Source: Folioceros fuciformis
Taxonomy: Eukaryota
Direction: 5' to 3'
Assembly (NCBI GenBank): GCA_049999805.1
Contig: JBNGIO010005918.1
Span: 140,357 to 197,139 of the forward strand
DNA length: 56,783 bases
Position numbers and translations under genes: made by a program. Below the pieces are notes generated by a model. That model had not been told where the DNA came from. It saw only the letters and a list, made by a program, of their open reading frames with translations, and did not search any database. Positions 1 to 56,783 of the stretch are shown here, in pieces (positions within the stretch are counted from its first letter, which is position 1; each line of letters opens with the position of its first letter).

Positions 1-847
1 AATTGAAGGTATGTAGACTCATAAAAGGCCTAGGGATTCTCTATATATTTATTAATTCTTAGTATAATATATTTTTCTATATTTAAAATTCATGGTATAT
101 ATGCTATTATTGATTCTACTCCATTTGCTGGTCATCAAAATTTGCAATTCCACAATGTTAATGGAGAAAGCATGAGCACCATTAGTCAATTGCTGTGAAT
201 GATTTGCCCTATCCCTTGAAGCAAAAAAGCCCAAGTCTCTTCATTGTCTATCTCATTCTCTAATGTCAACATGGCAATCATTTGTCATCCATTTCAACTA
301 TGCCCTTCTTACCAACTTCTGTTGTTAACTTTTTCATATCCGTTGTTTTTCCCTCATTGAGCACTTGAATTCCCTCTTGACCACTCTAAGTGTAAGCTGA
401 GGATTTATATAGGTGCCTCTTCTAAAGCATTGCTACTTGTGCAAAGCCTTAGTTAGAATTGTAAGCCAAATATTGGTGTAGGTGCTTTCTGTCAATGAAT
501 TGCTATTTGTGCTTGTGCCTTAATAAAGTTGAACAAAAGCTTAGCTAATCACTTCCAAAAAATGAGCCCTACCCAGAGCAGTCCATTCTGGCCTTAGGAT
601 GTCATGTCACTCTCCATCTCCCCATATGTTATGTACTCAACTATTAATATGAGGAATGCAAGGCTGTGGCTTTTAAATGATCCATATTCCATCGCATGGA
701 TCAAAATTGAGGAATGGTCACAAATACATATTATAACTTTGAGGGATCACTTAAAATGGAAACAATGAGCTTCATGCACTCAAGAAATGTGGCCTCACCA
801 ACTCCATACCCGGAAAGCCACAATCAATGTTGGTTGATTTTTGCCCA

Positions 848-1102
848 ACCTATGCAACACTAAAGCAACAACCTTTTCACATGGGAACTATAGTTCTTAG
901 TTATGTGTGAACTATGAAGAGTTGCAACTAAGCCTAGGCAACACCAAAGCAATAGCTTGTTTACATGTTGTTGGGGTTCTTGATGATGTGTGTACTATGA
1001 AGGCTTGCAACTAAACCTATGCAACGCAAAAGCAACAGCCTTTCCTTTTCACATGGTATTGGGGTTCTTCGTGATGTGTTTACTAAGAAGGGTTGCAACT
1101 AA
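848..1102. repeat. Degenerate tandem repeat, about 3 copies of an about 83 bp unit
   Basis: Recurring CCTATGCAACAC..AAAGCAACA..CACATG..TTCTT..TGATGTGTG.ACTATGAAG..TTGCAACTAA blocks. Confidence 0.75.
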
Positions 1103-2458
1103 TGAACAAGGACCATAAAAGTTAGGTTGAACATTCGATATCTTCTCTACCAAGTTTAATCTCTCCTCTTTGGGCCCTTCAGGCTCCAAGCTTTCATAAG
1201 AACTCTTCTCATAGTCATGTTGTGAATGACACTATCAATAGAGTTGATATCCTCTATATTTCTTGGAGATATATAGGATAAGAACATTGAGAATATAATA
1301 TAGTCTAAAACATAAAATAAATGATAGGATCTAAATATTAAAATAATTAAATATTATTATATTTCAAAAAACAAACACAACCAAGAATCCTCGAACACGG
1401 AGAAACTCATTTGCCTATGTAGGCATGAGAAGGAAAATGACCCGTAACTGAACCCTAAAGTTAACAGACAAAAATACTCCTCACACATAACAAGTCAAGC
1501 GCATTTAATGGTCCAGCGCACGACGGCTCCGTCCGCTTCCCGCTTTATTCGGGTCTTCACTTTTATGGACGCAGGCAAAACTCGATGCGAGTAGGCTGTG
1601 TCGGCTCGTTGTCAGCTTATCTTCAACTGGTTATGACGGTCCATCAATGGGAACCTGATACATGTGTACATCGGGAAAAATTCAGGCTGATCGCTCTGGC
1701 GTCGAAGACAGAAATACCGCCACCGCTCCTGTCAGCTGCCAGTGGTAGTCGACATCCGGAAGGTGTACAGGCTCTACTACCTTCAGCATGGGACGTGCAC
1801 CATCGCCGGCGTTTGAGGTTCCTCAAATTTCGAGTTATGCGTGTTGTCCCAGACTCAGCCTCGCTCCTTTACTCGTTCTCCGCAGGTTGAGCATTCCAAG
1901 GAGAGCAGCCCTGGCGACTATGGCGACTTTCGTAGCTGGGCAATGGCGCCCCCTATCAAGCGCCTTTGTGAGAAGCGACAAAGTATATCAACGATTTCTA
2001 ACGTGAGTGAGTGATCACGACAAGGGTTCTTGAAGAATTCCTCCGAACCGGCCTCTGCAGGATCAGAATGTGTCACCGCAGGGTTCCACTTTGACCAGCA
2101 GCAATCGCTCAGTGCAAGGTGTGGAGTGCATCAGGGACCTCAACGTTCCCTACTCCTGATGTTGGTGCATGCCTCCTTTGGTGCTGGTATCTTTATTCAG
2201 GTTCTCAACTACTGGGTTCCCTCCCGCAGTGTTTGCCACTCTTGGTTTCAGTGAAGTTGTTGCCGATTGCTTCCTGAGTTCTGTGTTGTGAGGTTGAAAT
2301 TAGAGAAGGAACAAGTTTGCAAACTTGTTGCTGTGGACTACAGTGCTATGAGGCATCTATGCAGTCAGACGATGGATGGAGCATAGTTGAATATGTCAGC
2401 AACCTGAACATATGCACTGAAGCTTCAATTGCCGCAAGCAAATTCTCTAACCCAGGAA

Positions 2459-4376
2459 TCAATTTCCTTCATAGACGCCTATTCCCCACTGCAGTAAACA
2501 GTGTCGAACCTCTGGGACACTGGTATCCACGTTGCCCACACCCATGCCCACGGGATCAGTTTCCATGGGACAGGCCATCTGCTCCGGATGGTCGATGAAG
2601 CAAGGACCAGGTAGGTTTGTGTGATGGCATGATGGCCCGGGAGGCAGCTTGTTCCTGTCAAGGCCGTAATCCCGAAAAACCACTGGAGTGATGCCTGCCA
2701 AGCCATGTGCTACATAGCCAAATGTGGACCGCGGGGTGGATATGATGTCATCCATGAAGCTTAGAAGCCACATATCTGCAATCACCTTGTGCTCATGTTC
2801 CAAGACTCCTGTTTGCTGCTCTCCTTCTGCACTGGGACTGACAACCATGATTTGGTACTGATGGCCTATCTCTCTCGTAGCATACTGCACGTAGAACTCA
2901 GTCAGATTCTCATGATATTCCCGGCGTAGAGATGTCACCAGAACAACTACTTTGTGGGCCACCGAATCCGGAATTCGAGCTGCATCTTTGTGGTTGTGGG
3001 CATGAGGGGTTTCCGGATATGCTTCTGCTTCCAGGTCATCTAATTTGCTTTCTGCTTCGGCAGCATAGTTCAGATCTTTTGCCCAAGCTGCATCATCTCC
3101 AATCTGGGCAGGGTTGTCGGTGAGGTTCGGCAGCAACCCTGTATCGGTGGCACACTTGAGGACATGCATGCTGATGATGGGGTAGTACTCCTTTGACCAA
3201 GTTCTCACCTGTATTCCAAGCCTCCTGTCAGCTGCTGCAATGTAGGCGCTGTAGAATCTTGTTATGCGGCCCCATATGAGATCCTGCGGACTGAGGAGGT
3301 AACGAGCTGCATGCAGGAAAACAGCTCTATCTGGGAAGAGTCTGTTCAGCTCCTGTCTGAAAGCAGGGAGGAAGTAGAGGCCAGGAATACTGTATTGGTT
3401 GGACCAAAAGAAAAGCCAGGGGATGGTGGCTAATAGTTTTTGCTCCGTGGTGCAGAAGAAGCGAAGGTCTTGCCGTTGGCTCCAGTTGGTGAGGTAGGCG
3501 ACAAGGTGTGCTGGACGAGGAATCCTATCAGTTTCATGTCCTTGCTGGTGCGGTTGTGGCGAATTGCTCCCAGGTGACTTTGTTATGTTTGAAGCCCTTT
3601 CATAAAAAACTCCGTGGTGCTCCGAGCGCTCCCGGACGTGATTTTCAGGGAACTCGGGGGGCACAAGCCAGGAGCTTCCTGGAAAGGGTTCGCAGAAGAG
3701 ATGCTGTAGATTGGCTTCTGGTGTGATGAGCAGCACACGCTTTGTGATCACTGCATATATAAATGCAGACACCAGAGACATGAGCTGGTTCCCCTTGCCG
3801 TCCAACATCTTCCAAACCAGGAAACTGCACGGAGATGACTCCGATGACGGGACCGTGCCTCTGAGAAGGTGTTCTGTCAGGTTGTGGCCTCGTACGCAGT
3901 TACGGTGAAGATTCTCGTAGCTTCGAAGCGCAGCAAGGAAAGCCGGCGAGGGGCTAGGTTTTTCCTTCCAGAAACAATGCTGCTGGAACTTGCTTCGGCA
4001 GCCTGACGATTTTTTCTGATTAAACCGTCTCACCATGGTCAGGTTGTGGTATTGGGCGTCAGGGACAATGAACCGGTCAGAGAACCCAACTTCTCGGCAG
4101 TCTGCAAAAAGAAGATGCATAGTTATCGTCAGACGTGCTGCAGGCGCCTAAGAGTAAGAAGCGATGCACGTCAGCTGGATGCTTACTGAACAAGTTTGGA
4201 TCGACAATCGTGTTTTCCGGCTTTGAAGAGAGGAAGTTTCCTGTTGCGCCCCTGTAGCCGTTGTTCTTCTTGTCCTTCGTTCCAGTGACGGCTAGAAGAA
4301 GGCCCACCATCGCCACTCCAGAAAAGAGAGCACATACGTAAAGGCGTGTTTGGCTGCTCAGCTTTCGGGCTCTCAT
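2459..4376 (-). CDS. FUT: Xyloglucan/AGP-type alpha-1,2-fucosyltransferase (CAZy GT37), 2 exons: 4376-4187 and 4101-2459, about 610 aa
   Basis: Motifs GKGNQLMSLVSAFIYAVITKRVLL, CEPFPGSSWL, RLGIQVR, VLVTSL, ADMWLLSFMD, STFGYVAHGLAG. Exon 1 encodes a type II membrane anchor (LYVCALFSGVAMVGLLLAV). An 85 nt GTAAGC..TTTGCAG intron (4186-4102) joins the exons in phase 1. Confidence 0.92.
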
Positions 4377-4911
4377 CGTTGGCAAAATTTACGAGGCCTG
4401 CTGAAGGTGGAGGCGCACATTTCTTGGGAAGTTGAGCTGGGCATTGGAGACGCGCACAGCGGGCTAATGGTTCCTCTCCGTTACTTCCTGAAGGAGGCTT
4501 CAATAGCCCCAAAAAGCCGTGCCAAGAACGGAGACAGCCAAAGAAGCGAGACAATTCTCCGTGGGAAGGGAAGGGGCAGTTGAGTGTGACTTGGCCGTTA
4601 GTGAAGTCCTCAAGAGAGGACGTACCTTTCGCAACAACACTATTACAGCACCTACATACATACAGGAGTAAGGACGCCAATCCACGGCACACAGCCTCAA
4701 GAAGAAGACAATCTCTCAGTTGGGAGTCCAAAAGAGTGCGTAACAGACCGGAACAGGGTGTGGTGGACACGTGCGCTGCTTTTACTTCTTTGTAATGCAT
4801 TGCTGAGCACCTCGTGAGGGCACGAAGGAGGTCGGGTCGGCAGTTCACCGTGCAAATCAAGCTGGGAAGCAAGAAGAGGCCTTGCGGCCCGTCCCGCTCT
4901 TACCCTCTCGC

Positions 4912-6279
4912 TTACCTTGTCCCACCTCCGTCCCACTGCGAATCAGGTACATGGACGAAGAAACTGACGCCCACTATCAGGTAAGAGAGGACCAGCATTG
5001 CCCCTTTGAAGTAATTAGACGTCCCTTCCTGCAGCATGAATGCAACCACCAACACAGTGATGAAGAGGGTGGTAGTCTCAAACACCTGAAAGTCCAGATC
5101 CATTTCTCGACCCATGAGCCAGCCAACCACCACGCAGAAGGGGATCACGAACATGGCAATCTGAGTGGACGATCCAACAGCCACACCGATAGAGATGTCC
5201 AGTTTGTCTTTGAGGGCGAACATGATGGCACTGGCATGCTCAGCGGCATTACCGACAATGGGCAGGATGATGACACTGATAAAGGCCATGGGTATATTGA
5301 GACTCTCGGATGCTCCACCTATCGCATCCACGAGATACTCGGACAGAATGGAGATGAGCACCGTGAGTATACCGAGCCACACTATGGCTCCCCAGCAGCC
5401 TAAGGTCGAATCCTCCTCTAAGATTCCGTCCTTGTCGTCATCAGCGTCGGAAGCGTCTGCGTACAGATCACGGTGGCTCTTGAGCTGGAAGAAGAGATAG
5501 AGGCCGTAGGCGACGAGCATGACGACGCTGCTGAACCTGGAAAGCATTAGCTCGGATTTGCCTTGGTGAACCTCGGTGTGCGTGGAATGGAGGACCGCTG
5601 GGAAAAGCAGGCCCATGACAGCCATGAGGAGCAAACCGGAGGAGACCATAGCCGCAGCTTTATTGAACTTTTGCTCTCTTCTGTTATGCACCACACCACC
5701 GAAAAAAAAGGCGCAACCCAAAACAAGCAGCATGTTGGAGAGGATGGATCCCAGGAGAGATAACTGCACCACGCGGATCAGCCCGTTCCGCAAGGCGAAG
5801 ATGGAGATGATCATCTCGGTGGCGTTCCCAAACGTGGCATTCAGTAGGGCCCCAACAGTAGGACTGGTATACAAAGACAGCTGCTCCGTGACATATCCCA
5901 AGCGCTCAGCCAAGGGTGCGATACCTAACAAGCTGAGAGCAAACACCCAGCCCTGCCCCAGCTTCATGTGAGCCAGAATCGAGATGGGAACCAAGGGAAG
6001 GAGCCACTTGAGCTTGGTACCACACACAACCTCCCTGGAGCTCCTTCGCGCATACCTGAGCCAGCGCCGGGTCCTGTCCCATCGGCCGCCGGCCTTGAAT
6101 GTTCGTCGGCCTTCGTCCGACTCCGAGATCTCCATAGGCTTGAGAGACTCCGATCTACTAGGGCTTAGCATCAGCGCTGATGTTTCCTCGTCACAGGCCC
6201 CTGTTCCTCGCACAGTCCCGCCCATGGGCGCAGGACTATCACTATGGCCGAGACCCGGCGTGGGCGTGGGCATCATCAT
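4912..6279 (-). CDS. CAX: Vacuolar cation/H+ exchanger, CAX2/CAX5-like (type IB), 455 aa, intronless CDS
   Basis: Alpha-repeat motifs GNATE and GNAAEH, acidic central loop (DADDDKDGILEED), multiple hydrophobic TM segments, CAF motif (LGCAFF) typical of CAX2-like proteins. Confidence 0.95.
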   Translation of the reverse strand: MMMPTPTPGLGHSDSPAPMGGTVRGTGACDEETSALMLSPSRSESLKPMEISESDEGRRTFKAGGRWDRTRRWLRYARRSSREVVCGTKLKWLLPLVPISILAHMKLGQGWVFALSLLGIAPLAERLGYVTEQLSLYTSPTVGALLNATFGNATEMIISIFALRNGLIRVVQLSLLGSILSNMLLVLGCAFFFGGVVHNRREQKFNKAAAMVSSGLLLMAVMGLLFPAVLHSTHTEVHQGKSELMLSRFSSVVMLVAYGLYLFFQLKSHRDLYADASDADDDKDGILEEDSTLGCWGAIVWLGILTVLISILSEYLVDAIGGASESLNIPMAFISVIILPIVGNAAEHASAIMFALKDKLDISIGVAVGSSTQIAMFVIPFCVVVGWLMGREMDLDFQVFETTTLFITVLVVAFMLQEGTSNYFKGAMLVLSYLIVGVSFFVHVPDSQWDGGGTR

Positions 6280-7903
6280 CCTGGCAACGCCGCATCAGCT
6301 GAATTGCAGCAGGGTACCTAACAGAACGGATGGCGCCCCAGGCACGACGTGGATGCACCCCGCATCCTGCCCTTCATCATGCCTCGCTCCAGGACGCTTG
6401 AAACAGCTGAATAAGCCTCCAGCCTGCGGCAGGGTGCGCATGCGCATACGTCCAAAGACGCGTGTGATCAAGGACGCAGGGGTCCGGCCAGGGACGCAGC
6501 TCAACTGCCTGCCTCTTCTGCTGCTCATCGCGATTTGCGTCACACAGGAGTGATAGAAGGGGCAGGAGCAGGAGAAAGGCAGGCTTGAAATTTCGACGCG
6601 CTTTCCTCGACTGGTATATTCTGTACCTAACCCAATGGCTATGGCCACCCCGCTTTAACCCCGAACGTCGGACGGTATTTTCACTCATTTTCGACAAATT
6701 ATAGGTATTTTTACAACTTATTCTACATAACTCTCTTAACCGTATTTGAACCATTATAATTACCACATCCTCTACATCGATGCACTACGTAAGAAAAGAA
6801 ATACCCACTATTCATACATTCACAAATTTCCACAGCCATTTTCAGTTCCTCACAATGCTATGTGATTTCCCCTATAGCTTCTAGAGCAGACTAGAAGGTT
6901 ATTTTAAAACTTAAAAAAAATATTACTGATAAATTTATTATAATTATTTAATAATATTTTTTATTATAAATACTTTTACATAAGAAAAATGAAGAGAAAC
7001 TTAAAACATTACAAGTGACTTGAGATGAAGAAATATAACTCCCCCATAGTCCACAACTTGGGCGTATTGATAACCATTTGGGTTAACCCACAAATGGGTT
7101 GATAATCATTTGCTACTAGAAGCAACATAATATTTGAAATATGTAAGTATACAACAAGTGGGTTTTGAGGTAGATATACATTGAACAAGGTGTATCGCAC
7201 TAATGAAATGCAATAGAATAGAAATGTCTACTAAAAACCGCTTGGAAAAAGGGTCTTTTTATCTTGCTCTGTCTATTACATAAAAATTTTGGCTTCGGCT
7301 CTCCAAGAAGGGTTTAATGGTTTGTGAGAGGCTGAAATTCCCACTGTTTATGCCCATGCATGTAGTCCTTCGAGCATATATGTGCCTGGTCATTTTGTTT
7401 AGCTTTCTGTTCCATAAGGATTAATTTAGCTATTCTACCTCCAATTCTAGTGTTTCACACAACAACCGGTGCTTCACAGGCCTATGCACCTTCCATTACT
7501 AAAGACATCCAAGCTATAAAGGGAGTTGCTACACAACCTATGAAAGACGTAAATGCACAACCTTCAAAAACGTCGATGCACAACCTACAACAGTATTTGA
7601 AATATATCAGCTTTCTTCCTAAAACCGCCTTTCATCTTTTCTAGCAATGGCGGTCATCTCTTTACAACCCAAAAACGTGCCATATCGCACATACAATGTT
7701 AGCAACGATCGACCGCTCGCCTTCCGCGGATTTGAAACAATTGTTTTCATAGATATCTTATCATGGCAAAAATATGATGTCCATTAGGGTTTTACAAAAT
7801 ACACACTTAATGACAAGTAGAGCGGTTTCATGGTGTGCTCAAGTGCGTGCCTCCATTGTATATGAGTTTGCATTCTACCTATTGGCAATTCCTAACCTTC
7901 AAA

Positions 7904-9939
7904 CTACGAAGATTTTGGCCGTTTTTTCATGGGGACAATCATATCATCCCTTCTCTCCTCATTTTCTCTTGCAATATTTGGCTCAAAGTCATCTTGATCA
8001 TATGCCCGTCTTCCCGGCGAAGCCAAGTTTGAGAATATCTCAAAATGATCTGGCTTCCATGGCTCATCACCAGGCTGTTCCTCCAGTCCCTTTCCGCTCT
8101 CATGACCTTTAGTGTTCACTCTCTCCTTTCCTTTCTCCTTGGTCTTCTTCTTTGCATGGCCTTAAGATTAACCGAGTTTGAGCATATCCAGAGGTGCAAT
8201 GTTCCCATGCACCATTTGTAGTGTTTGAGCTCTTTGTCTGACCGACCTTCCGCTTGCAACCTCGAGGGCAAAGAATAAAGAGTGACCCCAAGTATGCAGC
8301 TTGGTCCTCAACTCCTCCTCGTTCGATGGAAACACTTTGTGCCTAGTTAGTCTTTGCTTCATGAAGATCGTATGCCACTGCTCTAGGTCGATGGCAATAC
8401 AATCGCAGCCTTCCAAAAGTGCAGCAAGCACTTCGCTTCCGCTTTCGAAACACCCATTTATCACCCATTCTCCTCTGTCGCTAAAGAGCCCGAATATGAG
8501 CACCATTAAACCAAGCGGCTTTTGATATGGATTAACAACTTGTTTATCATGGGACACGTTCAATAGTTCCTTGATGATGGTGCTATACTTGATGATCCCA
8601 AGCATCACTTCAATGTCTTTGGCCGCACTATTGCTCAGAGCACTGCTTTTCCGAATATCTTCATTCATTAGATGGACACCATAATCAACAGTCATAAATT
8701 CGCAATTTTTGTATAGCCCCTCGTCTATGATGACATTGTCTTTCTCCCACACCATTGTATAGATGCCCTCCTTCGTACATCACTTTCAGAGCCTATCTCT
8801 CATGAAATGCATCTAGTTCGGCCCATGGATGCATACTACCCGAAAGGTTTGACTTTCAATAACTTCAAAAAATCCTTCCATTATTTTTTCCAAGTCTACC
8901 GCAGAAAGCTCCTTTTCCAATGCTTCATTGTAGTTTCCCCGTGGCAAATCCAAGATGAGCAATTTGTATTCACGCTTGCCCAAGTAGCTTTCCATTTCTC
9001 AGAAATCACTAGTAATCACCTAGTACTTCACTTTCTGCTTGCTGCTCGAGACTTCAAATGTTGATAATTTGGCATAGTTGTCCTCCTCCGCTAGATTGTG
9101 TTGAAGATCTTCGACTCATTTCCAGTTCCTCATTGAGTGTATATGCTCTTTGAAGCTATAGAGGATTATCTTCTCTTTGTACTTCTTGGCTTGTTTCATG
9201 GTCTACATACCAAGAAATGAACATTTTAGATCTCAGCATGCAAATAGCGCGCTCATTTGTGTGTGCCACTAATGGACATCAGCAAGTTGCAGAAAACCCT
9301 ACTTACAATGTAATAAAAAAACGGGCTGGAATTTAGCAATGTCCTTGGGTGTCGAATGCTTGGGGTACTCTTCCTCCACTTCTACAAAAGATGGACAATG
9401 CAACCTTAAACAAAACGTGGTCTGAATGATATTTAACTTCTTCGCTTTTATTATCTAGGTCTTCATCCCACTATGAGTAAGATCTCTCTGGACAACTTTT
9501 TCCAGAGCAAACATCTTGATACGATCCCCTACTTCTCCAAGTGGCATACCCTAGAAAACTCTCCATGCAGTAGTATGCATAGGTTTTATGATGAAGTTAG
9601 GGTTACAGATTGATGGCTCCGCATATACAATTGTTCTCTAGGATTTGCCTTGTTTGCTAAGCAGCCTTCTTCCTGTTTCCTTGATCTAGAAGTTTCCCTC
9701 TTTCCCACAAGTAGAAAACCCCATCCACCCTTTCCCAAACGTGGGGTTACACACTTCTAATACAGAGTATAGCTATCTTTTGGTCTATTAGCCATTGCTT
9801 CTCATCTCTATCACTTGCGTCTCCGATTACCCCCAGCATTCTATACAAGTCATACTTCCATGTCATTGTTATTGGCACTCCTTACTCGCCTACAATTTTT
9901 CAGCCTACGATAACTTACCAAGGTAGCATAAAGAGCTAC
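7904..9939 (-). pseudogene. 5'-truncated pseudogene of an N4/N6 DNA-methyltransferase-like gene (copy 1)
   Basis: LLILDLPRG (motif IV-like, 8950-8939), MVWEKDN..CEF, NPYQKPLGLM, GEWVINGCFESGS, CIAIDLE in beta-class order; several stops and frameshifts; aligns along its length with 26088-28700; 3' end approximate. Confidence 0.7.
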
Positions 9940-10085
9940 AGCACCGTCATACAATCATTGATGTGTGTAATGTGGTATGGTGTAGATCATTATTAACTAC
10001 TGAACCATGCTAGCACCATCATGCAATCACTAATGTGTGTGTAATGTAGTGTGGCATGAATAATTATTAACTAATGAACCATGCA
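9939..10085. repeat. Tandem duplication, 2 x about 73 bp
   Basis: AGCACC.TCAT.CAATCA.T.ATGTGTGTAATGT.GT.TGG...ATTATTAACTA.TGAACCATGC twice. Confidence 0.8.
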
Positions 10086-10278
10086 TGAGTATAATGTTTA
10101 ACAGCACAACACAACACAATGAGATACGAATTGTTATTAATCACAACTATTCTAAGCCTTCACAACCCTACCCAAATATAATAATAGTCTAACTTGAAAA
10201 AGTTTGTTGCCTACTTTTTTTTTCAAGTTTAGACACATATTAGTAATGTATACCAATAATTAGATTGGCAAGGAGCCT

Positions 10279-10563
10279 AACTCACCATGTTAATAGGGAT
10301 AAAGACGCAACAATAAATTGGACTCAACATGTTACTAGGGTTGAAGACACAATAAATTGGACTAACCATATTATTAGGACTAAAGATACAATAACCACTA
10401 GACTCACCATGTGACTAGGGCTGAAGATGCAATAATCATTGGATTCACCATGTTACTAGGGCTGAAGATGTAACAACCATTGGATTCACCATGTTACTAG
10501 GCTGAAGATGCAATAACCATTGGATTCACCATGTTACTAGGCTGAAGATGCAATAACAACTTG
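10279..10563. repeat. Minisatellite, about 7 copies of an about 40 bp unit
   Basis: Unit TTGGATTCACCATGTTACTAG(G)GCTGAAGATGCAATAACCA, head-to-tail with no spacers. Confidence 0.9.
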
Positions 10564-11789
10564 GAAGAAGCTCGAGCAACTATGTGGAGTAATGGAAACA
10601 TATACCTCAAGTAGGTATTATTGGATAACAAAGGGTTATTTAATGTTTATAACCTACATTAGGGTTAAGTATTTAGGGTTACGAAAATACATTGTATATA
10701 AGACACTTTAATTGCGAACATAATGTAGTAGTTGTTGTATTCTTGCTTTTATGCATTGTTAGAGTCTTGCACACATGCTTGCAAATTAGGAGGCATATGA
10801 ACTTCATGTATCTTCCCATGCCATAACATTGACAATTGTGTTTTATTAAGTGACTACTTAAAGAACACAATTATGAATGTCGTGACATTGTAGGCATTTG
10901 TAGATTAGCTTATATTAACTTATAAATTTCTCAAACTAAGTATTAGTAATCTATACCTAGATATACTACCTCTCTTAACTAAAGTCCCAATCTATACGAA
11001 AGTTATATTTATTCCAAGGCAACACGAGTAACACTTAAGCTATAATTAGTCCATAAAGACTTGTGTGGCACTATGTCATATCCTTCATTTAGTCACGCAC
11101 TTTATTTCATGCCAATTGTGATGTAAAAAATATGAATTATTTTGCACAAGTCAAAATGAGCAGACAAATTTGAGTAGTTTGTAGACATGGTTGAATGACA
11201 ACTCGTCACTTGAGTGTAGGGTGTGTGTATAGATGGAGGAGGAAAATTTGTGGCAAGGCCTTTCACTTAGCCTTGTATTTCCAAAAGCATTCTCAAGTAA
11301 AGAAATGCACGATATTTTCAGGCTTAAATGATGTTGTTAATTGATGTCTATGTAGTTCGAAGCTACCAACTCCATGCTACACAATTTTCACCTCTTTAAG
11401 AGGTATTAGATTGAGGTTGTCTCCTAAATCACTTCACTGAAGAATAATATGTCCACTTCATTTGTTGAAGTCAAGAGACCATTTGATGCATGGTTTGGTT
11501 GCGTTTGGCATAGAGCTTGCATTAGCATTATTTCAAGTTGTTTCGAATGTGATTGAGAGTGTAGAAGATCTTATATTTAGATCATGTTTGGATATACAAT
11601 CCTTAAGAAATAACTTAGGGCACTCTAGAGATGGACACACAATAGATTTTGTTTTCGAACTACTTAATATATCTCATACTTGTATGTTCCCTTAATTCTT
11701 TTTTCTCTTGTAAATAATATTTATTATTTATTTTAGAAAAAAAAGAGAAAATAGATCTAACTTTAGAGAAGGAGATGCAAAGGGAGATA

Positions 11790-12440
11790 AACCATGATAA
11801 GGACACTAGGGGCTAACCCCCTGAAGTCTAATGACTACAAATAGCACCTAAAACACCATGGTTTGGGAGGATAAAGGGTCTACCTACCACTCGAGTTGGT
11901 AATGCTATCTCTCCTACCAACGTTGTCCTCCGGCATATGGCATTACCCAACTCCCGCTCAAGAGCAATGGAAACCCCTTGCCAAGAAGATGCTATAATAC
12001 ACAAAAGAGGAAGACCAAGCTTATATTTCTGGTTATAAACCGTCTTGGTACAAGACTTCGAAAACGTAGAACCCTTATATATAATGGCCTCCGATCCTAT
12101 TGTTTGTCAACACTGGTGCAGGAAGAACTTATGTGCAAGAGCAACTTATTAGCCTAGCAATTTAACTTTACTAACTACTCATGTGATATGACCTGGTAGT
12201 TCGATTTATAGCCTTTGTTTCATATGTGTTTAAATGCACACCACTTGTGTGTAGAAATATTTATCTTCTTCCAATGAATTTATCATTCAACTTGCACTCA
12301 AATTAATTGGGAGGTGTCAACTCTAGTGGTTGTGGTAGGTAGACCCATGATATCTTGGGTGGTGCTAGTAGTTTTTAGGCTTAGCGGCTTTCGGGCTAGC
12401 TCCCTCACTCACTGGTTAGGATAGATGGTTTCCCATCTTT
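11790..12440. mobile_element. Degenerate foldback/MITE-like element with long imperfect inverted repeats
   Basis: GGTCTACCTACCAC (11877-11890) is the reverse complement of GTGGTAGGTAGACC (12332-12345); the flanking 60-100 bp also pair imperfectly; no TSD identified, ends approximate. Confidence 0.45.
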
Positions 12441-12804
12441 TCTTTTCTCAAGAAAAACAGTGCTCCAATTACGAGTTTGTATAAATTTCAATCTATTTAT
12501 TTTAAAATATTTATTTTTTAAATATATTTTATTGTTATTATTGCACTCTAAACATCACTCTTGCACAAATCATGTTTTATCTAGAACGCCCTCCCGGCCC
12601 TAGGGAGCTCTGTGTCCTCTTCCCAGGGGCGAGGAAAGAACTCCCACAAGTCCGAGTCTACGTCCAAGCTTGTGCACTTGTATCGTTCCGATACAGCCTG
12701 CGCTCATCTTCCCTCGTCAGTATTTATTAAAGCTGGTCCTTCTCTGTACATACCGAAATCTCAATACACGAACGACTGCTCGGGTGTTTACGGCAGCGGG
12801 AGCC

Positions 12805-15800
12805 ATGGCGACTGCACCGGGGCTGGCGCGCAAGCTGAAGAAAGTTTTGGAGACCCGTACCGACTCCCCGGAGCTGCTGCCATCACTGGGAACTCTATCC
12901 ACTTTCTACACCGAAAACACTCTGCAGGCCCGCAGGAATCTGCGAGCGACGATTGAGAAGCGTGCACTGATGATCAATGACGAGTTCCTCAGAGCATCCG
13001 AGTCCGCTCAGAAGGTCTTATATATTGGTCATTGCGTTACAGCCACCTTTCAGACCCCCGCATCCATGCAGCTCCGCACTACGAGAGCTCAGCCCATGGC
13101 GGACTTTCCCTGTCGATCATAGGGTTTTGCTTCAGCAGTATTCATGATTCCGATCTAACGGTTTATGTCAAGGTTCGTGGTCTGAGGTGATCACGTGTGT
13201 GTTGGCTAGGCTTTGGACGTGGTGGAGTTGGAGGTCGCTGGGTTAGCAGAGTGCTGTGACAGGTAAGGTTTCACCTTCAAAATCTTTGGTTCCTATGTTT
13301 GGAAGAAAGTCTGGTCTTCAAGTCTGTGATGGCCTGACTGATCTCACGTCTGTGATGATTTGACAGAATAGCGAAGTCATTGAGCAGCTGGAGTGACACC
13401 ACCGGTGATATAGTGACAGCTACAGACAGGCTCAAGCAGGAGCTTGAAAACACCAACCAGAGACAAGAACTGATTGCAAACTTTCTGCACAATTATCAAC
13501 TCTCTTCTGAGGAGGTATGCATGTTCGTGTGAGCAGGAAGTAACTTCGGGCATCCTACCTCGTTAGGCATAAACATTCGATCCGGCATTCCCAGGTGAAT
13601 GCATTACGTGAAGATGATCTCAACGAGAACTTTTTCAAGGCACTTGCACGTGTGCAAGAGATACATTCTAACTGCAAGGTTCTATTGCGTACGCATCACC
13701 AGGTATTCTCTCTTCTGTCGAAACTTGAGAAATCTTTGACATGTTGATGCCTCTTTAATAAGTGGTGGAGTCCTTCCTTTCGTCAGCGAGCAGGACTGGA
13801 GTTGATGGACATGATGGCTGTTTATCAAGAGGGGGCATATGAGCGACTTTGCAGGTACTCAGTTGCTGTGCAGTCTGAAGTCTTGAAAGCATAGAAGTCT
13901 TGCCCCTATCATAAATAGGTGTTAACTGCAGGAAATTTCCATTGCGCCTATGATCTAATTAGTCATCTTGGTGCCTTTTGTTTCACATGCTGCAGCTCCT
14001 CATGTGCCCGTTTCTCAGTTTGCTGATTCTGGCAGGTGGGTGCAGGCAGAGTGTCGGAGCCTCGGTGATAATGATACCCCTGAAGTCAGTGACCTTCTGA
14101 AAACAGCTGCAGCAGCTTTGAAGGAAAGGCCGGTTCTTTTTAAGTACTGTGCAGAGGAGGTGAGGGGATACCACGCTGTCTATTGTTGTGTATGAGAAGG
14201 CTGCAATCCGATGTCATTTGCAGATTGGTGAAGACCTGCTACTCAGTTAGCTATCTTTGACTGCAAACAACAGGTGGCCAACACAAGACACAACGCCCTG
14301 TTTAGGCGCTTCCTCAGTGCACTTACACGAGGAGGTCCTGGTGGAATGCCCAGACCCATAGAAGTACATGCACCTGACCCGCTCAGATATGTTGGTGATA
14401 TGCTTGCATGGCTTCATCAGGTAAAGCTTGAACAAACTCTCCAGAGTTTTCTAGGATTGCATCTTGAGATGAATTAGTTTGAATTAAGACACATGACTTC
14501 CTCTTGCAAAATTCAACAGGCCCTGGCATCTGAGCATGATCTTGCTCTGGCTCTCTTCAGCACCGATGCCACATTAGCCAATGGCTCTCGGAAGGGCTCA
14601 TTTGATGGTTCAGCATCCAGGCGCTTTTATAGAGAGTTGGATAGAGAGGAGAGCAAGGTTGAGACAGACATGGCTTTTGTACTTGATCGAGTATTTGAGG
14701 GAGTATGCCGGCCCTTCAAAATAAGGGTGGAACAGGTCTTGCAATCACAGCCGGGTCTCCTGTTGGCTTATAAGCTCAGCAATCTACTAGAGTTCTATAC
14801 ACACACCGTAAGTAGTATTGTGTACAGTAACGTGTGACCCATGCCAGGATGGTTCTATCCGCAAGCTTGTGGGCAAACTTGGCAGATGACTTGTTTGGTG
14901 GCAAATTTGCAGGTCTCTGAACTACTTGGGCATGGTGCAGCTCTTTCAGTAACAGTGAGAGATTTAACAGATGTCTCCAGGCGGACATTCTTTGATATCA
15001 TGAAGGTGCATGGAGAGAAGCTTTTGAGATATCCATCTCCTGTCGCAGCTGACCTGTCACCTCCTGCAGCAGTAGGGGAAGGAGTTTCATTGTTGCTAGA
15101 ACTTATTGACAACTACGAGAGGATGATGGTCCCGGCGGGGGGCAGCAAACCAGACTTTGATCCAGTTATTGATGCTATTCTGAACCCTTTGAAGCAAGTG
15201 AGTTCTCATGCAGCCAGCACCAGAGAATTTTACGTAAACTGGAGAACACAAAGCTAATTATCTGTGTGGATATCTACAACAGATGTGTGAACGGGCTGCA
15301 GAGTCATACGTGGGGAAACCTCAAATGACACACGTCAGGAAACTTAGCAGTGGTGGTGTAGACACTGGTCGCAGCTCTGGGACTCAACGCAGGGCTAATA
15401 CGGTTGAGACTATCCTGACTGGGTCACACATCTCCATCCCGATGCAAGTAGGAGTCATTCCAGTTTCTATTTGCACTCCCTTCCCAAGCACGTCCCTGCG
15501 TATGCCCTCCTCCTTGGAATTAATACGTGCGTGGTTTGATTGCAGGGAGTGACGGCCTTGCGACGCATTTTCTTGGTGAACTGCTTTTCAGCTATGCAGC
15601 AGCCTATGTCGTCACATGCTGTTGCGGGAAGGTGTGTGAAAGCACTGGGAAATCTGATTGAGGGACACATGACAGCACTTGTGGACCAGGAATCCAGTGC
15701 GATTCTTGAAAGGTGTGGCCTCAACAAAAAGTTGCAGTATATCAGTGAACATGAATCAGTGGCATCTGGGCTTGCGGAAACAGTGGCAAACGGAGCCGAC

Positions 15801-16085
15801 GTCCACCCGGTGGGTGATGTCAATGAGTTGTCCCCTCTAGCGGTTGCCGAGTCTCTGCGGACTTTCTTTGGCCTCTTGGCAACAAAGGAGGGGGCCGTAC
15901 GAGAATTTGAGCAGATCCAGGTTCCGCGTCTTAGGAGTGAAGCGAGCAGCAGAGTGGCGAGGGCTTTGGCGTCTGGTTATGAGGCGCTGTATCTGGCTGT
16001 CAGTAACCCTGCAAATGGTTACCCGGATCCTAAGACACTGCTCAGGCACACTCCCGAGCAGGTCCGGACTATGCTTGGGATTTAA
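12805..16085 (+). CDS. COG6: Conserved oligomeric Golgi complex subunit 6; 11 exons: 12805-13014, 13210-13262, 13367-13514, 13595-13702, 13787-13854, 14036-14159, 14274-14420, 14520-14807, 14913-15197, 15283-15447, 15546-16085 (711 aa)
   Basis: [64 protein letters not shown]-terminal [12 protein letters not shown]; all introns GT-AG with consistent phases, total 2136 nt. Confidence 0.95.
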
Positions 16086-19000
16086 GTTCTGGATCCAGAA
16101 ATCCCGCCGAGCGTGAGGGTAATGGATGTCTTTGCGGCCGATTGTTTCCCTTTGGCTCGCGGACCAGTGCCTTGATGGTCCTGGTTGGACACGCTCCACG
16201 TTGCTGCAAGCTGGAAACTTGCCAAAGACGGCCGGCTCTGACATCAGCGTCGTCCGTGGATTGTGGGATTGTGGTAACGGCGAGGAGAGGGTGGAGCTCA
16301 CAGAATGCCACTTCCTCACAGCGGTCCACATACTCTAGATTTGCTGGGAGGGCTACAAGTGTCCAAATGTATCGGACGGACAAACAGTGAAAGCGAAATT
16401 GGAATCCGCATCCCGCTTTTGTATGTTTGTTTCACAGCTGTAGGCCTGGTGCAGCTGTGCAGAGCTCCAGCCACCCGCGGACGGGAGAGGTGGGGTCGTC
16501 ACGTACGGCCTAATTATTACGGATCTCCTGACAGAGGAGCACGGGATTCCCGTGAGGTCAAATTGCACACGAAATGGGATTTGCTTTTCACCGCGGTTCG
16601 CGTTCATTCATGTGGATGTACATATTTACGGTGGTTCGGAGTTCGAGCTGTGGGTCCCAAAGATTCCATATATAATTGCCCCATTATCCGCCTCATTGCG
16701 TTCCGTTTGGAGAGTAATGGCGCGTAATGTACAGTATATCCGGAAACCGGTACTAGTCCCGCGGGCGATTCGACGTCGCAAGGTCGCGACTCGCGGGGAA
16801 GCAGGGGAGTGGGAACGACAGCACCCGACCACCAAACCGGCAAACAGGGGGCAGCAGGAGCATTAGCACTGCAGGCATCGGGTAGGCAATTATGTACAAT
16901 CGGTCTTCGCCGTCGCTGGCATGTCTGCCGCTGTTTCTTTGTGAGGAGATCCGTCTCTCCCGGCCGGCCCGACCCCAGCTTCAGGCTGGCAGATCTCCGG
17001 TGCAAGATGTGGGCGTGGGCAGCTTCTGTCAACAGCCCCGTCCATTGCGTGGCTAACCGAATTTGCTCTTCTCTACGTTGGGACTAGTGCCCGAGAAGCA
17101 ATCCACCCCACAAAGTCATATCAGGTTTTTGCCGCACTTTCTCTCTGACAAGCTGTGAAACCTTGTGTGCTCTTCCTTGGTAGAGAAATGTGTGCTTGTT
17201 AGCCATGCCGTCATGAGGTCAGGGTAAGCAAGATGTGTCTGCGCGCATCAAGTCTTCATGCATGCGATTCCAACTCAGCCTCCAGACTGCACCACTGTTT
17301 GAAGCTCTCTATCTAGCTAGTAGCTTCACACAACTTGCATCCACCGACTCTTGCTTGCCGTGTGCAGGGTGAACGTGAACCTGTGCCCAGGATCCACCCT
17401 CCGATCGCCCAAAACTTCAACCGGTACCAACCGCACAATTTTGCGGTATGCTTTCCCGCCCATATGCATACCCTCTGCTTGCTCTGGCCAGGGTGAAGGG
17501 GATCACGCGATGTTCGACCTCGACCTCACGTCTTTGCGTCAACTGGCCTTGTTTGTTGGACGCCAGATCTAGACTGGTGCAAAATACTGGCGTCTGCCTT
17601 CCGTCAAGTGGTGATCCTCATTACCACCGCGAGGCTGAAGGCTACTACATGTATACAAAGGCTTGCAACGTCTGCCTTAATTTCAAGGTGCGAAGTCACA
17701 CTTGAGGACACCTCGTGTTGCAGGGCTCCAGAAGCTCAAGGCTGTTTCCAGCACTCTATTTTAAGAGCTTTGAGGATCGGACTGGGCAAGTGCTTTGGAT
17801 CCGTGGAGCTGCGTGCAGGCATACTTGAACAAATGACGTATCCGAGGGTTTGAGGAGGACAGCATCATGCACGACCTGACCAACAGCATCCTCGGTGGCT
17901 TTGTTTCATGCCCTTTGGCGCACGACAGTAACTCTCCATCGACAAGTGCAGGTATCCGTAGTACTAGACCTTGCTCCAAGAAGGTGCGCCTGCCTTGCGA
18001 TTCACAGATAAGCTAGCGGAACTCTCTCGGTCGATTATGCGTGGTCTGCTCCTTGTGACAATCGTTGCCTTAACCTGCTGTCAACGATTACTTTCGAGGA
18101 ACTGTTTGCTTACAGGATCTCAGCTTGTTAATATCCAGGAGCCCGGTCTGTCTCTAACACGTTCCCATGTTCTGAAATCGTGACAGTATCCTTACGGACA
18201 GAGTCTTGTATTCTGAACTGAATGGAATTACGACACTGGACACTGACGCAAGGTCTATTGCCATCAGTGTTTGCTTGCCCTGTGCGGATATTTTTCTTCC
18301 ACCCACTTGTCGCAATCCATTCTAGAGCGTCCCGGTTTCGTGACACTGACCTAATTCCCGCAGCTTCGAGGAATACAGACCACGTGCGATAGCGGCTCTG
18401 CAAGTCTTAGCTCTTGCAACTGCAAGACTAGCAGTTTTCTCTCTACCTGCGCGCCGTATTTAGACTTGACCGCCAATTCTCCTTGTGTCAACAATCACCT
18501 GCCAGAGCTAGGTTTGGTAGCTAGATTCTGAATGTGACTGTCGATCTCTACGTCGGTGACCAGCAGAATTAATTTTTTGGAATCTTCTCAAAATTTAGTG
18601 ATGTCTTGGACTTTCTCTCACCATAGTCGTCGGTGGGTTCATGTCCCTGGCTGTAAAATGATGTTGTGCTGTCGTCATGTACGTGAAACCTGGTGTTGGA
18701 CAGATTCTTTCCTAAAGTATGGAGGCAGAGCAGGTGTTGAGAGCTTCCGTTAACAACAGTGTACTTAGTTGTCAATTACAGGACGCCGGGGGGTGGACGT
18801 TGCCCATTCCTACCCGAGCATGTGTTTAGTAAACAGTAGATGTCACTGTAGTTCTAAACGGTTGGGTCCGTTTTTGCTCTCTCCCATTATCCTTCGCAAT
18901 CTCTCTAGATAAGCGCTTCCTCTTTCACCGCTCCTTAGAAATAACAGTACCTCTTAATAGTAATAACGTTGCGTCGACTCTAATTGGGAACCCATCCCAA

Positions 19001-19179
19001 AAGCTCTTGCCTACCCCCAATTGCATAGCACTCGTCTCAAGCTCTACCTACGCCTTCATGCCAATGCCTTACATTCCAAACCTGCGAAGTTTGTTTTAAA
19101 TGATGATATTTGTTGCATTAGTAAACAACTACCATCAGCCCAAAAAACTTATGGGCATAACATGGAAAGTATGACGGTT

Positions 19180-21060
19180 TAGCCTCCACTTCTATGCACC
19201 ACAAATGGAGTCAAGCTACAACTGGGTTGGCCCACTCCTTCCGTCAATGGGGGTCGCCCTTTCCTTCCCCAACCTTTTTTTTCTGGTAGGCGCCTCCCCA
19301 TGGTCAGCACCCTGTGGCCTACTTCGCGTCTGGACGGCCATGATGGGTGTTTCTCCATAGTACCCGTCATTGAGGCCTTCTAATCCCTCTAACTTCCTTA
19401 GCATGCTAGCTTCAGCGTCCTCCCATACTGCCATAAGCGCGTCCTTGATCTGCACTATTGGGTCTACCTTTGGGCCAAGTGGTGAGGCGGCTACAACTGG
19501 GGGCTGGGCAATCCTCACGTGCTTCCCTGTTGTTGGGCAGAGAACGCTGCCGGCCTGAAGCCCTGATTGCTTGCAGTCGGTGCATAGCCTTTTGAAATCA
19601 CCATTCCCTTGTCGCGTCGCCGAGGGACAACTTCTTGCGAAATGTCCAAACCCCCCGGCAGTTGTAACATTGAATGGTGGTTAGCTATCTAGGATTCCTC
19701 GTCATTTGGTTTCGCATCCCCATGGTCGCCAATTTTTGCAGGTTCGGAGGATATGCTGTCTTTGGATATCCTACCATTGGTGCCGCCTCCTAGATCTGGT
19801 AAGTGTCCTCCAGATACGTCTCTTCCCCTTCTTCCTCATAGTCCAACAGCTGCACCTTCATATGTGGGCAGCTTGCCCTTGAGTGTCCTTGCTGGCCACA
19901 AGTTGAACAGTACAGCTTTGCTCGACCCCCTGTAGCGACCCTCCGCCTTTCGTGGTCCTTTATCACATTAATGTGGAGCTTCTCCAATTTGGCCATCATT
20001 TCCTCCATCTTGTTTCCCTGTTGTTTCGCTTTCTTGGCCGCCGTCTCCACCGCCTTTCTTGCATGTTCGGCGTCTCTCCTGGCGCTCAAAACTTCCTGCT
20101 TTGCCTTTGCCAGCTCCCTTCCTGAGTGTGGGCTTCCATTCCATCCCACTTTTGGGTGTCCTTTTTTTCTTCCTCCGGCTGCGCTTGTCACCAGATGATT
20201 CTTCCTCAGAACTGTCGATGTCCTCTCCTGGGGAGCTGTTGGACGAGTCCCTAGGAGAGCTTTCCCCCTCCGTCAATTCACCCTCCGAGGACGAGGAGTA
20301 TTTTTTTTCTTCTAAACTTTCTTCTTACCTCCCCGATTCTTCCTCTCCTCCTTCCAGGATTTCTTCCTCTCCTCTGCGTTGGACTCCTCATAATTTAGTG
20401 CAGCCCGGATTCCTCGTTCCAAATCCTTTTATGCCTGAAGACATACTTGCCTCCCCGTTTCTGTGCCTAGACCTCTAGCAAACTATTGTATGGCCATGAG
20501 CTTTGAATGAGGGCTAGTGCGGTCCCGCAAACTGTGAAATTGTTCCACAGGCATGCAATGTTTCCTTCGCAGTCTCTCGAGTTTGGACAGAACATACCCC
20601 TCCACATCCACGCCTCGAAACCTCTCATAGAAAGCTATTTTTAGCGCGTCAAAGGTAGTTTGGTGGGGTGGACAACTTGAGGTACTCCCGCTTGTACCAC
20701 TTGGCCACAGCTCCTCGCAGGACTCTGAAAAATAGCTGAACGCGCTGCGCGTCTCTGGCTTCCTGGTTAGCAATAGTCAGCTGCTCAAACCGCTCCACAA
20801 AGTCATCAGGATCCTCATACCCCTTCTTTTCCCCATATAGTGGGTAGGACTCCTTCGCAGTCACAACGACACGGGTAGTAGCCATTGCTACCGTGGTAGT
20901 GGTTACAACAACTATAGTAGCAGATGCAAGTACCACGCTTGAATTGACTTCTACACCCACAAAATTTGTCTGGATTGACATTGAGCGAGGCAATCTGGAA
21001 TGGGGGTCAACCAGCAGGCTCGGATTAGGGTACCTGGGCCCAGATACCTCCTCCAAACCC
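19180..21060 (-). mobile_element. Ty3/gypsy gag remnant (capsid-like region plus CCHC zinc knuckles), broken by frameshifts and stops; no pol follows
   Basis: EDPDDFVERFE..LRGAVAKWY..FDALKIAFYERF; zinc knuckles CSTCGQQGHSRASC and CYNCRGFGHFARSC; AVQTRS motif; lies downstream of a PBS. Confidence 0.8.
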
Positions 21061-21365
21061 GAGAGTTGCGGATCTGACTCAAATGAAATCTGACCTTCAA
21101 TTCCAGGCTAGCTCCTTGTCCCTCTTCCTTGTGCAGCAGGTGTATTCTCCCGTTGCAACCTTCTGGCAACTCTCTGCAACCTCTCTGCTATCTGGCATTG
21201 CCGCTTTGCCAAAGGCACTTTTGCACAATCAGGCTTAGAGTTGCTGGTCTTCACCCGAGGCATCCATCAACCTATCACTACCTAGACTCTCTATTCATGC
21301 TACTCTATCTAGACTCTCTATTCAGGGATTGGTTACTCCTACCTACGTTCTTGACAACAATACAT

Positions 21366-21383
21366 TCCCCAGCAACAGCGCCA
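21366..21383 (-). promoter_or_regulatory. Primer binding site complementary to the tRNA-Asp 3' end
   Basis: TGGCGCTGTTGCTGGGGA, 3 nt after an LTR end ..CCACA; differs from TGGCGCCGTTGCCGGGGA (Athila-type PBS) by two CpG-type transitions. Confidence 0.85.
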
Positions 21384-21386
21384 AAA

Positions 21387-23242
21387 TGTGGAGTAAAATG
21401 TTGTGTCCGGGGACATCACGAGGCCCACACAAACTCTCTATGTCGTTGTAGCCATGGGATTCGATCCCAAGGGAACGATTTGTGCCAAGTAACACAAGTC
21501 TCTTCTACTACTGGCTCTTGCCTAGGTCAGACCTTATCCCCTACCGCTTCTACTACCTGCTGGCTCCCTACCACTACCCCCAGTTAGCCTAGCTACTGCG
21601 GACCCTACTCTACGACTCTAGTCCCTACTCTACGACCGCGGTTGTGGTCTTCGCGACCACTAGTAGCATCCACGACCGGTAGTGGGTTTCACGACCACAG
21701 TGGGTCCCACCCAGAACCTAACTAATATTTTTTGGCTCAGGTGCCGTCGTGGGTTTCCACACGGGTTTCTACTCTAGGGGTTTCCAGACTCACAGGTCGG
21801 GCTTATTAGGGCTCTCCATTCAGGCAGGGGCTAATCTTTCAGGGTCAAATCCCCGCAGGCCACTACACCTCCTCTCACACCTATGTACGCATACACACAA
21901 ACACACACACACACACACACCAGGGTTCTAGCGAACACCCGTTCCTCACAGGTCCGTCCCCAAACCTCTCCAATCCTCTAACAATGTCCACCAATCTCCA
22001 AAAATTTCCCAGCAATCAGCCACAATCTTCCACAGCCTAAACGTTTCTTTCACAACATCCCAAAATCTCTCAACTCACTCTTCTGTATTCGCAAATCAGG
22101 GAATCAGGGAGGGAGGAATTCTCCCTCCACTCTGCGCAGCAGGCGGATTCGTTCCCCTCTCCTCGACTCACGGCCAGAAGACCTTCCTCTCACACACTCA
22201 CTCCTTCACCCTCCTTCTCCTTACACATGCTCTTCTTCACACTCGCTTCTCACACACACTCTCTTCTTCAACCTCGCTTCTTACACACTTCTCACAGCAT
22301 ATTGTAAATGCAACCAAAGGATCAGAGAATAAGGGAAGGGGGAGATCCCCTTCCACTCTGTGCACTGGCAGATTCGTTTCCATTGCCTCAGCTATAGTCC
22401 ACAGGCAGTTGTTTAGGGAATAAGGGAAGGAGTAGCTCTCTTCCACTCTACGCGACAAGTAGATTCGTCCCCATTACTCCACACCGTGGATCACAACGAA
22501 TAACTTGGGGGATAGAGGAAGGTGACCTTCCACTGAGCAGAGGTTCCACTGATTCGTCTCCCTCACCACCCGTTGTGGAGCAAGAACTCTCGGCTTTCCC
22601 TCCGGGGTGTCGCGCCTGCACAGCCCACCCACACCTCCCTTGTCTTAGACATGGACAGCACGAGGACCTTACTGGGAGCGGGTCACCGATTGTTTGCTGA
22701 TTAGCGAGGCGCCAACAAGCCTCTTTGTACACCCTCATCAGGCGGGATCATTGCCGCCATAAAGTTTGGTCTCCGGCAGTCAAGCGCTCTTAATTACGAG
22801 TGGTACCAAGTCCAAGAAAGCATCTCCATCAGATCTTAACTAAATATTATTCTAAGATGCAATGAATTCTGGCCTATCCTACTACCGCGCTCGCTTTCTA
22901 CTCGGTCTCGGTGCACTCCTGCCCTGGCCACCAAATCCCCGCGCCCTCTCTTTCTCGTCGCTGGTCAGGCAAGTCCTCGCATAAAACCTCTACCTTGCTC
23001 CTGCTGGCGCCTGACTTCTCTTGTTGAGATACGGGAGGGGCCCATCGTGGAGTCCTTTCTTCATCACCCGGCAGCCTATTGCTGAGAACCATCACGGGTT
23101 CTTGCTCCACCCATGCTTGCACTTCCTCCTCCGTCAATTCCTCTAGGACTGCCTCCAAATAATAAGGGGGCAGTCCCCACACCCGAAAGTAGTGGGAGAA
23201 GCATCCCCCGCGAGTCCTCAGTTGTAGGCAGTAAGCCCTGGT
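21387..23242 (-). repeat. Gypsy LTR-containing repeat, copy A (LTR 3' end at 21387; LTR 5' boundary not determined)
   Basis: Starts TGTGGAGTAAAATGTTGTGTCC on + as does 29690; patchy homology with 29690-31472 up to ..GCCCTGGT; includes a (CA)n run near 21892-21920. Confidence 0.75.
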
Positions 23243-25379
23243 CCCTCCTATTTCCACACGCACATGGATAGTCAGATTAAGCACATGGTCCCCATTCACA
23301 TAGAGGCCAAGAACATAAGTTTCCTCATCCAGATGCTGTAATACAATCTGGCCTCATGTTGCAGATGAGGTGCTTACCCCCTCCTCCCATGGGCTACCTC
23401 GAACTGCCTGTCTTCTGCTCTCCAGGGGTATTGGAAAATCTTTTGCCCCTCTAGTCGCCACTGCTGTCAGTCCCGTCCTTCTGGCGCGGGTTGGCATCCC
23501 CACTCTCCCGGTCGCTGGCTCCACGACCGTTGTTGCTTCCTCTACCCCGATAGGGCTGTCCTCTATCAACGTGGATTCCCTCTGACCGGTAGACTACCTC
23601 GGTCGCGGACTGGTTGTTCCATCTAGCCTTCCCTTTCCCTTTTACCCTCCGGGCCTCATCTCGTTCCCGTTTATACCGGTCCGCTAGCTTCTGGACCTTC
23701 TCCACTACAGCTGCCTCCTACTCCTGTGCCCTCAACAACTCCTGTTGCATCTCCTGGTTAGCCTTGTAGACCTCCTTGACTTGGGTTAAAAGCAGCTCCT
23801 GCTGATCCTTCATGGCTTGCATTTCTTCCCAAGCCCTGCGTATTTCCTCCTGTACTTGTTCCTTTGCTTCACACAGGGCTTGCTGAGCTTCCTCTAGTTG
23901 TCTCTACCTTGCTTCTACTTTAGTCAGTTTGGCTTGCACTTCTTCCTTCTTCCCCTGCATGCTCAGCCAGGTCAGCGCCTGTGCAGCTTGGTCCAACATG
24001 TCTGCCTATGCCCGAACTTTGGCCGCTATTAGCCCTGGCAAATCCACCTGTTGGGGTGCATCTCCAATAGCCATTCCTCTGTCCAGGATTCCCCTTCCCA
24101 GCAGTGTGCACACCCTGGTCAGATCCTCCTCCTGCAATCTCGCCACTAAGGGAGTGGCCCTGAAAAGCTCCTCCCACCCCGGAAAGTGCTCTTCCCCCAG
24201 GGTCAGCCCTAATTTCCCTACCACTGCATCCGGTTTCAATTCTTCTGTTGGCGATGATTCCCTAGTTCGGCTGACGATGTACCTATCTGTCCATCGCTTA
24301 ATTTTCGGGTCAAATCTTGCGGCGAAGAATCCCTGGTTCGGCTGAAGATGTACTTGTCTGTCCATCGCTTAATTTTTGGGTCAAATCTTGAGGCGCTGAA
24401 TCCCCTGCCACCCTAGTGGTACACCTACTGACCTTTCTCCTTTTCGCAGGGGTCTTCTGCCCGGCCCTTGCCTTCCTCTTCCTGCCAACGTTAGCCTCCT
24501 CACCTGAACTCCCTGTTGCTCCCGACTCCTAGCTGTTGGACTCGGCCTCCTCCTCGGTTTCCTCGCCTTCCACAAGTGCAATGAGGCCACTACCTCTATT
24601 TCTGGTAGACTGTTAGCATGGCAAGGCAAATGAACAAGGAAGGGGGAGATCAGAGATAGACGGGGTGTTGGTGAAGCCAGGTTATGTCTCTCTTCGTTCA
24701 GTCGATCGAAGATAATTTTCCCATAGTTGATTCGGCTCCCCTTGACCACTTCGTGCAGGAATAGCAGCATGTGGTCCGACAAATAATCCTGCTTCCTGTT
24801 TTGCAAAAAGCACAAAAGCCACCTGGCCAAGCCCATGAGCTGGGCAGTTGCCATCTCCCGCGCCAACCACCCATTAGCCTCCCTTCTGATTCCGGTCTTG
24901 AACAGCACTGCTGCTGCTGCTGTGGTGCTGCGCTTCCTTAGGGACTCGATTACGAGTCCCCCAGCTTCCTCTTGGCTTCGCCCATATACCGTTCTGACCA
25001 GCTCGACATCCAAGTCCTGGGGTCTATCCTTGGCCCCTTCCCCTTTGATCCTGTTCCATAACTGGTGCGCACACTCCTGCACCGAAACGGGGGTCACATG
25101 GTTCCACCTCTTGGTCATGAACCCGAGGCCTAGCTCTTCTACCAGCCCTCCGGCTCTGGCCTTCCAATGGTCCATATTGGGCTAGAGAGCCACCTCCACT
25201 TGAGGCACTGGCTTCAGAGCTGCATCTCTGGAGGTTGCCGCCGGCGCCGAGTCCTCAATCGCTCTCTCCATCAAGCTATGCTCCGGCGCCGCTGTCTTCC
25301 CTAGTACCCATGTGCTCCGCTCCTCTTTAGGTTCGCCCCAGCAACCACGGCGCTTAGGTTCTACCTCCGCCTCGTTCAC
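22898..25379 (-). pseudogene. Decayed LTR-retrotransposon accessory ORF (globular N-terminal domain plus coiled coil)
   Basis: Fragmented minus-strand ORFs (KGSRINYGKIIFDRL..ISPFLVHL; E/Q/K-rich coiled coil about 23590-24000); about 70 bp internal tandem duplication at 24276-24405; tail shared with 31111-31472. Confidence 0.6.
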
Positions 25380-26087
25380 TCGCTTACACCTTACGTCCTG
25401 CCCGCCACGTTTGCTCCTCGACTGTGCTCCCGCTGTGGTTGCACTCTACATCGAAAATACTTCAGATCCCTCACGTCCCGCCTTAGGGTTTCTATTCGTC
25501 CGCGATGCTTTGGCTCCATCACCATGCCGAGATTCCGCTACCGGTTCCGACTTCCACGACGGCGACTCGTCGTCCCCAACCGTCGCTGAGTCACAACTTT
25601 CCTTTTTTTCCACCTAAGTCCCCAACTTGTTTTTCCCCCGCAAGTTACTCCCTATTCTATAAATGTAGGGGGGGGTCCCTATGTAGGCTTTCTAGAATTT
25701 ACCCGAACACCAAGACCCAAGGACCAAGCAGCACTTGTCCCGACCCATCTCCTAGTCCAGTTATTGACCTATCTCAAAACGCCAAGACCCAAGGAGGTCT
25801 TGTGCATATATACCCCTCCCTATTCCCAACTTAAGCCGCTTTCGCATCCGTCTTGTCAAAAAACAAAAAAAACACCAAGTCTTACACTTGGCAAAGGGAT
25901 GTTTAAACATTTTTCCATCTACAGGTGGGTACATACATTTTTATTAATCGCATTCGAGAATGTCTTTCAATGTACAAATTTATGGGCATAGACCTCAACA
26001 TCTACCCAAAGAAGCATACACTCTACGGCTACTCTAGTCCATGGGATGATCTTCTACTGCCTCAAAGTCAAACACAATGGCCACATT

Positions 26088-28700
26088 CTACAATCGCGCT
26101 GCATCTTGAAGATCAAAGTTGTCCACTTTCTCGAGTGCCTTGTCCTCCCTTTGCCCATCTCCATCATCCTCGTTGTTCGATGTTGGCCCCTCCCACACCC
26201 TATCCAGAGTTTGCTGTCCCAACATCACTGTCGGGCTCGTCTTGCGGCTCCTCCTCTTTGATGTCAGAGAGACAACCTGTGCTCGAGAGCAGTGCTTCTC
26301 GCTGATGCATACCCCCTTCGCCCAATATTGTGATGGTCCTCTCGGTAGCAGATCCAACGTTAGCTCCTCCACTGCATTGGGGAGCACTTCACAACCATGG
26401 ACTCGCTGGTCAATGTATGTTGTGCATCATCTGTCCCCTTCGATGGCCACGCAATTTCTTTTAGCTAGCAACAATGTCAGCAGTGTTGTCCTGTTGTGGG
26501 AACACACATCCACGACCCACTCACCCTCTTTATTGAAGTTGCAAATTAGCTTGTCCATTAACCCCAAAGATCTTTGATATGGGCACACAACCCGTTTGTC
26601 ATGGGAAAGGTACATATGTTTCTTCACAACCGTATCATGTGCAATAATAGATCTTCCATTGCTGAAGATAGCACCCTTTTGCCTTGGCATCATCGACGTG
26701 CGTTGCTCCCCTCCTTCTGAGACCATTCGATAGTAATGTACTCGACGAATTCAAAGCCTCTACGGTCATTGGACATATTTGTCTTATCCCAAACAAATGA
26801 AATGAACCCACCTCCTTTGCACCACTTCACTCCTTTTCATGGCCTCCCCAACAGTGTGTGCATCTTCTACACCATGCATGACCACCAATCGAAAATCTTT
26901 GTTTGTTGTCTTCTTGGCAAAGCTGGCAAATACATTTTGCATAATGCTTCCATCCAAGCAACCATCCATGGGACCAATTTCAAACCCGTGAGGAACATCC
27001 ATCAGCAACAACCCATAGTTTTGTTGGCACATATATCCCCTCATGTCTTGTACAGTCTGTGCCTCAACCATATACTGCACTTGCATATCTGTCGAAGGCA
27101 CGTTAAAATTGAACAAGCCGTCATGCAAGTCCTTATCGGCGATGGCCCTTTACTCGTTGTCTAAGCCCTTCCAGCTGTTCACTTCAAAAATGAAGACCTG
27201 AAACTCTTTGAGGAGCTTTGTTAGGTTCTCCACATCCTTTAATTGTTGGAAACATATTCAAGACAAAACCTTTGTTAGACATGAGTGACATGTCCACCAC
27301 TAGGAGTGCCCTCAATGACTCTTTGCCCTGGAGAGCGCCAGCTAGCCGGTGCCCTCCATGCCTGATGAAAAAGACAAAAAGGCAAATGCATAGTTTTGCT
27401 TGAAATAGACAAGATTTCTTACCTTCCCTGCGAACACTGTTTGAAACTTCGTGAGCATGGCATCAGTCAAGTGTTGCGGATACTCGTTTCGCACCTCATC
27501 AAATGAAGAACAACCAAGGTGCTTTGCCATCGCCACCTGGATACTATGGAACTTCTTCCTTAGGCATATGTCATCATCCATGCCTTTAAGGTCCAGCAAC
27601 CCAGCTAGAACCTTCTCTGTTGCCGATATGCGGATTTGCTAGCCACACTCCCCTGCTGGAGTACCCTGGAACGACTACCATGGCTTTGCGAGCATGTCCT
27701 TCGGCCTCACGTACCCAGCATCAGCCTTTTTTGCATCATCATATGCTTTGCGCTTGCCTTTTCCTTTCTTATTCATGCCTATTATTGTATGTTTCCACTA
27801 CTCCGACAATTCACAAGCTTCCCATTTGCTGAATATCTTATCTATATGTTCCCACACCTTCCCTTCTTACTTGGCTATGCAAACTATGTTTGTCCGATTA
27901 TCCACCTTTGTCTACTCGTACACATCATCTGCTTGACCCTGGTCATTCTCGATTAGCCCCAAGACCTTGTACAAGTTGAACTTCCATGCCATGGTCATGT
28001 GCACACCATCTCTTTTGGCTATAATAAGCTCATCTCTCAGATACAGTGCTTGCTCGATGAACGACATTTTCCTCCTTCTATTCAACATAATATTGTGGTC
28101 CGTTGCAAGCACTTACATCTCCTGCAGCATAACTCCACAGTACACATGGGCTTCAACATATTGAAACCGTTTTTTTCCTAGTGAGATCTCCGCCAAGTGC
28201 TTCATAGTAGCAAATGTGTGATTCCCCCCGAGAACACCCATAACGTACTAATGCCCCCAAAACTTCACCAGATTTAGTTCCTTCAAAGTCGCACACTCAG
28301 GCGGGTCTATCATGCATAACAAAGGTATCACTCCCTCTTCGATGCACCCTTTCGCTATCACCTTGCAAGATAGTTTGTCCAAGCCTCATCCACTTTTCTT
28401 GTTTGGGCATCCTATGTGAGGTACGCTATGGGCCTGAAGTTCTCCAACTTCACCCACATAGTTTCTGGGACTACCTTCTTCTCATACACGCATTCTCGTA
28501 AACGAGTAAGCAGATCTTGTTCTCATTTGGCTTCCTCTAAGTGCTCCTCATCTGTAAACACGTGTACTGTTGTTATGGCCTCTAAGGAGCGAGGGCCCCC
28601 ACTCCCACTTCGTCCCTTTGTTTTCTTTTGGTTGATTCCATCTTCTTTGGTTTTGGCATCCCGTTGCACTCTACCCCTTCATTTCCCTCCTATTTGTTCC
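26088..28700 (-). pseudogene. ParB-like plus N4/N6 DNA-methyltransferase-like fusion pseudogene (copy 2)
   Basis: PLLCMIDP..VLGGNHTFATM..AHVYCG..LATDHN (GGNH at 28229-28218); LLLMDVPHG (DVPH at 26999-26988); FVWDKTN..VEY; CPYQRSLGLM..EGEWVVDVCS..KRNCVAIE; stops and frameshifts; ends approximate, gap at 28748. Confidence 0.75.
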
Positions 28701-28979
28701 ATGCTCGCATGTGTATGTGCATCAAATCCCTCGGATTGCCCCGGGATNNNNNNNNNNNNNNNNNNNNNNNNNNNNNNNNNNNNNNNNNNNNNNNNNNNNN
28801 NNNNNNNNNNNNNNNNNNNNNNNNNNNNNNNNNNNNNNNNNNNNNNNAGCCAGCACCCAGCCCCCTCACCCTGGTCCCGGAATTGGACAAACTAGTTCGG
28901 GTCTGGGGTCTCCAAATGTTGGAACCCTGCCTCGTGCCCGTGGGCACCGGCTGGCCGGCACCCATGCTGTATCTCTAGC

Positions 28980-29680
28980 TCGTAGCAAACTATGGGGACT
29001 TCAACAGATGCCCCCATCTTGGGGTAGTCAGCAAACAATTCTCGATTCGGAATATCTTCCCCGGAAGCTTGCCCATCATCCTTTGTTTTTGAGTGCCCGA
29101 GCATGATTGGAATCGGGCCATGATTCTCATCTAAAGGTTCCATCTTGCTCTCTAGCTCGCTTACCACCTCCTCTGCCACACCTTGGGCCTGTAGGATTGA
29201 TCTATGGACTGCCATAGCTCTTCTATGGCCCTGCATTGTTTGTGTGATTTTGGTGCACAAGCATTAGATCCATGCATTTCCCTGGCTAATACCCTGCAAG
29301 AGAGGGGAAGCCATGTTACCACTATAACCTCCCACACCTCATAAAGCCATACAAAAATTGTCACTTGTAGTCTTCTCTTGTCTGCACTGGATGAACATAT
29401 CCACAATACATTCGAGCTGGCACTTGCATATGATCATGCCATTGAAGGCAACACAAAATAGCTAGTACCTCTCGACCTTTGTATCCAATTCGGTGAACTG
29501 GAAAGGCTTCGTAGAACATAGAAGGCAACCCTCTAGATCTCTTATTGCGTTCATCTCCAAATTGCCCCAAATCAACCAGCCAGCTCTAGCTTGTTGGGTT
29601 GGATAGGCACCTTTAATCCTCATGACAAAAAGCTTGTAAAGGGGAGTCCATAATTCCCCATCATCCTCCGATTCCTCCTC
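28980..29680 (-). pseudogene. Decayed ORF of unknown family (Cys/His-containing), probably TE-borne
   Basis: Overlapping minus-strand ORF fragments (ILCCLQWHDH..MYCG; CTKITQTMQGHRR..PIVCYEL); cut at 29690 by the gypsy repeat; no family recognised. Confidence 0.3.
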
Positions 29681-29689
29681 CTACACAAG

Positions 29690-31472
29690 TGTGGAGTAAA
29701 ATGTTGTGTCCAGAGACACTGCGAGGTCCACACTTACCCTCTATGTCATTGATTTGCTCCCAAGGGAATGATTTGTGCCAAGTAACACAGGCTTCTACTA
29801 CTACCCGCTCTTGACTAGGTTGGGTCTACTCCCTACCATCACTACTACCTACTCGTTCAACTACTACCATCCCCGGTGGACCAACTACCCTGCACCCTGT
29901 TCGACGAGCCTGGTTCCTACTCCGCGACCGTAGTTTAGGACTCCTCTACCAGTAGTGACCCCCACGACCGTGGTGGGTCCCACCCCAAACCCTAACTAAC
30001 GAGTTCTGGCGCTTGCGCCCCAGCGGGATTCTGCCCCGGGTGATTGTTTCTAGCTCCTGACTCACACATCTAATCTTATCGGTCGCGATTCACGCATGTG
30101 GTAACCAACTTCACGCCAATTGATCGCCGCGGGCCACCCACACTTTCTCACAATCGCGGGCATTAACCACCCACGCACATACACAAACACAATTTTGTTA
30201 CACTATTGTTTCCGGATTCCAAGCACTCTCACTTCCCCAAGTGACAGACACAAACCCTCCACAATCTCTCAGCCTACTTCACACCATCGTCCCTTGTCCT
30301 CACAATCTCAAGCGGCTTCTCACAACCATTCCGAGTTACTTACAGAACCTTCAACCATTCAGTACCCCATAGCTCACGCAATTCTCCGGTTAGTTCAATT
30401 AGCTTCTTGCATCCGTTCCAAATCACCCGCCACATGCAGCGCCGCATGAGGCGTTAGCCGTGCTTTTCTCTCTTTTTCCTTCTCCTCTCAACTCCTTCAC
30501 TCCTTCACTCACTCAACTCACTCGCTCTCAACTCAACCTCGAGGTGGGTTTTGGAACGCAGCAATTAGCTAGGGGAATAGGGAAGGAGAATTCCTCCCGT
30601 GCCGTGGTTCTCGCGGATTTGTCCCCCTCACTACCCGCCATAGAATAGTGTGTTAGGCTCCCTCCAGGAGCGTCTCGTGCGTGCTACCCTCCTCAGCAAC
30701 TCGGGGATCTCAACCGAAAGACAGGCCTGCACACACACATGCTCAAATTCCCAGCAAGACAGATGACTCGGGGAATAGTGAAGGGAAAATCCCTCCGCGC
30801 TACGGTTCTTGTGGATTCGTCCCCCTTGCCATCGACCATGGAGCAATGCTCACAACTCTCCTTAGGAGCTTCTCGCGCACACTACCCTCCTGGTAGTGCG
30901 GGGATTTCGACCCGGGAGTGTCTCCAACATTTGCTGATTAGAGAGACCCAACAGGCCTCTTTGTACAACGCATCCAAATCGGGGGAGCAGCCCACCATTA
31001 AGTCTAGTGTAAGTAGTCAAGTGCTCTTAATTGTGAGCGGCATCAGGTCCAAGAAAGCATCTTCACCAAATCTTAGCTAAACACTATTTTAAGATAAATT
31101 CTTGCCTATCTTAACACCGCGCTCGCCTCCTATCCAGCCTTCGCGTTCTCCTTCCTCGGCCGCTAAATCCCTGGGCTCTCCTCCCTCTCTGCTGGTCAGG
31201 CAAGTCCTCCCATAAAACCTCCACCTCACTCTCACTGCCGCTTGACTTCTCCTGTTTAGGCATGGGTGGGTCCACTAGGGGGTTCTCCCTGCTCCTTCTG
31301 ATCATCTGTTGCTGAGGATCATTATAGGTTCTTGCTCCACCTAGGCCTGTGCTTCCTCTTTGGTGAGCTCCTTCAACACCGCCTCCCAGTAACAGGGAGT
31401 CAACCCCCATACCCAAAAGCAATGGGAGAAGCATCCCCTACGGATCCTCAGTTGCCGAAAGTAGGCCCTGGT
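29690..31472 (-). repeat. Gypsy LTR-containing repeat, copy B (no PBS: 3' or solo LTR end), truncated by the copia element
   Basis: Homologous to 21387-23242; homology stops exactly at the copia TG at 31473. Confidence 0.75.
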
Positions 31473-31761
31473 TGTAGGGTTATTAAAGCCCAATGTGCTT
31501 AGACTAATGTGTTTAGTCTAAGATTAGTGTCTAGTTAAGTACCATTAGTTTAGATTAGCTTAAGCTAATCTGTAGGAAGTTCTTGCGCAGCTTCCTGTGC
31601 GCTTCTTGTGAAGCTTCCTAGGGAGCTCTTCTAGAGGGTATAAATACACCTATAGCTCCCTTGCTATTGAGACTCTATGTGAGAGTGTGACCTCTCTTTC
31701 TCCTCTCCTCCTTGCCTCCTCCTCTCCTCCTTCACCATGTAGCTCCTATAGCGGTCCTACA
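31473..31761 (+). repeat. Copia 5' LTR
   Basis: TGTAGGGTTATT..GGTCCTACA, direct repeat of 36095-36380. Confidence 0.9.
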
Positions 31762-32623
31762 AGTGGTATCAAAGCAGGTGCGGAGCAAGATTGGTGATGG
31801 CTCTAGGTGATGGTTGCAAGTGCTCCATGAGGAAGGCTTCAGAGTGAGACAGCAAGCGGGAGCAGTGTTCGACATCCCGAGAAGCGTGGAGTGCCAAGAG
31901 CGAGGGTGTCGGGAGCGCGGGGCAACGAGAGGGTGTTGCCGCACCGCGAGGGGCTTCTGCCCTAGGGCGCCATCCACACCAGGCTCCATATCCGGAGCGC
32001 GGGGTGCAAGGGGGACGAGGGCGCCGCACAAGGGCGCCACCAAGTGCCCAGACCGCGAGGCAGCTCAGCCTGCGGGCCCCCCTTTTGGCGCAAGGCAGCT
32101 CAGGCTACGGGGGCACAAGGCCCCCGTGGGCTCTCAGCCCCCTGCCAGGGGCACCGGCGCCGGCCCCGGGACAGGGCGTCGCTGGGGTGCGGCCAGGCAG
32201 CGCCAGCGGGCGTTGACCCGGCCGGCAAACACTAGACCCGGCTGGACGTTGGGGCCAGGGCGCTTTCGGACGTGGGGTGCCAGGGAGCGCCATTACGCGG
32301 GCCAGCGGAAGTAGAGGTGCGAGTGACGCAAGCGATGCGAGTGCGAATGACGCCGAGGCGCGGGCGAGAGTGACTTCGTGGACGCCGGATCGCAGTTGCC
32401 GGGGCGCCAAAGCCGAGAGTGAGGGCAAGGGCGCGAAATCGATCCCGCCCGCGAGGCGGAATCAGATCTCAATCGGAGGATTTAGGCCCAACGTGTCGAC
32501 CTAAATTGTGGACAGACGAATCGGAATGAGGGTAACAAAATCTTCATTACATTCCGACAGTTTCTAACTAGCCTTTTGGTTGATTTGCATCGATTTTGAA
32601 ACATTACATCCTCAGAAAACGTC

Positions 32624-35600
32624 ATGTTCAATATCGAGAAGTTAGATGGTACTAACTTCCCTTTATGGAAAGAACAAGTGTATAATGTTCTAGTACAGAA
32701 GAAGCAGATCAAGCCCATCAAGCTGCTAAGAGTGAAACCTGTAAGCATGACTCAGGATGAGTGGCAAGATCTAGATGAGCTTGCTAGATCTACCATCATG
32801 CTAACATTGTCGAAGTCGGTCTACTTCAACGTGAAATACAAGACCACAAGTTTCGAGCTATGGCAGAAGTTGTGTGACCTTTATGAGAAGCAAAGAGCGG
32901 CTTCTCAGGTCTATTGGTTGAAACAACCGGTGGACTTGAAGATGAAGGAAGGGATGAGGATGTCCGATCATTTGAATGAGTTCAATACCATTTTCAGCCA
33001 GCTCTCAGCTCAAGGTATCTCGTTCCCAGATTCTGTGAGAACTATGTTTCTGTTGGTCACATTACCAGAGAGCTGGGACACCTTTCGTACAGTTCTGAGT
33101 AATTCCGCTCCTGCCAGTGGTCTTACCGTTGTAAATGTGGAAGGTAGCATGTTAACAAAGGAGGTGAACAGGAAGAATATGGAACCTTCGAAAGGTTTCA
33201 ATGCCCTCATGGTGAGAGGAAGGTCCACTTCAAAGGGGAACTACAAGGAGCGAAGTCTTTCCCGTAGCAAATCTTGTAGTCGTAACAATGTTGAGTGTTA
33301 CCATTGTCACAAGAAGGGTCACATCAGAAGGGACTGCGAGAAGTTCAAGAAGGACAAAGAAAAGGAGAAGAAGCAGAGCGACAACAAGGCAAGTCCGAGG
33401 GTCAAGCGTGACAAGGTGAACTCTGTTGATGATGGAGATGTTCTTACCTCTTCTTTCTTCGATCATGCACAACTGACAGCCGTGGAGAGTCACTTACTTC
33501 GTGTGTGAGCACTGTTTGTATGGGAAACAAACAAAGTCACCACATGGAGCAAGAGGTAAACACAAAAGTAAACCTCTTGAGTTGGTACACAGTGACGTTT
33601 GTGGACCTATGTCCACTGTATCATTAGGCAATGCACCCTATTTAGTCACTTTCATAGATGATTTCTCACGCAAGGTGTGGGTTTATCCTTTGAGGAAAAA
33701 GGATGATGTTCTGACAGTGTTTCAGAAATTCGTCACCCTTGTGGAGAATCAGTCTGGCCTCCGACTAAAGTGTCTAAGGACAGACAATGGGGGAGAGTAT
33801 GTTTCGAAGGCTTTCCAGTCATTCTATAATTCCAAGGGAATCAAGAGAGAATTGACTGCGCCGTATACTCCTCCCCAAAATGGTGTGGTTGAACGGATGA
33901 ACAGGACCATCCAGGAGAGGATGCGTAGTTTGTTGTCAAACTCTAGATTGCCTAACAGATTTTGGGCAGAAGCAGTGGTTACTGCAGTGCATCTTATTAA
34001 CAGATCTCCTAATAGGGTTGTGGATGAGCAAGTTCCAGAGGAAATGTGGTCTGGGAAGAAGCCGTCTTACAAGCATCTATGAGTGTTTGGCTGCGAGGCA
34101 TACTACCATGTTCCGAAGGAGTTTCGGGACAAGTTGGCTTCTAAGTCAAGAAAATGTATTTTTCTTGGCTATGGTGAATCTGGTGAGATAGGATACCGTC
34201 TGTGGGATCCAGAGGCCAAGAGGATGGTTCGTAGCGATGACGTGTTCGTCAATGAGACCAAGATGCACAAGAAGCCTACTCCAACTATGGAGGTGCGATG
34301 AGTGGCTTTCCAAGAAGATTGATTTGACAGTCCCGCGCAAGTTGAACGTCGTGATGTGTAGGAACAAGTTCCTCCACTTGTAGAAGAGGAGAGAGTGCAA
34401 CCAGCTCCGGTCGAGGCGCCAGTGCTTCGTAAGTCTGGAAGGATTTCACGTCCTCCTTATAGGTATGTTGCATCTCTTGGTTATGTCATGCTGACAGATT
34501 GTGGGGAGCCCTCTTGTTATCAAGAGGCCATGTCAGTGACTGACAAGGACAAGTGGGAGAAGGCGATGCAGTCGCAGATGGATTCGCTCCATAAGAACCA
34601 AACGTGGGAGTTGGTTTGGTTGCCTAGGGGCAAGAAGGTGTTGCCATGCAAATGGGTGTATAAGATGAAGGACATACCCGATTATGGCAAACCCAAGTAC
34701 AAGGCATGATTGGTTGCTAAGGGTTTTAAGCAATAGCAAGGTATTGACTTTGATAAGATTTTCTCACCAGTTGTCAAAATGACCACTTTGCGCTGTGATT
34801 TTGGTCTGGTTGTGAGGAATGACATGGAACTTGTCCGGATGGATGTGAAGTCGGCATTTTTGCATGGTGATCTCTAGGAAGAGGTATACATGTAGCAACC
34901 AGAGGGTTTCATTGAGAAAGGCAAAGAGAATATGGTGTGCAGGTTAAAGAAGAGCCTCTATAGTTTGAAACAGGCACCCAAGGAGTGGTATTACAAGTTC
35001 CACTCATTTATGCTTTCTCAAGGCTACAAGCGTAGCGATGAGGATCATTGGCTCTATACAAAGCAAGCTAAGGATGGAAGCTTGCTCATTCTGGTCCTAT
35101 ATGTGGATGATATGCTAATTGCTGGGAATAGCAGTGATGAGATTTCAATCTTGAATTCAAAGTTGAATGCTCGCTTTGACATGACAGACTCGGGAGAGAC
35201 AAGCCATATTCTTGGCATGCGTATTCATGGAGACAGAAGTGTTTGCTTTACTTGTCTCAGATTGAATACATTAACAAGGTGCTTCAACGTTTCAACATGG
35301 AGAAGAGGAAGATATTAAGTACTTCGTTGCCTCCATATGTGAAACTTTCAAGCAAGGATTGCCCAAGCTCTGCGGAGGACAAAGCTAAAATGGAGAAGGT
35401 TCCATACTCATCAGATGTAGAGAGTTTGATGTATGCAATGATTGCTACACATCCTAACATTGCCTTTGAAGTGAGAATGGTTAGCAGGTTTATGTCAAAC
35501 CCTGGCAGGAAGCATTGGGAGGCAGTGAAAGGAGTTATGAGGTACTTGAATGGTACGAAAGCTTTGTGCTTATGTTTTGGTAGTGAAGATGCATCTGTTG

Positions 35601-36052
35601 TGGGATATACGGATGCTGATTATGTAGGGGATATGGACAAAAGGAGGTCCACATCAGGTTATGTCTTCATGTGCACTGGAGGGGTAGTCTCATGGCGATC
35701 TCGTTTGCAATCGTGCATAATGCTATCTACCACAGAGACCAAGTATGTTGCAGCGACTGAGGCTTGCAAGGAAGCCATGTGGCTTGCTTTAGTGGAAGAC
35801 TTGGGGATCAAGGTTGAGATGCTAGTGTTGCATTGTGATAGCCAGAGTGCTATCCAATGGGCAAAGAATCCAATGTTTCATGCGAAGACCAAACATGTGG
35901 AAGTGAAGTATTACTTCATTTGAGAGGTGTTGGAAGACAAGAGGGTACAGCTTATCAAAGTTCACACCAGTCAGAACCCTGCAGATATTCTTACCAAGGG
36001 GCTCTTTACGGAGAAATTCGCACAAGCTCGGACACTCATGGGCATGAGGTAG
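32624..36052 (+). pseudogene. Copia gag-pol pseudogene
   Basis: EKLDGTNFPLWK, CYHCHKKGHIRRDC, integrase VHSDVCGP/LRTDNGGEY/QNGVVERMNRT, RT YVDD, RNase H YTDADY; multiple stops and frameshifts; protease region missing. Confidence 0.93.
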
Positions 36053-36094
36053 ACCACTCTCCTATGAAGGTAAATTGGCCTTTAAGTGGGAGGT

Positions 36095-36380
36095 TGTAAG
36101 GTTATTAAAACCCAATGTGCTTAGACTAATGTGTTTAGTCTAAGATTAGTATCAAGTTAAGTATCATTTATTTAGATTAACTTAATCTAATCTTTAGGAA
36201 GGTTCTTGCTCAGCTTCCTGTACGCTTCTTGTAAAGCTTCCTTGGAAGCTCTTCTAGAGGGTATAAATACCCTCTTGAGCTCCCTTGCGGCACAGAGTGT
36301 GAGACCTCTCTTTCTCCTCTCCTCCTTCATCATGTAGCTCCCCTCCTCCTTCATCATGTGGCTCCCCTAGCGATCCTTCA
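36095..36380 (+). repeat. Copia 3' LTR
   Basis: TGTAAGGTTATT..GATCCTTCA, directly after the PPT. Confidence 0.9.
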
Positions 36381-37163
36381 TTGTCTCCCACCCAAGGTTT
36401 AGCACATATGAAGACAGGGCTTGTGGAGCTGAGGCCTTACATAACAACTGGAGACAATGAGTGGTGGGAGAGCTTTTGGAAGGACCAGAAAAAGATTGCA
36501 ATCATTGTTGAGAACAAGATCAATATCATGCTTCAAGTACCCTCGAGATGGTACTCTTGGGTGGCGGTGGAAGCATTAGCAAAGCCCATTGTTATATCGG
36601 ATGTACATTTGCTAGATGGGGCTTTGTTACATGACCTCCCTTGTTGCGATACGTACCTTGGAGGATATCAAAGCCGCCAAAGACAACATGAAGAAATGAA
36701 CAGGTTGAATGGGGATGTTTCAGAAATATGAAAGGACATGTATATTGCAACACCTTGCTTCACTAACACACATAACGTACCATTTTGGATCGCAAGGGTT
36801 GTTGAAGTGAGACTAAAGGCGCAAAGGCCATCTTTGTTAGTGCACTAGTACATGACAAAGCACACTGATGCATTCAAGGGGAAGTATGTTGAGGAATACA
36901 TCATGCGAGGAAGGGTGCCTGACGTCGTAGAGCTTTCCCGGCCACATGGGCAGAAATTGGTTTTCCCTAAAAACATACAAGAAATATATTTGAATGATAC
37001 AGTTATCTTGTACTATGGTTTCAGCCTAATCGCACAGAAGCACTTATATGCAACGAACAAGAAGGCCATTAGAGACAAACTTAGTGCACTGTGTGGGTGC
37101 ATAGAACCACAAAGCAAGATGGGTTGCAATGATAGTGAAGATAACAATGATGCTGACATGTAG
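36381..37163 (+). pseudogene. 3' fragment of a decayed ORF, possibly a DNA-transposase C-terminus
   Basis: NEWWESFW, PFWIARVVEV..LVH*Y..DAFKGKY, acidic tail; 5' end cut by the copia LTR; family guess from remembered motif resemblance only. Confidence 0.35.
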
Positions 37164-38587
37164 GTAGACGATGTATGATGATGTTCTGGATGAAGTCGTC
37201 AGTGATGCTTGTGAGCAATAATTAGGAAATTAGGTGATAGGTTGCTAGCAGTAAACACTCATTGTCCTGACCCTGTGAACCGTTGAGAAAGGGTTGGGAT
37301 TTACATGTTTTCATCCACTTTGTTGTAATTCATTGTAAAAGAAAGCATCCATAGTAGGCAACACTTGCCATGTGGAAAAGATAAACCCATTTGCATAATG
37401 AGTTAGTTGCCATCCGTGGTATGGCCGACCATTTATACTATCTACCAATACACCATGGGGGTACGTACATATCAACACAAGCAATATGATCGAATGGTTT
37501 AAGGCAATGGATGTCGGCCGACCAGCGCCTACCAGATGTCTTGGGCTTAAACACTCCTAGTGTTGAGCATGTTTGTGACCTAGTGGCACGTGACCTTGTG
37601 AGCACTTTCAAAAACCTTTCCCTTCAACATGTGACATATCCCCAACAGTGATGCTGGGCTTCACCATCGTTCCCTCTTAGTGAAGAAGATATTGTGAAGG
37701 CGAGAGTGGGACATTAGAGCCAATTGTAACAAGGCTCTAAGAACACACTCTTACTCAAAACTTAGACGGATAGAAAGGAAGTACCGGCTGTGGAACATGA
37801 AATTTTGGGATACGGGACGGGCTCCTATCCTATTGTGTTGAGTGTTTTGCCCAAAGTTTGGTTCGATTTGTGTCTTCTCTTCTTGTTTGTGTCTGTTTGA
37901 GTCTTGTGTGGCGTTTCTTGGTCATTGGTGGTCAACTTACGCATCAAACGTACCTAAGCATTTTATAGGTATGAGGAGTTACTGTCTAACCAGATTTTCC
38001 ACAATTATTTTAGAGTTCCTGCCAGATAGAGCGAAACCGTCGGTCTGATTCTTAGTAGATTGACCTACGTCCATTCAAGGTGATTTTTGTGAGTCAGTGA
38101 GTTTGTCAGTAAGAGAATAGACTCCTAAGTCTAAATAGGGTAATAAGGGTTAGCCATTAGCTAGTGTCAGTTAAGTATCTATGGATAACAAGCCTATGCG
38201 GCAGGTAGGTCAGACAATGGGAGGACCTCCTATACTTAGGGAGATTAGAGCAGATTTGGGACACGTGTGAGCATGCATAGCAGGAGTAAAATGGCGAGGA
38301 GTATGCAAATGTGGCCAGTACCTTCTGCGGCTGGTGCCATCACCAAACCGACTTGCTTCTTACACCCGCTCTTTAGCTCTCGAAGACAAATCGCCTACCT
38401 TAGCTCTTGCAGAGAATCAAAGGAAGGGACAAGACTGATCGGAGGACGAAGTGTTTTCTGCTGCAGGAGTGTGCACCTTATATAGGCAAAAACACAAGTC
38501 GAAGTCTAAGGAGTGTTGAACTTTTCTTGTTGTGTGTAGGAGTCCTTGGATCTCGGTGTTTTCAAAATCAGCAGTTGCCTATCTAAG

Positions 38588-41070
38588 ATGGCAAGGACGA
38601 AGAAGACCACTTGTGGTGGGCATAATGATAGAAATCAAAGGAGGGGAGGGGAAGGAAGTAGATTCGCAATCCCTGTCCCGAGTTTCACTTGTTTTGGAGG
38701 ATAGCTTAACCCTCGCAACCTCCTAGAGTTTCAACCTTGGCCTAGGGAGGGCAAAATCCAGTTGTTGTGGATTTATGGGAGCCATTGGGCTTTTTCTCAC
38801 CAAGGTCTGGTGGCGGAATGTTACAGGAACTTGCAGTAGACGAATGAGCAACTGGCAGCCTTGCCTGAACGGAATGCTAGGACAGACCCTCGGTGCTGGA
38901 CAATCAAGAGTATTTGCCAGGTCTACGGTAGGCCTAAGTTAGAGAGTGATGGTATCAGCTTGGCGGACAAAACCACAGATGGCAAAAAGTCTTCGATACC
39001 TTCCCTACCAAATGGAGTAGTGGACATGTTGGTTGGAGGATTGCAGGTTGGAGAATGGCTGGAGGATATACTAGATTAAGGACCACAAGTGGAAATTGTT
39101 TACCAAAATTGTCTTGGGTCTCGTTAATTACCAATGTACTTGTTATTTCAACAATGTTTTCTTGCATTTTTTGTGGAGAGTGACTCAAGGGGAGAAACTA
39201 GATTGGGGACTAATCATGTATGAAGCCTACACCTACCACAGGGAGAAGCTGCTACGACCCAATTTTGCAGATGAAGGAGGAGCTCGACCTTGCTATCTGA
39301 CCCCTTATCTGGTGCATCTCTGGTCTACTGAAGGGTTGTTGACAGACGATGAATATGCACATGCAGAGAGGCCCTTTGTAGTCATTACCTTGAGAGATGT
39401 GGAGCCTATAGGTCAGAGGGATAGGGAACCCAACCAACCATGCCAGTACCATACTCAACCTACGATGTGGGTAGGGAAGAAGATGGAGGAGCAGTGCCTC
39501 TCATGAGTAGAAGGAGGAGGAAGTCCCTAGTGTCCGGAAGGGAGCAAATCATGTCACTCCAACAAGGAAGAAAGCAATCCCTCCGGAAGAGAGTCCAACA
39601 GAGATGGAGCCACCTACCCAAGAGAACCCAACCCTTGAAGAGTGCCCACCACAAGAGGAGGAAGACAAAGAGCAAGAGAAGAGAGATCCCTTGTGTGAGA
39701 TGTTGGAGTACTATGTAAAGATCGATAAGATTGATTGGCAAACAGCAAGGAGGACATTAGAAGATTTGAAGACAAAGGTAAGGAGGAAGCCAACTATTTG
39801 CGTGCATTCCTCAGTGATTGGGAGGTAGAACAAGAAGATTTTAGGCAAGTTAACCAACAACAAGGAGACCTACTAATTCAATTGCATGCCCAAATCGCTA
39901 AGTTGAAGCACTCACTGGACACTACTCAATCTGAATTATTGGAAGCACGTCAGCAAGTTGTGGGTTCGGAAGAGAAGAGACAACAGGATGAGGCGACACT
40001 GTGAGAGAGGGTGTCACAACTACGAAATCTAGAGGCTTAGCTAGAAGGGCGCAAGAATGAAGTAAAAAACAAGGACACAGAAATTCAATGACTGACTGAA
40101 GAACAGTCTCGCCTACAGCAGGAGAGGAAGAAGGATCAACTACGATTTGAGGAGGTAAAGCAGCAAAAGGAGAACTTGGAACTTCAACATGCCTCCCAGA
40201 TTCACAAGATGTTGGTTGTCCGGAAGCGTAGGTTCCGAGTGCACTACGCCATCCAATTTGGTTTGCTAACCCAACTATGTTTCCTACAGGAAGAGAATGT
40301 GGCCCTACAGTTAAAAGTAGGCAGATTGACCTTTGAGAGAGATGCCTATCAACAGCGTGCGCAAGGTGACCCTCTGGATTTGGAGGAACTCAAACTGACT
40401 TTGGAGGAGGAAAGGGTGCACCTACATAGCAAGATTTTGAAGACCAACCAAGAGTTGCTGAAGATTGCCAAGAGGAAGGCTATTGAGCCTCATGACAACG
40501 ACCGAGGTAAGTTGAAGAAGTCCATACCTCCCATGACAGAAAGCACAAAAGACAATGACATGAATAGAGAAGATTCTGAGTGGGAGGAGGTACCTAAGTA
40601 GGAGGAAGAGGAATGGGTGAGAGAAGCTGGTGAAACATTGACTGATCTGGCAGACCTACCGCCACAGGGGGGACTTGTTGTCGAACCACCTAAAGAGGCA
40701 AAAGGGAGAAAACCTACGAACGATGGAGGGGAACAACTGGAAGAAGGAGAACGTACAATGGAGGAGGGAAGAGAGCGAGAAGAAGTGCAAGAGGCAACAA
40801 AGGAAAAAATTGTGTAGATAAAGAGGAAGCCTACATGCGCCGATGGGGACCCTATGCGTTTGGGAGGAAAAGATCAGGACCTAAAGAAAGACAGCCATCT
40901 GGTGTTGCCAACTGCCTCGGAGTCTCGAGGAGCAAAGAATCTTCCTCTGTAGAGTGATCCAGCCCCATCCCAACCTTCTATAGTGGTATCCAAAGGAGTG
41001 AAGCGCCCTTTTGTTGAAGACATTAATACGTCACCCTTGCAGGATTCCAAGAGGCAGCAGCGAGGAGATT
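38588..41070 (+). pseudogene. Second decayed LTR-retrotransposon accessory ORF (distant homologue of 22898-25379)
   Basis: Starts MARTKKTT; GEKLDWGLIMYEAY..CYLTPYLVHLW aligns with GSRINYGKIIFDRL..LISPFLVHL; then a long E/Q/K/R coiled coil with many stops. Confidence 0.55.
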
Positions 41071-41839
41071 AGGTGGAGAGCACCAACGAGACGAGAGGAG
41101 CTGATTGCGCAGTGGCTAGGGGAAGAGATAGGCTAGGCTAGGGAGGCTGAATTATTGTGAAGACTAAGAATAGTTGATGGCCTCCTGATTATACGGGATA
41201 CTTGCTAGATTTGCTTTTTGGATTACTTAAATCATGCTATCGGCACCCTAAGGCCCCTAATTGAAAATAGATAGAAGGCTAGGAGTATAAGATGGGCTGA
41301 GGATGCTCATCTTAGTGTGGATTTCTGGTGTGTTGAAGGAGCCTAGGGTGGCGTTTCCGGACTTGGTTGCGAAGGTCCTTTTGTGCTGACTTTTGAAGGC
41401 TTCAATCCTTCATCTTGAGAAAATTGTCACTCTTGCCCTTCATTCCAAATATCTCACCAGTGGCGCTACTAGTTTGTGGCACTAGGAGCAGCAAATCGCT
41501 TACAGGGACGGACCAGGGAATCCTACGACGACAATTGGTGTGGCCACTCAACAAGGGTCCTCGGATTTTGGGGTCCTATGCGACCACATCGGCTTGCATG
41601 GTCTAGCTCATGGGCTCAAAACAAGGAGACATATGTGTTTTTTGCAAATCATCGACCTGCGTGTGGACACCAGGTTATGAGAATGGTAGGATTGGCGAGC
41701 ACACTGACCTTGTTTTCCGACGTTCATTTTCGACAACGGTTTAAAAAAGCCCTAGCTGGCATCATCATCGACCTCAAGACAAGAATGTCGTACATTTGCC
41801 ACCCTTCATGCATATTTCCCCCCTTGCAAATTTCTTGCA

Positions 41840-43190
41840 TTATCCTTTTCTCCTACTAACGTGTGCCACAAGGACTCTACATTGTTCTTCACTACATGCA
41901 TAACATCTTTTAGCGCCCATTTCAACATATTCTGCCGATGGGTTAAGTATTGAAATCATGCGCTTTCTGTCTTGTCCCAAACTGGCCTCTCTCGCACAAA
42001 TCCCAAGTGGACACCTCCATGAGTTGTGCAAAAGTTGGAGGCTGGGTTCGTGGTCGCCGCTCAATCTCATTGTTATACCGTCCCTTATATAGTTGCCTCC
42101 CAACATGGTGAGGGGGGAGGCATCTCCGTGCCCCAAGATACTCTTCCTTCTTGAAGTGTTGGGCCCAGCAGGAATCCAAACCCTCCTTGCAATCTAAGCA
42201 TGCTTGATTGCCCTTCTTTTGGAATCCAATGAGCGTCCCAAGGCCTCGTTAGTCTGCAGTAATGTTCAACATAGGAGGCCGAAATATAAAATGCCGCTAA
42301 GGGTTGTCCATGGGCAACGAGTAATCTTCCATTTGGAAACCATGCCACAATTCCTGCAAGTCCTCCAAAAGTGGTGCTAGGTAGACATCAAAGTTTGGAA
42401 CAATGTGCAGGCCCGACATAGTTATTGGCATGATGATGTTTGTGGCCTTCTTGCTTACCCAAGGGGGGAGGTTATGCACAAATAGCATTATATGCCAAAT
42501 TGAAGCTATGGTGGACAAATGCCCAAATGGGTTAAATCCATCAGATGCCAATCCCAGCCAAACGTTCCTTCCCTCTATGCCCATTATCAATACTGTCTAA
42601 GTGTGCCCACGATGGTGTGTTTGCCATTGTGGACATTGAGCCATCTGTGCTCCGGCTCTCCATGTATGTTGTCATGAGCTTGGCCATCGTGGGTGCCCAG
42701 AACATCCGACGCAAGCGGTCCTTGAACGAGAAGTGCCACATTGCCTTTGGAGGTGCTTTTCTACTCCCATTTGGTAGGCCAGTCCCTTGAACATAGCGGT
42801 TCGCATTGCACTTGACATAGGCTTCGTCGTCCTTGTGAGGGCTGTGGAATAAGAGGCAATCATTGATGCATGCATGGATTTTCATAAATCGAGGCCCGAA
42901 CAACAATTGTGATTTCTTTGCCTCCTCAATGCTTGATGGGAAATAGGTGGTGCATGAGAGCACGTGCTACACGATGGTTTGGAAAATCGCTAGCATGGCG
43001 GCGTTCGAGATTCCGTACTCAGATTGCAATGACAGGAGTAAGAGTGTTGCTTTCATGTGACACTCCGTACAAGTCTTTGTGGTTGTCACCATCCATAAGG
43101 GAGCGAGGTCATCTGCATTCACATCCTCTATTTGAAGTGGTGCGTCCCTTAGCCCCAGTAACAGGGGAGGGTTGTCATGCAACATAGCAT
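41840..43190 (-). mobile_element. CACTA/En-Spm TNP2-like (Transposase_21) transposase remnant
   Basis: KIHACINDCLLF, CNANRY, PKAMWHFSFKDRLRRMF, RNVWLGLASDGFNPFG, NLPPW, FDVYLAPLLEDLQELW; frameshifted and 3'-truncated; no CACTA TIR found. Confidence 0.9.
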
Positions 43191-43511
43191 TACCATTTGT
43201 TCAATTAGCGAATGTTGGTAGGCTACTTAAGTTGCCCACTTGTGCGGGGTCTAGAGTACCAGGCAAGTGATGTCTGGTTGGATATGAAACCCAACATCAT
43301 TCACAACATTTGAAGAAGACGCCATTGCGCTTAAAGCCTGGTGGGTGTGAGTGGATATGGATGTTGGCCACTCAGCTATGTGTGAAGCTCCTTCATTTGA
43401 ACATCTTCAGCCCCCTAAAATGACAAGGATAGGAATGTCAACGGATGAAGGCATGGTGCAAATGTAAGCACAAGAAAGACTTCCACCACATTCTTCTCAT
43501 CCTTCTTGTCT

Positions 43512-43885
43512 AAGATTCCATCTATAATGTCCAAATACTATTGCTTAGAATGACCTCANNNNNNNNNNAAGATTCCATCTATAATGTCCAAATACTATTG
43601 CTTAGAATGACCTCATCACATATCCCACCGAAGATTCCAACTATAATGTCCAAATACTATTGCTTAGAATGACCTCATCACATATCCCACCGAAGATTCC
43701 ATCTATGAGTACATCATCACTAACTCTGCTAGATGACAAAGCGATGTCATGTGTGATTCCCAAATACTATTGCTTGAGATGTACCTAATCACATATCCCA
43801 TCCAAGATTCCATATGTGATGCCCATATATTATGGCCTAGAATCACCTCATCACAAATCCTATCTAAGATTCCAAGTGTGAGTTC
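43512..43885. repeat. Tandem repeat, about 62 bp unit, several decaying copies, spans a 10-N gap
   Basis: AAGATTCCATCTATAATGTCCAAATACTATTGCTTAGAATGACCTCATCACATATCCCACCG repeated. Confidence 0.85.
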
Positions 43886-43889
43886 ATCA

Positions 43890-44535
43890 TCACTAACCCC
43901 CTTGGGCTACGGAGCATACGTGCTGAGTAAGGTTTACAAATACTCTTCCATGCACGAGGATCTTGTCTTTATCCCTCTTTCTCTTACCACCCTTTATGCC
44001 TCTTTCTCTTAAGACCCTTTATCCCCTTACTCTTAAGACCCAAGGGGCCATAGGCAAAGGACTTTTCGAAGCTCATAGAGGAATGCGTGAAAGCTCATCG
44101 TAGCCACATGAATGGGAATCTCCGTCTTTCCTTGTGGTGGCATTTTTTCAACGGCATGTCTCCATCAGTCTACAAGGAGCGCTAGCCTACATAGTTAAGA
44201 GGATAATGTCTAGTGCAAGTCTTGCAGCTTCATTGACAACATTGGTAGGTAGGCTCTTTGTCATTTCACACTATGACATCTTGGGAGCAATAGGTGGGTA
44301 TGCCTTCTTCATTTCACATCACAACATACTAGAGGAGTAAGTGGGTATGCCTTTGTCATTTCACACTATGACATCCTATAAGCAATAAATGGGTATGTTT
44401 TTGTAAGCCTTCTTTATTTCACACCATGACATCGATCTATGTGAGGTGCTAAACTCCCTTTCCACCTTGTACCCTCTTTGGATTGTTTCTACTCATTTGG
44501 ATAGATGGGACATGCTATCTCTTTTCAATAAAATA
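43890..44535 (+). mobile_element. 3' remnant of a non-LTR retrotransposon with restriction-like endonuclease (CRE/R2-like)
   Basis: AYVLSKVYKY..DLVFIPLSLTT then FFQRHVSISLQGALA resemble the K..KY..F.P...ET and R.S..LQ...A C-terminal motifs of REL elements; about 46 bp repeats 44258-44432; ends near AATAAAA at about 44527. Confidence 0.5.
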
Positions 44536-45536
44536 TTTGAATTTATTCCATGTAGAAGCATAAAGAGAGTAGGCTGGTCTATTTAATCTGAAGTAAGTTC
44601 ATGAGTTAAAAATACTTGTATATATTGCGTAATGAAGAGGTTAAGGCGCCAAATGAAAATGTGCAGGCTACCAACTAAGCCACTATGCTTATAGCAATCA
44701 GTACGTGTGTGAAGCTTTTTGCAACTGATGTAATGACAGGCAAGGGCAAGGGCAAGGGCAAGGGCCAGGGCAAGTGGGAGGCCGCGGGAGGGTGAAAATG
44801 GTAGGAGCGGAGCGGACCGGCGCGGCTCTGCCTGGCCGGGTGTGACGAGTCCACGAAATGTGTGGTGGAGGTGGCAGAAGTGAGGCAACTGGACTGGGTC
44901 CGTGAACGTGGGTGAGCCGTGTTGAATAATAGATGAATGTCGTCTGTAGAGTGAAAGTCAGCAGCAAATGAAAACTTGAGGCGGCAAAAGGGAAGGGGAA
45001 GGGGAAAGGGGAAAGGGAAAGAGAAAGGGAAGGAGACGAGCACATGGTGCGCGACCTGCTCCTCCGCGTTCGCCGCTGGCAGCGCGGCGCCCGGAGCCCT
45101 AAAACTAGGGTTGTCACGGGCGCGCGACGGTGTACGTGCGATTGCGGCGTGGCCTCTGGGTCTCCCGGGTTTTGCGCTGCGTAGGCGTGCTATATGGTAG
45201 AGCCAATGGTACGCAGGCGCGCAGTCCCAGAATCATTAACAACTTTTCACACGATTATTTACAACTAGTAGTAGCAGGCAGTGGCAGACGGGTGGAGGGT
45301 GAGGTGCCATACAAGACAGATTTGTCCTTGCCCCGGCCTTGAATGATGGCATACCGTTGGGAACCTGGGACACGGTTTTGCGCGGGCCTGCCGCTTGGGT
45401 GCCCCGGACGGTGTCGCGCACGGGCGATCTAATGGCTCCCGCGCCAACAAAGTTACAGCAGTCGGTTACGGGGGGACTTTTATTACCGTCTACTCGGCTG
45501 GGGCTGATAAAAGTTCCTTTACCCTGCCAATGCCCC

Positions 45537-45543
45537 TATAAAA
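45537..45543 (+). promoter_or_regulatory. Putative TATA box of the MIR319 primary transcript
   Basis: CC-TATAAAA-CC about 340 bp upstream of the first hairpin, followed by a pyrimidine-rich initiator-like stretch. Confidence 0.55.
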
Positions 45544-45600
45544 CCGTACTCCTCCTACACTTCCTCATACTGTGTGAGCGGCCGCAGCAGCGCGGCAGTA

Positions 45601-45645
45601 GCAGCGCGGCAGCGGCAGCGGCAGCGGCAGCGGCAGCGGTAGCGG
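45601..45645. repeat. (GCGGCA)n microsatellite; others nearby: (GGGCAA)n 44739-44773 and (GGGGAA)n-like 44990-45030
   Basis: Read directly from the sequence. Confidence 0.9.
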
Positions 45646-45879
45646 CTTCATCCAACTTCCCAGCTTTCGGCACCAGCCCAGCAGCGGCGCCCCTCGGCCT
45701 CGTGGGAAGTCCAGTCCGGGCGCTACTACCGTCCACCCCCATCCCCGACGTCCGGTCTCGCACGCCGCGCGCCCCGTGCCTCTCCCCCGCCTGTCCGCCT
45801 CGAGCTCCAGCGTTGCTGGCCCCGACTCCGCGACGTCTCGGCCCTGCATGCATAGGCTACTTCTGCATCCGGTCCGATC

Positions 45880-46046
45880 GGGAGCCCCTTTCAGTTCAAT
45901 TGGCGGTGGTGAGGGGCGTCTTCAGCTGCTGACTCAGGCATCCGTGTCGCCTAAGATCGCCGCACGCTGTGTTAAGCCACGCGATTGCCTGATGCCGGAG
46001 CTGCTGACGCCTTTTGCCCGCTTCACTTGGACTGAAGGGAGCTCCC
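45880..46046 (+). ncRNA. MIR319: miR319 precursor hairpin 1 (mature 46027-46046)
   Basis: Mature TTGGACTGAAGGGAGCTCCC on the 3' arm; star arm GGGAGCCCCTTTCAGTTCAA 45880-45899; loop-proximal duplex AGCTGCTGACTCAGGCA / TGCCTGATGCCGGAGCTGCT; about 167 nt, typical of MIR159/319. Confidence 0.95.
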
Positions 46047-46147
46047 AGCTTCTCCCTGGGTTGCATTTCTACTTTCCGTCCTATTCACCTCTGGTCACGC
46101 CGCTGGCTTGGTGTGTGCAGGTCTCGTACCGGTGTGCATGCCGATCC

Positions 46148-46322
46148 GGAGCGAGCTTCCTTCCGTTCAACTGTGGATGGGACGGGGTGAGTTCATCTGC
46201 CAGCTCAGGCTTTTGAGTGCCCCGTCGGACAGGGTGTTGTCATGACGAGGTAGCCGCTTGCCTGATATGGGAGCTGCCTTCACTTCTTCCTGCCTTCACT
46301 TGGACTGAAGGGAGCTCGCTCC
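46148..46322 (+). ncRNA. MIR319: miR319 precursor hairpin 2 (mature 46300-46319, variant ending ..CTCGC)
   Basis: TTGGACTGAAGGGAGCTCGCTCC pairs with GGAGCGAGCTTCCTTCCGTTCAA (46148-46170); loop-proximal duplex also present. Confidence 0.93.
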
Positions 46323-48904
46323 TGGTTTCTGCTCTCCTGGTTTCTTTTCCTTCGGACTGCTGGCCGTGAGAATTCGCGGCCACATCTGGCACTATCCGAA
46401 GATGTATCTGGCGGTGGGGCAACTCATGGTGGAAGGAACGCTGTACGGATCTTCCAGTTGCGATGTGATTCACACCTGGACTCTCTACTCTCATTTTGAA
46501 GCGTGAAGACCTTGTTTGATGCCGCTCAAACCCCGTCTGGGCAGTATCTTGACATGTTTTCATTGGCTTTGGTTTGTGTGCAGGTTCAGCTGTGCTGTCC
46601 ACTGTCAGCCGCTCCACCCCTGGCAGCAGCGCTTGCAAGTGAAGTTTCGCGCGAGTTCCTCTACGGGATGTCCTTCTCTGTTTGTGCAAGGTATCAAGGC
46701 TTGGGGGCTTGGGGTTGGAAGATTATCTTTTCCTGCTCGGCTTCGCTGTGTTGGAGAGATCTTCCGGTCACCCTCGAGCCGAAAGTTTTCAACCTCAGGC
46801 AGGCTTTGATAGAATGGGTTTGTCGCCCATCTTGAGTACTGCCACACACCGCGACTACCATCGCGTGGGCTAGGCTTCATGTGATTTTGTCACTCGTCGA
46901 AATGGGCTATCTGTCATAAACGGGGTTGCCAGTCGTAAACGATAAGAGCACATGCATATATTGCCTCTGAACTCTGTGAAACCTTCATCAAATCCGGACC
47001 TTAGCACGTGCATCTCCATTGACGGATTGTTTAGAAGATGTTTAACCAGTAAAATGACTTGAAATCCGATTCGCTTACATCTACGAAAATATGTCATGTG
47101 GCAGGGCAGCTACAAAACGCTATCGAGAAAGGGAGAATTGAACACTAGGAACATGGTGTAGACAACTTTTCTGTACCACATGATACGTGGACAGTCGCAT
47201 GTCGACCTTAGAAGATCGGCTGTAAATGCGTCTCAGAGAATGTCACCCACATCTAGAGGAGAGAGAAAGTATAGTGTACAGGAAAAGAGAAAGTGCACAG
47301 CTTGCTCGTCCTTCGAGGCGTGTAAAATGAAACGAAGAGTGAAGCACGCAGTGCCGCGAGGGAGTAACCTGTCACTTTTGTGCACCACGCAACGTAGATT
47401 TGGCAGTTCTTACACGCAACTCTTACCTTCCTAGATAGGACAGCTAGAAGTAATTCTGAGATCAGCAGAAATTCGGAGCCTAAAACCCCTTAAGCAAATG
47501 AAAAATAAGTAGCTGAAAATGTGAAAGTTGGTGTGCACAGAAGTACCTTACCCTCTTTATATTATATTTATTATGCAGTGTTTTTTCTTGTTACACTTCC
47601 TAGTGTTCTGACTTGCTACAATATCTAGTGTTCTTCCCTCGCTATATAGTACGAAGTGTTCTTCTTAAACATGTGACACGAAAGATAGGATAAGGTGCCA
47701 GGTGAGGAACTCTTTTAATTGAATCTCGACAAATAAGAAAGTTGTTAGTCTACCGATGAATGAAATCTCACTTGGATCCTTACAAGCTTCCTATCACAAG
47801 AGCCTTTTGAAGTTTCTCTTCATTGTATTCATGTGTGGTGCATCCTAATGTACCTATTGTGGCCTATTGTGGTAATCACTTAAATTGGTGATGATCACCA
47901 ATTTGAATAGGAAGTGTTGAACTCGGGCTCTAGAAACACCCAATTTTGTAGCATAGTAGTGTACAATGATTTACACTATACCTTTGTACAATGAAAGGAA
48001 CATAGATGACAACTCAAGACTTTGATCCTCCCTTTAAAGAGGATATTGTTCTTTCAGCATATAGGAGCTCTCCTATCAAGCACCATTAAGGGAGTTCAAC
48101 CCTAATTTTTCTTGTTCTCTTCCTCTTGAAGAGTTCTAAAGAACATTTCTTAGACCTTAGTTGTAAAATGGCTCTTGTCTCCCCATTGTTATAATAAAAT
48201 AGACACAACCTAGTTGTGAAAAATACAATCTTTTTTTTTTTTTTAATTTACATAGGTACTCAAAGGCTACTTAATCTATTGGTGAGCTTGACCCCTTCTC
48301 ATCCATTTGAAAGATGATGTTCTTTGCATATTCCAAACTCTTGTTACAAGCTACATGAAATGGAGTGCCATGTAACAAATATTTTTGTATGATAATTTCT
48401 CTATTATATGCTTTTCATATTAAGTTTTTTTAATGTCATGACATTGTGAGTTCTTTGCTATGAACTTTCTCTAATTCACTCTTAACCCTAAATAATCCTT
48501 TTGCTATACAGTTGAACACTGTTGTTGTCCCTTGATAAATGTTATATTCTACTCTTGTCCCAAAAATATTTTACAGTGTATTCTTAACCCCAACTCCTTG
48601 TTCTATTGGACTTTGTTACCCTCAAATCATAGAAGTCTCTTCTACTTTATAATTAGTTTTTGAGCATGTTGTTCCCAACTCGTTAGGTTGGGTTGCAAAG
48701 GGGAGCATTGGCCAAAATTCACAAGTGCACCCCTCTACAGGCTGAACACTCCTTTATCCACCTTGCTATTGAGATCCACTGGGCATGTGCAAGGCATTTT
48801 CCAAGTTTTTAAAGTCTTGCATCAAAGGTGGTACATAGTAAGAAAAATAGGCTTGTCTCTCTTTTCATGCATTGTAGGTTCTTTTGGTAGAGGGTTTCTA
48901 TTGC

Positions 48905-49240
48905 TCTACAATTAGCTTTGGCTAATGCCATATTATTCTACAACTAGCTTTGGCTAATGCCATATTATTCTACAACTAGCTTTGGCTAATGCCATATGAA
49001 GGACGATAACAAACTAGCTTNNNNNNNNNNAACTAGCTTTGGCTAATGCCATATGAAGGACGATAACAAACTAGCTTTGGCTAATGCCATATGAAGGACG
49101 ATAACATTGGCAGGAGAGGCATCATCAACAACTATAATAGTAGGTAAACTCTTTCTCCTTCTAGAGCAACTCTAGTAGTAGATAAACCCTTTCTCTTTCT
49201 GGAGCAACTCTAATAGTAAGTAAACTCTTTCTCCTTATGG
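48905..49240. repeat. Cluster of short tandem repeats (about 32 and 39 bp units) around a 10-N gap
   Basis: AACTAGCTTTGGCTAATGCCATA repeated; then 3 x AACT.TA.TAGTA..TAAAC.CTTTCTC.TT. Confidence 0.8.
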
Positions 49241-51225
49241 ACTATGATATTTTAGGTGTTATTAGTAGTCATTAGTTGTTAAGAGTTAGCCCAATAATGT
49301 TTATCTCCCTTTTTATAGTAGATGGGTTTTTCATCTTGTTTTTCTAAAATAAATTAAGGATTATCTTTCCTTTGTAACTCATTCTTATGTATTTTAAATC
49401 CTCATCTATTTTCTGTTTTTAATGTGATACGTATTCTTATCTTTTAGTTGTCTTTGATAGTTAGTTTTAGTACCTATTATTAGTCCTTAATGCTTCATGA
49501 ATTCATATCTTCTAATGATCATTTATGTATATTATACGATTTCTAATATATCTTTTCATCTTCTAATTGTATCTCATAGATATAGTTGAGTTCCCAATAA
49601 TATCCTTTTAGCCTTTCACAATCTCCTCCTCCTCCTCTATGTCCTAGTAGTCTTCAATATGTATACTTGACCTCTAATGATGTATTCTTAACCCCTAATA
49701 AATATTTTTCCTTAGCCCTTAATAAATCTCTTCCTTAGTGCTTAATAAGTCTCTTCCTTAACTCTTAACAGTTCTCCCTTCCTTAGCTCCAAATAGTTCT
49801 CTTCCTCAGCTCGGCAATATCAAGTGTATGTCCTTAACCCCTATAAACTCTCTTATCTCCTACTACAAAATATCTATTTTATGTCAAAAATGTTCTCTAA
49901 CATCATTCAGTAACCCACATTCTCCGGTAAGCCCTAATCTACGCCTTCCCTGATCCACTCGAGTTGAGTTGGGTGGGTCATCCGTGTGAGAAAATGCAAT
50001 AATTTCGAGCCATTTTATTAGGTGCAAGAATTTGACGAACTTGGGACTAGTGGAAAGGCTAAAAAGACTCTAGAGCAATTTTGACAGACCTAAAAAGAAA
50101 ATTGTAATTTGGGAAACCCCGGCGAAGGTGGCGGGCAACTCAGGAAACATGGCGGGCATCAAGTCCCAGGAAACGGAAGTGGAGACTGAAGGGCTCGCGA
50201 CAGGTTGGAAGGCTGGTCACAGGGCAGCCAACTTCTCTGTCATGCTGCTGGGAGGGGTAGCTAATCGTTTCCTGCCTCCGACTCTGCCTGCATGCAATGC
50301 CAGGACCCAGCATCAGATTGTCCATTCATGGGACCACTACCTGCACAGGCAAGTGCCCACGGCGTCAAAGCCTGCCTTCCAGAGGCAACCTAAGTACAAG
50401 TTGGATGTGCCCCCTCCGCTACCAAACACACACGCATAGCACTTGCTAAGATTTCGCCTTTCCTCTTAAGAGTTTTGTACAAACGATTGATGGAATAACA
50501 GTGGTGCAAGGGCCAACATACTTCGTTGAGGCAGCAGCAGAAGAGCGAGGGGTGCTTTACCAGCCCTTGGAGCCCAGTGCAGCTACCAAAGCCCCAAGCG
50601 TCAGGTCCACAGCAACATTCCATTCATGCCCTATCCTAGCACGGGCCTGCTGCCCGAACATGGGCTCTGCAACCTGCCAAACCACATACAGGTTAACAGA
50701 AAACGTGGCATGACTTTCAGCATTCTCCTGCAAATTTGAGATTGACACCTACCTCGGCAGGGCGAGATGGGGGTAGACGTACGCCTGACAGTGTGGCCGC
50801 TAGCTCAGCCGTGGAATGCCATAGCAGCTTCTCCTGAAAAGCGAAAACCCCCAGTCCAAACAGCAATCCCAGGCTACTTCCCAGCAAGCGCTCCTGCCAT
50901 CAACAACCCGCCAGCCAGCCCTAAGGCCCAAGCCGACATTACAGTGAGCAGCACGTGAGGAGAGGAGGAGATGCAACATACCTGCATCAACAAGGAGTTC
51001 ATGGCGCTGAGGCAGCGGAGGCTACCGAGGCAATGCGGCAGCAGCAGGACGAGACACCGGCACCGGCTGTCCTCTCCGACGATCCAGTAACAGGTAGAGC
51101 CTTGCAGGCCTATAGCCGCCGTGGAGGCCGGGTGATTACCGGCATGACCGGTGACTGGCAGCCCTCCCGACATGTCAACCGAAATTCCACGTTCCTGCCA
51201 CTTTTCCGTCGCGCCATAGCTGAGC

Positions 51226-53586
51226 ATGATGGGCTCAAGGAGTCCACCGTCACCACAGGCCGCGGCAGGAGCGGGAAGTGGCGGAGGTCGAAGGTCTGCT
51301 CAGTTTCACAGCGACCCTCCAGTGAAACGAAGATCATTGGCGGGCCTGCTACAGATCAATGCTCCTGGTGCCGACAGCGGGACTGGGGAAGCCGCAGCAA
51401 ACCATCGCAGAGATAGATTGCTATGGAGGCCTGCGGCAGATTCGATCAGGGAATTGGCATTGCTACCGCAGAAGCCGAAACTTGCTGCATCGGTGGAGAA
51501 AGCAGCTATGCCTGGGGGAGGAGCTGCTGCTCCTGCAGCTGCTCATCCGCGTCACTCTGATTGTCCGGTGCTACCACAGAAACAGGAGTCTGAATCGAGG
51601 TGTTCGTCCGATTTGACGTTTGCGGCATCCTTGAGTGTATCTATCCTTGCTGTCCCGGATGCTCACGCACCTCAGTCGGCAGCGGAAAACGTAGCGGACA
51701 ACCAGGCTTTTCTGTCGAAAGGAACGCTTCCTGCGGATGCTGCCACTAGGAGCACAGTGAGGAAACGGCAATTGTCAGATTCGCATTTTGATCGACACGA
51801 GGAGGGTGCTACTTCACCTGTTACAGAGCAGGGCAGAGTCAGACTTGCACCTCCGTTTGCTGCTTTCCAGAGTGATGGGAACCAGGCGTCAGCTGCCCTG
51901 TCCAGGGCTTTGCCCATTCCTGAGGTTTATAATGTTCAGGCTAGGAGACTTAAGATTGTGGAGCTTACTGAACGAATGAAGAAGGTAGAGAGCATTGCTG
52001 ATACCCTGTCAAAGCTGCTGTCCAGCAATTTCATGCTGCCTAATCCAACCGACAACTACACAGGTGCAGAACGAAGTGAAGGATGTTCAGCAATGTCGTG
52101 AGTTGTTTATGCGGCGTAGACAAGATATAGTCAAACACCGTCAAGGTGGCGTGAAGAAGGCGAATGTGGTGGATCTCATAAAAATGAGACTTGCTCTTGG
52201 TAGACGGGAGGAAAGTCTTTTTCGACATATGAAGACCATTCTTGCACAAGTTCGCTCCTGGCGCTTGCCTTGAGTGCGGGTCACTTTGGAGACTTTGCGC
52301 ATGTCATCGCAAGTTTCAGTGTCGGGTAGAGGGCCAACCAGTTCTTGACTCACCTTCGTGTCGGCATGTTTAGGTCAGGGGACATCGGAAGGCTCTTCCA
52401 TTCCTTATTCCCGTGGACGCAGCTCTCTATGACCTCCGAAATTACTACATGGTGAGCTTTCCTTATACAAAACCTGGAGCAAGCTTTTGCTACTGTTGAT
52501 GCAGAGGGCAGACCGACATATTTCTAAGATCTGTGTTAACTGTCCCGTCCTCTGCCAACTGGTCTGCAGATCATAAGAAGGCCCATGGATCTTGCAACTA
52601 TTCATGGCAAGTTGGAGTCGAAGAGTTACCAAAATGTGCGTCAGGTTTGTGAGGATGTGCGTCTTGTCTTCGAGAATGCCATGACCTATCACGAGAGTAA
52701 GACAGAGCTGCATAGAATGGCTGTGACCCTCTCCAAGTACTTCGACAAGAAATGGAGATTGCTAGAACCACAAGTCATTGACGTGGTATGCGCGGACTGC
52801 ACCTCATGTCGTAGGTGTTCACGATCGTTATGCCACTTTGTTTTGCAATTGTTGTGCTTCCTTAGCCTCAGTTTGAAGGATTCTTGCTCAGGAGGCCAGA
52901 AGTTGTAGGCAGGCGCTTTTTGAAGAGAGCCTTGCACAAGTGCAAAAGGCAGACGAGCAGGCGATCCGGCTTTGTGAGCAGGTATGGCTGGTTCGCTGTG
53001 ATCGAGCTAGGGTTGGGGAATGAGTTCGTGATATTTAAGCAGTACTTGAGACCGGCTCAGCCAACCCCCCTGAAGTTGTCCTCACTGCATGACTTGGAAG
53101 CTGGACGAGGCTGAGAGAGAGCTGGAGACCGTTTGCAGGTTGGACTTGGACACTGAAAACCGACTCTTAGGAAATTTTCTTCCCTCTGTGTGGTTTTCTT
53201 TCTTTTTCCTGTCTTCAGTCTTTGTCTGCAGTGAAATGGTGACCATGGAGATCAAGTGGTTCAATCCTGTGCATTGTCACCGCAGATCCACTCAATTCGC
53301 CCGAGATTGTGTGAGGGGACCAGCTCATGCAGCGAGGAGCAGCTGGGTAACGTACACGATGATGCACGAGTCTCAGCACTGTTTCCATAGCACTTCAATT
53401 CTTGTTCAATTGAAAGACATCACAATAAACAAGTTCTTAGGGGGTTTTTTTGCTTTGCGGTGGATGACTTTGTCTACGTTGCAGGGTGCGAGGAAAGGAT
53501 GTAAGCAAGGTCGCTTCCTACTGGAAAATTCGCCCAGGCCCATCTCTAAAGCTCAGGTTCGAATATTGGATCGCACGGAGCTGTGA
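51226..53586 (+). CDS. GTE1/IMB1-like bromodomain protein; supported exons ..-51984, 52064-52249, 52374-52451, 52570-52785, 52892-52981; 5' and 3' ends uncertain
   Basis: Spliced translation LFRHMKTILAQ|VRGHRKALPFLIPVDAALYDLRNYYM|IIRRPMDLATIHGKLESKSYQNVRQVCEDVRLVFENAMTYH..YFDKKWRLL, preceded by a GTE1-like coiled segment; GT-AG phase-0 introns. Confidence 0.8.
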
Positions 53587-54623
53587 CAATCTCGTGTGCT
53601 ACCGTAGAACAGTAATTTACAAGCTTTGGCTGGCTTTGTGAAACAGAGAGAGGCTATCCTGTGGAGTTTGTACACAGCTCTCAAACGGACTCGCAGTGTC
53701 GTAAGTATGCCGGCGCAAACAGAGTAATACTCAGCTTTCCACTTGTCTCCTTTGTGTTTTTGGCGTGGCCGCCAGTCTGCCAAGGTTGTAGGGTTGTCAA
53801 TCAGCTTTGTATTGCCGAATACCGATACCCAGCACCATGTTCCTAAACATCCTTAGGGTGAGGAGTAGCAGTCGGATCGCTTCCTTGTTCGCAATTTGGA
53901 TTGGAAGCCGTTTGTCTGTTGTGCAGGGTGCTGGTTGGGGGAAACCTGCAAGAAGGAATGGAAGAGGGCAAATCAACGAAGTCAGTGATGGTGCATCACA
54001 TGATGTAGAGAGGTCACTTCCAGAGAAGGAGGGAGGCAGCTGCTAGTGTGGCGTGATATTATGATGTGACCTGTTTCGTTACCTGCCCCCTATAGTTGGT
54101 GTGGCATGCATAACGCATCCTGGCAGTGTAAAATAACAGAGCATGAAACAATGGTCGCGATGCACCTCCTTCCTATTGTCGACATCTTCATCCCTGTGAA
54201 GTTAACATTCTGGCCCAGATAGATAACGTCGTGCAGTTAAGGAAGCAGTTGTGCTAGGCCTTGGGAATGCTTGGCCCGCGTCCATGCACCCGAGGGAACA
54301 TTTCCTCCGTAATGTCAAAGCGGAAGCGCCGGGCTCAGAAAGCGTGATTAGGAACTGTAGGACACGGGGAAGGAGGAAGGATGGGAAAAAGGAAAAAAAA
54401 TGTGGACAAGGCGGCCAGATATTTCGCAACACACAGAGAGTAGTGCACTGTACTTGCGACAACATTGCGCAGCTCAGGCCTGATTCCTAAATCCAAAGCC
54501 ACAAAGAGTGAGGGACACGAGGTGGTGTACATACTAAAACGAAAAGCTGGAAAGAGTTTTGTGGGTGGCAGTATGGACACAGTATGAGAGCGTGGGCGGC
54601 TGCGGCTTCGGCTGCGCGGCCAA

Positions 54624-54706
54624 CCTGCATGGCTCCCTGCAGGCCAGCTAGGGAGCGTGCCAACATTTGGCACGCTTCTAAGGTGGCATACAGGGAGCCA
54701 GGCAGG
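54624..54706 (-). ncRNA. MIR160: miR160 precursor hairpin (mature 54704-54684)
   Basis: Minus strand carries exact TGCCTGGCTCCCTGTATGCCA on the 5' arm, star TGGCCTGCAGGGAGCCATGCA (54646-54626), and an inner stem AGCGTGCCAA/TTGGCACGCT. Confidence 0.96.
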
Positions 54707-55404
54707 CAGGTGGAGCTGCTGCTCCGCCTTCGTCCAGGTCCAGGACCTGGACCGGGACCGGGACCGGAATGCTGTTAAGCAGCTCGGCCCTGCAGTGAAT
54801 GGCATCTCGCTGTTTGTCGAACAGCATGGCATCGCATTGCACTGCGCTGCGTCCCGTTGCAGTGCGGTGCATTCCGTCCGGAAATGCCATGTGCGGTGAA
54901 GATCCCGTAGTCAGGACACGAATTCCACGTCTGAGACGCGACAGGTTGGCTGCATACAATTGTGGAGTCGCCAGACACGATTTTGCGCCGCAGGAACACC
55001 GAGAAACAGAGCGGTCGCGGCCGCAGTCACGAACCCATGACGGTGCTGGATTCCATCCAGAGAGGTGCAAGGAAGCAAGACGGCGAGGGGAGAGAGGAGC
55101 AGGTGCGAGGACGGGAAGCAGAGGAGGCGCGGTGGCGGAGAGGGAAGAGCGCATGCGGAACAGAGAGCGTGAGGGCGATGAGAGTGCGAGTGCTAGGCGA
55201 GCGAATTACGAAAGGAGTGTTTGGGGGCGGGGGCAGGGGAATGAAGGAGTTGAAGGCGAGCGAATAAAAAGGAGAGAGACGAGAGGAGAAGAGCAGGTTG
55301 GGCGCGCGGGAAAGGAGAAGGGGGCAGAGAGGCAGAGACAAGAGAAGGCGAGAAGCGAGGCGAAGGCAGAGGTCAGGTCACAGGTCATCAAGTCAGGTCA
55401 GTGC

Positions 55405-55470
55405 GCAGGCCAGGCCAGGCCAGCCCAGGCCACGGCATGCCAGGCCAGGCCAGGCCAGGCCATGCCAGGC
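55405..55470. repeat. (CCAGG)n low-complexity repeat within a GA-rich region upstream of MIR160
   Basis: Read directly; also (GAGGC)/(GAGAG) runs 55607-55640 and (GTTCCA)n 56672-56690. Confidence 0.8.
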
Positions 55471-56783
55471 GGGCAGAGAATGTAGCGCAGGATGCGGGAC
55501 GAAGAACAAGGGGACAGGGGACCAATCCCGGAGCATGCGCGCGACGGCGCGCCAACGCCACGCCCAGGGAACAAAATTCTGGCCTATATGGAAAGGGAAG
55601 GAAAGGAGAGGCGAGGCGAGGCGAGGAGAGGAGAGGAGGAGCTGTACGCGAAATAAACATTTGCACACATTCATGCAGAAGTTGAGCGTAAGCCATAACA
55701 CAGCACAACACAAGAACGAGAGCGTGAAGTGTAGAGCAGTCGCAACCTCTCGGACCTTTAGTGGACAAAGGCATCCCATCCAATCCGATTCCCCGAGCCC
55801 CCTGCCGGGGTTCCGGGCCCAGCGCCTGGGAGCGGGGGGCCCGGACCCCGCTAGCGCACAACAGGAGTAGCTGCAGCAGCCGCACAAATCCTAAACCTTT
55901 AATGTCTCTACTGCAGGACGCCTTGGCGCAGGGGGAAGCAGCAGCAGCAGCAGAAAAGGCACCGTTCGCTCAAGTTCCAGTCCGCCGTCGTGGATTGGAC
56001 CTCGAGTCTAGTCTAGTATGGCTTGCTGTCACAGAAGCGAAGCCCGTGCGCGACCTCCAGAAGGAAGTGGGAACTGTGGTCGGACAAGCAAGCAGGCTCC
56101 TGGAACGAGAGGAGAGGTCGAGAGAGCCGAGGCGCTCCTGGGGCTCGTCTGTTTGGTGGAGGATGGCGGCCCCTCCCTCGCACCCTCCACTATTTTATTG
56201 TGGTCCGCGAGGGAGATGGGCACCAGGCAGCAGACACCAGGTCCCATCTCTCTCTGAGTGTGTCCGTACTCGCAGCCCCATGCCCCTCCAAGCCCCAGGA
56301 CACTGCGCCTTGTCACTTCCCGCAATTTGCAGTTTGCCCCAAGCCCGCACTCAAGTTGGTACTTGCTTTTACAATGCTTACCCGGATGCCGCGCCCGCGG
56401 CCCGGGGCCCGGGTCCCGGGGCCCCGCTGGGCCCTGGGCCCCGGGCCCGCTTCTGTTGGCCTACATAACAAAAACCTCATACAAACTTCCATACATACAC
56501 ATGTACATTTGTACCTCCTCTCCCTGAAGACCTGCTACCACTGTCTCTTTTGAATTTTCAAGTACACACGCCATTCCAAGCCCGTCCTGCTGGGTGTCGT
56601 TTGGGTTTTCCCGGGCTTGGTGCTTCGGAGAGAGAGACTGCCCACCGCACCTCAACCCCGATTGAACTCCAGTTCCAGTTCCAGTTCCAGCTCCCCATCC
56701 CCAAGCCACATTTCTAGCCTCGTCAATCCCCCCGTTGGACGAGTACGAGCCTCAAGCCCCAAGCCTCGTCCATACTCCTACCC

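Follow-up and report, generated by a model that had tools for sequence, protein, structure and literature searches.

Known ParB–methyltransferase systems

The fusion of a ParB-like domain (ParBc) to a methyltransferase of the N6_N4_Mtase type is a common architecture in bacteria. Amino-methyltransferases share the canonical motif IV consensus (D/N/S)-P-P-(Y/F/W), ParB proteins bind CTP through a G-E-R-R motif (G-E-R-R-x-R-A), and sulfiredoxins are marked by the signature G-G-C-H-R. Enzymes of bacterial type have also settled in eukaryotic genomes, such as the beta-class amino-methyltransferases MpDN4MT1a/b of Marchantia and N4CMT of bdelloid rotifers, the latter carrying a chromodomain. The Marchantia enzymes carry TSPPY, a motif IV of the S-P-P-Y type (bioRxiv 10.1101/2021.02.12.428880). 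Methylases of ParB–terminase loci have been described (PMC4738411), and the main text of the same survey reports ‘ParB-HTH + Dam’ fusions in chlorophytes and chytrids as well as a haptophyte clade descended from methylases of ParB–terminase loci (Iyer et al. 2015, PMC4738411). These, too, are eukaryotic adenine methylases derived from or fused to ParB-associated prokaryotic systems, with the chlorophyte family belonging to another methylase group (M.EcoKI/TaqI-Dam type) fused to a ParB-type HTH only, and the haptophyte clade bearing an FHA domain fusion. Few N6A-methylases and no such clade are reported for land plants in that main text, the land plants sampled being Arabidopsis and Physcomitrella only (PMC4738411).

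Here, we examine a stretch of 56,783 nucleotides from Folioceros fuciformis (the window), which most probably holds two independently decayed pseudogenes of a eukaryotic ParB–methyltransferase family, one near full length and the other 5'-truncated, as relics amid transposon debris. Literature searches turned up no account of such a family in plants, and it seems to be undescribed. The window's own biological weight is small, since it holds only two dead copies; its value is as a pointer to the family.

Two decayed copies

Copy 1 is a single collinear reading-frame remnant on the minus strand (28385->26121; Table 1). All nine amino-acid strings quoted in the initial annotation were found again, every one on the minus strand and collinear, and a single-frame read-through (28742->26121) keeps the quoted motifs in one frame, except for the VWDK piece, which lies in another frame between two frameshifts. 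The motifs run in the order IV, W.K.N, QKP and motif I, which is the beta-class order, and CPYQRS corresponds to NPYQKP of the family. The linker is conserved with Ginkgo and Ceratopteris and is unbroken here, with an exon end nearby in relatives. Searches with translated relatives recovered both halves, P0044 (residues 266-434) matching 28331->27807 (tblastn E 1.9e-17) and P0004 (residues 13-397) matching 27248->26121 (E 1.8e-25).

Copy 2 (9918->8171, minus strand) shares ~42% amino-acid identity with copy 1. It has no ParB core, and its truncated 5' end passes into tandem repeats (9940-10565). Its motifs read LLILDLPRG, VWEKD, NPYQKP, GEWVINGCFESGSE and CDCIAID, and residues 27-317 of P0004 match it at 9157->8309 (E 6.9e-30). 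A homology search with its 203-aa open piece returned 34 relatives (best E 8e-14); a phmmer search of PDB with the same piece returned nothing but a spurious hit to a urea transporter (E 0.38).

Table 1. Remnants of the two gene copies and neighbouring repeats and transposon remnants in the window
Feature	Positions	Strand	Evidence
Copy 1, ParB-like domain start (…VIPLLCMIDP…)	28251..28385 (string in 28248-28385)	-	ORF; N-domain profile positions 270-289; blastp Ceratopteris P0067 E 2e-5
Copy 1, ParB/Srx-like core, G-G-N-H motif (VLGGNHTFATM), AHVYCG	28116..28247 (strings in 28113-28247)	-	Profile positions 300-338; blastp P0067 E 8.6e-5
Copy 1, ParB-like domain end (LATDHN) and start of helical, HTH-like domain	27915..28112 (string in 27912-28112)	-	Profile positions 341-398, E 7e-4
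Copy 1, helical domain remnant (KVWEHIDKIFSKWE)	27801..27866	-	Profile positions 419-437, E 1.5e-4
Copy 1, linker region (FHSIQVAMAKHLG…)	27345..27638	-	blastp P0067 E 1.3e-6, P0041 E 7e-6
Copy 1, methyltransferase N-terminal half, LLLMDVPHG (motif IV M-D-V-P-H-G)	26787..27149 (string in 26784-27149)	-	Methyltransferase profile positions 7-68, E 1e-5
Copy 1, VWDKTN segment, shifted frame, frameshift each side	26693..26836 (string in 26690-26836)	-	Aligns to family C-x-G-…-[VI]W-x-K-x-N block
Copy 1, methyltransferase C-terminal half: CPYQRS, EGEWVVDVCS, degenerate motif I, RNCVAIE	26430..26750 (strings in 26427-26750)	-	Profile E 4e-20
Copy 1, C-terminal tail remnant beyond internal stop (…YIDQRVHGCEVLPNAVEEL…)	26121..26426	-	tblastn match to P0004 extends to 26121
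Copy 2, helical and linker region remnants	9302..9918	-	tblastx vs copy 1; 9660-9746 profile E 0.024; 9302-9454 to P0067 E 9e-5
Copy 2, upstream of methyltransferase (SFKEHI…) and motif IV L-D-L-P-R-G	8816..9157	-	Profile E 2.7e-4
Copy 2, 203-aa open piece: VWEKD, NPYQKP, degenerate motif I (CFESGSE), CDCIAID	8171..8779	-	Profile E 1.4e-35
Repeat R1, LTR-like	21384..23242	-	PBS-like TGGCGC… and gag remnant after R1 along minus strand
266-aa open frame downstream of copy 1	24384..25181	-	Only PF20167 ‘putative plant transposon protein’, E 0.031, 14.6 bits vs cut-off 45
Repeat R2, LTR-like, directly 5' of copy 1 as read along the minus strand	29687..31472	-	72% identical to 21384-23242 (BLAST)
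Copia-type LTR retrotransposon at R2 edge	31470..36380	+	Retrotran_gag_2 1.3e-30, rve 1.3e-17
Decayed CACTA-type (tnp2) transposase remnant	41840..43200	-	PF02992 in 2 ORFs, best E 3.8e-24

Profiles made from the sequences of relatives recover both copies piece by piece, collinearly and far beyond chance. The methyltransferase profile (33 relatives) matched 8171-8779 (E 1.4e-35), 26430-26750 (E 4e-20) and 26787-27149 (E 1e-5), the VWDKTN piece by itself reaching E 0.83, and the N-domain profile matched 27915-28112 (E 7e-4) and 27801-27866 (E 1.5e-4).

Both window copies are pseudogenes and neither is able to make protein, as the initial annotation had held. Copy 1 contains at least 13 in-frame stops as well as its two frameshifts, copy 2 has 6 stops, and the SAM loop is ruined in both, reading C-S-H-N-R-T-T in copy 1 and C-F-E-S-G-S-E in copy 2; in most relatives motif I is intact as x-G-S/T-G-T/S-T (family form F/C-x-G-S/T-G-T/S-T). 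Activity is excluded for the two window copies. Short-read contigs from two DNA runs of one sample, which may be the sample behind the window assembly, show 0 differences and list no insertions or deletions over five stretches (26088-26528, 26664-26879, 26859-27305, 27276-27460 and 27810-27987), so the frameshift zone is not an assembly slip. The two frameshifts were also considered as short introns and rejected, because the shifted segment aligns to the family unbroken. A 128-nt skip in the read contigs was likewise dismissed as an intron, the runs being DNA and the ends GG..AG.

The methyltransferase half

By itself, neither window copy passes PF01555, the Pfam family of N6_N4_Mtase amino-methyltransferases. 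In the window, the piece of copy 1 at 26427-26750 scored 13.9 bits (E 0.053), below the gathering cut-off of 26.7; the other six pieces of copy 1 and four pieces of copy 2 had no Pfam match, and NCBIfam gave nothing significant on the window pieces. The gathering score was passed by 10 of the 10 relatives tested (30-66 bits), and three further relatives also pass. PHROGs and PADLOC searches with the C-terminal half of the family returned generic methylase matches, with no match to PD-lambda-5.

Against PDB, the family profile matched the N6-adenine enzymes CcrM (6e-24), M1.HpyAVI (6e-23), M.BceJIV (1e-22), MboIIA (1e-19) and RsrI (1e-17) over nearly the whole catalytic domain, whereas 4mC enzymes were matched in their C-terminal part only and more weakly (7e-12; PvuII 6e-5). 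Both window copies are too damaged for structure prediction, and the fold evidence comes from models of relatives. An AF2 model of P0046 (pLDDT 75.8, pTM 0.72) retrieved CcrM (2e-14), RsrI (4e-11), rotifer N4CMT (4.6e-11) and PvuII (7e-11) with Foldseek, a search that does not separate N6-adenine from N4-cytosine enzymes; by this one model, the family has a Rossmann-type beta-class methyltransferase fold. Both the profile and the predicted fold make the methyltransferase half a beta-class enzyme, nearest to CcrM, M.BceJIV and RsrI, which act on N6-adenine, and not to 4mC enzymes. Kinship with the 4mC enzymes of Marchantia and rotifers is not supported, the profile preferring N6-adenine enzymes and motif IV beginning with Asp rather than Ser; the rotifer structure is a strong fold match to the P0046 model, but the partner domain of the plant family is ParB-like.

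CcrM, M.BceJIV, M.RsrI, M.MboIIA and M1.HpyAVI (PF01555) share with the plant family a common fold and a circular motif order, IV before I. The profile match covers the motif IV strand, and both groups start this motif with Asp, yet the N6-adenine enzymes have D-P-P-Y/F and the plant family D-[A/I/L/V]-P-[Y/H/R]-G; the plant family is moreover eukaryotic, its genes have introns, and its proteins add a ParB-like module at the N-terminus as well as an acidic tail. The family form D-x-P-[Y/H/R]-G in place of DPPY is seen as D-I-P-Y, D-A-P-Y, D-I-P-H and D-L-P-R in relatives, and the earlier reading of the window copies as D-x-P-[H/R]-G is correct (D-V-P-H-G in copy 1, D-L-P-R-G in copy 2), so that neither conforms to the canonical consensus. 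Where plant-type members show the motif, its first Pro is gone, and many have His or Arg instead of Tyr. Since the canonical P-P-[Y/F/W] is missing, the family is perhaps catalytically altered or inactive. Adenine-N6 appears the likelier target base because Asp heads motif IV and the profile prefers N6-adenine enzymes, both of which are hints.

The ParB-like half

Sequence searches with the N-domain (Pfam, NCBIfam, PHROGs, PADLOC and a PDB profile search) found no ParB family, and curated ParB models run against the window pieces and six N-domain relatives gave none either, the only match being DUF6551 (E 0.019-0.032, below cut-off). The ParB-likeness therefore comes from structure prediction on the relative P0077, whose AF2 model is mostly confident over residues 140-445 (mean pLDDT 66.9). 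Every one of its 12 PDB hits with E <= 0.001 is a ParB or Noc protein, over ~290 columns and with modest TM-scores (0.37-0.51), followed by KorB, PadC and sulfiredoxin. In a viral structure library, phage ParB/Spo0J came out on top (4.4e-5); a ParB/Srx protein from a giant virus also matched, as did a phage ‘DNA methylase’. According to this model, the N-terminal half has a ParB/Srx-like fold that leads into a helical DNA-binding domain of ParB type, and copy 1 shows homology across this region (E 1.9e-17). The ParB–methyltransferase fusion recognised in the initial annotation is real, with the ParB fold given by model and the beta-class half by profile and fold; of the proposed check by structure prediction and ParB profile, the fold match to ParB/Noc held and a profile match at sequence level did not appear.

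The family core reads V-[IL]-G-G-[SNC]-H-S-x-E-A-R-R with G and H invariant (G-G-N-H-T in copy 1). Its G-G-[S/N/C]-H resembles the sulfiredoxin signature, unlike the arginine pair of ParB, and the arginines of G-E-R-R are not retained in the plant family. Human and Arabidopsis sulfiredoxins are structural matches of the N-domain (rmsd 3.5-4.2 Å over ~108-117 columns), but weaker ones than ParB/Noc (E 0.046-0.3), and sulfiredoxin lacks the ParB-type helical domain into which the plant family continues.

Prokaryotic and phage ParB–methyltransferase fusions have the identical domain pair in the identical order, and the N-domain model also matches by structure a protein of Mycobacterium phage Vincenzo that is named ‘DNA methylase’. 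However, no ParB model of Pfam, PHROGs or PADLOC shows detectable sequence similarity to the plant N-domain, the plant family places a helical domain and linker of ~200 residues between its two halves, and the seven longest-matching prokaryotic ORFs are stand-alone DPPY/DPPF enzymes, with the N-domain in none of 80 loci. A genome-contig search with an eight-row family alignment found distant stand-alone prokaryotic enzymes only.

Relatives, gene structure and selection

Intact relatives, functional by their look, come from ferns, Ginkgo, a liverwort and AT-rich, plant-like contigs. The named hosts are Ginkgo (5 models), Adiantum (6), Ceratopteris and Calypogeia; because the origins of most relatives are not named, the label ‘plant’ for the family rests on a minority of them. 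The host gene of the window is most like liverwort genes. The family is multi-copy, many of the Ginkgo and Adiantum gene models being broken, and the window's genome holds more copies, seen as extra contigs 90-95% identical over conserved patches and as read-depth peaks of up to ~8x baseline.

In five of ten metagenome contigs (L081, L082, L086, L089 and L090) the fusion gene is multi-exon: the ParB exon lies on the same strand as the methyltransferase exons and is followed by a gap of 250-940 nt, and successive methyltransferase exons are ~25-70 nt apart. Contigs of relatives share DNA homology that continues through the exon gaps and is confined to the gene, except for ~630 nt upstream shared by L081 and L084. 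All 20 computable pairs of relatives have dN/dS of 0.26-0.62, that is, purifying selection.

In a phylogenetic tree, 30 of 55 rows, both window copies among them, lie behind one branch (SH-aLRT 99), and all 20 prokaryotic ORFs and two bacterial proteins fall outside. A motif scan supplied the prokaryotic rows (20 of 80 loci), and the separation into one clade therefore holds against this sample of 22 rows only. By its sequences, the family is one clade apart from the sampled prokaryotic enzymes, and no characterised plant host family turned up. Copy 2 groups with a D-L-P-R-G subgroup (support 82); copy 1 is placed within the clade without resolution, and a sea-star protein sits in it on a long branch.

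Intact members start at the N-terminus with a ParB/sulfiredoxin-like domain that carries a G-G-[S/N/C]-H motif; next come a helical domain resembling the ParB DNA-binding domain and a CcrM/RsrI-type beta-class amino-methyltransferase, with an acidic tail behind it. We infer that the ParB-like module would bind nucleotide and DNA and so bring the methyltransferase to DNA; methylation activity of intact members and an anti-silencing role are conjecture. A bolder reading, possible yet doubtful, is that non-flowering land plants carry a selected, intron-bearing ParB–CcrM-like family with a nucleotide-gated module, active as 6mA/4mC writers with a re-tooled motif D-x-P-[Y/H/R]-G, the window copies being fossils of two old subfamilies. 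Such writers would load on DNA, perhaps spreading along it as ParB does, and might serve a germline role in plants with swimming sperm or be the anti-silencing device of a selfish element. The existence of a dedicated DNA adenine methyltransferase in land plants is disputed, and a conserved family in bryophyte-grade plants, ferns and Ginkgo would supply candidate genes (Ceratopteris KP509_1Z236600, Ginkgo Gb_37443). It would be the third independent bacterial-type amino-methyltransferase settled in a eukaryote, after rotifer N4CMT and Marchantia DN4MT1, and would bring a ParB-like partner domain not earlier tied to eukaryotic chromatin.

Transposon surroundings and origin

Transposon remnants surround copy 1. 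Copy 1 lies between R1 and R2, two repeats of 1.8-1.9 kb in the same sense, with a purine run before R1 and gag-like ORFs with a CCHC knuckle after it (21107->19216). The 18-32 kb block has a one-sided GC skew.

The initial annotation had taken the gene for cargo of a eukaryotic mobile element, which would make it the interior of an R2…R1 LTR element, or a CACTA passenger, that could blunt host silencing. The flanking repeats with their purine run, PBS-like sequence and gag remnant would suit the former, as the tnp2 remnant on the same strand, 13 kb upstream in minus-strand sense, would suit the latter, and the faint match of the 266-aa ORF to a plant transposon protein, the skew, the several copies and many broken models in Ginkgo, Adiantum and the window's genome, and the sea-star relative inside the clade all lean the same way. 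We nevertheless consider cargo of a specific element unlikely. Against an LTR interior, no PBS follows R2, the regions after R1 and R2 are dissimilar, the repeat homology does not extend past the Copia insert, and no target duplication could be delimited. For a CACTA passenger, no TIR pair with target duplication was found, only 15-of-20 pairs at chance level. ORFs of at least 75 aa at 10-32 kb contain no RT, integrase or transposase families, copies 1 and 2 are alike inside the ORF only, and in the window no transposase, TIR or TSD is tied to the gene, plentiful as the remnants nearby are. Judged by eye, the longer contigs of relatives (L086 and L089) have no linked transposase-like ORF: L089 holds one other ORF of at least 90 aa in its 1.1 kb upstream and 3 kb downstream of the gene, and the L086 flanks only LINE and gypsy fragments that seem unrelated. 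The introns of relatives, finally, argue against a retroelement-encoded gene.

Those introns, together with the purifying selection, would fit an ordinary host gene passed down vertically in non-flowering land plants, for instance a germline or sperm chromatin DNA methyltransferase like DN4MT1. Identity declines roughly with plant relationships, from 73-92% inside a group whose one named fern is Ceratopteris to 41-47% when this group is compared with Ginkgo and 35% when it is compared with the liverwort. The matches with a host name come from a liverwort, ferns and Ginkgo and include no flowering plant, an absence that is weakly founded because names were looked up for 20 of the 34 relatives of the copy 2 piece. 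A precedent exists in the bacterial-type amino-methyltransferase acting in Marchantia sperm (bioRxiv 10.1101/2021.02.12.428880). Many paralogues and fragments per genome speak against a host gene, however; motif IV is unlike TSPPY, and since no Marchantia protein is among the matches of homology searches with the family, it is not the DN4MT1 lineage. We hold this origin to be distinctly improbable. Still less probable is that the copies are left over from a large DNA virus, or a virophage-like element, that carried a ParB–methyltransferase gene and became endogenised, even though ParB/Srx proteins of Orpheovirus, CroV, Faunusvirus and Gaeavirus are among the structural matches and ParB-linked methyltransferases are typical of phage packaging loci (PMC4738411): no further virus-like family turned up in the window, the structural list is led by phage and not giant-virus ParB, and the relatives lie in plant-like contigs with introns and long-term purifying selection. 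Two independently decayed pseudogenes of a eukaryotic family remain our preferred account.

Among the neighbouring elements, an inverted AT-rich repeat (11828-12071 / 48799-49275) was considered as a pair of element termini and set aside, as it looks like two copies of a small repeat. The CACTA remnant was placed with the help of DGFNPF…NLPPW strings, which we take to be typical of tnp2. The LTRs of the Copia-type element (31470-31761 and 36092-36380) are 83% identical.

Two decayed copies in the window

A one-frame read-through (28742→26121) recovers copy 1 as a single collinear coding remnant. Every motif string quoted in the initial annotation was located in stop-to-stop pieces of the minus strand, from 28385 to 26427, and the beta-class motif order it proposed (LLLMDVPHG, VWDKTN, CPYQRS, EGEWVVDVCSHNRTT, RNCVAIE) is seen in the sequence. 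Comparing seven copy 1 pieces with the window by tblastn detected copy 2 at ~9881→8387, with 41-50% identity; in a profile search of all six-frame pieces of the window, no further locus appeared. By tblastx, similarity between the copies is confined to 28044→26265 and 9918→8213, so the ParB core is missing from copy 2, which ends in tandem repeats.

Both copies are pseudogenes, and the earlier description of them as dead agrees with their stops, the copy 1 frameshifts, the lost 5' part of copy 2 and the altered SAM loops. The copy 1 read-through meets 17 stops in one frame, at least 13 of them on the homology path, along with two frameshifts; the residues at its SAM loop are C-S-H-N-R-T-T, and those at its QKP motif Q-R-S. 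Copy 2 carries six internal stops from 9157 to 8171 and the SAM loop C-F-E-S-G-S-E. Five stretches (26088-26528, 26664-26879, 26859-27305, 27276-27460 and 27810-27987) show no differences, and no listed insertions or deletions, against read contigs from two DNA runs of one sample, possibly the assembly's own source. The same read contigs contain a related copy, ~91% identical, without 128 nt at 26706-26833, which coincide exactly with the copy 1 segment between both frameshifts. Further contigs of the window's own genome, at 90-95% identity, stack over the conserved patches with depth reaching at most ~8x baseline, which points to more copies in that genome.

Features of the two copies and of the surrounding window
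Feature	Position	Strand	Details
Copy 1, first block		minus	VIPLLCMIDP, VLGGNHTFATM, AHVYCG, LATDHN
Copy 1, helical stretch		minus	KVWEHIDKIFSKWE; after first block
Copy 1, linker		minus	FHSIQVAMAKHLG…; between helical stretch and methyltransferase motifs
Copy 1, VWDKTN segment	26693-26836	minus	Sole out-of-frame part, frameshift either side
Copy 2 motifs		minus	LLILDLPRG, VWEKD, NPYQKP, GEWVINGCFESGSE, CDCIAID
Tandem repeats	9940-10565		~81 nt apart; adjoin truncated 5' end of copy 2
LTR-like repeats	21384-23242; 29687-31472	same sense	72% identical (BLAST)
PBS-like sequence			TGGCGCTGTTGC; after repeat 21384-23242
gag remnant	19216-21107	minus	CCHC knuckle (CSTCGQQGHSRASC); directly after repeat 21384-23242
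Copia element	31470-36380	plus
CACTA/En-Spm transposase remnant	43200→41840	minus	tnp2, PF02992; decayed, spread over several frames
266-aa ORF			Faint 'plant transposon protein' match, E 0.031
Two tandem 71-nt units	24250-24391		89% identical; just downstream of 266-aa ORF
Four tandem 62-nt units	43512-43865
Xyloglucan fucosyltransferase	2459-4147	minus	Long open frame, 562 aa; PF03254, 1.1e-93
Na/Ca exchanger-family protein	4912-6294	minus	Long open frame; PF01699, 4.1e-48
COG6_N	12604-13122	plus	COG6 gene (Golgi complex subunit), between copies 1 and 2

The methyltransferase half

Membership in PF01555, a check proposed in the initial annotation, does not emerge from the window's own pieces and does emerge from their relatives. 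Pfam matched one of the seven copy 1 pieces at E 0.053 and 13.9 bits, below the cut-off of 26.7, and none of four copy 2 pieces; NCBIfam and PDB phmmer searches with window pieces returned nothing meaningful. Among 1.84 billion representative proteins, the 203-aa open piece of copy 2 has 34 relatives at E ≤ 0.001 (best 8e-14), and the PF01555 gathering score is reached by all ten relatives tested. Full-length relatives also align collinearly along copy 1: residues 139-320 and 334-590 of P0008 with 28235→27663 and 27101→26361, residues 266-434 of P0044 with 28331→27807 (E 1.9e-17), and residues 13-397 of P0004 with 27248→26121 (E 1.8e-25). Matches of HMMs made from 32 N-domain and 33 methyltransferase relatives fall on the window pieces in the correct order, the methyltransferase HMM on the copy 2 open piece (E 1.4e-35) and two copy 1 pieces (4e-20 and 1e-5), the N-domain HMM on copy 1 pieces (7e-4 and 1.5e-4).

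Among solved N6-adenine enzymes, the methyltransferase profile covers nearly the whole domain of CcrM (6e-24), M1.HpyAVI (6e-23), M.BceJIV (1e-22), MboIIA (1e-19) and RsrI (1e-17); its matches to N4-cytosine enzymes span the C-terminal part only (7e-12; PvuII 6e-5). The AlphaFold model of the relative P0046 (pLDDT 75.8, pTM 0.72) matches CcrM (2e-14), with rotifer N4CMT (4.6e-11) and PvuII (7e-11) close behind, which argues for a beta-class fold in the predicted structure and leaves the target base undiscriminated. Judged by sequence, the catalytic half resembles beta-class adenine methyltransferases and would descend from them, but it departs from their defining P-P-[Y/F/W]: all 15 clade rows that show motif IV carry D-[A/I/L/V/F]-P-[Y/H/R/E], not D-P-P-Y/F, the 14 plant-type rows reading D-[A/I/L]-P-[Y/H/R]. 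The suggested kinship with eukaryotic 4mC enzymes is not borne out, given the partial profile coverage and the differing motif IV; the family is a lineage separate from Marchantia DN4MT1 and rotifer N4CMT.

The ParB-like half

Pfam assigned no ParB family to the N-terminal half, only DUF6551 in three Ginkgo models at E 0.019-0.032, under the cut-off; PHROGs and PADLOC gave no match to the N-domain, and its profile found no ParB in the PDB. Most of residues 140-445 are confident in the model of P0077, another relative, while a disordered stretch at residues 1-136 lowers the mean pLDDT to 66.9. Its PDB matches at E ≤ 0.001 number 12, each of them to a ParB or Noc protein; these alignments span ~290 columns, comprising the N-domain and the helical DNA-binding domain, and KorB, PadC and sulfiredoxin rank lower. 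Against a viral library, the N-domain model finds phage ParB/Spo0J first (4.4e-5); other matches include a ParB/Srx protein from a giant virus and a 'DNA methylase' from a phage. As a structural reading, the ParB-like plus beta-class methyltransferase fusion is right, its ParB half recognized through the predicted structure of P0077 and not through curated sequence models. Sulfiredoxins carry the signature G-G-C-H-R and ParB proteins the motif G-E-R-R. The signature of the family, V-[IL]-G-G-[SNC]-H-S-x-E-A-R-R with an invariant G…H, looks closer to that of sulfiredoxin than to the ParB motif.

A family in plants and its relatives

Named relatives comprise five Ginkgo gene models, six Adiantum nelumboides proteins, Ceratopteris richardii KP509_1Z236600, one Calypogeia fissa protein and, for the methyltransferase half only, the sea-star protein P0024 (Patiria miniata XP_038062583.1); none of the named hits comes from a flowering plant, names having been looked up for 20 of the 34 relatives of the copy 2 open piece. 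Scanning metagenome contigs added ten loci, five of which (L081, L082, L086, L089 and L090) have a ParB exon and then methyltransferase exons on the same strand. In these five contigs, methyltransferase exons are separated from one another by ~25-70 nt, and the gap that follows the ParB exon is 250-940 nt long; inter-contig DNA homology extends across these gaps. Same-strand exons and homology through the gaps argue that the fusion is genuine, a multi-exon gene of genomes that are AT-rich (30-36% GC) and look plant-like by eye. The ParB exon has dN/dS of 0.26-0.62 in all 20 computable pairs.

A tree was built from 55 rows: 30 chosen family proteins, three contig genes, the two pieces from the window and a sample of 20 from the 80 prokaryotic loci. 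In it a single long branch (SH-aLRT 99) sets off every eukaryote-type member together with both window copies. Copy 2 groups with the D-L-P-R-G subgroup (support 82), and copy 1 sits at the base of the clade, where branching order is unsupported. P0024, annotated 'DNA methylase N-4/N-6 domain-containing protein', forms a long branch within the otherwise plant-type clade and has a degenerate motif IV (D-F-P-E). Acidic C-terminal tails occur in the family proteins P0046, P0009, P0006, P0016 and P0008, and tail ends are alike across distant members (…DDLNAMLLD, …EEDLNELLLD, …DFDKWLND, …EEMNALLTE, …EQGLLDYIDK), which suggests a possible short interaction motif.

The family shares its domain pair with prokaryotic and phage ParB–methylase fusions. 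The closest prokaryotic enzymes found are stand-alone, unlike the family, and the plant-type N-domain occurs in none of the 80 loci. In the text available of a 2015 survey of eukaryotic adenine methylases (PMC4738411), chlorophytes and chytrids have ParB-HTH–Dam fusions, a haptophyte clade derives from ParB–terminase loci, and no land-plant family of the present kind is named. Our literature search found no description of a plant ParB–methyltransferase family, and the family behind the window fossils appears undescribed. It is a putative plant DNA amino-methyltransferase, a candidate worth testing.

Transposon surroundings

The initial annotation proposed that the gene is mobile-element cargo. 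Transposon debris does surround copy 1, yet no element could be tied to the gene. The second LTR-like repeat has no PBS after it, the sequences following the two repeats are dissimilar, and repeat homology does not resume past the Copia insert; beyond the gag remnant, at lower coordinates in the minus-strand direction, neither pol nor a second LTR was found. Neither the ends of the CACTA/En-Spm element nor a CACTA-type terminal repeat pair was found, and ORFs of at least 75 aa at 10-32 kb contain no reverse transcriptase, integrase or transposase families. Copies 1 and 2 have nothing in common outside the ORF, and the two longest relative contigs, read by eye, show no linked transposase. With debris present and nothing tying the gene to the elements, carriage as transposon cargo is therefore possible only. 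On L086, which is the longest of the relatives' contigs, the fusion gene has one in-frame stop, and a gypsy-type gag/protease/RT fragment and LINE-like fragments, read by eye, flank it at 6000-7947 (minus) and 595-2557 (plus).

Other features of the window

GC skew is steadily negative (-0.1 to -0.24) across the 14-kb block at 18000-32000, AT skew is negative there too, and the block looks minus-sense throughout; the skew reverses sign at ~32 kb, the start of the Copia element. Two inverted copies of an AT-rich repeat (11828-12071 and 48799-49275; 72-77% identical, 37 kb apart) were considered as element termini, a disfavoured reading, as they look like two copies of a small repeat. COG6_C is matched by five ORFs within 10-32 kb (best E 8.8e-29); past COG6_N, ORFs of the COG6 gene lie at 13-20 kb. 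Bromodomain (3.3e-15) and DUF7877 (0.0032) each match one ORF of at least 95 aa within 36300-56783 or 1-8100. The fucosyltransferase is nearest to liverwort proteins, from Marchantia (52%), Calypogeia (49%) and Riccia (47%).
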